A stretch of DNA of 64,000 bases from contig CACDVW010000002.1 of assembly GCA_902556355.1 (NCBI GenBank), positions 10,462 to 74,461 of the forward strand. Reading direction: 5' to 3'. Positions 1-64,000 of the stretch are shown in pieces (positions within the stretch are counted from its first letter, which is position 1; the number at the start of each line of letters is the position of its first letter). This stretch comes from an uncultured SAR86 cluster bacterium (GTDB lineage Bacteria; Pseudomonadota; Gammaproteobacteria; Magnimaribacterales; D2472). The position numbers and the translations under genes are program-made. The notes beneath the pieces were generated by a model that saw only the letters and a list, made by a program, of their open reading frames with translations, had not been told where the DNA came from and searched no databases.

Positions 1-694
1 GTAAAAATTTTATACCGAGACCTGCGCCTTCTGATGCACCCTCTATAAGACCAGGTATATCTGCAATTACAAAGCTTGAATCATTTCCTTTAATTGTTCC
101 AAGATGTGGTCTTAAAGTAGTAAATGGGTAACTACCAATTTTAGGTTTTGCAGATGATACTTTGTTTAAAAAAGTTGATTTCCCTGCATTTGGGAAACCA
201 ACCAAACCAACATCAGCAAGAGATTTTAATTCCAATCTTATAAATCTAATTTCACCCTCAAAGCCTAGAGTAAATTTTCTTGGTGCTTGGTTGGTACTTG
301 ATTTGAATCGGGCATTGCCTTGACCACCATCTCCACCTTTTGCAATAACGTATGTGGCATTGTCATCACAGCAATCTAATAACTCATCATTAGAGATATC
401 ATCATAAACTACCGTTCCTTTTGGAATGTCTAGTATAAGGTCCTCAGCAGCAGATCCTGATTTATTTTTTCCTGCTCCTGGCCTTCCATTTTTTGCTATG
501 AAAACCCTTTTATTTTGAAAGTCAATAAGAGTATTTTTATTTGAATTTACCCTAAAGACTATATTGCCACCTTTTCCTCCATCGCCGCCATCAGGCCCAC
601 CAAAAGGGATATACTTTTCTCTTCTAAAGCTTGAAGCACCGGCACCACCATTCCCTGCCCTAACTTCGAGAAAGGCCTCGTCAATAAAATTCAT
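1..694 (-). CDS. obg: GTPase Obg/CgtA, N-terminal ~231 aa (3' end runs off the window)
   Basis: Minus-strand translation from the ATG at 692-694 reads [43 protein letters not shown] (glycine-rich Obg fold), then the G1 motif GFPNAGKST. It lies downstream of rplU-rpmA as in E. coli. Confidence 0.9.
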
Positions 695-709
695 GAGATT
701 AAGGAAATG

Positions 710-967
710 TTATTGAGGAATAACGTTTGCAGTTTTTCTGCTTTTTGGTCCTTTGTAAGTGAATTGAACAACACCAGCTGCTTTTGCAAAAAGAGTATCG
801 TCTTTACCGATACCGACATTAATTCCAGGATGAGTGTTGGTACCTCTTTGACGTATTAATATTTCGCCAGCTTTTACAACCTGACCGCCAAATCTTTTAA
901 CGCCAAGTCTTTTGGCGTTGGAATCTCTACCGTTTTTACTGGAACCACCTGCTTTCTTATGTGCCAT
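710..967 (-). CDS. rpmA: 50S ribosomal protein L27
   Basis: 85-aa ORF starting [24 protein letters not shown], typical of L27; follows rplU. Confidence 0.97.
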
Positions 968-1287
968 TATTTACTCTCTAATTTAATATCCTTTATTTCA
1001 ACTTGAGAATGTCTAGCTCTATGACCAGTTTTTGTCATGCTATGCTTCCTTCTTCTGAAACGTAAAATAGATATTTTATCTGATTTAACTACGTCAACTA
1101 CCTCCGCGGTAACCTTTACATTAGATAAATACGGTTGACCAATCTCAACATTATCATCATCAACATATAGCAAAACATTATCAAATATTATTTTTGTTCC
1201 AGGTTCATCCTTTAACAAATCTACAGGCAAAGTCATGCCTTTCTCAACTTTATGTTGTTTGCCACCTGATTCTATTACTGCGTACAT
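967..1287 (-). CDS. rplU: 50S ribosomal protein L21
   Basis: 106-aa ORF starting [17 protein letters not shown], typical of L21; 1-nt overlap with rpmA. Confidence 0.97.
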
Positions 1288-1376
1288 ATTAATATTCCTA
1301 AAGGTGGCAAAATATACGCTTTAATGAGGAATTTATCAATAGTTATGTATAATTTTGCGTAAAATATTAAGTCATC

Positions 1377-2330
1377 ATGAAAAATATCAATTCATTACAA
1401 AAAGAGTTAGCTCTTGTAAAAAAGCTTATCAAAAATGAAATCATTGAAGAGAAGACTATATCTGATCTTTACAAATATATTTTCAAATCTGATGGTAAAA
1501 GACTAAGAGCTAAATTAAGCCTAATAACATCCTCAATAAATAAGAGAAAAAATAAAAAAAGACTAAAGCTTGCTGCGATTATTGAACTTCTTCATACAGC
1601 AACTTTAATTCATGATGATGTGGTTGATGAATCTCATACCAGGAGAGGAGTTAAATCAGTAAATAGTCTTTGGTCTAATGCTCATGGAGTTTTAATAGGA
1701 GATTATATATACAGTAAGGCCTTTATCCTCATGGTAGAGGTCGGCGAATCCAAAATACTTCATGAACTTGCAAATGCAACTAATGACATATCAAAGGGTG
1801 AATTAATTCAACTCGATGCTCTACAAAATCTTTCAATAAACTTAAAACAACTTGAGGCCATAAGCTACTTTAAAACAGGCAGACTTTTTGAAGCTTCTGC
1901 AAGAACAGGTGCAATACTAGCTGGAGGTGAAACAAGTTATATAAATAATATTTCTAAATGTGCTAAATATTTGGGAGTTCTTTTCCAGGTGAAAGATGAT
2001 CTTCTTGATTACTCTCTTAAAGAAGAAGTTATTGGAAAACCTATCTTTCAAGATATGAAAGAGGGAAAAGTTACTTATCCATTTTATTTTGCATACAAGA
2101 ATGCTGACAAAAATGATAAAGCAAAATTAAAAACATATTTAGGTAAAAATAAATTTAATGTCGAGAAAGCCTATAATTTAATACATCAATTAAACGGCAT
2201 CAAAGAGACTGAACTGTTAGCTTCTAAATATTTAAATAAAGCAGTAGCTGCAGCAAATTCAATAAAAAATAAACATATAAAAGAAGAAATGTTAAAATTA
2301 ATTAATTCTGCACTTTATAGGAAAAAATGA
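1377..2330 (+). CDS. ispB: Octaprenyl-diphosphate synthase (trans-polyprenyl synthase)
   Basis: 317 aa with the two Asp-rich motifs [10 protein letters not shown] and [10 protein letters not shown]. Divergent from rplU as ispB is in E. coli. Confidence 0.85.
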
Positions 2331-2851
2331 GCTTTATACCAAAGTCTAGTTACAGTAAAAATGAACTAATAGACTGCTCTAACGGAAAACTCTTCACTAA
2401 ACCTGGGGACGGCAGGCTGCCGTCAGATAACATGTTAATGTTTGATGAAATAGTTGATATTAATGATAGCGGCGGAGAGTTCAACAAAGGAAGTGTTGTT
2501 GCTAATTTGAATATCAATCCTGATCTTTGGTTTTTTGATTGTCATTTTAAAGAAGATCCTGTCATGCCAGGATGTCTTGGTTTAGATGCTATGTGGCAAT
2601 TATTAGGATTTTATCTTTTATGGTCGGGCTTGCCAGGAATTGGCAGAGCTTTGGGTGCTGAAAAAGTAAAGTTTTTTGGGCAAGTTCTCCCTAATGCAAA
2701 ATTAGTTCGGTATGAATTAGATATTAAAAGAGTTATTAACAGAGGTGCTGTGTTAGGTTTAGCAAATGGTAAAATGTTTGTAGATGATAGGCAGATTTAT
2801 AGTGCTGAAAAACTTAAGGTTGGATTATTTGATGATCCAAGTAATTTTTAG
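2327..2851 (+). CDS. fabA: 3-hydroxydecanoyl-ACP dehydratase/isomerase
   Basis: 174 aa; [35 protein letters not shown] is near-identical to the E. coli FabA active-site region. ATGA overlap with ispB. Confidence 0.93.
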
Positions 2852-2854
2852 AAA

Positions 2855-4066
2855 ATGAGAAATGTTGTTATAACCGGTTTTGGTATTAAATCTTGTATTG
2901 GTAATACATACCAAGAGGTTTTAGATAGTCTTAAAAATGGAAAATCTGGCATCACAGCCAATGAAACATATAAAGAAATGGGTTTTAGGAGCCAGGTATC
3001 GGGTAATGTTGACTTAAATTTTGCAGAATTAATTGATAGGAAGCTCTTCAGGTTTATGGGAGAAGCTTCTGCGTATGCATATTTAGCAGCTCAAGATGCA
3101 ATTGAAATGGCCGGCATTTCTGATGTTCATTTAAATTCTGAAAAAACTGGAATTGTTGCTGGATCTGGAGGCTCATCTACAAGAGTAATGGTGTCAACTG
3201 CAGATATAACTAGAGAAAAAGGCCCTAAGAGAATTGGCCCATATGCAGTAACAAAATCAATGGGTAGTTCCATATCTGCTATTTTAGGAACTGCTTATAG
3301 GCTAAAAGGCATCAATTATTCAATTTCATCAGCATGTGCAACAAGTGCTCACTGCATTGGCCATGGCGCAGATTTAATTAAGTCTGGGCAACAAGATATT
3401 GTAATCGCTGGTGGTGGTGAAGATCTTCACTGGAGTTCTTCAAATTTATTTGATGCAATGGGTGCATTATCATCAAATTTTAATGACAACCCCTCTTCTG
3501 CTTCAAGAGCATATGATAAAAATAGAGATGGTTTTGTAATTTCAGGCGGGTCAGGAATGGTCATTCTTGAAGAAGAAGAGCATGCAAAAAAAAGGAATGC
3601 AAATATCTTAGCTAAGCTATCGGGATATTATGCAACTTCTGATGGTTATGACATGGTAGCACCATCTGGTGAAGGTGCGTTGAGGTGCATGAAAGGTGCA
3701 ATGCATAATCATGGATCGGAAGTGGGCTATATCAATACTCATGGTACAAGTACTCCTGTTGGTGACGTTGCTGAATTAAAAGCAATAAAAGAACTTTTTA
3801 AAAACGATATACCAATAATAAGTTCAACCAAATCAATGACAGGCCATTCACTTGGAGCAACCGGAGTTCAAGAAGTAATATATTCAATAATGATGTTAAA
3901 AGAAAAATTTATTGCTCCGTCAATTAATATTGATGAATTGTGTGATGAAGCTGAAGGAGTAAATATTGCTACAGAGACTATAGAAAAAGATGTTAATTCT
4001 GTTCTCAGTAACTCTTTTGGTTTTGGTGGTACAAACGCTAGCTTGGTAATATCAAATTATAAATAA
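2855..4066 (+). CDS. fabB: Beta-ketoacyl-ACP synthase I
   Basis: 403 aa, colinear with E. coli FabB (YSISSACATSAHCIG active-site Cys, HGTSTPVGD, SNSFGFGGTNA); directly follows fabA. Confidence 0.9.
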   Translation: MRNVVITGFGIKSCIGNTYQEVLDSLKNGKSGITANETYKEMGFRSQVSGNVDLNFAELIDRKLFRFMGEASAYAYLAAQDAIEMAGISDVHLNSEKTGIVAGSGGSSTRVMVSTADITREKGPKRIGPYAVTKSMGSSISAILGTAYRLKGINYSISSACATSAHCIGHGADLIKSGQQDIVIAGGGEDLHWSSSNLFDAMGALSSNFNDNPSSASRAYDKNRDGFVISGGSGMVILEEEEHAKKRNANILAKLSGYYATSDGYDMVAPSGEGALRCMKGAMHNHGSEVGYINTHGTSTPVGDVAELKAIKELFKNDIPIISSTKSMTGHSLGATGVQEVIYSIMMLKEKFIAPSINIDELCDEAEGVNIATETIEKDVNSVLSNSFGFGGTNASLVISNYK

Positions 4067-4098
4067 GTTTTAAAAGACTGATTAAATCTTAAGCTATC

Positions 4099-4965
4099 TT
4101 ATTCTTCATCAAACTTACTCTTAGTCCAAGGAAAAACAGAGGGCATATCTGCAGATATTTTATTAGGGAAATGTGCTTTTCTTTTTTCCAGGAATGACAT
4201 TACTCCTTCTACAGCATCATCTGATGAGCCTCTGGATTGAATAACTTGGCTATCAATTTCATGAGCATCATATGGAGATGAAGATGATGAAAGTGTCCAA
4301 ATCATTTGTCTTGTAAGTGCAACTGATACCTGTGAAGATTCATCAATCAGTTTGTGGGCTAATTTAATAGTTTCCCTCAACATATCCTCTGGTTTAAAAA
4401 GATATGTGATTAATCTGGATTCTTTTGCCACAGATGCATCAAATATTTCACCAGAGTATGACCATTCTAGCGCCTTTGATATACCAACAATTTTTGGAAG
4501 AAACCAGCTTGAGCATGCATCAGGAGCAATTCCTCTTTTGGTGAACGGAAATGAAAATCTTGCATTAGTTGATGCTGTTCTTATGTCAGCGGCTAGTTGA
4601 AGCGTTGCCCCAACTCCTACAGCAACTCCGTTGCATGCTGTAAGAATTGGTTTAAGGCACTTATACATTCTTAAAACAAGTATCCCGCCAGAGTCTCTAT
4701 TAAAACCATGATTAGATTTATCTAAATTATTGAACTCATACTTGAAGGTTTCTTTGCCTGAAGATAAATCAGCTCCTGCACAGAAGGCGTTTCCAGAACC
4801 TGTAATAATTAAAGCTTTAATATTATCTTTTTTATCAACCGTATCTAATACATCTAAAAGATCATGGAGCATTTGCTGATTAAATGCATTAAGTTTATCC
4901 GGTCTATTTAAGTGAACAATCGCTAAGGAATCACGCTCTTCGAATAAAATAGTTTTGTAGGCCAA
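4099..4965 (-). CDS. Enoyl-CoA hydratase/isomerase (crotonase) family protein
   Basis: 288 aa with crotonase-type motifs ITGSGNAFCAGADL and a C-terminal helical region. Substrate is unknown. Confidence 0.75.
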   Translation of the reverse strand: MAYKTILFEERDSLAIVHLNRPDKLNAFNQQMLHDLLDVLDTVDKKDNIKALIITGSGNAFCAGADLSSGKETFKYEFNNLDKSNHGFNRDSGGILVLRMYKCLKPILTACNGVAVGVGATLQLAADIRTASTNARFSFPFTKRGIAPDACSSWFLPKIVGISKALEWSYSGEIFDASVAKESRLITYLFKPEDMLRETIKLAHKLIDESSQVSVALTRQMIWTLSSSSSPYDAHEIDSQVIQSRGSSDDAVEGVMSFLEKRKAHFPNKISADMPSVFPWTKSKFDEE

Positions 4966-4981
4966 AAGAAATAATTAAATC

Positions 4982-5420
4982 CTAAAAAGGTATATCGTCA
5001 TCTGTTAACCCTTCCCCGGAATTATCTTCAGGAAAAGGTGATTCAGATTGATCAGAAGCCATAGAATTATTTGAACTTGAAGACCTTGAACCAAGCATTG
5101 TTAATTCACTGCCAACTATTTCTGTTGTCCATCTATCTGCACCATTTTTTATCTTGCCATTTTCTAGTTTGTAATTTTCCTTCAACATAAACGCTAGAGC
5201 CTTTATCAAGATATTTTTCAACAATTTCAGCAAGTTTTCCAAAATAGACAACTCTATGCCATTCTGTTTTATCTCTCATTTCACCACTTTCTTTATCTTT
5301 CCAGGACTCAGTAGTTGCAATTGAAAGATTGGCGACAGCAGACTGAGTTGCTGTATATCTCATTTCAGGCTTTTGACCTAAATTACCTACTAAAATTACT
5401 TTATTTACGCCTCTACTCAT
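4982..5420 (-). CDS. ssb: Single-stranded DNA-binding protein, reading frame broken by one extra A in an A6 run (plus-strand T6 at 5145-5150)
   Basis: ORF 5133-5420 encodes the OB fold ([23 protein letters not shown]...[11 protein letters not shown]). ORF 4982-5251 in another frame continues [21 protein letters not shown] and ends with the canonical SSB tail DDDIPF. Removing one A joins the two colinearly with E. coli SSB. Confidence 0.9.
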
Positions 5421-5489
5421 AATTACCTCTTATAATATTCTTAGAAGTTTAACCTAATTTAATTTTTTCATCACGGTATTTTAATTTAA

Positions 5490-8307
5490 ATGGATAGTAT
5501 TTTTATCAAAGGAGCTCGCACTCACAATCTTAAGAATATAAGTATTGAAATACCTAGAAATAAAATTATTGTGATTACAGGCCTTTCAGGTTCGGGCAAG
5601 TCTTCTTTGGCATTTGACACCCTCTATGCCGAAGGTCAAAGGAGGTATGTTGAATCCCTTTCAGCCTATGCTAGACAGTTTTTGTCTATGATGGAAAAGC
5701 CTGATGTAGATCAAATTGAAGGCCTTTCACCAGCGATCTCTATTGAACAAAAAGCAACATCCCATAATCCAAGATCGACTGTTGGAACTGTTACTGAAAT
5801 ATATGACTATTTAAGGTTACTTTATTCAAGAATTGGTACACCTATATGTCCTGATCATAATGAAGAGTTAAGAGCAAAGACAGTATCAGAAATATGTGAC
5901 GAAATTTCTAAATTAAAAGATAGTTCAAAAATTATGATTTTATCTCCAATTGTTAGAGGTAAAAAAGGTGAACATCTAGCTGTTTATGAAGACTTAAGAA
6001 AAAGTGGTTATGTTAGGGTTAAGGTAAATGATGTTGTATACCCAATTGAAGAATTTCCTGAATTAGATAAGAATAAAAAAACATGATATTTCTGCTGTAG
6101 TTGATCGTTTAGTGATTAAAAACTCAGAAGAAGATAGATCTAGACTTGCAGAGTCAATTGAAACTTCTCTATATCTTTCTAATGGATTGGTTGAAATTGA
6201 AGAGATTGATAAAAAGGTTTCAACACTACATTCATCTAATTTTTCTTGCTCACAATGTGGATATGCAGTTGCTGAGCTAGAACCTAGAATGTTTTCTTTT
6301 AACAATCCATATGGGGCATGCACTAGATGCGATGGTCTTGGCGTTATTCAATATTTTAATGAAAAAAGATTAATTCAAGATGAAGATGTTTCAATATCAA
6401 ATGGTGCTATTAAGGGTTGGACGAGAAGGAACAGGTTTTATTTTTATCAACTAAAATGTCTGGCCGCGCATTATGATTTCAGCCTTACAACCAAATGGAA
6501 AGATTATAGTCAGGAGATAAAAGATATTATTCTTTGGGGATCAAAAGATAAAGTTGATTTTTCCCATAGATTTCGAAGTGGCAGCAGAATAGTTAGAAAA
6601 CATAAATTTGAAGGGATTATTCCAAGTACTGAGAGGCGGTTTAAAGAAACTGACTCTGATTTTATCAGAGACGAATTGTCTAAATTGATGTCAAAAAGCA
6701 CTTGTGACGAGTGTGACGGATCAAGATTAAATACTCAATCAAGAAATGTTTTTATTAACAGCACGCCAATACATGCGATAACAAGTATGCGAATTAATGA
6801 AGCTTTAAGCTTTATAAAAGCTATGAAGCTAGATGGCGCAAAAGAAAAAATTGCCGAAAAGATTTTAAAAGAAATTAGAGAGCGTCTAACTTTTTTAGAA
6901 GATGTTGGATTGAATTATTTAACACTCGATAGGAGTGCAGAAACATTATCTGGTGGTGAAGCTCAAAGAATTAGATTAGCAAGTCAAATAGGCTCAGGTC
7001 TAGTTGGAGTTACATATGTACTTGATGAGCCATCAATCGGTCTTCATCAGCGGGATAATGAAAAACTTATTAAAACACTTAAGAATCTTAAAAATCTTGG
7101 TAATACAGTAATTGTAGTTGAGCATGATGAAGAAGCTATTAGGTGTGCTGATTTTATTATTGATATTGGTCCAGGAGCTGGTGTCCATGGGGGTGAAGTA
7201 TGTGCCAAAGGTTCTCTTGAAGATATATTAGAAAATAAGAAATCAATCACAGCAAAGTATTTATCTGGAAAAAGACAGATTAAGGCACCTAAAAAACGAC
7301 TTAAACCAAATGAAAATAAGATAAGAATAATTAATGCGCATGAAAATAATTTAAAAAATATCTCTGCTGAAATACCTGTAGGTTTGTTTACTTGTATTAC
7401 TGGTGTTTCAGGATCGGGTAAATCTTCCTTGATAAATCAAACGCTCTTACCATTAAGCTCTTTTATCTTAAATAAATCTAAATTATCAAAAGAAATTAAA
7501 TGTGAAAAAATTGAGGGTCTAGAAAATCTTGATAAGGTTATTAGTATTGATCAATCGCCAATTGGAAGAACTCCAAGATCTAATCCCGCTACTTATACCG
7601 GATTATTTTCATATATAAGAGATTTGCTTTCAGAAACTATAGAGGCTAAATCCAGAGGCTATAAGCCTGGAAGATTTAGTTTTAATGTAAAAGGTGGAAG
7701 ATGTGAGGCTTGTCAGGGTGATGGAATGATAAAAGTGGAAATGCATTTCCTAGCTGATGTATATGTTAAGTGTGATGTATGCGATGGCCAAAGATACAAT
7801 GAGCAAACGCTGGAAGTTAAATACAAAGAAAAAAATATTAGTGACATACTAAATATGACAGTTGAGGAAGCTTTAATATTTTTTGATGCTATTCCATCAA
7901 TAAAAAAGAAATTAATAACATTAAATGATGTGGGACTTGGGTATATAACCTTAGGACAATCAGCCACTACCCTGTCTGGAGGTGAAGCACAAAGAATTAA
8001 ACTTGCCAAAGAGTTATCAAAAAGAAGTACAGGAAAGACTCTATTTATTCTTGATGAGCCTACAACAGGACTGCATTTTGCTGATATTGAATTACTACTT
8101 AATGTTTTGAATCGCTTAAAAGACCAAGGCAATACAATTGTGGTGATCGAACATAATTTAGATGTTGTAAAAACTGCTGATTGGATTATAGATCTAGGCC
8201 CAGAAGGTGGAAGTGACGGAGGTAGTATTGTTGCATCAGGAACACCAGAGGAAATCGCAAAGGTGAATCAATCCTTTACGGGGCAATTTTTAGAGAAAAT
8301 GTTATAA
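5490..8307 (+). CDS. uvrA: Excinuclease ABC subunit A, reading frame broken by one extra A in an A7 run (6075-6081)
   Basis: ORFs 5490-6086 and 6112-8307 together are colinear with UvrA: Walker [10 protein letters not shown] and GVSGSGKSS, two LSGGEAQR signatures, CxxC zinc modules. With one A fewer the junction reads [20 protein letters not shown], matching the E. coli KKHTIEVVVDRFKV region. Confidence 0.92.
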
Positions 8308-8308
8308 A

Positions 8309-8722
8309 TTAAGCAGCGGAATCTTCTTTTAATTCTGGAGCTTCTGTTGAATCTATATCATCAAGATTTCTATCAACTAGTTCTATATATGCCATATCAG
8401 CTTTATCACCTGGTCTGAATCCGGCCTTAATTATTCTTGTATAACCACCTTTTCTTTCTTTTGCATTAACAGCAATTTCTGTAAAAAGTTTTGCTACTGC
8501 TGCATCAGACCTAAGCTTATTAAAAGCAAGCCTTCTATTGGCAACAGTATCTTCTTTTCCAAGAGTAATGAGCGGCTCAATAACCTTTCTTAACTCTTTT
8601 GCCTTAGGCAAAGTAGTTTTGATAATGTCTTGCTCTATCAAAGCTATAGCTAGATTTTTTAGAAGCGCCTTTCTATGTGAAGAATTTCTGTTTAACTTTC
8701 TTCCTGCTTTTCTATGTCTCAT
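8309..8722 (-). CDS. rplQ: 50S ribosomal protein L17
   Basis: 137 aa starting [20 protein letters not shown]; last gene of the alpha operon; acidic C-terminal tail. Confidence 0.97.
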
Positions 8723-8725
8723 TTT

Positions 8726-9691
8726 TTATCCTACTGGTGGCCAGTTTTCTACATTCATACCCAAAGAAAGATCTTTAGATGCCAATACATCTTTAATTTC
8801 ATTTAAAGATTTTTTACCAAGGTTTGGTGTCTTTAATAAGTCAAACTCAGATCTGTGGATTAAGTCTCCAATTAAGAAAATACTTTCTGCCTTAAGACAG
8901 TTTGTTGACCTTACTGTTAACTCAAGCTCTTCAATAGACCTTAACAGTATAGGATCGAAGTCATTTTGATCCTTTTTAGCTTCTTGTTCAGCAATAGCAT
9001 CTAAATCAACAAAAGCACTAAGCTGTTGCTGCAGAATTGTAGCAGAATGCTCTATAGCTAATTTTGGATCAAGAGTTCCATCAGTTTCTAACTCAATTAC
9101 TAATTTATCTAAGTCAGTTCTTTTTTCAAACCTTGCATTATCAACAGTATAAGAAACTCTTCTTACGGGGCTGTATGAAGCATCTACTTTTAAAGCTCCA
9201 ACAACTCTATCTTCATCGTCTCTCAAATCTGCTGGCTCATACCCTCTTCCTGTTCTAACAGTAAGAGTCATCTTTAAATTAACTTTATCTACTATGGTCG
9301 CAATATGAAAATCTGGATTAACTAATTCGACAGTTCCAGGAACCTCAAATGAAGATGCAAGCACATCACATGGTCCAGTAACATCTAATGTTATCTCTGC
9401 ATGATTGCCTTCTATTATGTTAACTGGCATATCTTTGATATTTAGTAAAATATCTATTACATCCTCTCTAACGCCCTCTATTGTACTGTATTCATGAGAA
9501 ATACCGTCTATAGCTACGTCTGTAACTGCAGCACCAGGCATTGAGGATAATAAAATTCTTCTAAGGGCATTCCCTAGCGTATGACCAAAACCTCTTTCAA
9601 GTGGCTCTAAAGTAATCTTTGACAGATTTGGTGTTACGTCATCAACTTGAATTTCAGTTGGGACTAAAAGATCTATAACTGATATTTGCAT
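8726..9691 (-). CDS. rpoA: DNA-directed RNA polymerase alpha subunit
   Basis: [26 protein letters not shown] and the C-terminal domain are conserved. Start placed at the internal Met (MQISVIDLL...), which aligns with the E. coli N-terminus and avoids overlap with rpsD. Confidence 0.95.
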
Positions 9692-9713
9692 AATTTTCTC
9701 CGTCTTTAATATT

Positions 9714-10337
9714 TTATTTTGAGTAAAGCTCAACAATAAGGTTTTCGTTAATTTCTGTACTTAAGTCAGTTCTATCTGGTACTGATTTATATACACCTTT
9801 TAGGTTTGGCTCATCTACTTCAATCCAATCGCATTCCTCACGAGTTGCAGCAATTTTTAATGCAGCAGCAATCCTAAGCTGACCTTTTTTTCTGTCTCTA
9901 ACTTGAATCTCATCACCAGGTTGAATTTGATAAGAAGGAATGTTTACAACTGAACCATTTACTTTGAAAGCTTTGTGAGAAACCATTTGTCTTGCTTCTG
10001 CTCTTGTTGATCCAAAGCCCATTCTATAAACAACGTTATCCATTCTAGATTCAAGCAGACTTAATAAGTTCTCTCCTGTATTACCTTTTGATGAAGCAGC
10101 TTTTTTATAATAATTTCTAAATTGTTTCTCTAAGACACCGTACATACGTCTAACTTTCTGCTTTTCTCTTAACTGTAATCCGTAATCTGAAAGCCTGCCT
10201 CTTCTTGCTCCACCTGCAGCACCTGGAGGAGAATCCATATTACATTTTGATTCAATGGCTCTAATACCACTTTTTAAATATAAATCTGTTCCTTCTCTTC
10301 TAGAAAGTCTTAATCTTGGTCCTGTATATCTAGCCAT
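9714..10337 (-). CDS. rpsD: 30S ribosomal protein S4
   Basis: 207 aa starting [19 protein letters not shown]. Confidence 0.97.
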
Positions 10338-10348
10338 TTAATACTCCG

Positions 10349-10726
10349 TTAAACTCTTCTTTTCTTCGATGGGCGACATCCATTGTGAGGAAGTGGTGTT
10401 ACATCAGTAATGCTCTTAATTTTTAATCCACATGCATTTAAAGCTCTTATGGCAGACTCTCTTCCACCACCCGGACCTTTTACCTTGACATCTAAATTTA
10501 TCATCCCAAACTCTTTTGCAGCATTTCCAGCTTTATCTGCTGCAATTTGAGCAGCAAACGGTGTACTTTTTCTTGAGCCTTTAAAACCAGATCCACCCGA
10601 AGTAGCCCAACATACAGTATTACCTTGTTTATCAGTAATCGTGATAATTGTATTATTAAATGAGGAGTGAACATGAGCTACTCCATCAGTAACAATTTTT
10701 TTACCTTTTTTTCCTTTTACTGCCAT
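10349..10726 (-). CDS. rpsK: 30S ribosomal protein S11
   Basis: 125 aa; [18 protein letters not shown] and C-terminal [13 protein letters not shown]. Confidence 0.97.
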
Positions 10727-10730
10727 TTAT

Positions 10731-11087
10731 CTAACCTCTCATTGGCTTTTTAGGGCCTTTTCTTGTTCTTGCATTATTTTTAGTATTTTGACCTCTTGTA
10801 GGCAACTTCCTTCTGTGTCTAATACCTCTATAACTACCAAGATCCATTAATCTTTTAATATTCGTGCTTATATTTCTTCTTAAATCGCCCTCAACAACAA
10901 TGCTTCCAATAGCAGATCTTAAGCTTTCTATTTCTTCTTCTGATAAATCAGAAATTTTTCTTGTGTAATCAATTTTTAATTCAGTACAAATATTTTGCGC
11001 TGTCTTCCTACCAATTCCAAAAATATGTGTAAGCGATATCTCAACGTGCTTGTTTTCTGGAACATTTACTCCTGCGATTCTAGCCAT
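10731..11087 (-). CDS. rpsM: 30S ribosomal protein S13
   Basis: 118 aa starting [26 protein letters not shown]. Confidence 0.97.
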
Positions 11088-11090
11088 AAA

Positions 11091-11207
11091 TTAACCTTGC
11101 CTCTGCTTATGTTTTTGATCTGTTTTGCAGATAACAAATAAGACCCCATTACGCCTTACAATTTTGCAATTTCTGCATATTTTTTTTACTGATGCTTTAA
11201 CTTTCAT
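11091..11207 (-). CDS. rpmJ: 50S ribosomal protein L36
   Basis: Not in the ORF track (38 aa). My translation is [38 protein letters not shown] with a CxxC...C...H zinc ribbon. It lies between secY and rpsM as expected. Confidence 0.93.
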
Positions 11208-11208
11208 A

Positions 11209-12510
11209 TTACCTTTTATAATTTTTTAAATTAGCTTTTTTCATTAATGACGCATATTGCGATGACATCATATGAGACTGTACTTGTGCCATAAAGTCCA
11301 TTAAGACAACTACAATAATTAGAACGGATGTTCCGCCAACAGAAATAGTTGGTGATATTCCCGCAAAATTAATCAATGCCAAAGGAAGTAAACATATTAA
11401 TGTTAAATAAATTGCCCCAAAAACAGTCAATCTTGCCAGAACAGAATCTATATAGTTTGCAGTCTGTTCACCAGGTCTAATTCCTGCTATGTAAGCACCT
11501 GAACGTTTTAAGTTATCTGAGACCTCTCTGGTATTAAATGTTAGGGCAAGCCATATAAAACAGAAACTTATAATTAATCCAGCAAAAACAAGAATATATA
11601 GTGGCTGTCCTGGGTTTAATGCTAATGAGAAACTCTGTAGAAATCCAAATGATTCACTTTGTCCAAACCATGTTGATAAAGAAGCTGGAAATAACAAAAA
11701 GGTACTTGCAAAAATTGCAGGAATAACTCCTGCCATGTTTACTTTAAAAGGCAGATGACTGGTCTGCGCTTGCATAAGCTTTCTACCCTGTTGTCTTTGA
11801 GCATAATTTACAGTTATTCTTCTCTGTCCTCTTTCAATAAATACAACAACCGCAATAACAGCCATTGATAAAAGGCCTATAGCTATTAGAAGTAGCACAC
11901 TAAGATCGCCTTGTCTTGATTGCTCAAGCGCCTGTCCTATTGCCCCAGGTATGGTTGTTAAAATACTTGTTGCAATAATTATAGAGATACCATTACCTAT
12001 ACCTCTTTCAGATACTTGCTCTCCAAGCCACATTAAAAACATAGTTCCTGCTACAACAGAAAATACTGCTGAGACAAAAAATGATGGGCCTGGTGTATAT
12101 GCCAAACCACTAGCTGAAAGGGTTACGGCTAATGCTGAAGCTTGTATAAATGCTAATACTGCTGTTCCATATCTTGTGTACTGAGTTATGGTATTTCTTC
12201 CAGCCTGACCATCTTTTTTAAGTTCTTGTAAATAGGGAATAGAATTAGAAAATAACTGCATAATAATTGCAGAAGATATATATGGCACAACATTTAGTGC
12301 AAAAATACTCATTCTTTCTAAAGCACCACCAGAGAAAAGATTAAACATCTCGATGATTGTGCCTTGGTTTTGATCAAATAAAGCGGCTAATCTATCAGGA
12401 TCTATGCCAGGAATAGGTATATGAGTTCCAATTCTGTAGACTAGAATTGCAACAAATACAAAGCGAAGTCTTTTCCAAAGATCGCTCATTCCTTTGCCCT
12501 GATCACTCAT
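11209..12510 (-). CDS. secY: Preprotein translocase subunit SecY
   Basis: 433 aa, multi-pass membrane protein in the canonical position after rplO. Confidence 0.96.
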
Positions 12511-12984
12511 TTACTTTTCAGACTCCTTTTTTACATCATTTGAGTCGATATTCTTTTCAACTTCAACAACAGTGCCTCCAGCTTTTTCAATAGAAGCTTT
12601 AGCTCCCTTGGTAACCTTTATACCTTCAACTGTTAATTTTGATTCAAGATCGAAAATACCAAATATTTTCACCTTCTTTACAGAATTGGGGATTATTTTG
12701 CTTTCTTTAAGAGTTGCTAAACTAACAACACCCATGCCATTTAAATTTTTAATATTAACTTCTTTCAAATAATTATTTTTTCTTGATGAAAAACCAAATT
12801 TTGGTAATCTCATCTGTAAAGGCATTTGCCCGCCTTCAAAACCAAGTCTTACACCTCCACCAGATCTAGACTTTTGGCCTTTATGTCCTCTGCCTGCCGT
12901 CTTACCATTTCCAGAACCCATGCCACGTCCTACTCTTTTTCTATTTTGAGCAGTACCTTTGTTAGACAAAGTGTTTAAGGACAT
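12511..12984 (-). CDS. rplO: 50S ribosomal protein L15
   Basis: MSLNTLSNKG...GRGMGSGNGKTAGRGHKGQKSRSGGG is typical of L15. Start placed at an internal Met; an alternative Met at 13008 is possible. The ORF-track start at 13029 would overlap rpmD. Confidence 0.9.
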   Translation of the reverse strand: MSLNTLSNKGTAQNRKRVGRGMGSGNGKTAGRGHKGQKSRSGGGVRLGFEGGQMPLQMRLPKFGFSSRKNNYLKEVNIKNLNGMGVVSLATLKESKIIPNSVKKVKIFGIFDLESKLTVEGIKVTKGAKASIEKAGGTVVEVEKNIDSNDVKKESEK

Positions 12985-13009
12985 TGTATTTGCTTCACTT
13001 TCACTCATT

Positions 13010-13198
13010 TTAACTTTCCTGAATTTCAATCATGTCAGCTATCTTATTAACCAACCCACGATTACTTGGAGTATCTAAAACTGTTACGGTTTGGTTTAGT
13101 TTTTTAAAACCTAAGCCTTTAATACATAATTTATGCTTCTTCATTCGGCCTATTCCGCTCTTTACAAGTTTAATAGTCATTGTTTTTTCTTTACTCAT
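13010..13198 (-). CDS. rpmD: 50S ribosomal protein L30
   Basis: 62 aa, [24 protein letters not shown]; position between rpsE and rplO. Confidence 0.93.
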
Positions 13199-13704
13199 GA
13201 TGCTTGCTCTACTTTTTTGCCTCTTCTTGCAGAAACTGTATCAGGAGACTCCATTGCACTTAGTGCGTTAATGGTAGCTCTAACAACATTTACTGGATTA
13301 GTTGATCCATAACATTTAGCAAGAACATTTTGGACTCCAGCTAATTCTAAAACCGCTCTCATGGCTCCACCAGCGATGATTCCCGTTCCTTCAGAGGCTG
13401 GTTGCATATATACATTTGCAGAACCATGCTTTGCTTTAACTGGATACCACAAAGTTGTATTATTTAATTCAACTTCAACCATGCTTCTTCTAGCATTTTC
13501 CATAGCTTTTTGAATTGCAATTGGTACCTCTTTAGCCTTACCTCTTCCAAAACCAACTCTTCCGTTTCCATCACCAACAACTGTAAGAGCTGTAAAGCCA
13601 AAAATTCTTCCACCTTTAACAACTTTTGCTACTCTATTAACTTGAACTAACTTTTCTTCAAGAGCATCAACTTGTTGATTATTTGCTACATTGTTATCTT
13701 TCAT
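13195..13704 (-). CDS. rpsE: 30S ribosomal protein S5
   Basis: 169 aa; [39 protein letters not shown]. Confidence 0.97.
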
Positions 13705-13711
13705 AATTTAA

Positions 13712-14059
13712 TTAAAACTCCAGTCCAGCTTGTCTAGCAGAATCAGCTAAGGCTTTTATTCGGCCATGATATTTATATCCAGATCTATCAAAAACAACTT
13801 TTTTAACTCCATTTTCAATTGCTCTTTCAGCAACCTTCTTACCAACAGCTTCAGCACCAGCAACGTTATTTGCTTGCTTACCCATATCTTTTTCAGCTGT
13901 TGATGCAGATGCAATAACAGTTGTACCTAGGCTATCAAAGACTTGTGCATAGAAATGCTTAGATGATCTGTAAACACTTAATCTTGGAGTCTCTTGACTC
14001 TTAATGTTCATTCGAGTTTTTTTAGCTCGTCTTAATCTAGATGTATTTTTAATACTCAT
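13712..14059 (-). CDS. rplR: 50S ribosomal protein L18
   Basis: 115 aa; C-terminal FDRSGYKYHGRIKALADSARQAGLEF. Confidence 0.96.
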   Translation of the reverse strand: MSIKNTSRLRRAKKTRMNIKSQETPRLSVYRSSKHFYAQVFDSLGTTVIASASTAEKDMGKQANNVAGAEAVGKKVAERAIENGVKKVVFDRSGYKYHGRIKALADSARQAGLEF

Positions 14060-14062
14060 TTT

Positions 14063-14605
14063 TTATGCTCCAGCAGCCTTTTTAGCTTCTTTTCTTCTTA
14101 CATTTTCATCAGAGTATCTAACTCCCTTACCTTTATATGGCTCAGGTGGTCTAAAGGCTCTAATTTCAGCAGCAGCTTGACCTAGTATTTGTTTGTTATG
14201 GCTCTTTAAAACAACTTCTGTTTGAGACGGTGTTTCAACTTGTACTTCATCAGGAAGTTGATATTTAACAGGATGCGAAAAGCCAAGAGTCAGCTCAAGT
14301 AATTTTCCAGATGCCTTTGCTCTGTAGCCAACTCCTTTTAATTCAAGTTTCTTTTCAAAACCTTGAGATACACCAATAATCATATTATTAACCAGTGCTC
14401 TGGTGGTTCCTGCTAGTGCTACTGACTGTTGATTGCTTTCATCATATTTAACAGTTATTACATTATCTGCTATATCTAATGAAACGGTTTCAGGTAGATC
14501 AAATTTTAATTCGCCGACCTTCCCTTTAACATCTAAACAACCATCATTAAAATTAACGGTAACACCATCTGTAATTTCAATTGGGTTTTTTGCTACTCTA
14601 GACAT
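14063..14605 (-). CDS. rplF: 50S ribosomal protein L6
   Basis: 180 aa starting MSRVAKNPIEI..., with PEPYKGKGVRY. Confidence 0.96.
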   Translation of the reverse strand: MSRVAKNPIEITDGVTVNFNDGCLDVKGKVGELKFDLPETVSLDIADNVITVKYDESNQQSVALAGTTRALVNNMIIGVSQGFEKKLELKGVGYRAKASGKLLELTLGFSHPVKYQLPDEVQVETPSQTEVVLKSHNKQILGQAAAEIRAFRPPEPYKGKGVRYSDENVRRKEAKKAAGA

Positions 14606-14607
14606 TA

Positions 14608-15003
14608 TTAAAATACCTCACAAAGAATTTCACCACCAACGTTCTTGGACTTAGCATCTGCATCAGTCATAAGACCTTGGTTGGTTGAAACAATATATGA
14701 GCCTAAACCATTTTTTACAGATTTAAGTTCACTAGAAGCAGAATACTTGCGTAAACTTGGCTTGCTTATTCTTTTTAAAGTTTTAATGACTGGAGAGGAG
14801 TTATGATATTTAAGAACTACTTTTAAAGATGGTTTACCATCAATCTCATCTTTGCTACAGCTTTTAATATATCCTTCTGTAACTAAAACATTAACAAGTT
14901 CATGCTTTAATTTTGAATATGGAACATCCACATCAACCTTACCTCGCATTAAACCATTACGAATTCTTGTTAAACAATCTGCTATAGGATCTTGAAAACT
15001 CAT
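14608..15003 (-). CDS. rpsH: 30S ribosomal protein S8
   Basis: 131 aa starting MSFQDPIADCLTRIRNG. Confidence 0.96.
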   Translation of the reverse strand: MSFQDPIADCLTRIRNGLMRGKVDVDVPYSKLKHELVNVLVTEGYIKSCSKDEIDGKPSLKVVLKYHNSSPVIKTLKRISKPSLRKYSASSELKSVKNGLGSYIVSTNQGLMTDADAKSKNVGGEILCEVF

Positions 15004-15007
15004 ATTA

Positions 15008-15313
15008 TTACCAACTTGATTTAACTAAACCTGGAATATCGCCTCTCATTGCAGCTTCTCTTAACTTGATTCTGCTTAAACCAAATTTTCTATAAACAGC
15101 ATGAGGCCTACCAGTGACCTGACATCTTCTTACAACTCTTGATGGACTAGAATTTCTTGGAAGTTTTTGAAACTTTATAGAAGCTTCATATCTTTCTTCG
15201 CTACTAGCATTTTGATCATTCATAATTGCCTTTAACGCAGCCCTTTTTTCAGCATACTTTGCAACCATTTTTATTCTCTTGTGCTCTCTAGCTATCATTG
15301 ATTTCTTTGCCAT
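15008..15313 (-). CDS. rpsN: 30S ribosomal protein S14 (long, non-zinc form)
   Basis: 101 aa starting [13 protein letters not shown] and ending GLVKSSW. Confidence 0.96.
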
Positions 15314-15323
15314 ACTTTTTTAC

Positions 15324-15863
15324 CTACTTTTTAAATGGAAACTCTAAAACTTCTAATAAAGCTTTAGCGCCCTCTTTATCTGATGCAGAGGTGTTAATAC
15401 ATACGTCCATACCTCTAATAGTATCTACATTATCAAACTTAATTTCTGGGAAAATTATTTGTTCTTTAATTCCAAAATTATAGTTACCCTGTCCATCAAA
15501 AGATTTAGGATTCATGCCTCTAAAATCTCTTTCTCTGGGAATTGCAATATTTATTAACCTTTCCATAAATTCATACATTTTGTCGCCACGTAATGTAACT
15601 TTACACCCAAGAGGCCAACCTTCTCTTATCTTAAAGCTAGCTACTGATTTCCTAGCCTTTGTGATGACTGGTTTTTGACCAGCTATAGCTGTTAAGTTTT
15701 GAACAGCTGATTCTAGATGCTTCTTATCATTAGCAGCCTCACCAACGCCCATGTTGATCACAACTTTTGTTAACTTTGGAACAGCCATAACATTCTTAAT
15801 TCCTAACTTCTCTTGAAGTACAGCCTTAAGCTCAGTATTGTATTTTTCTCTTAAATTTGACAT
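15324..15863 (-). CDS. rplE: 50S ribosomal protein L5
   Basis: 179 aa; [16 protein letters not shown] and [28 protein letters not shown]. Confidence 0.97.
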
Positions 15864-16190
15864 TTACTTTATCTCTTTACTATCAGACTTAAATAATCTT
15901 ATTTTCTTTCCATCTTTGTTAGTTGAGTAAGAAATCTTATCTTTTGATTTTTTACTAGGATTCCATATAGCTAAGTTAGAAAGTGCAATAGCAGCCTCTT
16001 GTTCAACTACACCGCCTGTAACACCCATTTCAGGATTAGGTTTGGTATGTTTTTTAACCATATTAATTCCAGTTACAATCCCCTTATTCTTAGACTTTAT
16101 AATTTTTCTTAAAGTACCTTTTTTTCCAAGGTCTTTGCCAGCAACAACAATAACCTCATCGCCAGTTCTCAATTTAGTTGGAGTAATCAT
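15864..16190 (-). CDS. rplX: 50S ribosomal protein L24
   Basis: 108 aa, KOW motif GDEVIVVAGKDLGKKG. Confidence 0.95.
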   Translation of the reverse strand: MITPTKLRTGDEVIVVAGKDLGKKGTLRKIIKSKNKGIVTGINMVKKHTKPNPEMGVTGGVVEQEAAIALSNLAIWNPSKKSKDKISYSTNKDGKKIRLFKSDSKEIK

Positions 16191-16192
16191 TT

Positions 16193-16561
16193 TTAGAGAA
16201 CCTCCGGTGCTAACGATAATATTTTCATGTGTTTTCCATCTCTAAGCTCTCTAGTTACTGGTCCAAATACACGAGTTCCTATAGGAGCTTTTTGATTATT
16301 AATTAGCACAGCTGCATTTTCATCAAATTTAATTAAAGAACCGTCTCTTCGTCTTACACCTTTTTTTGTTCTTACAATTAATGCATCTACTACTTGTCCT
16401 TTTTTAACTTTTCCAGTTGGTATAGCCTCTCTGACAGCAACTTTAATAATATCGCCAATATTTGCATATCTTCTCTTTGATCCACCCAGGACCTTAATAC
16501 ACATAACACTTCTTGCTCCGCTGTTATCAGCAATTTTTAAAAGCGATTGCATCTGAATCAT
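16193..16561 (-). CDS. rplN: 50S ribosomal protein L14
   Basis: 122 aa starting [17 protein letters not shown]. Confidence 0.97.
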
Positions 16562-16839
16562 TACTCACTCTCCTCAGATTTTGTTTCTTCAATTGACGGA
16601 TTGTTTTCTACAAGCACCCAAGTCTTGCTTTTTGAAATTGGTCTACACTCTTTTACAGTTACAACATCGCCTATTGATGCAGAATTGTTTTCATCGTGAG
16701 CATGAACTTTTGTAGCCCTTTTCATAACTTTCCCATAAAGAGGATGCTTAACTTTTCTTTCAATTCTTACGGTTATTGTTTTGTCAGCTTTATCGCTTGT
16801 AACAACACCTGATAGAAATCTTGGATTAGTTGTATTCAT
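16561..16839 (-). CDS. rpsQ: 30S ribosomal protein S17
   Basis: 92 aa, [18 protein letters not shown]; acidic C-terminal extension. Confidence 0.95.
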
Positions 16840-17045
16840 TATTTACTATCCTGTATTTTTAATTCATTCATTAAAGTTTTAATCCTAGCAATTTTTTTTC
16901 TAGCAGCATTCAACTGATTAGTTTCATTCAACTGACCTGTTATGTGCTTTATTCTGAGATTGAATTGCTCTTGCCTTGTAGCAATAAGTTCAGAATTAAG
17001 TTGCTCTAAATTTTTCTTTCTAAGCTCTACTAAATCTTTATTCAT
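16839..17045 (-). CDS. rpmC: 50S ribosomal protein L29
   Basis: 68 aa, position and helical sequence [14 protein letters not shown]. Confidence 0.93.
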
Positions 17046-17456
17046 TTAGACATCCTTACTTATAAAATGTGTTTTTATAGGAAGTTTTGCAGATGCTAAT
17101 TTAAAAGCTTCTCTTGCTAATTCTTCTTCAACACCAGCCATTTCAAACATAACCTTTCCAGGCTGAACAAGCGCAACCCAATATTCAACATTACCCTTAC
17201 CTTTACCCATGCGGACTTCTAGAGGTTTTTTTGTTATTGGTTTGTCAGGAAATATTCTTATCCAGATATTTCCACCTCTTTTAATATGTCTTGTCATAGC
17301 TCTTCTTGCAGCTTCAATCTGACGAGCAGTTATTCTTCCTCTGTCCGAGGCAACAAGACCAAATCTTCCAAATGCCACAGTATTACCATTTTGAGCAAGG
17401 CCTCTGTTACGACCTTTGTGCATTTTTCTAAATTTTGTTTGCTTTGGTTGTAACAT
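17046..17456 (-). CDS. rplP: 50S ribosomal protein L16
   Basis: 136 aa starting [19 protein letters not shown]. Confidence 0.97.
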
Positions 17457-17458
17457 TT

Positions 17459-18118
17459 TTAATTAACTCCAACTTCTGTTTTAAATGGATCTTCAGTAAT
17501 TTCACCTTTAAATACCCAAACTTTCACACCAATAATTCCGTATGTAGTTAGTGCTTCTGCAGTAGCATAGTCAATATCAGCTCTTAACGTATGCAAAGGA
17601 ACTCGTCCTTCCCTATACCATTCAGTTCTTGCAATCTCAGCACCATTTAATCTTCCAGAAACTTCAATTCTTACACCTTTAGCACTTTGTCTTAGAGCGC
17701 TTTGTACTGTTCTTTTCATAGCTCTTCTGAACATAACTCTTTTTTCTAATTGTTGAGCCACTCCCTCAGCTAAGATTTGAGCATCTAAATCTGGTTTTTT
17801 AACTTCTTTAATATTGATTTGAGCAGTTCTTTGAACGATTTTTTCTACTGCTTTTTTAAGATTATCTATTTCTTCGCCACGTTTACCAATAATAATTCCA
17901 GGTCTTGATGTGTAAATAGACACTACAAAATTTTCTGCAGATCTCTCAAGCTCAATTCTGCTAATTGAAGAATTTTTAAGTTTTTTCTTGAAGTATTCTC
18001 TAACTTTTAAATCTTGAATTAAATTTGTAGAAAAGTCTTTGCCTTTGGCATACCAATTAGCGTTTTGCTTTTTAGATGTTCCTAATCTAAAACCTGTTGG
18101 ATTTACTTTTTGTCCCAT
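17459..18118 (-). CDS. rpsC: 30S ribosomal protein S3
   Basis: 219 aa starting [13 protein letters not shown]. Confidence 0.97.
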
Positions 18119-18456
18119 TACTTACTTCCCTCAGCTAATATGATTTCTATATGGCATGTAGGCTTAATAATTCTATCGGCTCTACCTCTAGCTCTTGGTT
18201 TCATTCTTTTTAATCTCATTCCTTGATTAACAATTATTGATTTAACTGATAATAAATCTACGTCTGCCTTATTATTATGCTCAGCATTTGCGATTGCAGA
18301 TTCCAGCAACTTTTTGATGACTGCAGATCCTTTTTGCTTATTAAAACTTAGGAAGTCCATAGCATCTTGAACAGACTTTCCTCTTATAGCATTGGCAACT
18401 AGACCAGCTTTTTGTGGTGATAATCTAGTACCTTTTAAATAAGCTCTTGTTTCCAT
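18118..18456 (-). CDS. rplV: 50S ribosomal protein L22
   Basis: 112 aa, [19 protein letters not shown]. Confidence 0.96.
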
Positions 18457-18728
18457 TATTTAGCCTTCCTATCGCCAGAGTGCATTTTAAAAGTTCTTGT
18501 CATAGCAAATTCACCCAGTTTATGACCAACCATATCCTCATTGATATAAACAGGTACATGTTGTCTACCGTTGTGAACTGCAATAGTTAGACCCACCATA
18601 GACGGGTTAATCATTGATCTTCTGGACCATGTTTTTATAGGTCTTTTATCATTAGACGCCAAAGCAGCCTCTACTTTTTTTTCAAGAGATAAGTCTATGA
18701 ATGGTCCTTTTTTTAATGATCTTGGCAT
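18456..18728 (-). CDS. rpsS: 30S ribosomal protein S19
   Basis: 90 aa starting [12 protein letters not shown]. Confidence 0.97.
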
Positions 18729-18733
18729 ATTAT

Positions 18734-19561
18734 TTACTTCCTACTTCCTCTTCTTCTAATAATTAGGTCATCAGTTCTTTGATTTTTTCTTGTCTTGTAA
18801 CCTTTTGTCGGAACACCCCATGGAGTAGATGGATGTCTTCCTCCTGACGTTCTTCCTTCACCACCACCGTGTGGATGGTCAACTGGGTTCATAGCAACAC
18901 CTCTTACAGTAGGTCTAACACCTCTCCATCTTTTAGCGCCGGCTTTACCTAATGACTTAAGATTATTTTCTTGATTTGATACAGTCCCTAAAGTTGCTCT
19001 GCATTCCCATAAAACTTTTCTAGTTTCGCCAGACTGAAGTCTTAATGTTGCATATATCCCTTCTTTAGCTACCAATCTTGCAGAAGTTCCAGCACTTCTT
19101 GCAAGTTGTGCACCCTTTAAGGGTTTTAGCTCAACACAATGAACGTTAGTACCTAATGGAATATCTTTTAGCTTCATTGAATTGCCAACTTTAATTTCAC
19201 AATTGTCAGCTGATATAACTTCATCACCAACTTTTAATTTAGAAGGGGCGATAATATATCTTCTTTCACCATCTTTATATAATAGAAGTGCTATATGAGC
19301 TGATCTATTAGGGTCGTATTCAATTCTCTCTACAACTGCAGGGATATCAAACTTATTACGCTTAAAGTCAATGACTCTATAATGCTGTTTGTGGCCTCCG
19401 CCTTGATGTCTAACCGTTATTCTTCCGTTATTATTTCTTCCACCATTCTTTGATTTGACACGAGTGAGTGATTTTAAGGGCTTGCCTTTGTATAAGTCAG
19501 CCTTTACTGCTATTACACCCCGTCTTCCAGGACTAGTAGGTTTTGCTTTTATGACTGCCAT
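18734..19561 (-). CDS. rplB: 50S ribosomal protein L2
   Basis: 275 aa, [17 protein letters not shown]. Confidence 0.97.
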
Positions 19562-19563
19562 GA

Positions 19564-19860
19564 TTAATTAATTCCCTCAAACTGTATTTCAGAATCTTTA
19601 CTTATTGAAACAAACGCTTTTTTATAATCTGATCTTTTATACATACCAAATCTGTTGCGCTTCCTTTTACCTTTAACAACAGAAGTAGTAACTTTTAAAA
19701 CTTCAACTTTGAATAGTTCTTCAACAGCCTTCTTTATCTCTCTTTTATTTGAATCAAGATCAACTTTAAAGACTATCTGCTTTAAAGACTCGCCAATTCT
19801 TGCTGATTTTTCAGTAACAATAGGAGATTTAATTAATGTGTATAGTTTTTCGTTATGCAT
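19564..19860 (-). CDS. rplW: 50S ribosomal protein L23
   Basis: 98 aa, position between rplD and rplB, PIVTEKS motif. Confidence 0.94.
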
Positions 19861-20467
19861 CTATCCACTCCTCAATTTTCTGAAAGGCATCAGCAGTGAC
19901 AGCAACCTTTTGAGCTTTTAATAGATTTACAGGATTAATTTCTCTTACTGTAATAATGTCAACATTTGGAATATTTCTAGCTGACAGATATAAATTAACA
20001 TCTAACTCATCAGTAATTATTAAAACCTTGCTTAAAGAAAACTCTTTTAAAAAATTAGCTATCTCTTTTGTTTTAGGTTTTTCTAAGACAGGTTTTTCTA
20101 TTGCAACCAGTCTTCCTTGTCTAAGAAGTTCAGAAAATATAGATCTTATAGCAGCTCTATACATCTTCTTATTAATTTTCTTACTGTAATCTCTTGGTGT
20201 AGCTGCAAATGCTATACCACCACCTCTCCATAGAGGACTTCTAATAGTACCTGCACGAGCTCTACCAGTTCCTTTTTGTCTGTATGGTTTTTTACCTCCG
20301 CCGCGAACTTCAGATCTTGTCTTTTGTTTTGAAGAACCCTGTCTTGACCCAGCAAGAAAGCTTACAACAGCTTGATGAACTAGTGCTTCATTAAAATCTT
20401 TGCTAAAAGCGTTTTCAGATATATTTATATCTTGATTTTTTGTTGATGAGAGTAATTCTATTTTCAT
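19853..20467 (-). CDS. rplD: 50S ribosomal protein L4
   Basis: 204 aa, [25 protein letters not shown]. Confidence 0.96.
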
Positions 20468-21099
20468 GATTTTTTCAGCGCTGGTTTGATTTTTAAATCA
20501 GATCCATTAAAACCTGGAACTGCACCTTTGATATAAATGACATTATTTTCTACATCTAAATCAACTATTTTTAAACTTTGAACAGTCTTCTGCACATTAC
20601 CCATGTGACCAGACATTTTCTTTCCTTTCCAAACTCTTCCTGGAGTTTGACATTGACCAATTGAGCCATGTGCTCTATGTGATAATGAATTACCATGTGT
20701 TGCATCTTGCATTGAGAAATTATGTCGTTTAATTACGCCTGCATAACCCTTACCTTTAGATGTTCCAGTAACATCAACATACTGTCCTACTTCAAAAATA
20801 TCAGCTGTTAAATGTTTGCCTACTTCATATTCTTCTGATATCTCCTCAGATGATCTAAACTCAGCAAGTATTCCTGGCTCTAAGTTAATTTTTTTATAAA
20901 ACTCACTTTTAGCTTTATTGATGTTATTTGATTTAGTGGTTTTTGATACAACAAATGCATTGTAACCATCTCTTTCAGAAGTCTTTATATCAGCAATGAA
21001 ATTACCGCAAACAGAAACTGCAGTAACTGGTACTGATTCACCGTCTTCAAGAAAAAGACGAGACATTCCAGATTTTTTTCCTATTAAGCCTATGCTCAA
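20464..21099 (-). CDS. rplC: 50S ribosomal protein L3
   Basis: 211 aa starting [16 protein letters not shown]. Confidence 0.96.
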
Positions 21100-21159
21100 T
21101 TTATTCTCCTTTTACGGGGCTAATCACCCTCTATGGCCGCTATTGCGTTAAAATTTGGA

Positions 21160-21471
21160 CTAGCCTAAGCTTATCTGAACATCTACCCCTGAGGATAGAT
21201 CTAACTTCATCAAAGCATCAACTGTTTTATCAGTTGGCTTGACTATATCCATTAGTCTCTTATATGTAACAATCTCATATTGGTCTCTTGCATCTTTATC
21301 TTTATGCGGAGATTTCAATATAGTTGTTCTCTCTTTTTTAACAGGTAAAGGAATAGGTCCATTAATTACTGCGCCTGTCTTTTTAACAGTCTCTACAATT
21401 AATTTAGCTGAAGCATCTATCAGTCTATAATCAAAAGCCTTAAGCCTAATTCTGATTGATTGATTCTCCAT
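21160..21471 (-). CDS. rpsJ: 30S ribosomal protein S10
   Basis: 103 aa, [14 protein letters not shown]. Confidence 0.97.
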
Positions 21472-21536
21472 TTCTTACCTTAATTATCCTATTATTTCAT
21501 TTAAAAATTTATTTCGCTAAACGCAAAATGTGGCGT

Positions 21537-21566
21537 ATTCTAAGCCCCTTATGGCTATACTGTCAA
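21537..21566 (-). promoter_or_regulatory. Putative sigma70 promoter of the S10 operon
   Basis: Minus strand reads TTGACA (21561-21566), an 18-nt spacer, TAGAAT (21537-21542), then the GC-rich discriminator ACGCCAC. It sits in the 124-nt fusA-rpsJ gap. Confidence 0.55.
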
Positions 21567-21595
21567 CAATATTAGAAAGTTTATTAGCCCCTTAA

Positions 21596-23698
21596 TTATG
21601 AGGTTTTTAAACCCTCTGCAATGTTGCTTGGAACTTCACCATACTTAGTAAATTCCATAGTGAATGTAGCCCTACCCTGGGTTGCAGATCTAAGATCGGT
21701 TGCATATCCAAACATTTCAGCTAAAGGTACTTCTGATGAAACTTCTTTGCCTGAGGTAATATCTTCCATTCCTAATATAATTCCTCTTCTTCTGTTTAAA
21801 TCACCAACAACGTCACCCATGTGTTCTTCAGGAGTTACTACAACAACCTTCATAATAGGCTCTAATATTGCAGGTTTGGCTTTGTTAGCGCCTTCTTTTA
21901 GCGCCATTGAACCAGCAATTTTGAAAGCCATTTCGTTTGAATCAACATCATGGAATGATCCATCATACAATGTTGCCCTTAAAGCCAATAAAGGATATCC
22001 GGCAATCACACCATTTTGCATTTGTTCTTGAATTCCCTTATTAACAGCAGGTATATATTCTTTAGGTATCACACCACCAACAATTTTATCTACAAATTCG
22101 TATTCATCATCAAGTCCTAAAGGTTCAAGTTTTAACCAAACATGTCCGTATTGACCTTTACCACCTGATTGTCTTACAAACTTTCCTTCTACCTCAACCG
22201 TCTCTTTGATTGTCTCTCTGTATGCTACTTGAGGTTTACCAATATTTGCCTCAACTGAGAATTCTCTTTTCATACGATCAACAAGCACATCTAAATGCAA
22301 CTCACCCATACCAGAAATTATGGTTTGTCCGGATTCTTCATCACTTGCTACTCTAAATGATGGATCCTCTTGAGCAAGTTTACCCAATGCTAAAGACATC
22401 TTTTCTTGATCTGGTTTTGATTTTGGTTCGACTGCTACTGAAATAACCGGTTCAGGGAAATCCATTCTTTCTAATACAATTGGCTTATCAGCATCAGACA
22501 ATGTATCACCAGTTGTTATATCTTTTAAACCAATACAAGCTGCAATATCACCAGCTCTAACTTCTTTAATTTCTTCTCTATTATTTGAATGCATTTGCAC
22601 CATTCTTCCAACTCTTTCTTTTTTTGACTTTGTTGAATTAATAACTGCATCACCAACTGATAAAACACCAGAATATACTCTTATAAATGTAAGGGTTCCA
22701 ACAAATGGATCAGTAGCAATTTTAAATGCAAGCGCAGAAAATGGCTCTTCGTCTGATGATTTTCTAGAGTCCTCAACCTCATCTTCTTGCGAGTTATTTG
22801 GAATAACGCCTGTTATTGCTTTAACCTCATCCGGCGCTGGTAAGAAATCAACTACAGCGTCAAGCATAGCTTGGACACCTTTATTCTTGAACGCTGAACC
22901 ACACAAACCAACAATTAACTCATTTGCCAATGATCTTATTCTTAAACCTTCTTTTATTTGCTCTACTGAAAGTTCACCAGATTCTAGGTAAGCATCCATA
23001 AGCTCTTCATTGGCCTCAGCTGCTGCTTCAACCATTTCTTCTCTTAGTTGAGAACATTTATCAACTAGTTCAGCAGGAATTTCTTTTGAGTCAAAAGTAA
23101 GACCTTGATCATCTTCATTCCAGTAGATTGCTCTGTTGTTTATAAGATCAACAACACCTTTAAAATCTTCTTCAGCACCGATGTTATATTGAATTGGAAC
23201 GATATTGGCTTGAAGCCTTGTTTTAATTTGCTCTACAACCTTTTCAAAGTTTGCTCCAGCTCTATCCATTTTATTAACAAATACAACTCTTGGAACTTCA
23301 TATCTATTTGCTTGTCTCCATACTGTTTCAGACTGAGGCTCAACACCAGAGGTACCACAAAAAACCACTACAGCACCGTCAAGAACTCTTAGAGATCTTT
23401 CAACTTCAATTGTAAAATCAACGTGACCTGGCGTATCGATAATATTTATTCTGTGCTGAGGAAACTGTTGCTCCATTCCACTCCAAAAACATGTGGTAGC
23501 AGCAGAAGTAATTGTTATACCTCTTTCTTGTTCCTGTTCCATCCAGTCCATTGTGGCAGCACCATCATGAACTTCTCCAATTTTATGAGAAAGTCCGGTA
23601 TAAAAAAGAACCCTTTCAGTTGTTGTTGTTTTTCCGGCATCAACGTGTGCACATATACCAACATTACGATATTTATTTAAAACAGTTTGTCTTGCCAT
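21596..23698 (-). CDS. fusA: Translation elongation factor G
   Basis: 700 aa, [21 protein letters not shown]-domain, colinear with EF-G. Confidence 0.97.
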
Positions 23699-23720
23699 AA
23701 TTTTTTTACTTAATTAATGA

Positions 23721-24191
23721 TTAAAATCTGAAATGAGAGAAAGCTTTGTTTGCTTCAGCCATTTTGTGAACATCTTCTCTTTTTCTAACAGCAGAACCTT
23801 TTTTCTGTGAAGCATCAAGAAGTTCTCCAGCAAGTCTTAAATTCATAGATTTTTCACTTCTTTTTCTTGCTGCATCTACAATCCATCTCATAGCGAGAGC
23901 TTGTCTTCGTGCAGGTCGAATTTCAATTGGAACTTGATAGTTTGCACCGCCAACTCTTCTTGACTTAACTTCAACAACCGGACTGACTTCTTCTAAAGCT
24001 TTCATAAAAACATCTAATGGCTCTTCCTTGGATGTTTTAGTAATTTGATCAAATGCTCCATATACAATTTTTTCTGCAACAGACTTTTTGCCATCTTTCA
24101 TTAGATTGTTCATAAATTTAGCAAGAATTACATCCTTGTACTTAGGATCTGGTAAAACTTTTCTTTTCTCGGGACTTCTTCTTCTTGGCAT
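23721..24191 (-). CDS. rpsG: 30S ribosomal protein S7
   Basis: 156 aa starting [18 protein letters not shown]. Confidence 0.97.
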
Positions 24192-24193
24192 AA

Positions 24194-24565
24194 TTATTTA
24201 CCTTTCTTAGCTCCATATTTGGATCTTCTTTGCTTTCTATTAGCAACTCCTGATGTATCAAGCGTACCTCTAACTGTATGATATCTGACACCAGGTAAAT
24301 CTTTTACCCTACCACCTCTTATTAGAACTAATGAATGTTCTTGAAGGTTGTGACCTTCTCCACCTATGTATGAAGTTACTTCATACCCACTTGTTAATCT
24401 AACCCTACAAACTTTTCTAAGAGCAGAGTTAGGTTTTTTTGGTGTTGTTGTATAAACACGAGTGCATACGCCTCTTCTTTGTGGGCATGCATTTAGTGCC
24501 GGTACGTCAGTCTTTCTAACTTTTGGTTTTCTAGACTTTTTTAATAATTGATTTACTGTTGCCAT
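24194..24565 (-). CDS. rpsL: 30S ribosomal protein S12
   Basis: 123 aa starting [15 protein letters not shown], with [11 protein letters not shown]. Confidence 0.97.
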
Positions 24566-24590
24566 AATAATTTATTTTAGTTAGGTCGCG

Positions 24591-24619
24591 ATTTTATAGA
24601 GCAGATAAGCCGCGGTCAA
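24591..24619 (-). promoter_or_regulatory. Putative sigma70 promoter of rpsL-rpsG-fusA
   Basis: Minus strand reads TTGACC (24614-24619), a 17-nt spacer, TAAAAT (24591-24596), then the discriminator CGCGACC. It starts 2 nt after the rpoC stop codon. Confidence 0.5.
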
Positions 24620-24621
24620 CA

Positions 24622-27600
24622 TTATTCCTCATTTTCTTGAAGTTCTTGTCTTAGCGCTGCCTCTATATCATCAGCAGAAAGTGTTTGTTCCTCAAGATCG
24701 TATTGTTTTTTATTTTTTAGTCTGTCATGGAACTCCATACCTGTACCAGCAGGTATTAACCTTCCAACAACAACGTTTTCCTTAAGACCTCTTAGATGAT
24801 CTTTTTTACCAGTTACTGCAGCCTCAGTTAAAACCCTTGTAGTTTCTTGGAAAGATGCAGCTGAAATAAATGAATCAGTTGCAAGTGATGCTTTCGTTAT
24901 TCCCAATAGTACTCTTTCAAATTCTGCTGGAGTTTTACCATCAGCCTCAACTTTTTCATTTTCTTCTTTCAATTCAGCATAACTAACTTGATCACCTTGA
25001 ATGAACTTAGTATCACCGCCATCGATAATTAATGCTTTTCTTAACATTTGTCTTAAGATGGTTTCAATATGCTTATCATTGATTGATACCCCTTGAAGTC
25101 TATATACATCTTGAATTTCATTAACTATAAAGTTTGTTAATTCAGGAATACCTTTTAGTCTAAGGATGTCATGAGGACTATATGGGCCGTCAGAAATAAT
25201 ATCGCCTTTAGAGATTCTTTCACCCTCAAATACAGATAATGTTCTATGTTTAGGTATTAACATTTCGGCATTCTGTGATTTTTTAGTAGCTCCTTCAGGT
25301 GTTATAACCAATCTAACTTTACCTTTAGTCTCTTTACCGAATGAAATAATTCCAGTTTCCTCTGATAAAACTGCTGCATCTTTTGGCTTTCTTGCTTCAA
25401 ATAGATCAGCAACTCTAGGTAAACCACCAGTAATATCTTTAGTTTTTGATGCAACTAAAGGCATTCTTGCTATAACTTCACCAGCAGTTATTTTTTGACC
25501 ATTAGCAATATTGACTAGGCCTCCCGCAGGTAATGGATACTCAGCAGGTGCTTTAAATTCTCCCATTAACAAAGTCTTACCTTTAGAGTCTTGAATCAAA
25601 ACTTTTGGCGACATATCTCTTCCGGCAGTTGGTCTATCTGAAACCTCAAGAATTTCCATACTTGAAAGACCAGTAAGATCATCCATCTGCTCTCTAACTG
25701 TTACGCCGTCATCAATGTCTTCAAATTTAACTTTACCTGAAACTTCGGCAATAATTGGTCTTGTATATGGATCCCATGATGCAATTTTAATACCTGCTTC
25801 AAGCTCAGATTTGTCTTTAACTTCAAGAGTGGCGCCATATGGAACTTTATATTGCTCAATAATTTTTCCGCTTGCTTCAGTGATTGTTGCCATTGCATTT
25901 CTTGAAACAACAACTTCGAGCTTATCTTTATTTGTTACAGTTTTAATATCATCACTAAAAGTGACAACACCATCATTTTTATTGAAAATTGCATTGTCTT
26001 CTGATGCGCTTGATGCAGCACCACCAATGTGGAAAGTACGCATAGTAAGCTGAGTGCCTGGCTCACCAATTGATTGAGCTGCAACAACACCAATTGCCTC
26101 ACCTCTATGAACTAGGTGACCTCTTGCTAAGTCTCTTCCATAACACTTGGAACAAACACCTATAGATGCCTCACAAGTCATTGGAGATCTAACTTTAAGA
26201 GACGCTAGGTTTAAAGACTCAATTCTATCAACCGCATCTTCATCTAGCATTGTATCTTTTGCATAAAGTTCATTACCATCGCTATCTAATATTGGTTCAG
26301 CAATAACTCTTCCTAAGATTCTATCTGTTAATGGTTGTATTATTTCTCCACCATCAATAATAGATGTAACAGTAATTGAATTTTCAGTACCACAATCATC
26401 AATATTAATAACTGAATCCATTGATACGTCACATAGTCTTCTAGTTAAGTAACCTGAATTAGCTGTCTTCAAAGCAGTATCAGCAAGACCCTTCCTTGCT
26501 CCATGAGTAGAAATAAAGTATTGAAGAACAGACAGACCTTCACGGAAGTTAGCTGTAATTGGTGTCTCAATAATTGATCCATCAGGCTTTGACATTAAAC
26601 CCCTCATACCGGAAAGCTGTCTAATCTGTGCAGGTGAACCCCTTGCTCCAGAATCAGCATATATATATACGGAATTAAATGATGATTGTTCTACATTTTT
26701 TCCATCAGGAGTTTCAGCAGTTTCAGTACTTATCTTCTCCATCATAGCCTTAGCTACCTGCTCGTTTGCTCTAGACCATATGTCAATAACTTTGTTGTAT
26801 CTCTCGCCTCTAGTGACAAGACCTGAATCAAATTGTTTCTCAATTGCTTTTACTTCTTTTTCTGAATCATCAATAATCTTTGCTTTCTCCTCTGGAATTA
26901 CAAAATCATTAACTCCAATGGATGATCCTGATTTAGTTGAAAAATCAAAACCTAGATACATTAGTTGGTCTGCAAAAATAACAGTTTTCTTAAGTCCAGC
27001 TCTTCTGTATGAAATATCAACAAGCTTGGAGATTAGTTTTTTATTTAAAACTTTATTAATATTCTCAAAGCCTACTTCAACAGGTGTTATTCTCCATATT
27101 AAAACTCTACCCACGGTAGTCTCATGAATAGCTTTGTCACCATTTTCGTTAGTGATTCTAACTTTTATTGATGAATGAATATCTAAAGTTTCAGTTTCAT
27201 ATGCTCTCAGAACCTCATCTGGATCACTAAATACTCTGCCATCTCCAATTGCATTTGCATTATCTCTAGTCATGTAATACAACCCAAGCACGACATCTTG
27301 CGTTGGATTAATGATTGGTGAACCGTCAGCAGGTGACAAAATATTATTAGTTGACATCATTAGAGCTCTTGCTTCTAACTGCGCCTCTAAAGTTAAAGGT
27401 ACGTGAACAGCCATCTGGTCTCCATCAAAGTCGGCATTAAAAGCAACACAAACTAATGGATGCAATTGAATAGCTTTACCTTCAATTAACTTTGGCTCAA
27501 AAGCCTGAAGTCCTAGTCTATGCAGTGTAGGAGCTCTGTTTAGCAATACTGGATGCTCTCTAATAACATCATCTAAAACTTCCCAAACTTCTGGTGTCTC

Positions 27601-28803
27601 TCTCTCAACTAATTTTTTAGCAGCTTTAATAGTTGTAGCTAGCTCTCGTTGTTCAAGTTTTCCATAAACAAAGGGCTTGAATAACTCAAGTGCCATTTTC
27701 TTAGGTAAGCCACATTGGTGTAATTTTAAATTTGGGCCAGAAACAATAACTGATCTTCCTGAATAATCTACCCTTTTACCCAACAGATTTTGTCTAAATC
27801 TTCCGCCTTTACCTTTAATCATATCAGCGAGAGATTTAAGAGGTCTTTTGTTTGTTCCTGTTATAACTCTTCCTCTTCTTCCATTATCTAGAAGTGCATC
27901 AACAGATTCTTGTAGCATTCTCTTTTCATTTCTTACAATAATCTCTGGAGCACTAAGCTCTAGCAATCTTTTAAGTCTGTTATTTCTATTGATAACTCTT
28001 CTATAAAGATCGTTAAGGTCAGATGTAGCAAATCTTCCTCCCTCAAGAGGTACAAGCGGTCTAAGATCAGGTGGTAATACTGGTAATACATCCATTATCA
28101 TCCACTCTGGTCTGTTACCAGATTCGTTAAATGCCTCAAGAAGCTTTAAACGCTTTGAAAGTTTTTTTAGCTTTGTTTCAGAATTAGTTTGAGGTATTTC
28201 TTCTCTAATTTCTCTAATTTCTTCATTGATATCTAACTCTTCAAGAAGAATTTTTACAGCTTCAGCACCCATACCAGCAGAGAACTCATCACCAAATTCT
28301 TCATATTTCTCAACCCATTCTTCTTCAGTAAGAATTTGTCCCTTTTCAAGTTCAGTAAGGCCTGGATCAGTAACAATATAGCTTTCAAAATAAAGAACTC
28401 GTTCAATTTCTCTTAGAGTGGTGTTTAGAAGAAGTCCAATTCTTGATGGCAAGGACTTAAGAAACCAAATATGAGCAACAGGAGCAGCCAAATCGATATG
28501 ACCCATTCTTTCTCTTCTTACTTTTGCGAGAGTAACCTCAACTCCACATTTTTCACATACAACCCCTCTATGCTTCATTCTTTTGTACTTACCACAGATG
28601 CATTCATAATCCTTGATAGGTCCAAATATTTTTGAACAAAATAAACCGTCTCTTTCAGGTTTAAAGGTTCTGTAGTTAATAGTTTCAGGTTTTTTTACTT
28701 CACCAAAAGACCAAGATTTTATTACCTGAGGAGAAGCTAGACCCGCAGAAATGGTTGTGAAATCATCCTGTCCTGTTTTTAAAGAATTTAATAAGTCTCT
28801 CAA
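24622..28803 (-). CDS. rpoC: DNA-directed RNA polymerase beta' subunit
   Basis: 1393 aa, [12 protein letters not shown] catalytic motif, N-terminal zinc-binding cysteines. Confidence 0.98.
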
Positions 28804-28812
28804 TTTTATCTC

Positions 28813-31800
28813 CTAGTTTTCTGAATCTAATTCAAGATTAATACCCAAAGATTTAATTTCTTTACTAAGAACATTAAATGACTCAGGTATATTCGCATCC
28901 ATTTCGTAACTACCATCAACGATGTTTTTATACATCTTAGTTCTACCAGAAACATCATCTGATTTAACTGTTAACATCTCTTGTAATGAGTATGAAGCGC
29001 CATATGCCTCAAGTGCCCAGACTTCCATCTCACCAAATCTTTGGCCACCAAATTGAGCTTTACCACCCAATGGTTGTTGAGTGACTAAGCTATATGAACC
29101 AGTTGATCTAGCATGCATTTTGTCATCAACCAAGTGATTTAATTTGATGATGTACATGTAACCAACGGTAACTGGTCTATCAAATTTACTTCCTGTCCTT
29201 CCGTCATATAGGGTGATTTGTCCAGATTCTGGTAAATCAGCTAATTTTAATAAATCTTTAACTTCACTTTCTTTGGCACCATCGAATACAGGTGTTGCAA
29301 TTGGCAAACCATCTTTAAGATTATTTGCTAATTCAAGAATTTCAGAATTATTGAATGATGAAATGTCTTCTTTGTTAGCTGCATTTTTATTGTAAAGCTT
29401 GTCTAAATATTCTTTTAGTTCTGCAGGCTTAGAATTTGATTTGATCATTGAATCAATTTTTTCACCAATACCCTTCGCAGCATATCCCATGTGCGTTTCA
29501 AGAATTTGTCCAACATTCATCCTAGATGGAACACCCAATGGGTTTAGAACAATATCAACAGGATTACCATTGTCATCATAAGGCATATCTTCTACAGGCA
29601 TAATTTCAGAAATAACACCTTTATTACCATGACGACCAGCCATCTTATCACCAGGTTGAATTCTTCTTTTGATAGCTAAATAAACTTTAACAATCTTTAT
29701 TACACCTGGAGCAAGGTCATGTCCTCTAGTAATTTTGGCTTTCTTTTCATCAAATCTTGTTTTGATATCTTTGATATATTCGTTGTAACTTTTTTCAGTA
29801 TCTTCGATAACATCATTTACGTTGTCAGCATCTGTTCTGATTGAGAAAATATCATTTATTTCAAGCGATTCTAATTTTTCTAAAGAAAGTGTTTCACCCT
29901 TTTTAACACCATTTCCTTTGATAGCTTTTTTATTTTTTAATAATTCACACAACCTTGTTTTAGTTGCCTGCTCTACAACTGTAGCCTCATCATCAGCATC
30001 TTTTTTAGATTGATCTAGATGATCTTGTTCGATTGCTTGTGTTCTTTCGTCTTTCTCAACACCATCTCTTGTAAAGACCTCTACGCCGATAACGGTACCC
30101 TTTGAGCTAGATCTTTGTGATGTATCTTTAACATCAGAAGCTTTTTCTCCAAATATAGCTCTTAATAATTTTTCTTCAGGTGAGAGTTGGGTTTCTCCCT
30201 TTGGAGTAATCTTTCCAACCAATATATCACCTGGCGCTACCTCAGCACCAACATAAACTATTCCACAATCATCTAGTTTGTTAAGTGATCCCTCGCCAAC
30301 ATTTGGTATATCAGCAGTAATTTCTTCTGATCCAAGTTTAGTGTCTCTTGCCACACAGACAATTTCTTGAATGTGAATAGAGGTAAATCTATCTTCTCTA
30401 GCAACTTTTTCTGATATAAGAATTGAATCCTCAAAGTTATATCCATTCCATGGCATAAAGGCAATACGAATATTTTGCCCTAAAGCTAGCTCACCATTAT
30501 CTACAGATGGTCCATCAGCTAGAACATCTCCAGCTTTTACCACATCACCAATCTGTACAATTGGTCTTTGATTTATACATGTATTTTGATTTGATCTAGT
30601 ATATTTGACTAAGTTATACACATCGGATGCTGATTTAGATTTCTTATCTGTTACTCGAACAACTATTCTTGAAGCATCAACACTCTCAACAACGCCATTA
30701 TTTTTAGCAACAATACATACTCCAGAATCTCTGGCAACAACGGATTCAAGCCCAGTTCCTACTAAAGGCTTTTCAGCTCTTAGAACTGGAACTGCCTGTC
30801 GTTGCATATTTGATCCCATTAATGCCCTGTTAGCATCATCATGTTCCAAGAAAGGTATTAAGGATGCTGCAATTGATACAACCTGTTGAGGAGATACATC
30901 CATTAAATCAACTCTGTCAGGTGACATGAGCTCAAATTCACTTGCATGCCTTACTGCAACAAGATCATCTACAAATTTGCTATTTTTATCTAAAGCAACG
31001 TTTGCCTGAGCAATAACATGCTCAGCTTCGTCAATTGCAGATAGATAAATAATTTCATCTGTTACTTTTCCATTAACAACTTTCCTATATGGAGTTTCAA
31101 TAAACCCATACTGATTTGTTCTTGAATAAGAAGCAAAAGAATTAATTAATCCAATATTTGGTCCTTCCGGAGTTTCGATAGGGCATACTCTTCCATAATG
31201 AGTTGGATGAACGTCTCTGACTTCAAATCCTGCCCTTTCTCTTGTTAGGCCACCAGGTCCTAGAGCAGAAACTCTTCTTTTATGAGTTATTTCAGATAAT
31301 GGATTGTTTTGGTCCATAAACTGAGATAACTGACTTGAACCAAAAAACTCTTTAATTGCAGCTGTAACAGGTTTTGCATTTATTAAATCTTGTGGACCAA
31401 GCTCATCTGCTTCTGCCATACTAAGTCTTTCTCTTACAGCTCTTTCAACTCTAATTAAGCCTACTCTAAACTGATTGGCAGTCATTTCACCAACAGATCT
31501 AACTCTTCTGTTACCTAAATGGTCAATATCATCAACAATATCATGGCCGTCTCTAATATTAACTATTCCCTTCATAACCTCAATAATGTCTTCTTTATCA
31601 AGAATATGAGGATTATCTTTCTTTGAATCTAATTTTAATCTTCTGTTGAATTTCATTCTTCCAACTTCAGAAAGATCGTATCTCTCTTCATTGAAAAATA
31701 AGTTATTAAATAAAGTTTCGGCAGAGTCTTTAGTTGGCGGCTCTCCCGGTCTCATCATTCTATATATTTCGACAAGAGCTTCTAATCTATTAGATGTTGG

Positions 31801-32874
31801 ATCTGCTCTAAGTGTGTTTGAAATATATGGTCCTTTATCTAACTCATTAATAAATAAGCATGAAATCTCGTTAATATTATTTTCTTTTAAGGCCTCTAGA
31901 ACAGCCTCATCGATTTCTGTGTTTGCAACAAATAAAACTTCACCAGTTTCTTTATTAAAAATGTCTTTTGAAAGAACCTTGCCAAAAAGAAATTGCTCAT
32001 CTAATGTGATTTCACTTACTTTTGCATTTGATAATTCTTTGATATGTCTTGCTGTAATTCTTTTGCCAGCCTCTACATAGACCTTACTTTTAACCTTAAG
32101 GTCAACAGGTAAAGTTTCACCTCTAAGTCTTTCTGGTATAAGAGCAAGTTTAACGGTGTCTTTTTCTAAAGTGAAAATATCCTCATCATAAAACTCAGAC
32201 AATATTTCCTCTGTACCCATATCTAATGCTCTTAGCATTATTGTTGCAGGTATCTTTCTTCTTCTATCAATACGACTAAACAGAATGTCTTTAGGATCAA
32301 ACTCAAAATCTAGCCATGAACCTCTGTAAGGAATTATTCTTGCAGAATATAAAACTTTTCCTGAAGAATGAGTCTTACCTTTATCATGATCATAAAAAAC
32401 ACCAGGAGACCTATGAAGCTGAGATACAACAACCCTTTCAGTTCCATTTACAATAAAAGATGCATCAGAAGTCATTAAAGGAACTTCTCCCATAAACACT
32501 TCGCCTTCTTTTATATCTTTTACTTCTTTAAAGTTTGATTCTCTATCATAGAGAACTAATTTAACTTTGATTCTTAGGGGTGCGGAATATGATAAACCTT
32601 GTATTAAGCATTCTTGAACATCATAAGTGTTCTTTCCTAGCTCATATGAAACATATTCAAGAGCAGCATTACCTGAAACACTTTTAATTGGAAATAATGA
32701 CTGGAAAACTTCTTCAAGTCCCTGTTTTTTCCTTGCTTCAGGCGCCACATCAGCTTGTAAAAATTCAGAATAAGATTTTGTTTGGGTTTCAATAAGGTTA
32801 GGAAGATCCATGACCTTTGCAAAAGTACCAAAGTTTTTTCTTATTCTTTTCTTTTCTGTATAACTGTATGACAT
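28813..32874 (-). CDS. rpoB: DNA-directed RNA polymerase beta subunit
   Basis: 1353 aa, colinear with RpoB ([33 protein letters not shown] rif cluster). Confidence 0.98.
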
Positions 32875-32915
32875 AAATGCGCCCTTTTAATTAATATAGA
32901 TTTATAGGTTTAATG

Positions 32916-33296
32916 TTATTTAAGTTCAGCTGTTGCACCGGCTTCAGTTAACTGAGCTACCATTGCCTCTGCATCATCTTTACTTGCACCCTCTTTAACA
33001 GTACTTGGTGCTCCATCAACCATATCTTTAGCCTCTTTAAGTCCAAGACCAGTAATCGCTCTTACTGCTTTAATTACTTGAACTTTTTGATCTCCAGCTG
33101 CACTTAATACAACATCAAAAGAATCTTTTTCTTCTGCTGCTGGAGCGTCGCCACCACCTGCTGCTGCAGGTGCTGCTGCAACTGCTGCTGCTGCTGTTAC
33201 ACCAAATTTTTCTTCAATATCTGAAATAAGATCAACAAGATCCATCACAGACATTTCCTCAATAGCCTTTAAAATATCTTCTTTACTAGTTGCCAT
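32916..33296 (-). CDS. rplL: 50S ribosomal protein L7/L12
   Basis: 126 aa, Ala-rich hinge and C-terminal [11 protein letters not shown] domain. Confidence 0.97.
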
Positions 33297-33315
33297 TTTT
33301 AATTCTCCTTATAAT

Positions 33316-33846
33316 TTAGGCAGATGCCTTTTTTTTGTCATGAACTGCTGATAAAACTCTCGCAAGTTTACTTGGAACTTCATTTAATAAAGTAGCAAAC
33401 TTGGTAACTGGCGCTTGCAATACATTAGCAATAAGACCATAAGCCTCATCCTTAGAAGGTAAGCTAGCTAGAATATCTATCTGGCTTCCATCAAGCAATT
33501 GACCCTCAACAACTAATGCTTTGATATCTAAATTATCAAAGTTTTTAGCATATGTTTTGAGTAACTTTGCAGCTGCACCAGGCTCTTCAAATGAAAAAGC
33601 AAATAGTGATGGGCCAACTAAAACTTCATCAGAACATCCAAAATCAGTACCCTCAAATGCTAATTTAGCAAGTGAGTTTTTTATAACCTGAATGTGAATA
33701 CCTGATTGAGTAGCTTTTTGTCTTACCTCAGATAGCTCACTGACCTTAAGGCCTCTAGCATCTGAAATAACTAAAGATGATGCATTAGATGCAACTTCTT
33801 TAACTTCGCCTACAATTTTTTCTTTTTCACTTTTCGATAACGCCAC
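33316..33846 (-). CDS. rplJ: 50S ribosomal protein L10
   Basis: Start placed at the GTG (33844-33846), which has AGGAG 8 nt upstream and gives V/MALSKSEKEKIVGEVKEV, aligning with the E. coli L10 N-terminus. The longer ORF-track start at 33894 lies in the leader. Confidence 0.9.
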   Translation of the reverse strand: MALSKSEKEKIVGEVKEVASNASSLVISDARGLKVSELSEVRQKATQSGIHIQVIKNSLAKLAFEGTDFGCSDEVLVGPSLFAFSFEEPGAAAKLLKTYAKNFDNLDIKALVVEGQLLDGSQIDILASLPSKDEAYGLIANVLQAPVTKFATLLNEVPSKLARVLSAVHDKKKASA

Positions 33847-34007
33847 AGCAATTCTCCTGTTAAAGCCTTTCGGCCATTCGGCGACAAATTGCAAAATTAC
33901 AATTTGAACACCACCTACGTAGGAAATTAAGTCTTACGACACCTACGGTCTTTGACGGCTGCGTAAACGCAACTATCTAACTTTATAATTTCTTATAAAG
34001 CTAAAAC
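33847..34007 (-). promoter_or_regulatory. Probable structured rplJ (L10) autoregulatory leader
   Basis: This 161-nt untranslated gap is by far the longest inside the superoperon. It is locally GC-rich, with a GNRA hairpin GCC-GAAA-GGC (33865-33874) and the palindrome CCTACGTAGG. Its position equals that of the L10(L12)4-binding leader in E. coli. No covariance model was run. Confidence 0.5.
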
Positions 34008-34700
34008 TTAGACCAACTCTGAGGAATTAATTTTTATTCCTGGCCCCATAGTGCTACTTAAAGCAATATTACCTATGTATACACCCTTAGCAGATGCTGG
34101 TTTTAATTTTTTTAATTCTTCTAGTAATGCAGATGCATTGGCAATAATTTTATCTGTATCAAAAGATACTTTGCCAATACTTCCATGAATAATTCCGTTT
34201 TTATCTGTTCTAAATCTTACTTGTCCAGCTTTTGCATTATTTATTGCTGTTGCAACATCATCTGTTACAGTTCCAGTCTTTGGATTTGGCATTAAACCCT
34301 TTGGACCTAAAACTTGACCAAGCTTACCAACAACTTTCATTGCAGCATTTGTTGAAATTACCACATCAACATTTACTTCTTCTTTTGTAAATTTTTCTGC
34401 TAAATCATCCATACCAATAAATTCAGCTCCAGCATCTTTTGCTGCATCTGCTTGATCTCCGTCTGCAAAAACAGCAACGGTTACAGCTTTACCTAAACTA
34501 TTAGGGAGCGTTACTGCACCTCTTACATTTTGATCAGATTTATTAGGATCCACACCCAGCCTTACTGCAATATCAACAGATTCTTCGAACTTAGTTGACT
34601 TAACAGATTGCATTATTTCTAGAGCCTCAGAAACTGAGTAAGTTTTCTCAGGATCAACTTTTTCAACTAGAATTTTTTGTTTTTTTGTTAACTTACTCAT
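34008..34700 (-). CDS. rplA: 50S ribosomal protein L1
   Basis: 230 aa starting MSKLTKKQK, with [16 protein letters not shown]. Confidence 0.97.
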
Positions 34701-35125
34701 AAATCTACCTCAACGCCCATGCTTCTTGCTGTTCCTGCAATAATTAAAACAGCAGCATCTATGTCATTTGAATTTAAATCAGGTTCTTTTTGTTTTGCTA
34801 TATCTTCAAGTTGTGCTCTTGTTAACTTTCCAACCTTTTCTCTATTTGGTTCACCACTTCCTTTTGGTATTCCTAAAGCTTTCTTAATTAACACAGCAGC
34901 CGGAGGTGTTTTAACAACAAATGTGAAAGATTTATCTTCGTATACAGTTATAACTACTGGAAGAGGTAATCCCTTTTCTGCATTTTGAGTTTCAGAGTTA
35001 AATGCATTACAAAAATCCATTATGTTTACACCAACTTGACCTAGAGCAGGTCCAACTGGAGGACTTGGATTAGCTCCGCCCGCAGGTATTTGTAATTTAA
35101 GAATATTTGCTACTTTTTTTGCCAT
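34697..35125 (-). CDS. rplK: 50S ribosomal protein L11
   Basis: 142 aa, [20 protein letters not shown]. Confidence 0.97.
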
Positions 35126-35652
35126 TATGTTTTCTCAATTTGTATAAACTCAAGATCAACTGGTGTTGCTCTTCCTAAAATTTGAACCGAAACCTTAACC
35201 ATATTTCTTTCATAATCAACGTTTTCAACAACACCGTTGAAATCGTTAAAAGGTCCATCACAAACTCTCACTACTTCACCTGGTTCGTATATTGTTTTTG
35301 GAGCTGGGGCATCTTCACCTACTTCAATTCTATTTATAATGTTATTAACATCTTCTTCAGAAATTGGTAAAGGTCTATCCTTTGTTCCCCCAACAAAACC
35401 AGATACTCTTGGGGTTGATTGAACTAGTTGCCAAGAATCATCTTCTAAAATCATTTGAACTAATATGTAACCAGGAAAAAATTTTCTTTCAGTTGTTTTC
35501 TTTGAACCGCCTTTTAACTCAACTATTTGTTCTGTTGGTATTAGTATCTCACCGAATTTCTCAGCAAGATTATTAAGTTCTATTTTTTCTTCAAGAGCAG
35601 CTTTAACTTTTTTCTCGTAGCCCGAATAAGCTTGAATTACATACCAATCCAT
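35125..35652 (-). CDS. nusG: Transcription termination/antitermination factor NusG
   Basis: 175 aa starting [16 protein letters not shown], with a C-terminal KOW domain. Its stop overlaps the rplK start (TAATG). Confidence 0.96.
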
Positions 35653-35656
35653 AATG

Positions 35657-36019
35657 TTATCCTAGTACCAGTTTAGTTAAAAAAGTTAGAAGTGATTCAA
35701 GCGCCCAAAAGAATAGGCATAGAACTATAATTGAACCGAAAACTACTAAAAATGTTTGGGTTGTTTCAATTCGAGTTGGCCAAACGACTCTTCTTATTTC
35801 TGTTCTTGATTCTCTCATTAGCTTAATTGCATTTGAACCAAAATTTGTTGTGGCTAATATGCCAAGGCCTACAATAAATAAGAATACAACCCCAAGGACT
35901 CGATATAAAAATGCAACTTCTACAAAATAACTATTACCAATAACAGCAGCAGAAAATACTGCTAATGCAGCAAACCATTTAATGTTATCTAATAATTTTG
36001 AAGTTGATCCTTTAGCCAT
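35657..36019 (-). CDS. secE: Preprotein translocase subunit SecE
   Basis: Start placed at the internal Met ([16 protein letters not shown]...); three TM segments and conserved [13 protein letters not shown]. The longer ORF would overlap tRNA-Trp. Confidence 0.9.
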
Positions 36020-36049
36020 ATATTTCCTATTTCGGCTCCAAGTAAAACT

Positions 36050-36125
36050 TGGCAGGCCAGGAGGGTCTCGAACCCACAACCCCCGGTTTTGGAGACCGGT
36101 ACTCTACCAATTGAGCTACTGGCCT
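36050..36125 (-). tRNA. tRNA-Trp (anticodon CCA)
   Basis: 76 nt, AGGCCAG acceptor stem, GGTTCGAGACC T-arm, anticodon loop CUCCAAA, encoded CCA. Same tuf-tRNATrp-secE position as in Pseudomonas. Confidence 0.93.
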
Positions 36126-36158
36126 AAAATTAATTTTCATATTCCTCAGAGACAAGCA

Positions 36159-36182
36159 AGCCGAGACACAAAGGTCTCGGCT
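36159..36182 (-). terminator. GC-rich hairpin just after tuf (possible attenuator or processing site; no clean U-tract)
   Basis: Minus strand: AGCCGAGAC-CTTTGT-GTCTCGGCT, a perfect 9-bp stem, followed by TGCTTGTCTC. Confidence 0.4.
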
Positions 36183-36195
36183 AATAAGTCTTCAA

Positions 36196-37386
36196 TTACT
36201 CAATAATTTTTGATACTACGCCAGCACCAACTGTTCTTCCACCTTCTCTAATCGCAAATTTTAGACCTTCGTCCATAGCGATTGGAGCAATAAGCTCAAC
36301 ATTCATTTTAATGTTGTCACCAGGCATTACCATTTCAACACCACTTGGAAGCTCACAAGCACCAGTTACATCAGTTGTTCTAAAATAAAACTGAGGTCTG
36401 TAGTTATTCATGAATGGTGTATGTCTTCCACCCTCATCTTTACTTAGCACATATATCTCAGCTTCAAATTTTGTATGAGGTGTAATTGAACCAGGCTTAG
36501 CAATAACTTGACCTCTTTCAACAGCATCTCTTTCAACACCTCTAAGAAGAACACCACAGTTTTCACCAGCTCTTCCTTCATCCAAAGATTTTCTAAACAT
36601 TTCCACACCAGTACATGTAGTCGTAGATGTGTCTTTGATACCAACAATTTCTAAAGGATCACCAGTATTGACTATACCAGTTTCGATTCTGCCTGTTACC
36701 ACTGTACCTCTACCTGAAATAGTAAACACATCTTCAATAGGCATTAGGAAAGCACCATCTACTGGTCTTTCTGGCTCTGGTACATATGAGTCTAATGTTT
36801 CAATAAGTTTTTGAACTGAAGGAACACCAATTTCAGATGTATCACCCTCAAGAGCTTTTAGCGCGCTACCAACAATGATAGGAGTGTCATCACCTGGGAA
36901 ATCATATTCGTTTAATAGCTCTCTAATTTCCATTTCAACAAGCTCTATCATTTCTGGATCGTCATTTTGATCAGCTTTGTTCATATAAACAACAATATAT
37001 GGAACACCAACCTGTCTAGCTAAAAGGATATGTTCTCTTGTTTGAGGCATTGGACCGTCAGCAGCACTTACTACTAATATAGCGCCGTCCATTTGAGCAG
37101 CACCAGTAATCATATTTTTTACATAGTCTGCGTGACCTGGACAATCAACGTGTGCATAGTGACGTGCAGTTGAAACATACTCAACATGAGAAGTAGCAAT
37201 AGTAATACCTCTTTCTCTTTCTTCTGGAGCATTATCAATATTTGCAAAGTCAACAGCGTCTCCGCCGAATACTTCAGCAGCAACTTTTGTTAGTGCAGCT
37301 GTAAGTGTTGTCTTACCATGGTCAACGTGACCAACTGTCCCTACGTTTACGTGGGGAAGCGTTCTTTCAAATTTTTCTCTTGCCAT
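36196..37386 (-). CDS. tuf: Translation elongation factor Tu
   Basis: 396 aa starting [32 protein letters not shown]. It is the only tuf copy in the window. Confidence 0.98.
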
Positions 37387-37425
37387 TTTTTTTATGCCTC
37401 TCTGAAATAATTAAATATACTTAAA

Positions 37426-37500
37426 TGGAGCTCATAACCGGACTTGAACCGGTGACCTCTTACTTACCAAGCAAGTGCTCTACCGCTGAGCTATATGAGC
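37426..37500 (-). tRNA. tRNA-Thr (anticodon GGU)
   Basis: 75 nt, GCTCATA acceptor stem, anticodon loop UUGGUAA, GGTTCAAGTCC T-arm, encoded CCA. Equivalent to thrT upstream of tufB. Confidence 0.92.
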
Positions 37501-37533
37501 CCGTTCACGTAGCATCCTATTTTAAGGTGGCGT

Positions 37534-37562
37534 ATTATCCCTCTAAAAAGTTATAAACTCAA
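37534..37562 (-). promoter_or_regulatory. Putative sigma70 promoter for tRNA-Thr/tuf
   Basis: Minus strand reads TTGAGT (37557-37562), a 17-nt spacer, GATAAT (37534-37539), then ACGCCAC. This is the same AATACGCCAC -10/discriminator 10-mer as the S10 promoter. Confidence 0.5.
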
Positions 37563-37621
37563 CCTTTTTTCAATATAAATTGGGATTATTTTTGTAGTGT
37601 TTTTTGGTCTTAAAATAGTCA

Positions 37622-37705
37622 TGGTGGAGAGGGTAGGATTCGAACCTACGTAGCCGAAGCGGCAGATTTACAGTCTGCTGGTATTAACCACTCACCCACC
37701 TCTCC
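37622..37705 (-). tRNA. tRNA-Tyr (anticodon GUA)
   Basis: 84 nt with a long variable arm, GGAGAGG acceptor stem, anticodon loop CUGUAAA, GGTTCGAATCC T-arm, encoded CCA. Confidence 0.92.
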
Positions 37706-37766
37706 ATATCAAGCAAGCTATTTTTGTTCTAGAATGCATTTAAGTCAACAGTTTTTTAAAGTGAAT

Positions 37767-38507
37767 ATGTTAAATAAGCACAAAATTTTAGATAAATTGC
37801 CTAAGAACAGGGTCAATTTACATTTATTTGAAAATATTGACTCAACCAATGAAGAATGTAAAAGAATTGATCAAAATAAAGAATTCCATGTAGTAATTGC
37901 TGAACAACAAACAATGGGGAAAGGCAGGCTTGGTAAAAATTGGTCTAGTCCGGGTTCTGGCAACGTTTATATGTCAATTTATTCTAAAGAACTTCCAAAG
38001 AATATCCCTCTTAGCCTTATTGTTGGCTTGATATGCGTTAAAACTCTAAATTCAATGATTAAAAATGATTCTATTGGCCTCAAATGGCCAAATGACATGC
38101 TCCTTGATAAGAAAAAAATTGGAGGAATACTCGTTGAAAAAGAGGTTATGGGAAAGGATATTAACAATATTGTAGGTATAGGTATAAATCTTAATCATCC
38201 TGCAAAAGAAGATTGGTGGGGAGATTTACATAAATTTGGAATTCATTTAAGAAGAGATGAACTTATCAATAAACTACTTCATAGTTATATTAAATTTTAT
38301 GATAATGGAATTTCTGATTGGCAAGAGCTTTGGCATAAATATTGCGTTCATTTAAATCATGAAATTAAAATTAAACATAACAATAACATTATTAATGAAG
38401 GTATATTTTTAGGGATTAATGCTGATGGAAGTCTTAATTTGAAAATCAATGGTAATGAAGAAATTAAATATGAACACGGAGAAATATCAATTGAGGGTAT
38501 TTATTAA
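37767..38507 (+). CDS. birA: Biotin-[acetyl-CoA-carboxylase] ligase, catalytic domain only (no N-terminal HTH)
   Basis: EQQTMGKGRLGKNWSSPGSGNVYMS matches the BirA GRGRRGR-type loop. The protein begins where E. coli BirA residue ~65 aligns. Start could be 37734 or 37767; I prefer 37767 because TAGAAT at 37730-37735 would overlap the earlier ATG. Confidence 0.8.
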   Translation: MLNKHKILDKLPKNRVNLHLFENIDSTNEECKRIDQNKEFHVVIAEQQTMGKGRLGKNWSSPGSGNVYMSIYSKELPKNIPLSLIVGLICVKTLNSMIKNDSIGLKWPNDMLLDKKKIGGILVEKEVMGKDINNIVGIGINLNHPAKEDWWGDLHKFGIHLRRDELINKLLHSYIKFYDNGISDWQELWHKYCVHLNHEIKIKHNNNIINEGIFLGINADGSLNLKINGNEEIKYEHGEISIEGIY

Positions 38508-38509
38508 AA

Positions 38510-39064
38510 ATGAAACATTTTCTTAGTGGGATTGATCTGAGCTCAGATACCCCTACTGATTTCAATGAAATAATTTTTGGGGCAGGATGTTTTTGGGGAG
38601 TGGAAAGAAAATTCTGGGTATTGGAAGGTGTATGGCTAACCTCTGTTGGTTATGCTGGAGGAAATTCTATCAATCCCACATATGAACAAGTTTGTTATGA
38701 AGAAACAAATCATGTTGAAGTTGTAAAAGTTGTTTATGACCCATCAGTAATTAAAATTGATACTCTTCTTAAAACTTTTTGGGAATGTCATGATCCAACA
38801 CAAGGCATGCGACAAGGTAATGATAGAGGAACACAATATCGATCAGTAATTTATTGTTCATCTGAAGAGGATTTAGGTATAAGCCTTTCAACCATGAAAA
38901 AGTATCAGGAAGTTTTAGACAAAAATAATTATCAAAAGATTACAACAGAAATATTGCTTGCCCCAAAGTTTTATCTAGCTGAAGAATATCATCAACAATA
39001 TCTTGCAAAAAATCCTAACGGGTATTGTGGCCTTGGAGGGACTGGATGCGCATTAGATATTTAA
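38510..39064 (+). CDS. msrA: Peptide methionine-S-sulfoxide reductase
   Basis: 184 aa with the GAGCFWGVERKFW active site. Confidence 0.93.
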   Translation: MKHFLSGIDLSSDTPTDFNEIIFGAGCFWGVERKFWVLEGVWLTSVGYAGGNSINPTYEQVCYEETNHVEVVKVVYDPSVIKIDTLLKTFWECHDPTQGMRQGNDRGTQYRSVIYCSSEEDLGISLSTMKKYQEVLDKNNYQKITTEILLAPKFYLAEEYHQQYLAKNPNGYCGLGGTGCALDI

Positions 39065-39111
39065 AATAATCTATTCCCTGAAAGATTTAATTAATGTAAA
39101 ATTCTCCCCGC

Positions 39112-39187
39112 GCCGGTATAGCTCAGCTGGTAGAGCAACTGATTTGTAATCAGTAGGTCCCGAGTTCGACTCTTGGTGCCGGCACCA
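39112..39187 (+). tRNA. tRNA-Thr (anticodon UGU)
   Basis: 76 nt, GCCGGTA acceptor stem, anticodon loop UUUGUAA, GAGTTCGACTC T-arm, encoded CCA. Confidence 0.92.
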
Positions 39188-39202
39188 CTAACCTAAGATT
39201 TG

Positions 39203-41419
39203 TTATCTCTTTATATTAGAAGCACTTTGTATTTGATCTCTTTTTATTCTTTCAATTTTCTTTTCTTCTATGATCTGATTTGCTTCAGAATTGGACTGAT
39301 TAGATAGATTTGATTGTAGCTGATCATATACACCGGCCCTGCCAATGTATGGATCGAATGTATAATTCGAATTGTCTAAAGAATGTGTTGACGATCTTGA
39401 AAATATAAATTCATATCCATCATCTCTTGAAGAAGTGCTTTGTGTTTGAAGACACTCAAGAAGATATGCTGAAGCTGAATATTCATCTAAAGAATAGCTG
39501 AAAATAGTTTCTCCATTCTGATAACAGCTTACATACCATGTCCAATATCCAGATTCTATAGTTGCATAAGCAGTTCCACCATTTACATTTTCTACCCAAT
39601 ATCCAACCCAACCAAATGAACCCTGGGAAATTTTTTCAATAGCGTAGTTATACATTTCATTTGCTACCCTAGTCAAAAGCTCAGATGTCATATTAAATTC
39701 ATTGTTTTCGAAACTGTAAATATATGGTTTATTTAAAAATTCATTAATGTATTCATTACCTATCTGATTAGGTGGTAAGTTATCTTGATCAAATTCTAGA
39801 AATCCGTATGCATCAGGAAAACTGTCAATGGTCTCATTATCCCAACTTAAATAAACTGCTGAATTATCATTATAAAATTTGACTGAGGACATCCATTTAT
39901 AATCTACATATGCATAAGCAGAATCACAACTTCCCTCGTAATCTAACCATATATCTGTACTCCTATTTCTGTACATGTCCATGGAATAAGAATCATCGTC
40001 ATAATTATTTGTGTCTGTGATTATGTAATGTTTGTAAACTTCACAAGAACTATCTATTGAGTTTATGTACTCATCCGTTTCCATTCTTTCTAAACCTCTG
40101 CTGGTTTCTTTTTGAAGCAAGTATGAAATTTCAGAATCATATAGTGCCGCAGAATCATCTCCAAAAAGATCACTAGCAATATTGAGTGTGCAGTAAGATG
40201 ATGGATTTACCCAACAAGGACGACTAGCCCTCATTAACTTATTATCGTTAGTAATAAACATTGGATTAATATGAATAAAAAAACTTTCATCCCATCCGTT
40301 GAGATTTGCAATGGATACATTTGAATTTGGATCGACATCTACCACAAAATCCCCTCTTAAAGAAATATCATCAACTGATGCAACCTCTTCCCCCAACCAT
40401 AACGATTCTGGATAATCATTGTCATTAAGAAAAATTAATAAATTGCTGTAATGAAGATCTGATGTCGATCTAATTGTGTAATCATTTGAAGAAAATCCTG
40501 TTCCCGATAAAGATGAATCAAGTAAAGATTTTACGTAAGTAATAATATCTGACTCTATTTGAGCCAATGACAGATAAAAACTATCAAGATCATTAAATCT
40601 AGAGGTTATGATTGAGGGTTTATTTGAATTTGACGGATTTTGTTTGATATCTAAATATGAGTATCCTGTCGCATTTTTTTGAAGCTCAATTGCGCTATCA
40701 AATTGATTAGTGATATATGCCTGTTTTTTACTATCAACTATATTACATGGGGTTTCACTATTATATAGATCAGCAGATAAATTAAATAACCCTGAAGATG
40801 TAAGGCTTTTAAATAATGAAGTAAAGCTTGAAATAGTCACATTGGTTTGATTTTGAGTAGGGTTTATGGAGTATAAATAAGAGTCATTAACAGCAACAGG
40901 ATAGTTTTTTAAACATTCTATATTTGCAGTTGACCTAATTTGAAAATTGCCATTAGAGTCTGATGTGCCTGAATATTCATAACTATCAAAAATCCTATTT
41001 TGGTTTTGATCAATATAAACTGTTCTATCTGTATTATCTTCATGAATGATTGTGCCTCCAATCAATAAATAGTTTGCAGTAATAGTTATAGACTTTGATG
41101 TTGATGATCCTTCACTATTTACACACCTCAATGTAAATCTGTAAGTCTTTGATTCATTCAAAGTCAAGCTATGGCTTCCATTTGTATTAACTGTTGTATT
41201 CCAATCGCCAGATGTAGAGCATGATTGCGCATTAGAAGTTGTCCAGCTAAAAGAATACTCAGATCCCACATCTATCTCATCTGATTGATTAGATGAAAAA
41301 TTAATCGTTGGTAAAGGAATTGCTGGAGATTCTGGTGATGCACTTCCTCCGCCTCCACCACCACCGCAGCTGGCAAGAATAAACAAAGGGGCTAATAGAT
41401 AAAAAAATATTTTTTTCAT
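39203..41419 (-). CDS. Large lipoprotein of unknown function (738 aa)
   Basis: Lipobox LFILAS-C followed by a G7 tether (CGGGGGGGSASPESP). An N-terminal Ig-like module follows (FSWTTSNAQSCSTSGDW...TLRCVN). The rest is Asn/Ser/Tyr/Asp/Trp-rich with paired cysteines. I recognise no family. Confidence 0.7.
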   Translation of the reverse strand: MKKIFFYLLAPLFILASCGGGGGGGSASPESPAIPLPTINFSSNQSDEIDVGSEYSFSWTTSNAQSCSTSGDWNTTVNTNGSHSLTLNESKTYRFTLRCVNSEGSSTSKSITITANYLLIGGTIIHEDNTDRTVYIDQNQNRIFDSYEYSGTSDSNGNFQIRSTANIECLKNYPVAVNDSYLYSINPTQNQTNVTISSFTSLFKSLTSSGLFNLSADLYNSETPCNIVDSKKQAYITNQFDSAIELQKNATGYSYLDIKQNPSNSNKPSIITSRFNDLDSFYLSLAQIESDIITYVKSLLDSSLSGTGFSSNDYTIRSTSDLHYSNLLIFLNDNDYPESLWLGEEVASVDDISLRGDFVVDVDPNSNVSIANLNGWDESFFIHINPMFITNDNKLMRASRPCWVNPSSYCTLNIASDLFGDDSAALYDSEISYLLQKETSRGLERMETDEYINSIDSSCEVYKHYIITDTNNYDDDSYSMDMYRNRSTDIWLDYEGSCDSAYAYVDYKWMSSVKFYNDNSAVYLSWDNETIDSFPDAYGFLEFDQDNLPPNQIGNEYINEFLNKPYIYSFENNEFNMTSELLTRVANEMYNYAIEKISQGSFGWVGYWVENVNGGTAYATIESGYWTWYVSCYQNGETIFSYSLDEYSASAYLLECLQTQSTSSRDDGYEFIFSRSSTHSLDNSNYTFDPYIGRAGVYDQLQSNLSNQSNSEANQIIEEKKIERIKRDQIQSASNIKR

Positions 41420-41510
41420 AAAGATTAATTAATTAACATCAATCAATCTTAAACAATGTGTTTTATTTACACAAGATACTTAGAAAAATATAAATTTATT
41501 TTAAGATTAA

Positions 41511-42785
41511 CTATTTTCTGTAGATACTAGGCTTGTCTAAATCCTTAATATATCTATCTCTAAGCCTTGTTGATCTTGTAGTTAAATCTGTATCAACACC
41601 ATTAATAAAAACTTTTTCTGGCATGCTTGATGGTTCAAGTGGATCAGCTTCCCAGACTACAATATCGGCCATATTGCCAACTTTAATAGAACCTCTATTG
41701 TTAAGGTTAAATGTCTTTGCAACGTTAGTTGTTAAAGCTTTGATTGCTCCACCGTATGACATTCCATTAGCAACAGCTACTCCAGCACCCTGTCGAATCA
41801 AATGATAATTATGAGACCTTGAAACATTAAACATTAGAGTAGCACCAGCTTTTTCAAGAATTGGTGTCATGTTTATATTTGATGCTAACTCGTCAAATGA
41901 ATTTGGTATATTATTGATTGGGTTAACTATAAGAGGAATGTTATTTTCAACAATTTTATCTGCCACTAAAGATGCCTCTTGTGCTCCCATAATAATTAAA
42001 TTCAGGTTGTAAGTATTTTTTAGCTCAATGAGCTTAATTATGTCTGAAGCTCTGTGGGTTTTTATTATTAAAGGTAAATCATCATTAATTAATCTATATA
42101 GCGCCTTAACGTCTCTAGGTTTGAAATCCATGTGCGATGCAAGAGATGAATCATCAATAACCTCATCAATAGAAGCATCTGATGACATATCTTTTTTATC
42201 AAGCGATGATGCAAAAGAGAGCATGTCATCTATCAAGGTAAGTGTTTCTGCTCTAGAGGAAGACCCGCTTCCACCAAATCTACCAATCATTAAAATATCT
42301 GCTTCGCTTGAAATATCTAAACTGCTGTCTAATAAAAAGAATGAACCCAAGCCTCCGATAGGGCTTGAGGTATTTCTTGGCAGGGTAATTGCAGAAGTTA
42401 TACCGTTTGCTCTATTCCATGGGATTAAAACTGAGTTAGGATTGAAGGCATCATGTATGCTAAAGCCTATGCTATATATAGACGCTTCATCATCTCTAGT
42501 AACACTTAAAGCCCCAATTTCTAGAATACCTAATTGTGTATCAGGGGCAATAAATCCAGGGGTAATTATTTTTCCTTTAGCATCGTAAACCTTATCTGCA
42601 TAAGGAACTGATGTTTTTGAAATTTTAGCAATAACACCATCATTGATTAATATATGTCCTTGATATGAATTATTTTCAATACCATCATAAATTTCAGCAT
42701 TTTTAATAACTAAATTTGATGACTCTAAAAATAGTGAATTAGAAGATAAAATTACAAAAGCTAATAAAAATTTATTTTTAATCAT
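41511..42785 (-). CDS. Secreted amidohydrolase-superfamily paralog lacking the canonical metal ligands
   Basis: 424 aa with a signal peptide. It aligns with the upstream paralog, but HxH is replaced by APDTQ and FHHAVEA by IMGAQEA. It keeps the C-terminal VGNMADIVVWEADPL motif. Confidence 0.7.
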   Translation of the reverse strand: MIKNKFLLAFVILSSNSLFLESSNLVIKNAEIYDGIENNSYQGHILINDGVIAKISKTSVPYADKVYDAKGKIITPGFIAPDTQLGILEIGALSVTRDDEASIYSIGFSIHDAFNPNSVLIPWNRANGITSAITLPRNTSSPIGGLGSFFLLDSSLDISSEADILMIGRFGGSGSSSRAETLTLIDDMLSFASSLDKKDMSSDASIDEVIDDSSLASHMDFKPRDVKALYRLINDDLPLIIKTHRASDIIKLIELKNTYNLNLIIMGAQEASLVADKIVENNIPLIVNPINNIPNSFDELASNINMTPILEKAGATLMFNVSRSHNYHLIRQGAGVAVANGMSYGGAIKALTTNVAKTFNLNNRGSIKVGNMADIVVWEADPLEPSSMPEKVFINGVDTDLTTRSTRLRDRYIKDLDKPSIYRK

Positions 42786-44158
42786 TCTTCTATCCTGTTT
42801 TTTGAAGGATTGATAATTCCAACATCGAAATCACTACTTGGTTCAAGACCTGAAGATCTATCAAAAGCTATTGCACCATCTATATAAACCTTTTCTGCTA
42901 AAGCATATATGCTAAATGGATTTTTAGACCACAAAACAACATCAGCATTCTTCCCAACTTTTAATGATCCAGTCTTATCATAAATTCCAGCTGCTTTTGC
43001 AGGATTGCTTGTAATCCAATTTATTGCCCGTGCTTTCGAAATATCATAGCCGGCTTTGATGCCAGCCGATAAAGCTTTGGCAGCCTCAACATTTAGATGT
43101 TGAATGCCTATCTCGTCATCGGAATGAACAATTGCACAGCCTGTTCCATTTCTAGCTTGATCAACAATAGCTATATTTGCCTGGACCATATCATAGGCTT
43201 CATGTTTAAAACCCCACCAGTCAGCCCAAAGAGCTGCGCAGATATTATTCTCAGCTAATAAATCAGCAATCTTGTATGCTTCAACTGCATGATGAAAAGC
43301 AGTAATTTTATAATTAAACTCTTTGGCTATTTCTATCATTGTTGCCATTTCATCTGCTCTGTAACAATGGTTATGAACTAAAATTTCATCTCTTAAAACA
43401 CCCGCTAAAGTTTCCAATTCAAGATCTCTAGTTGGTTTGTATGACAGTTCTTTTGCCTCCTCAGATTTCGCTTCATATTCATCCAATTTACTCAAATAAC
43501 TCTCAGCTTTTATCCATGATTTTCTGTATCCGGCTGCATTCCCCATTCTTGTTGATGGCATTTGATTTCTATTGCCATAGACTCTTTTGGGGTTCTCTCC
43601 ACATGCCATCTTCAAGGAGTGAGGTGCATCAGGAAATTTCATAGAATTAATAGTATTTCTTTGTAAATTTTTCGCCGTAACCCCTCTTCCACCAATTAAA
43701 TTTGCAGAACCTGGTAGAACATGGAAGGTTGTAACACCTCCCTTAAGAGCGAGAGCGTACTGAGGATCTTGAACCCATATAGAATGTTCGGCCCATACTT
43801 CAGCAGTAACTGGGCTAGTCGCCTCATTACCATCTGAACTTGTTCTGACACTTGGTGCAGGATAGACACCCATGTGAGAATGAATATCAATAATACCTGG
43901 AGTAATCCATTTACCGGATGCATCAACTTCAATTAAGTCAGCAGAACTGGGAAGATCAACACCCATTGCAACAACTTTGCCATCTTTAATAATCAAATCG
44001 GTATCAATTAATTCATTTCCTTCGCCGTCATAAATGTTTGCATTTCTAAAAATAGTATTTGTTGATGGCAAAGGCTCGTAAGTTGATTCAAAGGGTTTAA
44101 AGTTTTCAGCAACTATTGATACACAAAAAAAGTATAGGAATATGTATATATTTTTCAT
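42782..44158 (-). CDS. Secreted metal-dependent amidohydrolase (COG1228-like)
   Basis: 458 aa with a signal peptide, ITPGIIDIHSHMG (HxH), AFHHAVEA, AIVHSDD, VGKNADVVLW. ATGA overlap with the downstream paralog. Confidence 0.8.
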   Translation of the reverse strand: MKNIYIFLYFFCVSIVAENFKPFESTYEPLPSTNTIFRNANIYDGEGNELIDTDLIIKDGKVVAMGVDLPSSADLIEVDASGKWITPGIIDIHSHMGVYPAPSVRTSSDGNEATSPVTAEVWAEHSIWVQDPQYALALKGGVTTFHVLPGSANLIGGRGVTAKNLQRNTINSMKFPDAPHSLKMACGENPKRVYGNRNQMPSTRMGNAAGYRKSWIKAESYLSKLDEYEAKSEEAKELSYKPTRDLELETLAGVLRDEILVHNHCYRADEMATMIEIAKEFNYKITAFHHAVEAYKIADLLAENNICAALWADWWGFKHEAYDMVQANIAIVDQARNGTGCAIVHSDDEIGIQHLNVEAAKALSAGIKAGYDISKARAINWITSNPAKAAGIYDKTGSLKVGKNADVVLWSKNPFSIYALAEKVYIDGAIAFDRSSGLEPSSDFDVGIINPSKNRIEE

Positions 44159-44227
44159 ACCAATAGTATAAATAAAAAAAATTTATACACTATAATCTTA
44201 GAAATATTTTTAGTATCAAAATTTATT

Positions 44228-45280
44228 ATGAAATCCTATAAAGTGGTTAAAAGTGGGGAACCGCTTGAAGAACAGCAAATAGATAAGCCTTCTCCTTCAG
44301 GTAAAGAAATTCTTATCAAAACAATTTCATGCGGTGTTTGCCATACAGATATACATATTCATGATGGTTATTTTGACTTAGGTGATGAAATTCATATTCC
44401 ATCAAGAGTAACTGAGAATCTAGCTATGGGCCATGAAGTTTTTGGAGAAGTTGTAGAAGTTGGTGAGCAGGTTACAAATATACAAATTGGCAAAAAATAC
44501 GTTGTATATCCGTGGATTGGTTGTGGTAATTGCAATGAATGTCAAAATGATATGGAGCACTATTGCTCACCCTTTACGGCTGAAAATATTGGCGTTTCTG
44601 TTGATGGTGGTTACGGAGAATACGTTTTAGTAAAAGATGCTAAATATCTTTTTGATGCTGGAGATACTCCAGAAGAGCTAGCCGGCAGTTATGCATGCAG
44701 AGGCTTAACTGCATACAGCGCCTTAAAAAAAGCAGAAATCAAGGACGGTGAAAGTATCGTAATAATTAGTGCTGGTGGAATGGGATTGTTAGCATTAAAG
44801 ATTGCACAAGCAGCATATAACGTTAAGACAATAGTTGTAGACATTGATGATGATAAGCTAGATGTGGCTAAAAAAGCTGGTGCAAATAATGTAATAAATT
44901 CAAAAAGTGAAAATGCTTCTGAAGAGATCATAAAATTATCTGGAGGCAAAGTTACAAAAATTATTGATTTTGTTGGATCACAAAACTCAATGTCTTTTGG
45001 ATATGGTCTTTTTGGCATTAATAAGGGCGGTTTGTATGTTCTAGTTGGATTAATTGGAGGTAATTTTAATCTTCAACTACCTCTGCATACTTTTACAGCT
45101 CGAACAATTAAAGGTGCATATGTTGGAAGTTTAAAAGAGATGGGTGAGCTTATGGAGCTTGTGCGATCTGGTAAAATTGAACCAATAGAAGTAGAGGCTA
45201 GACCTGCCTCACAAGCTAGTGATACACTATCTGACCTTAAGTCAGGTCACATAAAAGGATTGGTCTGTCTTAAACATTAA
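44228..45280 (+). CDS. Zinc-dependent alcohol dehydrogenase family oxidoreductase
   Basis: 350 aa; catalytic-zinc motifs CGVCHTD and GHE, structural-zinc CGNCNECQ...C, Rossmann motif SAGGMG. Confidence 0.85.
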   Translation: MKSYKVVKSGEPLEEQQIDKPSPSGKEILIKTISCGVCHTDIHIHDGYFDLGDEIHIPSRVTENLAMGHEVFGEVVEVGEQVTNIQIGKKYVVYPWIGCGNCNECQNDMEHYCSPFTAENIGVSVDGGYGEYVLVKDAKYLFDAGDTPEELAGSYACRGLTAYSALKKAEIKDGESIVIISAGGMGLLALKIAQAAYNVKTIVVDIDDDKLDVAKKAGANNVINSKSENASEEIIKLSGGKVTKIIDFVGSQNSMSFGYGLFGINKGGLYVLVGLIGGNFNLQLPLHTFTARTIKGAYVGSLKEMGELMELVRSGKIEPIEVEARPASQASDTLSDLKSGHIKGLVCLKH

Positions 45281-45285
45281 TTTGC

Positions 45286-45564
45286 ATGAATAAATACATT
45301 AAATCAAAACTAGTTTTATTTTTTGGAATTTTTTTCATTGCATCTCTTTCTGCTGATCCATTACTTCATGATCATATTGACGAGCATGAATCTGAATCTA
45401 TTGTTGAATGTCAACTTTGCGAAAACAAGACTGTTGATCTTAAAAATTCAGATTCAGAAATCAGCGAATTAATCCAAATTTCTTTTGTTGAAGAGTTAAC
45501 CCCTGATAATTCTTCTTTTAAAGACACAAGCAACTATCTATCTCGAGCTCCACCAAAAAAATAA
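45286..45564 (+). CDS. Small secreted protein with HDHIDEH and CQLC motifs (92 aa)
   Basis: Signal-peptide-like N-terminus (LVLFFGIFFIASLSA), then DPLLHDHIDEHESESIVECQLC. It lies 5 nt after adh and 41 nt before the His-rich receptor. No SD sequence, so the coding call is moderate. Confidence 0.55.
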   Translation: MNKYIKSKLVLFFGIFFIASLSADPLLHDHIDEHESESIVECQLCENKTVDLKNSDSEISELIQISFVEELTPDNSSFKDTSNYLSRAPPKK

Positions 45565-45605
45565 ATTTTTTAGATTTTAAATTTTTATTTTTTTAAGGAG
45601 TTCTT

Positions 45606-47858
45606 ATGAAAAAACTTTTAAGCACACTAATAATAATAGGTGCTATACACACAAACGAAATTGCTTCACAGGATGTTGAAGAGATTATCGTGGTTACGTC
45701 TGCTTTGATAGACACAACCGAAATTACAAACCCATTGTACGTTATAGACGGCGATGAGATTATCGATGATGCAACAACAAGCCTAGGAGATGCTATTGAT
45801 AGCTATCTTGGAGTTTCTATTGCAGATTATGGTGCTGCTGTTGGACAGCCAATAATTAGAGGCATGTCAGGTCCTAGAGTAAAAATTCTAAAAAATGGAA
45901 TGGTGAATAGAGATGTTTCTGGTCTTGGTGCAGATCACTTAAATGATGTTGATCTTAATGATATTGAACAAATAGAAATTGTTAAGGGTCCATCCTCATT
46001 ACTATATGCCAATGGAACTATTGGGGGAATCATTAATGTTGTAGATGACTGCATCGCAGCAATAAATTACGAGCTTCCTGAATTGAAAGTTGGTTATGAA
46101 ACTCAATCAGTGAATGATGGTTCATCTGAATTCATTAACTTTAAAAATAATTTCAATGGCTTTAACGTTAACTTTGGTTATAAAAATACTGAATTTGGAA
46201 ATTATGATATTCCCAATGGTGCGATAATGCATGAAGAGGAAGATCACGATGATCATGGTGATGAAGAACATCACGACGAAGATGAGCATGAAGAAAATCT
46301 CGGATTTGTTAATAATTCTGACTTTGCTGTAGAGGCTACGAAATTTGGTATTTCAAGAGCAGGTGACTGGGGTTATGTTGGTGTTTCAGTGGACAACCTT
46401 GAAAGTTTATATGGAATCCCTTTCCATGGTGACGATCATGGTGACGAACATGGAGATGAGCATGATGAGGATGAACATCACGACGAAGATGAGCATGATG
46501 AGGATGAGCATCACGATGAACATGGTGAGGAAAGAATTTTCTCAACAACAGATTCTGAAAGCTTTACTATAAAAGGTTCCTATAATGTTAATGGCAATTT
46601 AGTTAACAAAATTGACTATACATATAGAGATACTGAGTACACCTTAACTGAAGCGCATGCCGAAGAAGAGGGACATGATGAACATGAAGACGAAGAGGAA
46701 CATGAAGAACATGCTCCAACAGTTTTTGCTAACAATGCCACTGAATATGGTGCGATTTTTGATATCTCAAATGACATAAGAACTCAAAAATTATCATTTA
46801 ATTATGTTGATGAAGATTCTTCAATAGTTGGAGAAGAGGCATTCATGAATCCCGCAAATAATGAAGTTCTAACACTTGGTTATTTTTTAGGTCAAGATTT
46901 TGATATGTTTCATCTAGATTTGGGAATTAGATTAGATCAAGTTACAAGAACTGGAAGCGTTACTGATGAAGATCATGGCGATGTAGATAATTTTACTATC
47001 GATGATGATGTTTCAAGCTTTGCTGTCAGTATTGGAAGAGATCTTTCTGATACATTAGAGTTAAATCTCGGCTTTTCTAGCGTAGAGAGACTGCCATCTG
47101 TAATTGAATTATTTATGAATGGTCCTCATATGGCTACAGGTAGATTTGAAGTTGGAGATCCTACACTAAGTTCTGAAACTTCTAATAATTTTGATATTTC
47201 ATTAAATTTTGATAATGGAGAATATTTTGCAAGTGCAAGCTTCTTTATTAACGATGTAGATAACTATATTGCTTTAATTGATGAAGATGAAGACCATGAA
47301 GATGAGCATCATGAGGAAGAGCATCATGAAGATGAAGAAGAGCATCATGAAGATGAAGACGATCATGCAGACGAGCATGTTCATGGTCATGGCAATCTTA
47401 TTCATGCCAATTATGTTCAAGAAGATGCTGAGTTTGATGGATACGAAATTGAATTTGGAAGAACATTTGATTTAGGCGCTGGTGAAATGACATTATCTTT
47501 TGGTAGAGATGTTGTAAATGCTCAATTTACAGATGGTCATAACGTACCAAGAATAAATCCTGCAAGAAATGTTTATTCACTTTCATATGCTCAAGATGAC
47601 ATAGTCTTTAAGTTACATTTAAAAGATGTTGAAAAACAAAATGATGTTGGTGAAGGCGAAACAGCTACTGCCGGATATCAAATGCTGGACACAAGACTGA
47701 CTAAGACATTTGATTTAAGTGGAAAAAGTAAGCTTAAAGTTTCACTATTTGGAAGAAACCTTCTAGATGAGGTTGCAAGAAATCATGCTTCTTTTGTTAA
47801 AAATGAAGTTCCTCTTCCAGGAAGAAACTATGGAATTAAATTTAATTTAACTTACTAA
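45606..47858 (+). CDS. TonB-dependent outer-membrane receptor with four His/Asp/Glu-rich insertions (putative metal receptor)
   Basis: AAGGAG SD; signal peptide; TonB-box-like EEIIVVTS; plug (IEIVKGPSSLLYANGTIGGIINV); C-terminal barrel ending NYGIKFNLTY. His-rich patches lie at 46227-46296, 46425-46532, 46656-46712 and 47280-47405. Confidence 0.88.
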   Translation: MKKLLSTLIIIGAIHTNEIASQDVEEIIVVTSALIDTTEITNPLYVIDGDEIIDDATTSLGDAIDSYLGVSIADYGAAVGQPIIRGMSGPRVKILKNGMVNRDVSGLGADHLNDVDLNDIEQIEIVKGPSSLLYANGTIGGIINVVDDCIAAINYELPELKVGYETQSVNDGSSEFINFKNNFNGFNVNFGYKNTEFGNYDIPNGAIMHEEEDHDDHGDEEHHDEDEHEENLGFVNNSDFAVEATKFGISRAGDWGYVGVSVDNLESLYGIPFHGDDHGDEHGDEHDEDEHHDEDEHDEDEHHDEHGEERIFSTTDSESFTIKGSYNVNGNLVNKIDYTYRDTEYTLTEAHAEEEGHDEHEDEEEHEEHAPTVFANNATEYGAIFDISNDIRTQKLSFNYVDEDSSIVGEEAFMNPANNEVLTLGYFLGQDFDMFHLDLGIRLDQVTRTGSVTDEDHGDVDNFTIDDDVSSFAVSIGRDLSDTLELNLGFSSVERLPSVIELFMNGPHMATGRFEVGDPTLSSETSNNFDISLNFDNGEYFASASFFINDVDNYIALIDEDEDHEDEHHEEEHHEDEEEHHEDEDDHADEHVHGHGNLIHANYVQEDAEFDGYEIEFGRTFDLGAGEMTLSFGRDVVNAQFTDGHNVPRINPARNVYSLSYAQDDIVFKLHLKDVEKQNDVGEGETATAGYQMLDTRLTKTFDLSGKSKLKVSLFGRNLLDEVARNHASFVKNEVPLPGRNYGIKFNLTY
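46455..46520 (+). repeat. Tandem 33-nt (11-codon) duplication encoding DEHDEDEHHDE x2 inside the receptor
   Basis: 46455-46487 and 46488-46520 differ at 2 positions. Confidence 0.9.
47319..47360 (+). repeat. Tandem 21-nt (7-codon) duplication encoding EHHEDEE/D x2 inside the receptor
   Basis: 47319-47339 and 47340-47360 differ at 1 position. Confidence 0.9.
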
Positions 47859-47883
47859 ATTAGATTTTTTCAATTAATATAGG

Positions 47884-47918
47884 CCCCCAAACTTTAAATA
47901 AGGTTTGGGGGTTTTTTT
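47884..47918 (+). terminator. Rho-independent terminator after the His-rich receptor
   Basis: CCCCCAAAC (47884-47892) pairs with GTTTGGGGG (47903-47911), followed by T7 (47912-47918). Confidence 0.85.
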
Positions 47919-47924
47919 AATATT

Positions 47925-48329
47925 ATGAAATCACAACTTACATCAGATAAATTTGCAATGTCGTTTTCAGCTATATGCATGATTCATTGCCTATTTGCTC
48001 CATCTTTAATAATTTTTTCATATAGCTCTTTGGCATTAACTGTCGAAAGTGAGCTTATTCATAAAGCTATATTGCTTTTAACTATTCCAGTTAGCATCTT
48101 TGCAATTAGCTTGGGATATAAAAATCATTCAAATAACTCCATTATTTATACTGGCATTGCTGGATTAACAATTCTTATTTCAGCGCTCTTAGTTGGAGAA
48201 AGTATTGGTGAAAATGCAGAACTAATTTTAACTATTATTGGTTCACTGATGGTAATTGCATGTCATTACAGAAACTATCGAATCTGTAAAAAAGTAAATT
48301 GTGACTGTCACGAAACTTCAGAAGCTTAA
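47925..48329 (+). CDS. Small 4-TM membrane protein with Cys/His motifs, MerC-like
   Basis: 134 aa. The N-terminal DKFAMSFSAICMIHCLFAP resembles, from my memory, the LCxxHCxxxP start of MerC-domain proteins. Four hydrophobic segments, ACHY in the last TM, cytoplasmic tail CDCH. No HMM was run. Confidence 0.55.
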   Translation: MKSQLTSDKFAMSFSAICMIHCLFAPSLIIFSYSSLALTVESELIHKAILLLTIPVSIFAISLGYKNHSNNSIIYTGIAGLTILISALLVGESIGENAELILTIIGSLMVIACHYRNYRICKKVNCDCHETSEA

Positions 48330-48405
48330 AATTTTAAATTCTAAAATTTTCATTAATTACTTTCATAGCAAATATATTGTAGAATGCGCTCTTTTACGTC
48401 ATAAC

Positions 48406-50997
48406 ATGATTAAACATATTAAATTCATATACTTATTATTATTAAGTCCATTCATCATGGCTAACTCAAATGTTGAAGAGATAGTTACAACTGGGTCATT
48501 AATTAATAATTCAGAAAAAGATGCATCACCAGTAAATGTTATAACTAAAGAAGATTTTGAAAATTTTAATATTTCTAATTTTGCAGAAATTAGCAAATAC
48601 CTAACATCATCATCTGGTTCGCATTTCCAAACAAATGCACTTGAGGGAGTTGATCAAGGAATGGCCTCAATAACCTTAAGAGGTTTAGATCACTCCTCTA
48701 CTCTGCTGCTACTTAATTCAAAGAGACATACTTTTGCTGGAACACCCTCAAATCAAGGTGAAGGATACATAGATGTAAACATAGTTCCTGAAATAGCAAT
48801 CAAGCAAATTGAAGTTTTAAAAGAAGGAGCTACTTCACTATATGGATCTGATGCCGTTGCAGGTGTTGTAAATGTTTTAACTCAGAAAGATTTTGAAGGA
48901 TTTAAATTAAGAATTAATAACTTTGAAACTTTAAATTATAGTCAGAGTGATAAATCTTTAGGTTTATTAGTAGGATCAAATTACAAAAATGGTAGCTACG
49001 TATTTGGTCTTAATATACTAGAAAGATCAGCTCTGTCTGCCTCTGAAATACCTGGAATAGCAGAACTTGGTCTTAGTGGCTTAGGTAAAACCTTTAAAAT
49101 TTCTTCTGATGATACGGTTAGTGACGGTTTATATTCAGGTAATTATAATGCTAATCAATTTGTACCTGACCCTGAATGTGAGGCAAATGGAGGCGTATTA
49201 GATGGATCTTTTTGCAGATTCTTATACGGTACCAGATTTAATATAGTGAATGATGAAGATCATTCCAAGGCATATGCCAATTTATTGTTTGAAAGAAGCA
49301 ATTATGTTTATGAGATAACCTTTATGGGATCAGCTGTTGAAGTAAATGATAACCCTCAATCACCCTCATACCCCGCTCTTCCTTTTTTATCGAGACAAAT
49401 TCAACCAAATCAAGGTGGAAATCCTTTTAATGTCCCAGTTACTTGGTATGGACGCCCTCTTGGATCTGAATTTGATTCCCCATATTCTCCTAAGGATATA
49501 AAACAATATAATCTTAGTCAGACAATCAATACTAATATTAATGAAAGCACTGAACTAGAGGCCTCTTTAACTACTAGCAGTCACTCTAATGATCATTACA
49601 GGCCAGATATTATCGATTCGAGGTTCCTAGAAGCATTAAATGGTACAACCATGGGACAATCTAATGGAAGTCTTATGTATTGGAATATTTTTGATTCATC
49701 TCAAAATTCTCAAGATTTAATTGATTATGTAAAAGGTGCAGAGGTTTCGTCAAAAGAAGCATCTTTAACAACTCTTGATTTTATATTTAGAACTAACATA
49801 GATAACTACGAAATTGCTTATGGTCTTCAGCTGAATGATGAAGAGCTTAAAATTTCATACGATGATGTTAGTAGAGCTCAGTTTGATTCAGATGGCAAAA
49901 TTATTAAATCAGCAGATCTATTCTTTTTGGGTGGAGGTATAAATGTCTCAAAAAATAGAAATAAATATGCTGGTTTTTTTGAAATTCAGCCCAAGCCAAT
50001 AGAAAAAATTGATATCAAAATTGCTGGTAGATTTGAAGAGTTTGAGAATGACTCATCATTTGACCCTAAAATCTCTTTTAAATATATCGCATCTGAAAAT
50101 ATAACTTTAAGGGCTTCTAGAAGTTCATCTTTTTCTATGCCCTCCATGGCACAAATGTTTTCAAGTGATATTAACCTAGGAAGCGTAAGAGACTTTGACG
50201 GCAATTCACCATTTGTTAGGCAAGCACAAATCGGTAACCCAAACCTTAAACCTGCAACCTCTAAAAATTTAAATATTGGACTTATTTATGAAAATCAAAA
50301 ACATAGACTCAGTATTGATTATTGGAATATCGATTACAAAAATAGAATAGAGGCTCAAAGTGCACAAGTAATTCTTAATACAGACCCAAATGGTCCAAGT
50401 ATTACAAGAAATTCTAATGGCGATTTAATTGGAGTCACGACAACCTATTTCAATGAAGAGTCAACTGAAGTTTCAGGAGTTGATATAAGTTTTAATAGAC
50501 TTTTAGCAAGCTCAGATAAATTTGGAAATGTATCACTATCAGTAAACTCAACAACTTTAATAGAATTTCTTACACCAGCTCTTGGAAATGAAGGTGGTGA
50601 AATCATGATAAATAGAGTTGGTAAATTTAATTACGATACTAATACCCATTCTCTTCCCAAAAATAGAATCAATGCTTTTTTAAATTGGAATTATCAAGAT
50701 TACGATATTAATTTAAATTCACGATATATTGATGGGTATAGCAATGAGCGGCCGATTAATAGTCTTGGAACATCATATGGATATAACAATTCTGTAGATT
50801 CATTTTTTGTTCATGACCTTTCAGTAAAAAAATTGTTAATAACAAATAAAGGTGAAATTGATATCAAGCTATCGGTCATTAATGTTTTTGATGAGGCAGC
50901 TCCAAGACTTTATGACGCTCCAGATTTTAGCTTTGATACAAGGGTTCATGATCCAAGAGGAAGAATTATTGGTATAAGTTTTGAGTATAGAAACTAA
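48406..50997 (+). CDS. TonB-dependent outer-membrane receptor (863 aa)
   Basis: Start placed at MIKHIKFIYLLLLSPFIMA (signal peptide). TonB box EEIVTTGS, plug IEVLKEGATSLYGSDAVAGVVNV, long barrel. The ORF-track start at 48301 overlaps the previous gene. Confidence 0.85.
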   Translation: MIKHIKFIYLLLLSPFIMANSNVEEIVTTGSLINNSEKDASPVNVITKEDFENFNISNFAEISKYLTSSSGSHFQTNALEGVDQGMASITLRGLDHSSTLLLLNSKRHTFAGTPSNQGEGYIDVNIVPEIAIKQIEVLKEGATSLYGSDAVAGVVNVLTQKDFEGFKLRINNFETLNYSQSDKSLGLLVGSNYKNGSYVFGLNILERSALSASEIPGIAELGLSGLGKTFKISSDDTVSDGLYSGNYNANQFVPDPECEANGGVLDGSFCRFLYGTRFNIVNDEDHSKAYANLLFERSNYVYEITFMGSAVEVNDNPQSPSYPALPFLSRQIQPNQGGNPFNVPVTWYGRPLGSEFDSPYSPKDIKQYNLSQTINTNINESTELEASLTTSSHSNDHYRPDIIDSRFLEALNGTTMGQSNGSLMYWNIFDSSQNSQDLIDYVKGAEVSSKEASLTTLDFIFRTNIDNYEIAYGLQLNDEELKISYDDVSRAQFDSDGKIIKSADLFFLGGGINVSKNRNKYAGFFEIQPKPIEKIDIKIAGRFEEFENDSSFDPKISFKYIASENITLRASRSSSFSMPSMAQMFSSDINLGSVRDFDGNSPFVRQAQIGNPNLKPATSKNLNIGLIYENQKHRLSIDYWNIDYKNRIEAQSAQVILNTDPNGPSITRNSNGDLIGVTTTYFNEESTEVSGVDISFNRLLASSDKFGNVSLSVNSTTLIEFLTPALGNEGGEIMINRVGKFNYDTNTHSLPKNRINAFLNWNYQDYDINLNSRYIDGYSNERPINSLGTSYGYNNSVDSFFVHDLSVKKLLITNKGEIDIKLSVINVFDEAAPRLYDAPDFSFDTRVHDPRGRIIGISFEYRN

Positions 50998-51006
50998 TAT
51001 TCAATA

Positions 51007-52482
51007 ATGAATAATCTTAAAAGCACTATCTCTCAAGTCATTGAAGAAAATTTAATTTCTACTGAATGGAGTGACGCGGTTAATGAAGAAGTTAAAGACC
51101 TAAACTTAAGTATCAATGATCATCAAAGGAAAGATCTAACTAAAGTACCTTTTGTAACTATCGACGGTGCCGATGCCAAGGATTTTGATGATGCTGTTTT
51201 TTGTAATTTAAATGATTCTGGATTTTTACTTAATGTAGCCATTGCCGATGTTGCTGAATTAGTCAATGAAGATTCATACCTTGATCAGGAAGCTAAAAAA
51301 AGGGGAACATCAATTTACTTCCCATCTAAGGTAATACCAATGCTTCCAGAAAAAATTTCCAATAATTTATGTTCTTTGGTACCAGATGAGATTCGAAATG
51401 TTTTGGTGAGTGAAATAAATTTTTCATTAGATGGCTCAATAAAATCATACAGATTCTTTCAAGCCAAAATCATGTCACACAAAAGAATGACATACGCAGA
51501 AGTAGAAGAATATATCAAAAATAATAACTCCAATGTTTCAAAAAAAATAAAAACCTCTCTAGATGCACTTAATCTTCTTACAAAAAATTTATTAGTTAAA
51601 AGAAGTCAAAGGAAAGCATTAGAAATTGAAGGTAATGAACCCATACTAAGCATAGATGAAGATGGAAAGGTTTCTAGTATTGATTTACCGCGTAGGCTAT
51701 ACGCCCATCAAATGATTGAAGAATCTATGCTAGCAGCAAATGTTTGTGCAGCTAACTTCATGCATAAACACTATAAATTTGGAGTTTACAGGGTTCATGA
51801 AAAACCTGAGGAATTAAAACTTGAAAGTCTAAAATCTTTTTTTTCATTAAAAGGTTTTTCAAGCAAAAATAATGACACTCCTCTTACCTTAATTAACAAA
51901 TGTCTTCAATTTTCATCAAAAAATAAATTAAATAAAGTTCTTCAAACTGTTGTTTTGCAGAGTTTAAAAAGAGCTGAATATTCAATCAAAGAAATTGGCC
52001 ATTTTGGATTACAGCTTGATAGATACTCACACTTCACCTCACCAATCAGAAGATATCCTGATTTAATGGCTCATAGATTAATAAAGAATATTATTAATAA
52101 AGGTAATTTAGATATTAACAAAGATAAAATTGAAGAGATTTGCGGTGAGATGTCAGAACTTGAGAGAAATGCTGAAAAATCTTCTAGACAAGTTGTTCAG
52201 CAAATGATTTGTCATCATTTAAAAAAATATATTGGTCATGAGTTCAGTAGTACTGTAACAGGCATAACAGATTTTGGACTGTTTGCCGAAATAGATAATT
52301 TTTATGTATCTGGTTTAATTCATGTTGCAGACTTGCCAGGAGATAGATATTTTTATGATAAAGATGCTAATCTATTAAAAGGCAAAAGAACTGGTAGGGT
52401 TTATAGGCTGGGTCAAGACATAAAAATTAAAATCGTGAATGTACTTCCATCCGAGAGAAAAATTACTTTGATACCATGCTAA
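51007..52482 (+). CDS. rnr: RNB-family 3'-5' exoribonuclease (RNase R/II-like), RNB + S1 domains only
   Basis: 491 aa. VTIDGADAKDFDDAV and HFGL...YSHFTSPIRRYPD are RNB motifs, followed by a C-terminal S1 fold. It is followed by rlmB as rnr is in E. coli. Confidence 0.85.
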   Translation: MNNLKSTISQVIEENLISTEWSDAVNEEVKDLNLSINDHQRKDLTKVPFVTIDGADAKDFDDAVFCNLNDSGFLLNVAIADVAELVNEDSYLDQEAKKRGTSIYFPSKVIPMLPEKISNNLCSLVPDEIRNVLVSEINFSLDGSIKSYRFFQAKIMSHKRMTYAEVEEYIKNNNSNVSKKIKTSLDALNLLTKNLLVKRSQRKALEIEGNEPILSIDEDGKVSSIDLPRRLYAHQMIEESMLAANVCAANFMHKHYKFGVYRVHEKPEELKLESLKSFFSLKGFSSKNNDTPLTLINKCLQFSSKNKLNKVLQTVVLQSLKRAEYSIKEIGHFGLQLDRYSHFTSPIRRYPDLMAHRLIKNIINKGNLDINKDKIEEICGEMSELERNAEKSSRQVVQQMICHHLKKYIGHEFSSTVTGITDFGLFAEIDNFYVSGLIHVADLPGDRYFYDKDANLLKGKRTGRVYRLGQDIKIKIVNVLPSERKITLIPC

Positions 52483-52495
52483 GATTTATCAGAAA

Positions 52496-53218
52496 ATGAG
52501 TAAAAAAGAAAATGTCTCGAGAGTAGGTTTTCATAGCATTGAAAGCATTCTTGAAAATAATCCCCATAAAATAAAGAAAGTTACTTTACCGGCAAAAAGA
52601 AACGATCAAAGAATTTCTTCACTAATTCTTGCATTGGAAAAGAATAATATTAATTACGATTTATCGTCAAAACTAAAACAAGAGCCTGAAGCAATAATTT
52701 CTAATGAAAATGAGTTAAATTTTAAAGACCTTAAAAGTTTTATTAGCTCAGGAATAAATAATCCTCTTATTTTAATTCTTGATAACATTATTGATCCAAG
52801 AAACCTTGGTGCTTGCATAAGATCAGCTGCAGTAATTGGAGTTGATGCACTTATTATTAATAAACATCATTGCGCTCCAATAAATGCTATTGCTCATAAA
52901 GTCTCGGTTGGGGGTGCTGAGGTTATTAAAATTTTTTATGTAACAAATCTTGTTAATTGTTTAAAATTTCTCAAGGAATCAAATATTGGTATATACGGCC
53001 TAAGCGAACATGCAAAAGAAAGTCACTTAGAATGTAATTTTACGAATCCAAGTGCAATTATAATGGGTGCAGAAGAATCTGGTATAAGAGAAAAGACCTT
53101 AGAAAGCTGCGACTTTAAAATTAATCTAAGCAATAATAAACTATTTAAAAGCTTTAATGTTTCTGTTGCAACTGGGATAATACTCTCCGAGGCTAATAGG
53201 CAGCGTCATATAAAATAA
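52496..53218 (+). CDS. rlmB: 23S rRNA (guanosine-2'-O)-methyltransferase, SpoU/TrmH family
   Basis: 240 aa; LDNIIDPRNLGACIRSA and MGAEESGIR motifs; rnr-rlmB synteny. Confidence 0.85.
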   Translation: MSKKENVSRVGFHSIESILENNPHKIKKVTLPAKRNDQRISSLILALEKNNINYDLSSKLKQEPEAIISNENELNFKDLKSFISSGINNPLILILDNIIDPRNLGACIRSAAVIGVDALIINKHHCAPINAIAHKVSVGGAEVIKIFYVTNLVNCLKFLKESNIGIYGLSEHAKESHLECNFTNPSAIIMGAEESGIREKTLESCDFKINLSNNKLFKSFNVSVATGIILSEANRQRHIK

Positions 53219-53227
53219 AAAATATAA

Positions 53228-54145
53228 ATGCTTAAACAAAGAACACTTAGAAACCCGATAAAAGCAGTTGGCATAGGACTCCATACTGGCAAAAATATTG
53301 CTATGGAACTTCTTCCTGCAGAGATTAATACTGGTATTAATTTTATAAGAACAGATATTAGTGAAGACTTCTTAATACCTGCTATAGCTGAAAACGTTGG
53401 AGATACAAGCTTATCCACTGCTTTGATTAAGGATGATATAAAAATTTCTACAATTGAACACTTGCTATCAGCCATTGCTGGTCTAGGTGTTGATAATTGC
53501 GTCATTAGAGTAAATGGTCCTGAAGTTCCGATAATGGATGGAAGTTCGAGCCCTTTTGTATTTTTAATTCAATCAGCAGGCCTTGAAGACCAAAATGCAC
53601 TTAAGAAATTTATAAAAGTAAAAAAAGAAATTACTGTTAGAAGAGATGATGCTTACGCATCAATAAAGCCCTTTAATGGATTTAAGGTGTCATTTAAGGT
53701 CGATTTTGATCATCCTGTTCATAAAAAACTGCCAACAGAATCGATAATAGATTTTTCCTCAACATCTTTTGTAAAAGAAGTTTGTAGAGCAAGAACTTTT
53801 GGCTCAATGAATGAAAAAGAATTACTTCAATCAAAAAATTTAGCTCTTGGAGCAAGTGTTTCAAATGCTATAGTTTTTGGTGAAGATGAAATCTTAAATG
53901 AAGAAGGCCTTAGGTTTAACGACGAGATAGTAAAGCATAAAATGTTAGATGCTATTGGAGACCTTTATCTACTAGGTGGTAATTTAATTGGTCAATTTTC
54001 AGGTTATAAATCAGGGCATGCACTAAACAATCAATTACTTAGAAAAATTATTGAAGACAATGAAGCATACGAAGTAATTGAGTTTGAAAACTCAGAAAAT
54101 GCCCCAATCTCTTATGTTAGACCTCCTTTTGGAGATATAGAATAA
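53228..54145 (+). CDS. lpxC: UDP-3-O-acyl-N-acetylglucosamine deacetylase
   Basis: 305 aa starting [21 protein letters not shown], with [10 protein letters not shown]. Confidence 0.95.
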
Positions 54146-54180
54146 TAAAAAGTTTAGGGGCTTTTTTATAAGAGAAACAT

Positions 54181-56904
54181 ATGCTTAATCCTTTCGCAAA
54201 AATATTTGGTTCCAGTAACGATAGAGTAATTAAAAAAATGATGCGTCATGTAAATGATGCAAATAATCTTGAAAAAGACTTATCTGAAAAACCAGATGCA
54301 TATTTTTCAAATCTAAAATCTGAACTTAAAGATCTTTACGACAATAGCGATAAAGATATATATGCAATTCTTCCTTTGGCATTTGCGGCAGTAAGAGAGG
54401 CTTCAAAAAGAACTATAGGTTTAAGGCATTTTGATTCTCAGATGCTAGGGGGTATTTCATTGGCTGAGGGGAATATAGCTGAAATGAAAACTGGTGAAGG
54501 AAAAACCTTAGTAGCCACCCTACCAGCATACTTAAATTCAGTTATTGGCAATAAAGCTATTTTGGTTACAGTGAATGATTATTTAGCTAGAAGAGATGCT
54601 GAATGGATGAAGCCAATTTATGAATTTCTTGGATTAAGTGTTGGTGTTGTTGTCTCTAATCAAGAAATATCAGAAAAAATTGAATCATATAAATCTGATG
54701 TTATATACGCCACCAACAATGAACTTGGTTTTGATTATCTAAGAGATAACATGGCTCACTCTGTTGAACAACGAGTCCAGTGCTCATTAGATTTTGCAAT
54801 TATTGATGAAGTTGATTCGATTCTTATTGATGAGGCAAGAACACCTCTAATTATTTCCGGACCCTCATCTGAGAGTTCAGAAATGTATAAACAAATCAAA
54901 AAATTTATTCCTAAACTGCATCTTCAAGAAAGAGAAGGCACTGAAGAAGAGCCACTAAGAGATGATGAAAGAGGTCACTACCTTATTGATGAAAAAAATA
55001 GAAATGTTGAACTTACAGATGATGGTTATATTTTAGTTGAGGGTTTATTGGAAGATGCAGGCCTTATAGGTGCGTCTGAAGGTCTGTATTCAATATCGAA
55101 CTTAAAAATAATGAAGTTTGTTCAAGCAACTTTAAGAGCAAATTTTTTATTCAAAAAAAATGTTCACTACTTAGTAAGGAATAATGAAGTCCTTCTAATA
55201 GATGAGCATACAGGAAGAACTATGCCTGGGAGAAGAATGAGCGAAGGAGTTCATCAAGCCCTTGAATGTAAGGAAAATGTTCCAATTCAAAGAGAATCGC
55301 AAACCCTCGCCTCTACAACATTTCAAAATTTCTTCAGATTATTTAATACGCTATCAGGAATGACTGGAACAGCTGATACAGAAGCTGTCGAATTTCAGCA
55401 AATATATGGTTTAAGCGTGATAGTGGTGCCTACTAATGTACCTATGATTAGAAATGATCATAATGATTTAGTCTTTTTAACAAAAGAGGCTAAATACAAA
55501 GCTTTGATTAAAGAAATAGAAACTATTAGAAAAAACTCGGCTCCAGTTTTGGTTGGTACTGTTTCAGTAGAATCATCCGAAGAAGTATCTAAGTATCTGA
55601 ATGATAAAAATATTCCTCATCAAATCTTAAATGCTAAGCATCATGAAAAAGAAGCACAAATTATTGCTAATGCCGGAAAACCTGGAATGGTTACTATTGC
55701 TACCAATATGGCAGGAAGGGGTACAGACATTGTCTTGGGTGGTAAAAAAGAAGAACAAAGATCTGAGGAATGGGAAAAAAATAATCAAACTGTACTTTCA
55801 GCAGGCGGATTACATATCTTAGGAACCGAGAGACATGAATCAAGAAGAATAGATAATCAGCTAAGGGGAAGATCAGGAAGACAAGGTGATCCTGGATACT
55901 CGAGATTCTTTCTTTCTCTTGAAGATGATTTATTAAGATTATTCATTTCTGATAACAGAAGAGCTCTTTTTGATAAAATAGGAATGGGTGATGATCACAT
56001 TGAGCATAAAATGCTTTCAAGAGGAATTGAGAATGCTCAAAAAAGAATAGAAAGTAAAAACTTTGATGCCAGGAAAAGCTTGCTTGAGTACGATGATGTT
56101 TCAAATGATCAAAGGCAAGCAATTTACTCTTTAAGAAATCAATTACTTGAAGAGAATGACATAAGTGATACGATTCAAGCTCTAATTGAGGATCAATTTA
56201 AATTAATAACTCATAACTATGTTCCAGAAGATTCTGTTGAATCTCAGTGGAGAACAAAAGACTTAGAAAAATACCTCATTGAAACATATGATTTAGAAAC
56301 AAATATTCATCAAAAAGTAACTGAAAATAAAAAACTCATTCCTGAGTCTATAGCTAACGAGATTATTACCTCTGCTAAGCACAGATATGAATATAAATAT
56401 ATTGAAATAGAAGACAATAGACTTCTTCTTGAAAAACAAGTGATGTTACAAGTTCTTGATGTTCACTGGAAAGAACATTTAGCTGAAATTGATCATCTTC
56501 GAAACAGTATTGGTCTAAGAGCGTATGCTCAAAAAAATCCAAAAAATGAATTTAAAAGAGAAGCATACTCAATGTTTGAATCTATGCTGGATGAGATTGA
56601 CAGCGGAACTGTAAGAATTCTCTTTTCCTTACAGATTGCTAAAGAAGAAAATGCTAACAATGTTCAGCCTAATCAGAATAACCAGGAAATGGTTTATCAA
56701 AAAGATGAGGCTCCAGCCTATAATGAAAAGCAATCAAGCCCCTCAAGCGCCCCTGCAGTTGAGATTACAGAAACCGTTAAAAGAGAAGAGCCAAAAATTG
56801 GTAGAAATGATTTTGTAAAAATTACAAACGGTGAAGAAACAAAAGAAATAAAATTCAAGAAAGCAAAGCCTTTAATTGACTCTGGTGAATGGAAAATAGT
56901 TTGA
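54181..56904 (+). CDS. secA: Preprotein translocase ATPase SecA (no C-terminal zinc-binding motif)
   Basis: 907 aa; MKTGEGKTLVATL Walker A, DEVDSILIDEARTPLIISG, TNMAGRGTDI. The tail after KIGRND lacks cysteines. Confidence 0.97.
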   Translation: MLNPFAKIFGSSNDRVIKKMMRHVNDANNLEKDLSEKPDAYFSNLKSELKDLYDNSDKDIYAILPLAFAAVREASKRTIGLRHFDSQMLGGISLAEGNIAEMKTGEGKTLVATLPAYLNSVIGNKAILVTVNDYLARRDAEWMKPIYEFLGLSVGVVVSNQEISEKIESYKSDVIYATNNELGFDYLRDNMAHSVEQRVQCSLDFAIIDEVDSILIDEARTPLIISGPSSESSEMYKQIKKFIPKLHLQEREGTEEEPLRDDERGHYLIDEKNRNVELTDDGYILVEGLLEDAGLIGASEGLYSISNLKIMKFVQATLRANFLFKKNVHYLVRNNEVLLIDEHTGRTMPGRRMSEGVHQALECKENVPIQRESQTLASTTFQNFFRLFNTLSGMTGTADTEAVEFQQIYGLSVIVVPTNVPMIRNDHNDLVFLTKEAKYKALIKEIETIRKNSAPVLVGTVSVESSEEVSKYLNDKNIPHQILNAKHHEKEAQIIANAGKPGMVTIATNMAGRGTDIVLGGKKEEQRSEEWEKNNQTVLSAGGLHILGTERHESRRIDNQLRGRSGRQGDPGYSRFFLSLEDDLLRLFISDNRRALFDKIGMGDDHIEHKMLSRGIENAQKRIESKNFDARKSLLEYDDVSNDQRQAIYSLRNQLLEENDISDTIQALIEDQFKLITHNYVPEDSVESQWRTKDLEKYLIETYDLETNIHQKVTENKKLIPESIANEIITSAKHRYEYKYIEIEDNRLLLEKQVMLQVLDVHWKEHLAEIDHLRNSIGLRAYAQKNPKNEFKREAYSMFESMLDEIDSGTVRILFSLQIAKEENANNVQPNQNNQEMVYQKDEAPAYNEKQSSPSSAPAVEITETVKREEPKIGRNDFVKITNGEETKEIKFKKAKPLIDSGEWKIV

Positions 56905-56918
56905 CTATAAGCTCCTAT

Positions 56919-57083
56919 TTAATCCTCATAAAAATCTTCAGATTGAATTGGTCTTGAAATTTTATTATCTTCATTTGCCCAAGACCCAAAATCAATTAAC
57001 TTACATTTTTCTGAGCAAAAAGGCCTGTAATCATTTTTGATAACTAAATCTACTTTTTTTTCACACCTCGGACACTTAGCCAT
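56919..57083 (-). CDS. yacG: DNA gyrase inhibitor YacG (zinc finger)
   Basis: Not in the ORF track (54 aa). My translation is MAKCPRCEKKVDLVIKNDYRPFCSEKCKLIDFGSWANEDNKISRPIQSEDFYED, matching the YacG pattern CPxC...RPFCSxxCxxIDLGxW. It overlaps the coaE stop by 8 nt. Confidence 0.85.
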   Translation of the reverse strand: MAKCPRCEKKVDLVIKNDYRPFCSEKCKLIDFGSWANEDNKISRPIQSEDFYED

Positions 57084-57672
57084 TTTTAATAATCTCCAAA
57101 TACTTTTTATGTATCTTTAAAACTTCATCTCTTAATAAATCTAACGACCCATTATTAAAAATAACGTCGTCTGCAATGCTTAGCCTTTGTTCTCTTGTAG
57201 CCTGCTTATTAATAATATTTTCAATATCGCTCTTAGTTTGATTATCTCTTTTAGAGGTTCTTGAAATTTGAACGTCTACATCACAATCAATAACTAATAC
57301 TCTGTCATAAATTTTTGAAGAATTCGTTTCAAATATAAGGGGTACAACAATAATACAATAATTAGACTTAGTGTTTTTTATGAAAGATTCAATACCAGAC
57401 CTTACGATTGGATGAATGATATTCTCGAGTTTTGATTTTGCCTCTGAGTCGTTAAATATAAGTTTTCTTATTAATTCTCTATTAATATTTTTGTTTTCAT
57501 CAAGATATTTATTTCCAAATTCATCAATAAATAATTTATATCCCTCTGAATTTATATTTAAAGAATCTCTAGCAAGATCATCAGCATCAATTAACTCAAC
57601 ACCAATATCTTTAAATAATGCAGCAGCAGCTGACTTTCCGGAGCCAATACCACCCGTTAACCCTATAATCAT
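57076..57672 (-). CDS. coaE: Dephospho-CoA kinase
   Basis: 198 aa starting MIIGLTGGIGSGKSAAA (P-loop). Confidence 0.92.
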   Translation of the reverse strand: MIIGLTGGIGSGKSAAAALFKDIGVELIDADDLARDSLNINSEGYKLFIDEFGNKYLDENKNINRELIRKLIFNDSEAKSKLENIIHPIVRSGIESFIKNTKSNYCIIVVPLIFETNSSKIYDRVLVIDCDVDVQISRTSKRDNQTKSDIENIINKQATREQRLSIADDVIFNNGSLDLLRDEVLKIHKKYLEIIKNG

Positions 57673-57692
57673 AGTGGCATTATACTAAAGAT

Positions 57693-57726
57693 AAAAAAAA
57701 AAGGCTCCTAGTAAACTAGGAGCCTT
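57693..57726 (-). terminator. Rho-independent terminator of the rRNA operon
   Basis: Minus strand: AAGGCTCCTAG-TTTA-CTAGGAGCCTT (57701-57726), then T8 (57693-57700), 8 nt after the 5S 3' end. Confidence 0.85.
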
Positions 57727-57734
57727 AAAGAAAA

Positions 57735-57854
57735 AAGCCTGACGATTTCCTACTCTCACACAGGGAGACCCTGCACTACCATTGGCGTTAACCCGTTTCA
57801 CTTCTGAGTTCGAGATGGGATCAGGTGGTTCCAAGTTGCTATTGTCATCAGGCA
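57735..57854 (-). rRNA. rrf: 5S ribosomal RNA
   Basis: Minus strand TGCCTGATGAC...CCCATCTCGAACTCAGAAGTGAAAC...GAGAGTAGGAAATCGTCAGGC aligns with E. coli 5S. Ends are good to about 3 nt. Confidence 0.93.
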
Positions 57855-57923
57855 AACTGGTATGTAACTTTTAATTTATTATTTCTCACTACAATGTTAC
57901 TCAAATCTTATAACCTTGCTTAA

Positions 57924-60828
<2,905 letters not shown>

Positions 60829-60963
60829 TTAAAAAAGGTTACTTAATTATTTTTTTGAGAGTAACTTAATAAAATATTATTAATTACTTTTTAATTGCAG
60901 TGATCTTATGTATGCATACGCATACACTAGAAAATTACATACCAATAATTTTACATAACTATA

Positions 60964-61000
60964 TGTTCTTTCTTAATATTTGATTACTCGTGTGGGCGTT
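60964..61000 (-). other. Spacer half of the long 16S-flanking processing stem
   Basis: Complementary to the leader segment 62612-62649: 37 positions, one 3-nt internal mismatch and two G-U pairs. Confidence 0.7.
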
Positions 61001-61019
61001 TAAAACGCGAATTTATCGT

Positions 61020-62553
<1,534 letters not shown>

Positions 62554-62611
62554 ATTTATCATGTTTGTTGATTTTTTAATATAAAAATCTAAATTTTTTT
62601 TCTCGTATTTT

Positions 62612-62665
62612 GAACACCCACACGAGTAACCAAATATTTTTAAAGAACAACCGTCTCAAGGACGG
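62612..62665 (-). promoter_or_regulatory. rrn leader: boxB-like hairpin, boxA-like antitermination element and leader half of the 16S processing stem
   Basis: Minus strand has the CCGTC-CTTGA-GACGG hairpin (62651-62665), then TGTTCTTTAAAAA (62637-62649; E. coli boxA is TGCTCTTTAACAA), continuing into the stem complementary to 60964-61000. Confidence 0.6.
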
Positions 62666-62671
62666 ACGCGT

Positions 62672-62720
62672 ATTCTAACTAAGATATTGCCAAGAAGATA
62701 CCCTTTTTTTTAATTAATTT
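62672..62720 (-). promoter_or_regulatory. Possible rrn promoter: TAGAAT -10 with GC discriminator and upstream A/T tract
   Basis: TAGAATACGCG (-10 at 62672-62677) shares TAGAATACGC with the S10 promoter. An A8 run plus AATTAATTAAAATTAATT upstream is UP-element-like. No good -35 lies at 16-18 nt (TATCTT). Confidence 0.35.
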
Positions 62721-63763
62721 TAATTAATTTCTTTGTCCACTAATTTCTGAGAATTTAGGAATTTCATCTTTGATCTAAGTTCCTTTCCAACCTCTTCAAT
62801 TGGGTGTGATTTTGTTGCCTCTCTATTACTTTTCATGAAAGGTCCACCAGAGCCATCATTACTTTGTCTACAGTCATTAAGGAATTCATTTGCAAAGTTT
62901 CCTGATTGAATATTCTCAAGAATTTCTTTCATAGCATCTTTAGTTTTATCTGTTATTACCTTAGGTCCGCTTAGATAGTCACCATACTCAGCAGTATTTG
63001 AAATTGAGTAATGCATATTTGCAATTCCGCCTTCTTGAATTAAGTCAGTTATTAACTTTGTTTCATGCAAGCATTCGAAATATGCCATCTCTGGACTATA
63101 ACCAGCTTCAACAAGAGTTTCGTAACCTGCTTTAATTAATGCTGTAATGCCTCCACATAAAACAGCTTGCTCTCCAAATAGATCTGTTTCTGTTTCTTCT
63201 TTAAAAGAGGTCTCAAGAACACCAGCTCTTGTTCCTCCATTTGCTTTGGCATAAGACAGTGCAACATCTCTTGCTGAAAATTCATTATTAGCAATTGAAT
63301 CTCTATATACAGCTATTAAAGAAGGGACGCCGCCACCATTCACATAAGTGCTTCTTACTGTATGACCAGGACCTTTTGGCGCAATCATAATTACACTATT
63401 GGTCTCAGGAGGTGATATTTTTTCAAAGTGAATATTAAATCCATGTGCAAATGCCAAAATGGCATCCTGCTTAAGATTAGGTTTTACCTCTGATTCATAG
63501 ATATCTTTTTGGAATTCATCTGGTGCTAATATCATTACCAAGTCTGCATTTTTAACAGATTCTGAAACCGAGCTAACATTCAAACCGGCTTCTTCGGCTT
63601 TTTTCCAAGATGATGATCCCTCTCTTAGCGCAACTGTTACATTAACTCCTGATTCGTATAAGTTGTTTGCATGAGCGTGCCCTTGTGAACCATAACCAAC
63701 AATAGTTACATTCATGCTTTGAATTATTTCTAAATTTGCATCATCTTCATAATAAATTTTCAT
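62720..63763 (-). CDS. ilvC: Ketol-acid reductoisomerase (class I, short form)
   Basis: 347 aa; [19 protein letters not shown]-binding motif. Confidence 0.95.
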
Positions 63764-64000
63764 CTAACAAAACTCCTTTTAAGTATGTTGTTTCTTCATT
63801 ACTAACAGCTATAACATCAATTAATTTGTTTAACTGTCTTAATATTTGTCTCATAAGTGAATCAGAAACCAATGTTTGTATAGTCAATCTAGATATTTCA
63901 TTTTCTTTGAATTTAGTTTCTAATTGTTCTTCAATAAATCTATAGGGTGTGAAATCATCTACCGGATCAACATGAAGGCTTTCAATGTTATATCCTCTTT
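63747..64000 (-). CDS. ilvH: Acetolactate synthase small (regulatory) subunit, C-terminal 83 aa (5' end outside the window)
   Basis: My translation is [15 protein letters not shown]...[35 protein letters not shown]..., which aligns with the E. coli IlvH ACT domain ([16 protein letters not shown]...[27 protein letters not shown]). The stop at 63747-63749 overlaps the ilvC start by 17 nt. Confidence 0.75.

Follow-up and report, generated by a model that had tools for sequence, protein, structure and literature searches.

We propose that gene 1 of a four-gene SAR86 locus, a 92-aa exported upstream open reading frame (ORF), acts in cis as an arrest sensor that switches translation of gene 2, a ZnuD-like TonB-dependent receptor, most likely in response to Zn(II). 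We assign this reading a probability of about 0.65. Judged by its sequence, gene 1 has the architecture of the CruR and CutF copper-sensing arrest-peptide upstream ORFs, and it probably stalls its own ribosome. The features of the locus lie in a 64-kb stretch of DNA from an uncultured marine SAR86 bacterium, here called the window, and are as follows.

44228-45280, plus strand: Zn-type alcohol dehydrogenase (ADH; Pfam ADH_N and ADH_zinc_N), context only
45286-45564, plus strand: gene 1, 92-aa exported upstream ORF, candidate arrest peptide (ORF, family alignment A1)
45367-45420, plus strand: putative metal-sensing segment of gene 1, from His28 (45367-45369) to Cys42-x-x-Cys45 (45409-45420), the sole conserved mature residues besides RAPP
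45544-45555, plus strand: R87-A88-P89-P90 (RAPP) arrest-motif codons, two codons before the gene 1 stop
45545-45603, plus strand: predicted two-tier RNA hairpin from the end of gene 1 to the start of gene 2 (MFE, -17.6 kcal/mol)
45606-47858, plus strand: gene 2, ZnuD-like TonB-dependent receptor, 750 aa (Pfam Plug and TonB_dep_Rec barrel; ZnuD best match)
46221-46304, plus strand: His/Asp/Glu patch 1, aa 206 to 233, predicted extracellular loop 2, between strands 186-197 and 240-251 of a low-confidence model
46425-46538, plus strand: His/Asp/Glu patch 2, aa 274 to 311, extracellular loop 3 by alignment; coding DNA made of tandem repeats
46650-46721, plus strand: His/Asp/Glu patch 3, aa 349 to 372, predicted extracellular loop 4
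47274-47390, plus strand: His/Asp/Glu patch 4, aa 557 to 595, predicted extracellular loop after the H508 loop; tandem repeats
47881-47921, plus strand: intrinsic terminator-like hairpin and U-tract between genes 2 and 3 (hairpin 47881-47914, 15 pairs, then T7)
47925-48329, plus strand: gene 3, MerC-family four-helix membrane protein, 134 aa (PF03203)
48406-50997, plus strand: gene 4, second TonB-dependent receptor, 863 aa from the ATG (Pfam Plug and barrel)

Genomic setting

The sequence features that a first-pass annotation had claimed for the four genes were all present in the ORFs and their motifs. As it had described, gene 1 begins 5 nt behind the ADH gene, and no binding protein, ABC transporter, or TonB-ExbBD system adjoins the four genes; the neighbors are two secreted amidohydrolases, RNase R, an rlmB-like gene, lpxC, and secA. 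In this clade, the ADH gene probably supplies the promoter for gene 1 and couples its translation. It is not a conserved partner, because different genes precede gene 1 in other clades. Genes 1 to 4 kept their order in all of the window-type loci (75 of 75), within the extent of each locus. Since the entire neighborhood is syntenic in the window-type clade, rnr, rlmB, and lpxC included, adjacency there is weakly informative. Zur- or Fur-type operators, which the first-pass annotation had proposed looking for, were not present at the locus.

Gene 1 as a candidate arrest peptide

Gene 1 carries HDHIDEH at residues 28 to 34 and CQLC at residues 42 to 45 and matched no Pfam family. In family alignment A1, whose representatives were taken from clusters at 50% identity, H28 and C42 are invariant and C45, R87, A88, P89, and P90 are conserved at 90% or more, with the second Cys of the CxxC missing in a few family members. 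The spacing from CxxC to RAPP is 41 residues in 137 of 146 distinct sequences, 40 in 7, and 42 in 2, and exactly two residues follow RAPP in 137 of the 146. The linker between the two motifs varies freely in sequence despite its fixed length, falling to 35 to 40% identity where the MerC-like protein is >90% and the receptor ~77% identical. A scan of the six frames of the 64-kb window for RAPP or RGPP found the gene 1 copy as the sole occurrence. RAPP is an established arrest motif, with the ribosome arrested when Pro-Pro occupies the P and A sites (PMC12992588).

The first-pass annotation had cast gene 1 as a periplasmic shuttle, a role that fits poorly with the narrow conservation of the protein, which is limited to His28, the CxxC, and a RAPP held at constant distance near the C terminus; these sequence features make a regulator the better explanation. 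The Pfam DUF2946 model (PF11162) did not detect gene 1 or nine of its relatives even at E ≤ 10, and homology of gene 1 to CruR and CutF is therefore unproven.

A predicted hairpin over the gene 2 Shine-Dalgarno sequence

The spacer between genes 1 and 2 is 41 nt long, AT-rich, and nearly C-free. In the outer stem of the predicted hairpin, GAGCUCC (45545-45551), from the RAPP codons, pairs with GGAGUUC (45597-45603) at the gene 2 Shine-Dalgarno sequence; the inner stem pairs 45555-45565 with 45584-45594. The window hairpin had a z-score of -5.57, with 0 of 200 shuffles folding as well, and z-scores reached -6.3 among the sequences folded. The same topology was found in 26 of 26 distinct homologous sequences, including three divergent subfamilies in which other Pro codons pair with an altered Shine-Dalgarno sequence. 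In two divergent subfamilies, the hairpin was marginally better than shuffles (z of about -1.7). Over the hairpin alignment, 90% of cells were paired versus 39 to 70% in slid controls. Covariation was weak, with double changes at 2 pairs only, and RNAalifold retained only the invariant CUCC:GGAG. Part of the pairing between the RAPP codons and the Shine-Dalgarno sequence could be incidental, because GCU-CCA codons and an AAGGAG Shine-Dalgarno sequence are both expected in an AT-rich genome. The terminal RAPP, this hairpin, and the terminator between genes 2 and 3 had all been overlooked in the first-pass annotation.

Gene 2 resembles ZnuD and carries four His/Asp/Glu patches

The likeness of gene 2 to zinc receptors was borne out. 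ZnuD was its best match in both NCBIfam (NF038289, 212.6 bits, E = 1e-62, a score far below the model cut-off of 950 bits) and the PDB (4rdr, E = 7e-33), compared with 49 bits for TIGR01778 (TonB-copper, OprC-type) and a far weaker PDB match to OprC. Three of the four ZnuD zinc ligands could be aligned: D99, H100, and H499 correspond to D110, H111, and H508 of gene 2, which are invariant in alignment A2, and the fourth, E340, could not be aligned. The metal is probably zinc.

Gene 2 contains a single Cys and 41 His, 32 of them within the four patches (the earlier estimate was about 33), which are 75 to 87% His, Asp, or Glu. Orthologues sharing about 50% identity have the patches at the same positions but with varying lengths, and chance low complexity can therefore be dismissed. 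Patch 2 aligns to cluster 1 of the ZnuD loop-3 His/Asp residues, HSHEYDDCHAD. All four patches are predicted to map to extracellular loops, as had been anticipated; because gene 2 gave no usable structure model (pLDDT, 35.8), this assignment rests on one alignment anchor and strand alternation.

Gene 1 and gene 2 form the core of the locus

For three distant relatives of gene 1, all loci recovered had the same type of receptor directly downstream. By tblastn, a gene 2-like sequence was present in 7 of 8 such loci, and the eighth held only a 61-aa fragment. The pair recurs without MerC, and we regard gene 1 plus gene 2 as the conserved core and the probable functional unit. In another clade, an MFS transporter and a DUF4396 membrane protein follow the receptor.

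Gene 3 is MerC-like, as had been claimed, scoring 88 bits against Pfam MerC PF03203 (cut-off, 27.6). Four helices were predicted at low confidence, and the motifs are CMIHC at residues 18 to 22, ACHY at 112 to 115, and a CDCH tail at 126 to 129. Across three genomic contexts, no variation is seen at C18, H21, C22, H46, H68, H114, C121, C126, C128, and H129. The expected synteny of MerC with the receptor held in the 75 window-type loci but not in other SAR86 clades, where MerC-like genes adjoin cupin or oxygenase genes without an adjoining ZnuD-like receptor; by the terms that the first-pass annotation had set itself, this counts in part against its module. The strong terminator between genes 2 and 3 is conserved in 28 distinct relatives, where changes in its stem are compensatory and the gene 3 ATG lies 8 to 11 nt past the U-tract. 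A role for gene 3 as the inner-membrane partner of the receptor is possible but unproven.

Gene 4 has 11 His and, in agreement with the first reading, no His-rich patch. The six-frame RAPP/RGPP scan of the window found no arrest-peptide ORF before it, and its adjacency is confined to the clade with whole-neighborhood synteny. Gene 4 is probably independent of the gene 1-gene 2 unit, and neither it nor gene 3 is demonstrably a member.

Proposed mechanism

The four expandable His/Asp/Glu surface loops of gene 2 would trap a divalent metal ion of borderline character, with Zn(II) the likeliest, and pass it to a buried ZnuD-type site composed of D110 and H111 in the plug and H508 in a loop. A ribosome translating gene 1 would arrest once Pro89 and Pro90 of RAPP occupy its P and A sites, at which point the signal peptide, His28, and Cys42-x-x-Cys45, 41 residues upstream, would be just out of the exit tunnel. 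The arrested ribosome would cover the 5' arms of the hairpin and free the otherwise buried gene 2 Shine-Dalgarno sequence, so that the receptor would be translated only during arrest. Metal bound to the emerging His/CxxC segment would alter the force that pulls at the nascent chain and, through it, the duration of arrest; for an uptake receptor, metal would be expected to shorten arrest and switch the receptor off. The MerC-like gene 3 may be transcribed at a low level by read-through and may act downstream.

Alternative explanations

The first-pass annotation had joined all four genes in one module for ABC-independent import, in which gene 1 would be a metallochaperone, either periplasmic or tethered, that takes metal from the receptor to the MerC-like carrier, and gene 4 a second entry. 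Gene 1 is exported and has His and Cys ligands, gene 3 genuinely belongs to the MerC family and has invariant Cys and His, and no ABC importer lies nearby; the MFS and DUF4396 proteins found after the receptor elsewhere would fit a variable single-component inner-membrane partner. A chaperone would keep its fold, however, whereas the conserved part of gene 1 amounts to three or four ligand positions and the RAPP at its end, with a linker of fixed length but free sequence between them. The constant gene order in all 75 window-type loci says little in a clade that is syntenic throughout. MerC-like genes beside cupin or oxygenase genes, gene 1-receptor pairs that lack MerC, the conserved terminator, and the absence of any link of gene 4 to the unit all speak against a single module, which we consider quite unlikely. 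A receptor-to-MerC route that bypasses an ABC importer is no more than a possibility in this clade. We rate as very unlikely that the RAPP and the hairpin are both incidental, with gene 1 a small, fast-evolving secreted protein and gene 2 either constitutive or controlled by a transcription factor acting elsewhere. The weak covariation and the chance that codon usage alone yields an anti-Shine-Dalgarno sequence would suit that explanation. It must be set against hairpin z-scores down to -6.3 and a RAPP that is at least 90% conserved among 50%-identity cluster representatives at a fixed distance from both the CxxC and the stop, a motif type reported to be otherwise excluded from proteomes (PMC12992588) and absent from the rest of the window.

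Two further alternatives keep the arrest peptide. The same unit of arrest peptide and receptor could serve copper, as a copper-uptake and not a zinc-uptake switch, or another cation such as Co, Ni, or Cd, which we think unlikely. The copper-sensing motif is CxxC in CruR and CxxxC in CutF, such upstream ORFs head copper-related operons, and His/Asp/Glu loops also bind Cu(II), Ni, and Co. To our knowledge, the characterized CruR and CutF systems all sense copper and none senses zinc. Against copper, the ZnuD model outscores the OprC-type model (212.6 versus 49 bits), and gene 2 has a single Cys, whereas the Cys/Met copper site of OprC needs more than one; gene 1 is also not detectable as a DUF2946 member. 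The invariant His near the CxxC would suit a tetrahedral Zn(Cys)2(His) site, a point that is not decisive. Alternatively, arrest on gene 1 might block intergenic Rho-dependent termination, as in Bordetella CruR, and not open a translational hairpin. CruR is the closest characterized RAPP upstream ORF before a TonB-dependent transporter, but its intergenic region spans 162 nt in a GC-rich locus and has a rut site, in contrast to the nearly C-free 41 nt here, and the spacer hairpin is predicted to sequester the Shine-Dalgarno sequence, matching the CutF mechanism. We consider Rho-based control very unlikely.

Comparison with known systems

Neisseria meningitidis ZnuD (PDB 4rdr) catches metal in a "fishing net" of flexible acidic and His loops (PMC4557270). 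Gene 2 shares with ZnuD the plug Asp-His and loop His of the buried zinc site and the alignment of loop 3 to patch 2. It differs in having four much longer His/Asp/Glu patches rather than two short clusters in one loop, in lacking a Zur box, and in its host, a free-living marine oligotroph and not a pathogen. The PF03203 match of gene 3 covers the whole model, and gene 3 shares with Tn21 MerC a prediction of four helices, paired Cys residues in the first helix, and a C-terminal tail rich in Cys. That first helix carries CxxC in Tn21 MerC and CxxHC in gene 3, which adds five invariant His; mer genes are absent nearby, and in other SAR86 clades the flanking genes encode cupins and oxygenases.

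Gene 1 shares a C-terminal RAPP-type core in a small exported protein with SecM, ApdA, ApdP, and the RAPP/RGPP peptides, although most characterized members of this group monitor protein export and not metals. Fujiwara et al. (2025) reported that RAPP upstream ORFs with signal peptides are enriched before TonB-dependent receptor genes in Gram-negative bacteria (PMC12992588). In the literature searched, no RAPP/RGPP member was described in SAR86 or before a ZnuD-type receptor.

CruR (Bp2923, DUF2946) of Bordetella pertussis responds to copper and is the upstream ORF of the operon for the TonB-dependent transporter bfrG; it combines an export signal with a CXXC and with RAPP three residues from the end, at a spacing conserved within 1 to 2 residues, and heads operons with TonB-dependent transporters (PMC9426467). 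Like gene 1, it is a small exported first gene directly 5' of a TonB-dependent receptor, with CxxC, RAPP 2 to 3 residues before the stop, and a remaining sequence that is poorly conserved and predicted to be unstructured. The two differ in length (145 versus 92 aa), in spacing (45 versus 41 residues), and in family, PF11162 failing to detect gene 1, which has an extra invariant His upstream of its CxxC. A four-TM inner-membrane protein is encoded by the third gene in both cases, of the PepSY_TM type in the CruR operon and MerC-like here. As further differences, a 162-nt intergenic region with a Rho site is replaced by a 41-nt AT-rich spacer with a hairpin over the Shine-Dalgarno sequence; and the window receptor is ZnuD-like, with His/Asp/Glu loops and no copper link.

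In cutFOG of Rhodobacter capsulatus, a stem-loop shields the downstream Shine-Dalgarno sequence and stalling on CutF opens it; the target is a multicopper oxidase for detoxification, and copper prolongs stalling (PMC9973294). CutF and gene 1 share a Cys motif (CxxxC in CutF and CxxC in gene 1), a C-terminal Pro-rich stalling motif, an export signal (a Sec signal peptide in CutF), and a predicted stem-loop that covers the Shine-Dalgarno sequence of the following gene and lies in front of it. In contrast to CutF, the RAPP codons themselves supply the 5' arm of the window hairpin, and the polarity would be expected to be opposite because the target here is an uptake receptor.

Gene order and neighborhood of the cluster

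We propose, at a probability of about 0.65, that genes 1 and 2 form a two-gene unit in which an exported peptide with a His/CxxC site and a RAPP arrest motif gates translation of a ZnuD-like receptor by way of a hairpin that hides the receptor's Shine-Dalgarno (SD) sequence. The features listed in the first-pass annotation of this region were all found again, and those needed for the argument are as follows.

44228-45280: alcohol dehydrogenase (ADH) gene, ending 5 nt before gene 1
45286-45564: gene 1, 92 aa, with HDHIDEH and CQLC motifs
45606-47858: gene 2, 750-aa receptor
47925-48329: gene 3, 134-aa Cys/His membrane protein
48406-50997: gene 4, second receptor, 863 aa
57.7-62.6 kb of the window: ribosomal RNA operon

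The cluster is flanked by secreted amidohydrolases, RNase R, an rlmB-like gene, lpxC, and secA, and none of the neighbors of genes 1 to 4 in the window encodes an ABC importer, a binding protein, or TonB-ExbBD, in agreement with the earlier statement that none is adjacent. The G+C content of the window is ~34%. The window belongs to SAR86: the single-cell genome AG-390-J18 encodes a protein with 100% identity to the gene 3 product, and all 12 genome matches belonged to SAR86 or to unclassified marine Gammaproteobacteria. The matches listed in protein database searches with genes 2 and 3 were saturated with near-identical SAR86 sequences and included no distant relatives or names. These cluster genes occur in hundreds of near-identical metagenomic copies, in keeping with the standing of SAR86 among the most abundant uncultured bacterioplankton.

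The secreted amidohydrolases are paralogues (41511-44158, minus strand) with ~25% identity and a 4-nt gene overlap; the pair diverges from the ADH gene across a 69-nt spacer and is kept in every window-type SAR86 locus. Immediately upstream of this gene pair sits the gene (39203-41419, minus strand) for a 738-aa predicted lipoprotein that has the signal peptide LASCGGGGGG, is rich in Asn, Ser, Asp, and Tyr, and matched no family at an E value of ≤0.001 in a Pfam search. A run of back-to-back minus-strand ORFs extends over 8300-37400, with 1393-aa and 1353-aa ORFs at 24622-32874 and three tRNA genes (36053-37705) at its upstream end; judged by its layout, we took this block for the ribosomal-protein and RNA-polymerase region.

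Gene 2 as a ZnuD-like receptor

The gene 2 product matched the Pfam Plug (PF07715, 71.8 bits) and barrel (PF00593, 92.5 bits) models. The best of 24 NCBIfam families was ZnuD (NF038289, 212.6 bits, E = 1.2e-62), with the haem model at 103 bits and the copper model at 49 bits; because its score is far under the curated ZnuD cutoff of 950 bits, gene 2 is not placed in the curated equivalog. The best solved relative was Neisseria meningitidis ZnuD, 4rdr (E = 7e-33 with the single sequence and 1.4e-43 with a profile). ZnuD has a buried zinc site made up of Asp99, His100, Glu340, and His499, and its extracellular loop 3 carries two His/Asp clusters that act as a "fishing net" (PMC4557270). In HMMER alignments, D110-H111 of gene 2 align to Asp99-His100 and H508 aligns to His499, and all three residues are invariant in 32 gene 2 orthologues; a PDB search with a gene 2 fragment gave no aligned counterpart of Glu340. 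Judged by its sequence, gene 2 is a ZnuD-like cation receptor outside the curated ZnuD equivalog, and zinc is its most likely ligand. The likeness to zinc receptors seen at first pass was borne out by ZnuD being the best match in both NCBIfam and the PDB.

The receptor has 41 His residues, of which 32 (about 33 had been counted previously) fall in four patches made up of 75 to 87% His, Asp, and Glu. Residues 274 to 284 (HGDDHGDEHGD) align to cluster 1 of ZnuD loop 3 (HSHEYDDCHAD), and this match, at the start of patch 2, anchors that patch to loop 3. For the others, we used the strand pattern alone of an AlphaFold2 model with a pLDDT of 35.8, built from a shallow alignment (sequences of at least 86% identity plus one of 54%). 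Strands flank each patch in this low-confidence model, and because the flanking strand pairs are joined by turns of 2 to 4 residues on the other side, we infer that all four patches are likely extracellular, three of them by strand alternation in the model. Orthologues that are ~50% identical have patches of differing lengths at matching positions, with a fifth patch in one clade. The patch-coding DNA consists of imperfect 9- to 33-nt tandem repeats (46425-46531 and 47281-47419 of the window). Patch length also varies among close relatives, and frame breaks occur within the repeats of several metagenomic or MAG copies (related loci L005, L007, L033, and L064); this variation could be slippage driven or could reflect assembly error.

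Gene 1 as a candidate arrest peptide

An exhaustive HMMER search showed that gene 1 belongs to a family of ~40 clusters at 50% identity whose proteins are roughly 90 aa long and carry the label "hypothetical." No family member had any Pfam domain in a profile search and Pfam scan. Membership of gene 1 in DUF2946 was tested and found no support, as the PF11162 profile had no match to gene 1 or 31 family members at an E value of ≤1 and none to 10 family members even at an E value of ≤10. One 1138-aa match to gene 1 (P0131) was a eukaryotic FN3-repeat phosphatase and was discarded as spurious.

Conservation in the family alignment is limited to a hydrophobic N terminus, His28, Cys42-x-x-Cys45, and a terminal S-R-A-P-P plus two residues. 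By inspection, the export signal consists of a Lys-rich N terminus followed by the hydrophobic core LVLFFGIFFIASLSA, and it is conserved in the alignment. Within the CQLC motif (residues 42 to 45), C42 is invariant and C45 is at least 90% conserved; the second Cys is missing in six relatives, full-length or truncated. The RAPP motif occupies residues 87 to 90 of 92, is followed by two residues in 137 of 146 relatives, and is replaced by RGPP in one subfamily. Among the 146 distinct family sequences, the CxxC-RAPP spacing is 41 residues in 137, 40 in 7, and 42 in 2, so that the linker is fixed in length and nearly unconstrained in sequence. When all six frames of the 64-kb window were searched, RAPP/RGPP was found only in gene 1.

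Three published findings bear on this pattern. CruR of Bordetella (Bp2923), a DUF2946 protein with an export signal, a CXXC motif, and RAPP three residues from its end, precedes a TonB-dependent transporter, and its arrest is relieved when the nascent chain senses copper (PMC9426467); during the arrest, the P site and the A site each hold one of the two Pro codons (PMC12992588). In Rhodobacter, stalling on CutF opens a stem-loop that shields the SD sequence of the next gene (PMC9973294). In a survey from 2025, upstream ORFs that carry RAPP/RGPP and a signal peptide were enriched before TonB-dependent receptor genes (PMC12992588). Gene 1 shares with CruR the export signal, the CxxC motif, RAPP near the end, the fixed spacing, and a TonB-dependent receptor downstream. 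Because the published CruR signature is matched, gene 1 is, by analogy, probably an arrest peptide that works like those of the CruR/CutF type.

A predicted hairpin over the gene 2 Shine-Dalgarno sequence

The predicted fold of 45545-45603 is a two-tier hairpin with a minimum free energy (MFE) of -17.6 kcal/mol; shuffled sequences averaged -6.2 (z = -5.57), and 0 of 200 were as stable. The outer stem joins GAGCUCC (45545-45551), from the Arg-Ala-Pro codons, to GGAGUUC (45597-45603), within which the gene 2 SD sequence lies, and the inner stem joins 45555-45565 (Lys codons, stop codon, and AUU) to a U-rich tract at 45584-45594. All 26 distinct homologous sequences had this two-tier topology as their MFE fold, and homologue z-scores ranged from -6.3 to -1.7. 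The pairing recurs with other sequences in three divergent subfamilies: in L013, an AGGAGG SD sequence is paired to CCU-CCU Pro codons; in L017, AGGAG to RGPP codons; and in L018, AAAGG to CCUUU. In the hairpin alignment, 90% of cells were paired, versus 39 to 70% in slid controls. Covariation was weak, with double changes at two pairs only, and RNAalifold retained just four invariant pairs (CUCC:GGAG) because of indels and register shifts in the MAFFT spacer alignment that it was given. For the predicted SD-shielding hairpin, thermodynamics and recurrence give good support, and covariation gives no proof. By our inferred geometry, with Pro89 in the P site and Pro90 in the A site, the arrested ribosome would span ~45538-45565, including both 5' arms of the hairpin, and the gene 2 SD sequence, lying ~30 nt past the edge of the arrested ribosome, would hence be free.

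Control by Zur/Fur-type operators had been raised in the first-pass annotation, and no box was found. In a scan of 43900-48500 with Zur/Fur consensus sequences of other gammaproteobacteria, the best matches had at least 6 mismatches; an inverted-repeat search upstream of the ADH gene and within the cluster yielded no convincing Zur/Fur operator; and the 41-nt spacer between genes 1 and 2 (45565-45605) contained no operator-like sequence. Footprinting gave no information among the closest relatives, whose sequences hardly differ. A promoter-like element, AGTATAAATAAAAAA..ATACACTATAAT, lies upstream of the ADH gene (44164-44197) and is common to several SAR86 clades. Within it, at 44166, is an 8-bp inverted repeat, GTATAAAT-N7-ATTTATAC, whose two halves match perfectly in the closest relatives alone and which is not kept in other clades.

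Conservation of the pair and the place of genes 3 and 4

The distance from gene 1 to a receptor of the same type was 38 to 70 nt at every locus examined. For three distant relatives of gene 1 (33 to 35% identity), every recovered locus had a gene directly downstream. By tblastn, gene 2 matched in seven of eight loci of distant gene 1 relatives (48 to 65% identity), and all three full-length receptors examined at such loci were rich in His, Asp, and Glu. The gene upstream at these loci encodes an alpha/beta hydrolase, the genes downstream encode an MFS transporter, a DUF4396 protein, and, further on, a CDF exporter, and no MerC gene is present. In the window, gene 1 is not the first gene of its transcript, because the ADH gene precedes it by 5 nt. 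Of the co-conservation suggested earlier for the small genes and the receptor, the part concerning gene 1 held at distant loci and the part concerning the MerC-like gene did not. One locus of the hydrolase-side clade (L013, 5163-10296) has the receptor followed by the MFS transporter, the DUF4396 membrane protein, and, further on, the CDF (Cation_efflux) exporter, which are possible alternative inner-membrane partners.

Gene 3 had been called MerC-like, and its product matched PF03203 at 88 bits (gathering threshold, 27.6) over positions 1 to 108 of the 108-position profile. Predicted helices span residues 2 to 35, 40 to 67, 69 to 90, and 98 to 123 in a model with a pLDDT of 52.2, of which we used the helices alone. 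The Cys pair of helix 1, C18/C22, forms a CxxxC motif, not CxxC. Related MerC-like genes occur in three contexts: the window type, a cupin-MerC pair between metY and a nuclease-like gene, and an oxidoreductase cluster consisting of a GMC oxidoreductase, Cupin_2, a 121-aa membrane protein, MerC, and a methyltransferase. At a further locus, a di-iron-oxygenase-like gene ends 3 nt before MerC. These linkages lie at 9599-10399 in the cupin loci L011 and L012, at 1112-5363 in L092 (the GMC/Cupin_2/121-aa cluster), and at 369-1909 in L090 (the di-iron-oxygenase-like gene), with 4 Cys and 5 to 6 His kept invariant there; in cupin and oxygenase contexts, the MerC-like gene may serve metal delivery to metalloenzymes. 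Nine or ten Cys and His residues are invariant across the three contexts (C18, H21, C22, H46, H68, H114, C121, C126, C128, and H129), and this invariance argues for metal handling by the gene 3 product. No mer genes (merR, merT/P, merA) were present in the window or in ~90 related loci, and our literature search found no paper on non-mer MerC-like proteins.

The first-pass annotation had read the four genes as one candidate metal-acquisition module, with gene 1 as a possible shuttle, gene 2 as the receptor, and gene 3 as a possible inner-membrane carrier. Its ZnuD-like receptor and MerC-family protein stand, and its inclusion of genes 3 and 4 in the unit is not supported. In favor of gene 3 is its adjacency to gene 2, which carries little weight because 75 window-type loci keep the whole neighborhood, from the amidohydrolases to lpxC. 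Against it are the other contexts of MerC and a conserved terminator behind gene 2: a 15-pair hairpin followed by T7 lies between genes 2 and 3, and its stem shows compensatory changes across 28 distinct sequences. Only 8 to 11 nt separate the terminator U-tract from the ATG of gene 3, so expression of gene 3 would require read-through or a promoter overlapping the terminator. Gene 3 may act downstream of the receptor in this clade, but these results lend that no support. For gene 4, which has no His patch and no arrest-peptide ORF before it, we found no evidence of a link to the other genes, rejected its membership in the unit, and treated it as an unrelated receptor.

The sole purine-rich SD-like run before gene 3, GGGGG at 47906-47910, is 14 nt upstream of the ATG (47925) and forms part of the terminator hairpin's 3' arm; because of this position, gene 3 translation may also be structurally limited. 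The longest gene 4 ORF starts at a GTG and overlaps the end of gene 3 (48301-48405), and a start at the ATG (48406) yields a protein with a normal signal peptide. An extended -10-like element, TGTAGAAT, precedes gene 4 at 48378-48385 and may mark a promoter of its own.

Implications and comparison with CruR and CutF

If the two-gene unit acts as proposed, a major marine lineage tunes a trace-metal receptor through a nascent peptide that acts in cis and not through a dedicated regulator, and the principle of the metal-sensing arrest peptide, shown only for copper to date, reaches a ZnuD-type receptor. With its 92 codons, 41-nt spacer, and receptor start, the unit is small, and its expression could mark metal limitation in metatranscriptomes. 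The gene 1 family is an annotation gap, invisible to Pfam and labeled hypothetical, and the MerC-like subfamily with invariant Cys and His is a question in its own right.

A broader reading, which we consider improbable as a whole, is that this is the first zinc or non-copper nascent-peptide sensor to gate a receptor, that it works free of Zur, and that the cassette is joined here to a MerC importer. The His-Cys-Cys mini-site would fold on metal while leaving the ribosome or SecY, and this folding would release the RAPP arrest and rebury the ribosome-binding site of the ZnuD-type receptor. The streamlined SAR86 genome would gain zinc homeostasis without a Zur-type transcription factor, from a promoter-independent cassette able to sit behind any gene, and in this clade, the cassette and a MerC-like single-protein inner-membrane importer would make up an ABC-independent zinc route. 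Among the results listed, our literature search found nothing connecting CruR or CutF with zinc or ZnuD.

The two-gene unit would follow the same logic as CruR and CutF. The Cys motif is CxxC in CruR and gene 1 and CxxxC in CutF, and its distance from RAPP is 45 residues in DUF2946 and 41 in gene 1, fixed in both to within 1 to 2 residues. The intergenic element is a rut site in CruR and an SD-shielding stem-loop in CutF; the gene 1 spacer has no C-rich rut-like sequence. Unlike CruR and CutF, the proposed unit has a shorter peptide that Pfam does not recognize, its arrest codons would themselves be the anti-Shine-Dalgarno sequence, the receptor behind it is of the zinc type and not of the copper type, and its host lineage is marine, abundant, and uncultured.

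Follow-up and report, generated by a model that had tools for sequence, protein, structure and literature searches.

We think it probable that the four His/Asp/Glu-rich patches of a TonB-dependent receptor from SAR86 are disordered loops of the ZnuD type, which would net divalent metal for a buried binding site and are resized by gain and loss of repeats under selection on their composition. The receptor gene is located in the window, which is the whole stretch of 64,000 nucleotides that was analysed, from an uncultured SAR86 cluster bacterium, and SAR86 single-cell genomes hold loci that are 95-98% identical to the receptor locus. SAR86 bacteria, which have streamlined cells, rank among the most numerous heterotrophs in surface ocean waters. 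To our knowledge, the acquisition of zinc and other trace metals by streamlined cells at sub-nanomolar levels is poorly known.

His/Asp-rich stretches of ZnuD were already described in 2010 and 2015 (PMC2895646, PMC4557270), and the SAR86 patches are an exaggerated form of this loop feature known from the ZnuD of pathogens. Because flexible His/acid-rich loops are already established for ZnuD, the advance would lie in degree and in ecology and would not amount to a new kind of system. Literature searches turned up nothing specific on receptors of the ZnuD type with His-rich loops in SAR86 or other marine bacteria.

Receptor gene and family assignment

45606..47858, + strand: receptor gene, 750-aa ORF (TonB-dependent receptor, ZnuD family, SAR86)
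45678..45701, + strand: putative TonB box EEIIVVTS (aa 25-32), read by eye, after the putative signal peptide

The receptor matched the Pfam models Plug (8e-20) and TonB_dep_Rec_b-barrel (7e-26), that is, an N-terminal plug followed by a barrel, and its AF2 model has 22 barrel strands (pTM 0.79). On inspection of the sequence, the N-terminus is hydrophobic and EEIIVVTS matches the usual TonB-box pattern.

The closest known relative of the SAR86 receptor is the zinc receptor ZnuD, which ranks above the haem, siderophore, B12 and copper receptors. A phmmer search of the receptor against PDB gave ZnuD 4rdr at 7e-33, with the next match at 2e-07. The family profile, built from 30 diverse members, matched 4rdr with E = 2.9e-141, followed by PhuR as runner-up (7e-33) and by OprC (1e-23). 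Foldseek with the AF2 model returned ZnuD for its top four matches (best E = 1e-41, target-normalised TM 0.80-0.92); among the best matches listed all were TonB-dependent receptors, and OprC was the second-best structure. The receptor is about 20% identical to Neisseria ZnuD. Its best NCBIfam match was also ZnuD, with 212.6 bits against a curated cut-off of 950, so it belongs outside the narrow Neisseria-type ZnuD "zinc piracy" group NF038289.

His/Asp/Glu-rich patches in extracellular loops

46230..46295, + strand: patch 1, HEEEDHDDHGDEEHHDEDEHEE, extracellular loop L2, between strands 3 and 4
46425..46532, + strand: patch 2, 36 aa, extracellular loop L3, between strands 5 and 6
46656..46712, + strand: patch 3, HAEEEGHDEHEDEEEHEEH, extracellular loop L4, between strands 7 and 8
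46962..46988, + strand: rudimentary fifth patch TDEDHGDVD, loop L6, between strands 436-453 and 460-479
47280..47405, + strand: patch 4, 42 aa, extracellular loop L8, between strands 15 and 16

Translation of 45606-47858 confirmed the four patches that the sequence-only reading had described, with the same peptides. The coordinates given for patches 2, 3 and 4 are exact, and those for patch 1 (46227-46296) needed correction to 46230-46295 (22 aa) because 46227 is the ATG of a Met which precedes the first His. The four patches together carry about 32 His, and the loops have no Cys. No further such patch was found in any other reading frame of the 64-kb window. The rudimentary patch in L6 belongs to repeat family D3, and three more distant relatives (P0121, P0123 and P0124) have a His/Asp/Glu patch of 27-32 aa at the L6 position.

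In the AF2 model the patches are disordered extracellular loops of the barrel, namely L2, L3, L4 and L8. Apart from the N-terminus, the only segments with pLDDT < 50 are aa 211-230, 275-307, 353-368 and 562-596, which are patches 1-4. The disordered segment of patch 1 is flanked by strands 186-197 and 240-253, and that of patch 2 by strands 256-271 and 310-327. By profile alignment to 4rdr, the loop numbers of the receptor match the published L3, L6 and L11 of ZnuD. In the phmmer alignment, the start of patch 2 falls on ZnuD loop-3 cluster 1, 241-HSHEYDDCHAD-251.

The repeats reported inside the patches were all recovered. Patch 2 has a 12-nt (HGDx) array at 46425-46472 and a 33-nt tandem unit (46455-46487 and 46488-46520) with 2 mismatches, which TRF detected with period 33 and 92% match. 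Patch 4 has a 21-nt unit (47319-47339 and 47340-47360) with 1 mismatch, for which TRF gave period 21, 2.7 copies and 91% in an array at 47311-47366. The 23-nt string common to patches 1 and 2 has exactly two occurrences in the window (46269 and 46476), where none is expected by chance, and it can be extended to 26 nt. When codons were shuffled within each patch in 2000 trials, the observed repeat was reached in 0/2000 shuffles for the 33-nt unit, 8/2000 for the 21-nt unit and 0/2000 for the 26-nt shared string. Given the repeated amino acids, the identity of synonymous codons had P = 0.16 (33-nt), 0.06 (21-nt) and 0.016 (shared string). It means that the DNA alone gives no proof of recent duplication, because synonymous-codon identity is unremarkable once the peptide repeat is given.

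Putative buried zinc site

45933..45938, + strand: D110-H111, plug apical loop, equivalent to ZnuD Asp-99 and His-100 (phmmer and profile alignments to 4rdr)
46650..46652, + strand: E349, motif DYxHxE, equivalent to ZnuD Glu-340 (profile alignment to 4rdr)
47127..47129, + strand: H508, NGPH motif, loop L7, equivalent to ZnuD His-499 (alignments to 4rdr)

The high-affinity zinc ligands of ZnuD are Asp-99, His-100, Glu-340 together with His-499 (PMC4557270). As judged by alignment, all four of these ligand positions are kept in the SAR86 receptor. D110, H111, E349 and H508 are all invariant in alignment A1 (30 diverse members); in alignment A2 the same holds for D110, H111 and H508, with E349 conserved at 90% or more. 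Patch 3 starts two residues after E349.

Length variation among relatives

The sequence-only reading proposed that patch length is polymorphic, and this was borne out: lengths are not invariant across relatives, and 120 database proteins (86-98% identity) differ in all four patch windows. The anchored alignment windows in these proteins each consist of a patch with about 4 flanking residues per side; that of patch 1 ranges over 21-30 aa, that of patch 2 over 20-46, that of patch 3 over 25-32 and that of patch 4 over 36-52, and only two small internal indel sites lie outside the patches. Among about 160 relatives (at least 80% identity), nearly all internal indels are inside patches and all are in frame. 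Length variants are present even at 97-98% identity (P0001, P0004, P0005 and locus L002).

Every patch haplotype observed at the DNA level has a length that is a multiple of 3; the repeats alter loop length and not expression. Phase variation of the kind associated with contingency-type repeats was rejected, with all alleles in frame and no frameshifted allele seen. Assembly artefact was also rejected as a source of the length variants; the units are shorter than the reads, and error is unlikely because identical variants turn up in as many as 14-26 independent assemblies.

Several of the indels consist of a unit that is 83-100% identical to the adjacent copy: those in patch 2 measure 12 nt and those in patch 4 measure 15, 21 and 33 nt; locus L092 shows a perfect 33-nt duplication. 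Since the units match the neighbouring copy so closely, slippage or unequal recombination is indicated, which agrees with the earlier suggestion of slipped-strand or recombinational change, and several such in-frame units occur in patches 2 and 4. Patch 2 in relatives gains and loses 12-nt units and also has larger deletions, the patch 3 variants of close relatives include an EGHDEH duplication, and no segment of the receptor varies more than patch 4. Of the two repeats for which variation was predicted, the 21-nt (7-aa) unit indeed occurs in differing copy numbers, and the 33-nt unit was never seen in 1 or 3 copies. The description of these two duplications as recent did not hold: both are present in almost every relative down to about 87% identity, and their synonymous identity is not significant.

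Composition of the patches

Over 127 orthologues (40-98% identity) the patches consist of E 34%, D 27%, H 24% and G 10%, while K (0.3%), N (0.5%) and Y (0.1%) are rare against 3.5%, 8.5% and 4.5%, respectively, in the rest of the protein; the G+C content of the host genome is 34%. Selection thus acts on composition and not on sequence, because the His/acid/Gly mix persists over the range of 40-98% identity, with next to no Lys, Asn or Tyr. His/Asp/Glu patches were present in 100/129 full-length 50%-identity representatives of the receptor family, and the His count of the loops among orthologues is 14-39. In a clade at 75-85% identity, L2 and L3 are much shorter, there are only about 16 loop His, and some patch-4 alleles are Pro/Gly-rich. 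Long His/acid tracts are therefore not indispensable, as this clade has short L2 and L3 and few loop His.

Comparison with known systems

ZnuD of Neisseria meningitidis (PDB 4RDR/4RDT/4RVW) is likewise a 22-strand TonB-dependent receptor with a plug, and it has a His/Asp(/Glu)-rich extracellular loop 3 at the place where SAR86 patch 2 sits. The His/Asp/Glu clusters of this loop are flexible and metal-binding (PMC4557270, PMC2895646), and cluster 1 is a site of Cd/Zn binding in the crystal. The clusters of ZnuD are two, of 11 aa each, confined to L3 and joined by a disulfide, whereas SAR86 has four patches of 19-42 aa in L2, L3, L4 and L8 plus the L6 rudiment. Unlike those of ZnuD, the SAR86 patches are made of tandem codon repeats, and loop length varies among close relatives of the SAR86 receptor, in contrast to meningococcal ZnuD, which is 97-99% conserved with differences that are not clustered in loops (PMC2895646). 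No Zur box or znuABC lies near the SAR86 receptor, which is a further difference from ZnuD.

Both ZnuD papers (PMC2895646, PMC4557270) cite as an analogy a disordered His/acid-rich loop thought to capture or sense zinc. This loop is thought to pass zinc to a high-affinity site, as we propose for SAR86, but it belongs to another protein fold and another cell compartment, and it is one loop only. The copper receptor OprC of Pseudomonas aeruginosa resembles the SAR86 receptor in TonB-dependent uptake of an ionic metal without a chelator. OprC has DUF2946-type neighbours, while the SAR86 receptor has beside it a small secreted CxxC/RAPP-like protein in which the resemblance to DUF2946 is faint. 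The profile match to OprC is far weaker than that to ZnuD (1e-23 vs 1e-141), and the conserved ligands in SAR86 are those of the ZnuD tetrad.

Proposed mechanism and alternative explanations

A metal-binding role of the patches is plausible from homology to ZnuD, and we infer metal binding, the identity of the metal, its hand-over to the buried site and any adaptive value of the length differences. Following the example of ZnuD loop 3, the four loops would most likely be a "fishing net" in which low-affinity His/carboxylate sites gather a divalent trace metal at the surface of the cell. The metal is most probably zinc, and Co, Cd or Ni would also be allowed. The captured metal would then move to the putative high-affinity site D110/H111/E349/H508, and TonB-driven movement of the plug would let it enter the periplasm. 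The DNA of the patches consists of few codons (CAT, GAT, GAA and GAG) in short repeats, therefore units of 12-33 nt are gained or lost, which may occur by replication slippage or by unequal recombination. Selection would purge frameshifts and residues that are neither His nor acidic, and a wide range of length and sequence would be tolerated. It counts against the proposal that about 50 mM Mg2+ and 10 mM Ca2+ in seawater would compete for the carboxylates. The distance from Neisseria ZnuD (NCBIfam score below the cut-off, about 20% identity), the failure to find a Zur box or nearby znuABC, zur or COG0523 genes, and the clade with short L2 and L3 weigh against it too.

The patches might instead be neutral low-complexity expansions that arise by slippage and are tolerated in unconstrained surface loops, without any role in metal capture. 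This would fit with their disorder in the AF2 model, with their highly variable length and sequence, with unit indels typical of slippage, and with the clade that fares well with much shorter L2 and L3. We nevertheless consider it quite unlikely, since the same four loops have the same composition at 40-98% identity, and in some relatives at 27-29% too. A single mutation can turn patch codons into codons for Lys, Asn, Tyr and Gln, and AT-biased mutation favours these residues, yet they make up 0.1-0.5% of the patches vs 1.9-8.5% elsewhere, and patch 2 is at the position of the metal-binding clusters of ZnuD. Diversifying selection on an exposed surface protein, for example escape from phages or grazers that use the receptor, might drive the variation, with metal binding secondary or absent. 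TonB-dependent receptors are common phage receptors, and patch 4, the most variable, has radically different alleles in a clade at 82-84% identity. However, the surface loops L7, L9, L10 and L11 are well conserved in the same sequences, so there is no general surface diversification, and a variation restricted to repeat-bearing loops with strict His/Asp/Glu/Gly make-up is not expected of escape; we regard this explanation as very unlikely.

A substrate other than free zinc deserves more weight, though we doubt it. The receptor could import haem, a metal chelate or another metal (Co, Ni, Cd, Cu or Fe(II)), and the patches could be there for this substrate or for the docking of a secreted partner, for instance the small protein encoded upstream. 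His/carboxylate sites discriminate weakly among divalent metals, ZnuD crystals bind Cd, and after ZnuD the closest structures are those of the copper receptor OprC and of haem receptors. The genes next to the receptor are MerC-like and DUF2946-like and not ZnuABC, and searches of the window and of 158 loci with a gamma-proteobacterial consensus found no Zur box. Against this, all four ZnuD zinc ligands are conserved, and the family profile fits ZnuD about 100 orders of magnitude better than haem or copper receptors. So loops that capture divalent metal, zinc above all, for a buried ZnuD-type site are still our preferred explanation.

Neighbouring genes, regulation and possible significance

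45286..45564, + strand: small secreted protein, 92 aa, with the motifs HxH, ECxxC and, at the C-terminus, SRAPP; directly upstream of the receptor
47925..48329, + strand: MerC-family membrane protein with Cys/His-rich C-terminus (Pfam MerC E = 8e-25)

In most SAR86 loci, and also in the PS1-clade locus L039, the gene of the 92-aa protein stands directly 5' of the receptor. A faint Pfam match to DUF2946 (E = 0.037) was obtained for a distant homologue of this protein only, and NCBIfam gave no match for the small upstream ORF. The MerC-family gene adjoins the receptor in the closest SAR86 clade and also in PS1, OCS116 and HTCC2080 loci, but there in a different gene order, and its product is possibly an inner-membrane metal permease. 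The neighbours of the receptor are otherwise housekeeping genes or a second receptor; znuABC, zur and COG0523 were not found near it. Literature searches gave nothing specific on a link between MerC, Zur and the receptor, and the Caulobacter Zur paper does not discuss His-rich receptor loops.

The locus suggests a ZnuD-type receptor with a greatly enlarged metal-capturing surface that is easily resized by slippage, and the receptor with the MerC-family protein and the small secreted Cys/His protein suggests a testable uptake pathway without ZnuABC. In a bolder form, which seems to us rather unlikely, the loops would be an evolvable "metal antenna", adjusted to the local supply of trace metals as repeats are gained and lost, and the receptor, the HxH/CxxC protein and the MerC permease would form an undescribed import route independent of ZnuABC. 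If this were true, open-ocean lineages would have long antennae and other lineages short ones. Loop length could serve as a simple countable genomic marker to be compared with measured metal concentrations in the ocean.

The Zur-box core GTTATAWTATAAC (at most 2 mismatches) was absent from the window, and the pattern GTTATANTATAAC from 158 related loci; both follow a gamma-proteobacterial consensus, which may not be that of SAR86. The only promoter-like feature that alignment of the closest relatives revealed was a conserved AT-rich block upstream of the alcohol dehydrogenase gene.

Receptor gene and family

The receptor belongs to the ZnuD family and conserves its zinc ligands. The features of its gene are as follows.

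45606-47858, +, TonB-dependent receptor of 750 aa (ORF translation; Plug domain and TonB-dependent receptor barrel)
46230-46295, +, patch 1, 22 aa (translation)
46425-46472, +, 12-nt array, CAT GGN GAN GAN (Tandem Repeats Finder)
46455-46487 and 46488-46520, +, 33-nt tandem unit in patch 2, 2 differing positions (Tandem Repeats Finder)
47319-47339 and 47340-47360, +, 21-nt tandem unit in patch 4, 1 differing position (Tandem Repeats Finder)

ZnuD was the top NCBIfam match of the protein (E = 1e-62), with 212 bits against a cut-off of 950 bits for that narrow model. Among solved structures, Neisseria meningitidis ZnuD (PDB 4rdr) came first (E = 7e-33; runner-up 2e-07), and a profile from 30 diverse family members gave 2.9e-141 for ZnuD and 7e-33 for the runner-up. 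Foldseek on the predicted model also ranked ZnuD first (E = 1e-41 to 7e-38, target-normalised TM 0.80-0.92). Sequence identity with the Neisseria protein is low, and its ligands Asp-99, His-100, Glu-340 as well as His-499 (PMC4557270) align to D110, H111, E349 and H508. All four columns were invariant in an alignment of the 30 diverse members; in a second family alignment D110, H111 and H508 were invariant and E349 was conserved in at least 90%.

SAR86 single-cell genomes hold loci with 95-98% protein identity and about 95% DNA identity across 14 kb, and the window G+C of 34% is in keeping with these matches. Orthologues occur across SAR86 (50-98% identity); outside it, the alphaproteobacteria PS1 and OCS116 have them at about 46% identity and Halieaceae at 43%.

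Patches and their repeats

Translation of the ORF matches exactly the four patch peptides of the sequence-only reading. Its coordinates held for patches 2-4; patch 1 had been started at 46227, which is the Met codon preceding the first His. Both tandem units and their mismatches were verified, and the 23-nt string common to patches 1 and 2 has exactly two copies in the window and extends to 26 nt. No His/Asp/Glu patch was found in other reading frames of the 64-kb window.

Two codons encode each of His, Asp and Glu, which makes such DNA inherently repetitive, and the repeats were therefore tested against chance. When codons were shuffled inside each patch (2000 trials), the observed repeat was reached 0 times for the 33-nt unit, 8 times for the 21-nt unit and 0 times for the 26-nt shared string; therefore codon order in the patches is not random. 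When the repeated amino acid sequence was fixed and synonymous codons alone were redrawn, DNA identity was unremarkable (P = 0.16, 0.06 and 0.016, respectively), so that the DNA alone does not show the duplications to be recent.

Length variation among relatives

Patch length is polymorphic, as had been proposed. Among 120 database proteins with 86-98% identity to the receptor, anchored windows spanned 21-30 aa (patch 1), 20-46 aa (patch 2), 25-32 aa (patch 3) and 36-52 aa (patch 4), and internal indels outside them were found at two small sites only. Total length was 719-761 aa, where the shortest few align over 96-97% of the query only and are possibly truncated. Variants were already present at 97-98% identity (proteins P0001, P0004 and P0005; locus L002). 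They are not assembly noise, because identical variants were seen repeatedly, in as many as 14-26 independent assemblies.

Across 42 DNA sequences sharing 80% identity or more and drawn from single-cell genomes, MAGs and metagenomes, every patch haplotype length was divisible by three. Several in-frame indels were units nearly identical to the adjoining copy: 12-nt units in patch 2 (83-92% identical), a 15-nt unit (87%) and 21-nt units (81-95%, e.g. locus L101 vs L098) in patch 4. In locus L092 a 33-nt segment is duplicated in tandem without a mismatch. Such indels are what slippage or unequal recombination is expected to leave, in agreement with the gain and loss suggested from the sequence. 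The two duplications themselves, taken before as recent, are old: that of 33 nt is present in nearly every relative of about 87% identity or more, and that of 21 nt is likewise old. Of the length variants anticipated at these units, variation was found in the 21-nt copy number, while neither one nor three copies of the 33-nt unit were seen among the proteins and 42 DNA sequences compared.

Orthologues at 82-87% identity (L092, L004, L087, L083, L100) carry radically different patch-4 alleles between conserved flanks, rich in Gly, Pro or Cys, e.g. DHDGHDPHGGDDDGDDPHDGDDDGQHPPHD and HEGEEEGEHEGCHEEDDDDH...PHPHPELELIC, and patch 2 is cut down to HGEEHPEEDGEPHEDE. Compensated frameshifts or recombination may be their origin.

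Loop position in the predicted barrel

An AlphaFold2 model from a 90-sequence alignment (mean pLDDT 76.6, pTM 0.79) predicted a 22-strand barrel. N-terminus aside, pLDDT fell below 50 only at aa 211-230, 275-307, 353-368 and 562-596, which are the four patches, and these are predicted to be disordered. They lie between model strands 3/4, 5/6, 7/8 and 15/16, with periplasmic turns of 2-7 residues in between, and by standard receptor topology this places them in predicted extracellular loops L2, L3, L4 and L8. The numbering is consistent with the published ZnuD loops (L3 = 233-309, L6 = 430-459, L11 = 706-722; PMC4557270), transferred via the family-profile alignment.

ZnuD loop 3 has two His/Asp/Glu clusters, 241-HSHEYDDCHAD-251 and 288-HDDDNAHAHTH-298, which bind Cd/Zn or, in simulations, sweep the medium as a "fishing net" (PMC4557270, 2015 structures). 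His/Asp-rich stretches in this loop were described in 2010 for ZnuD and all its pathogen homologues, and a link was drawn to ZnuA's His-rich loop (PMC2895646). Therefore the principle of His/acid-rich metal loops is already known. The opening residues of patch 2 (HGDDHGDEHGD) align to the first cluster, and ligand E349 precedes the start of patch 3 by two residues. In the profile alignment Neisseria ZnuD has short loops with few His at L2, L4 and L8; it means that patches 1, 3 and 4 are expansions specific to the marine branch. L6 holds the rudiment of a fifth patch, TDEDHGDVD, where some relatives have a full patch of 27-32 aa.

The SAR86 receptor differs from ZnuD in scale, with four patch-bearing loops and about 32 His, in having patches made of tandem codon repeats, and in host and gene neighbourhood. 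Its loops vary in length at strain level, whereas in meningococcal ZnuD conservation is 97-99% and differences do not cluster in loops (PMC2895646). We found no description of these features in the literature on SAR86 or marine ZnuD-type receptors with His-rich loops.

Composition and selection

Patch composition is constrained. Among 127 orthologues (40-98% identity) nearly all patch sequences were distinct and lengths ranged widely (L3, 15-45 aa), but composition was constant: E 34%, D 27%, H 24% and G 10%. Were the patches neutral junk, Lys, Asn, Tyr and Gln should not be so rare, since they are one mutation from patch codons and favoured under AT-biased mutation; their share is 0.1-0.5% within patches vs 1.9-8.5% elsewhere in the same proteins. 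Their near-absence and the constant composition argue that composition is under purifying selection. The other surface loops, L7, L9, L10 and L11, are well conserved, which argues against phages or grazers driving diversification over the whole exposed surface.

Total loop His was 14-39 among orthologues. In a clade at 75-85% identity, L2 and L3 are short, with about 16 His, and patch-4 alleles are Pro- and Gly-rich; therefore long tracts are not a requirement. Of 129 full-length representatives of the wider family, chosen at 50% identity, 100 have at least one patch and 31 at least three.

The best-supported reading is a surface net feeding a ZnuD-type site. L2, L3, L4 and L8 would form weak His/carboxylate sites, which would feed the buried site for TonB-dependent passage to the periplasm, and the repeats would make loop length easily changed. 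Metal binding by the loops, hand-over to the buried site and zinc as the metal carried are what we infer, and loop length may have adaptive meaning. Points against this reading are the competition for the carboxylates expected from seawater Mg2+ and Ca2+ and the low identity to ZnuD; neither znuABC nor zur was found near the receptor, and a Zur box was looked for without a match in the window and 158 related loci, where the SAR86 motif may differ from the gamma-proteobacterial core searched.

Gene neighbourhood

Two small genes flank the receptor.

45286-45564, +, 92-aa ORF with signal peptide, HDHIDEHE, ECQLC and C-terminal SRAPPKK (sequence motifs)
47925-48329, +, MerC-family membrane protein with Cys/His-rich C-terminal tail, adjoining the receptor (family assignment)
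L039 5303-5689, L040 5296-5688, L075 5149-5520, MerC-family gene in related loci

The 92-aa ORF begins 5 nt past the preceding gene and ends 41 nt before the receptor. Homologues (HxH, ECxxC, SRAPP) immediately precede the receptor gene in most SAR86 loci, in the PS1-clade locus L039 and in more distant relatives, and the family shows faint DUF2946 resemblance only. The MerC-family gene is downstream of the receptor in the window and upstream in PS1, OCS116 and HTCC2080. Gene order has changed but adjacency is kept, which suggests a functional link between the two proteins; the MerC-family protein is possibly an inner-membrane metal permease.

A second TonB-dependent receptor (48301-50997, +, 898 aa), without His/acid patches, comes next, and most SAR86 loci have it in synteny (52-96% identity). 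The GTG start predicted for it overlaps the MerC-like gene end by 29 nt. At 44159-44227, between divergent amidohydrolase and alcohol dehydrogenase (ADH) genes, a perfect 8-bp inverted repeat, GTATAAAT-N7-ATTTATAC, stands beside a TATAAT box. This block is conserved in the closest relatives only and is a possible promoter or operator of three genes, those of ADH, the small ORF and the receptor; it does not match a canonical Zur box.

For the 738-aa ORF at 39203-41419 (-), Pfam gave no match at E <= 1e-4. The regions ~8300-37400 (-) and ~58000-62000 hold many small clustered minus-strand ORFs, together with two ORFs of about 1350-1390 aa, and a G+C-rich stretch (46-50%). By layout the ORF cluster is consistent with a putative ribosomal-protein/RNA-polymerase operon, and the G+C-rich stretch is likely rRNA. 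Both serve as context for a chromosomal, housekeeping neighbourhood.
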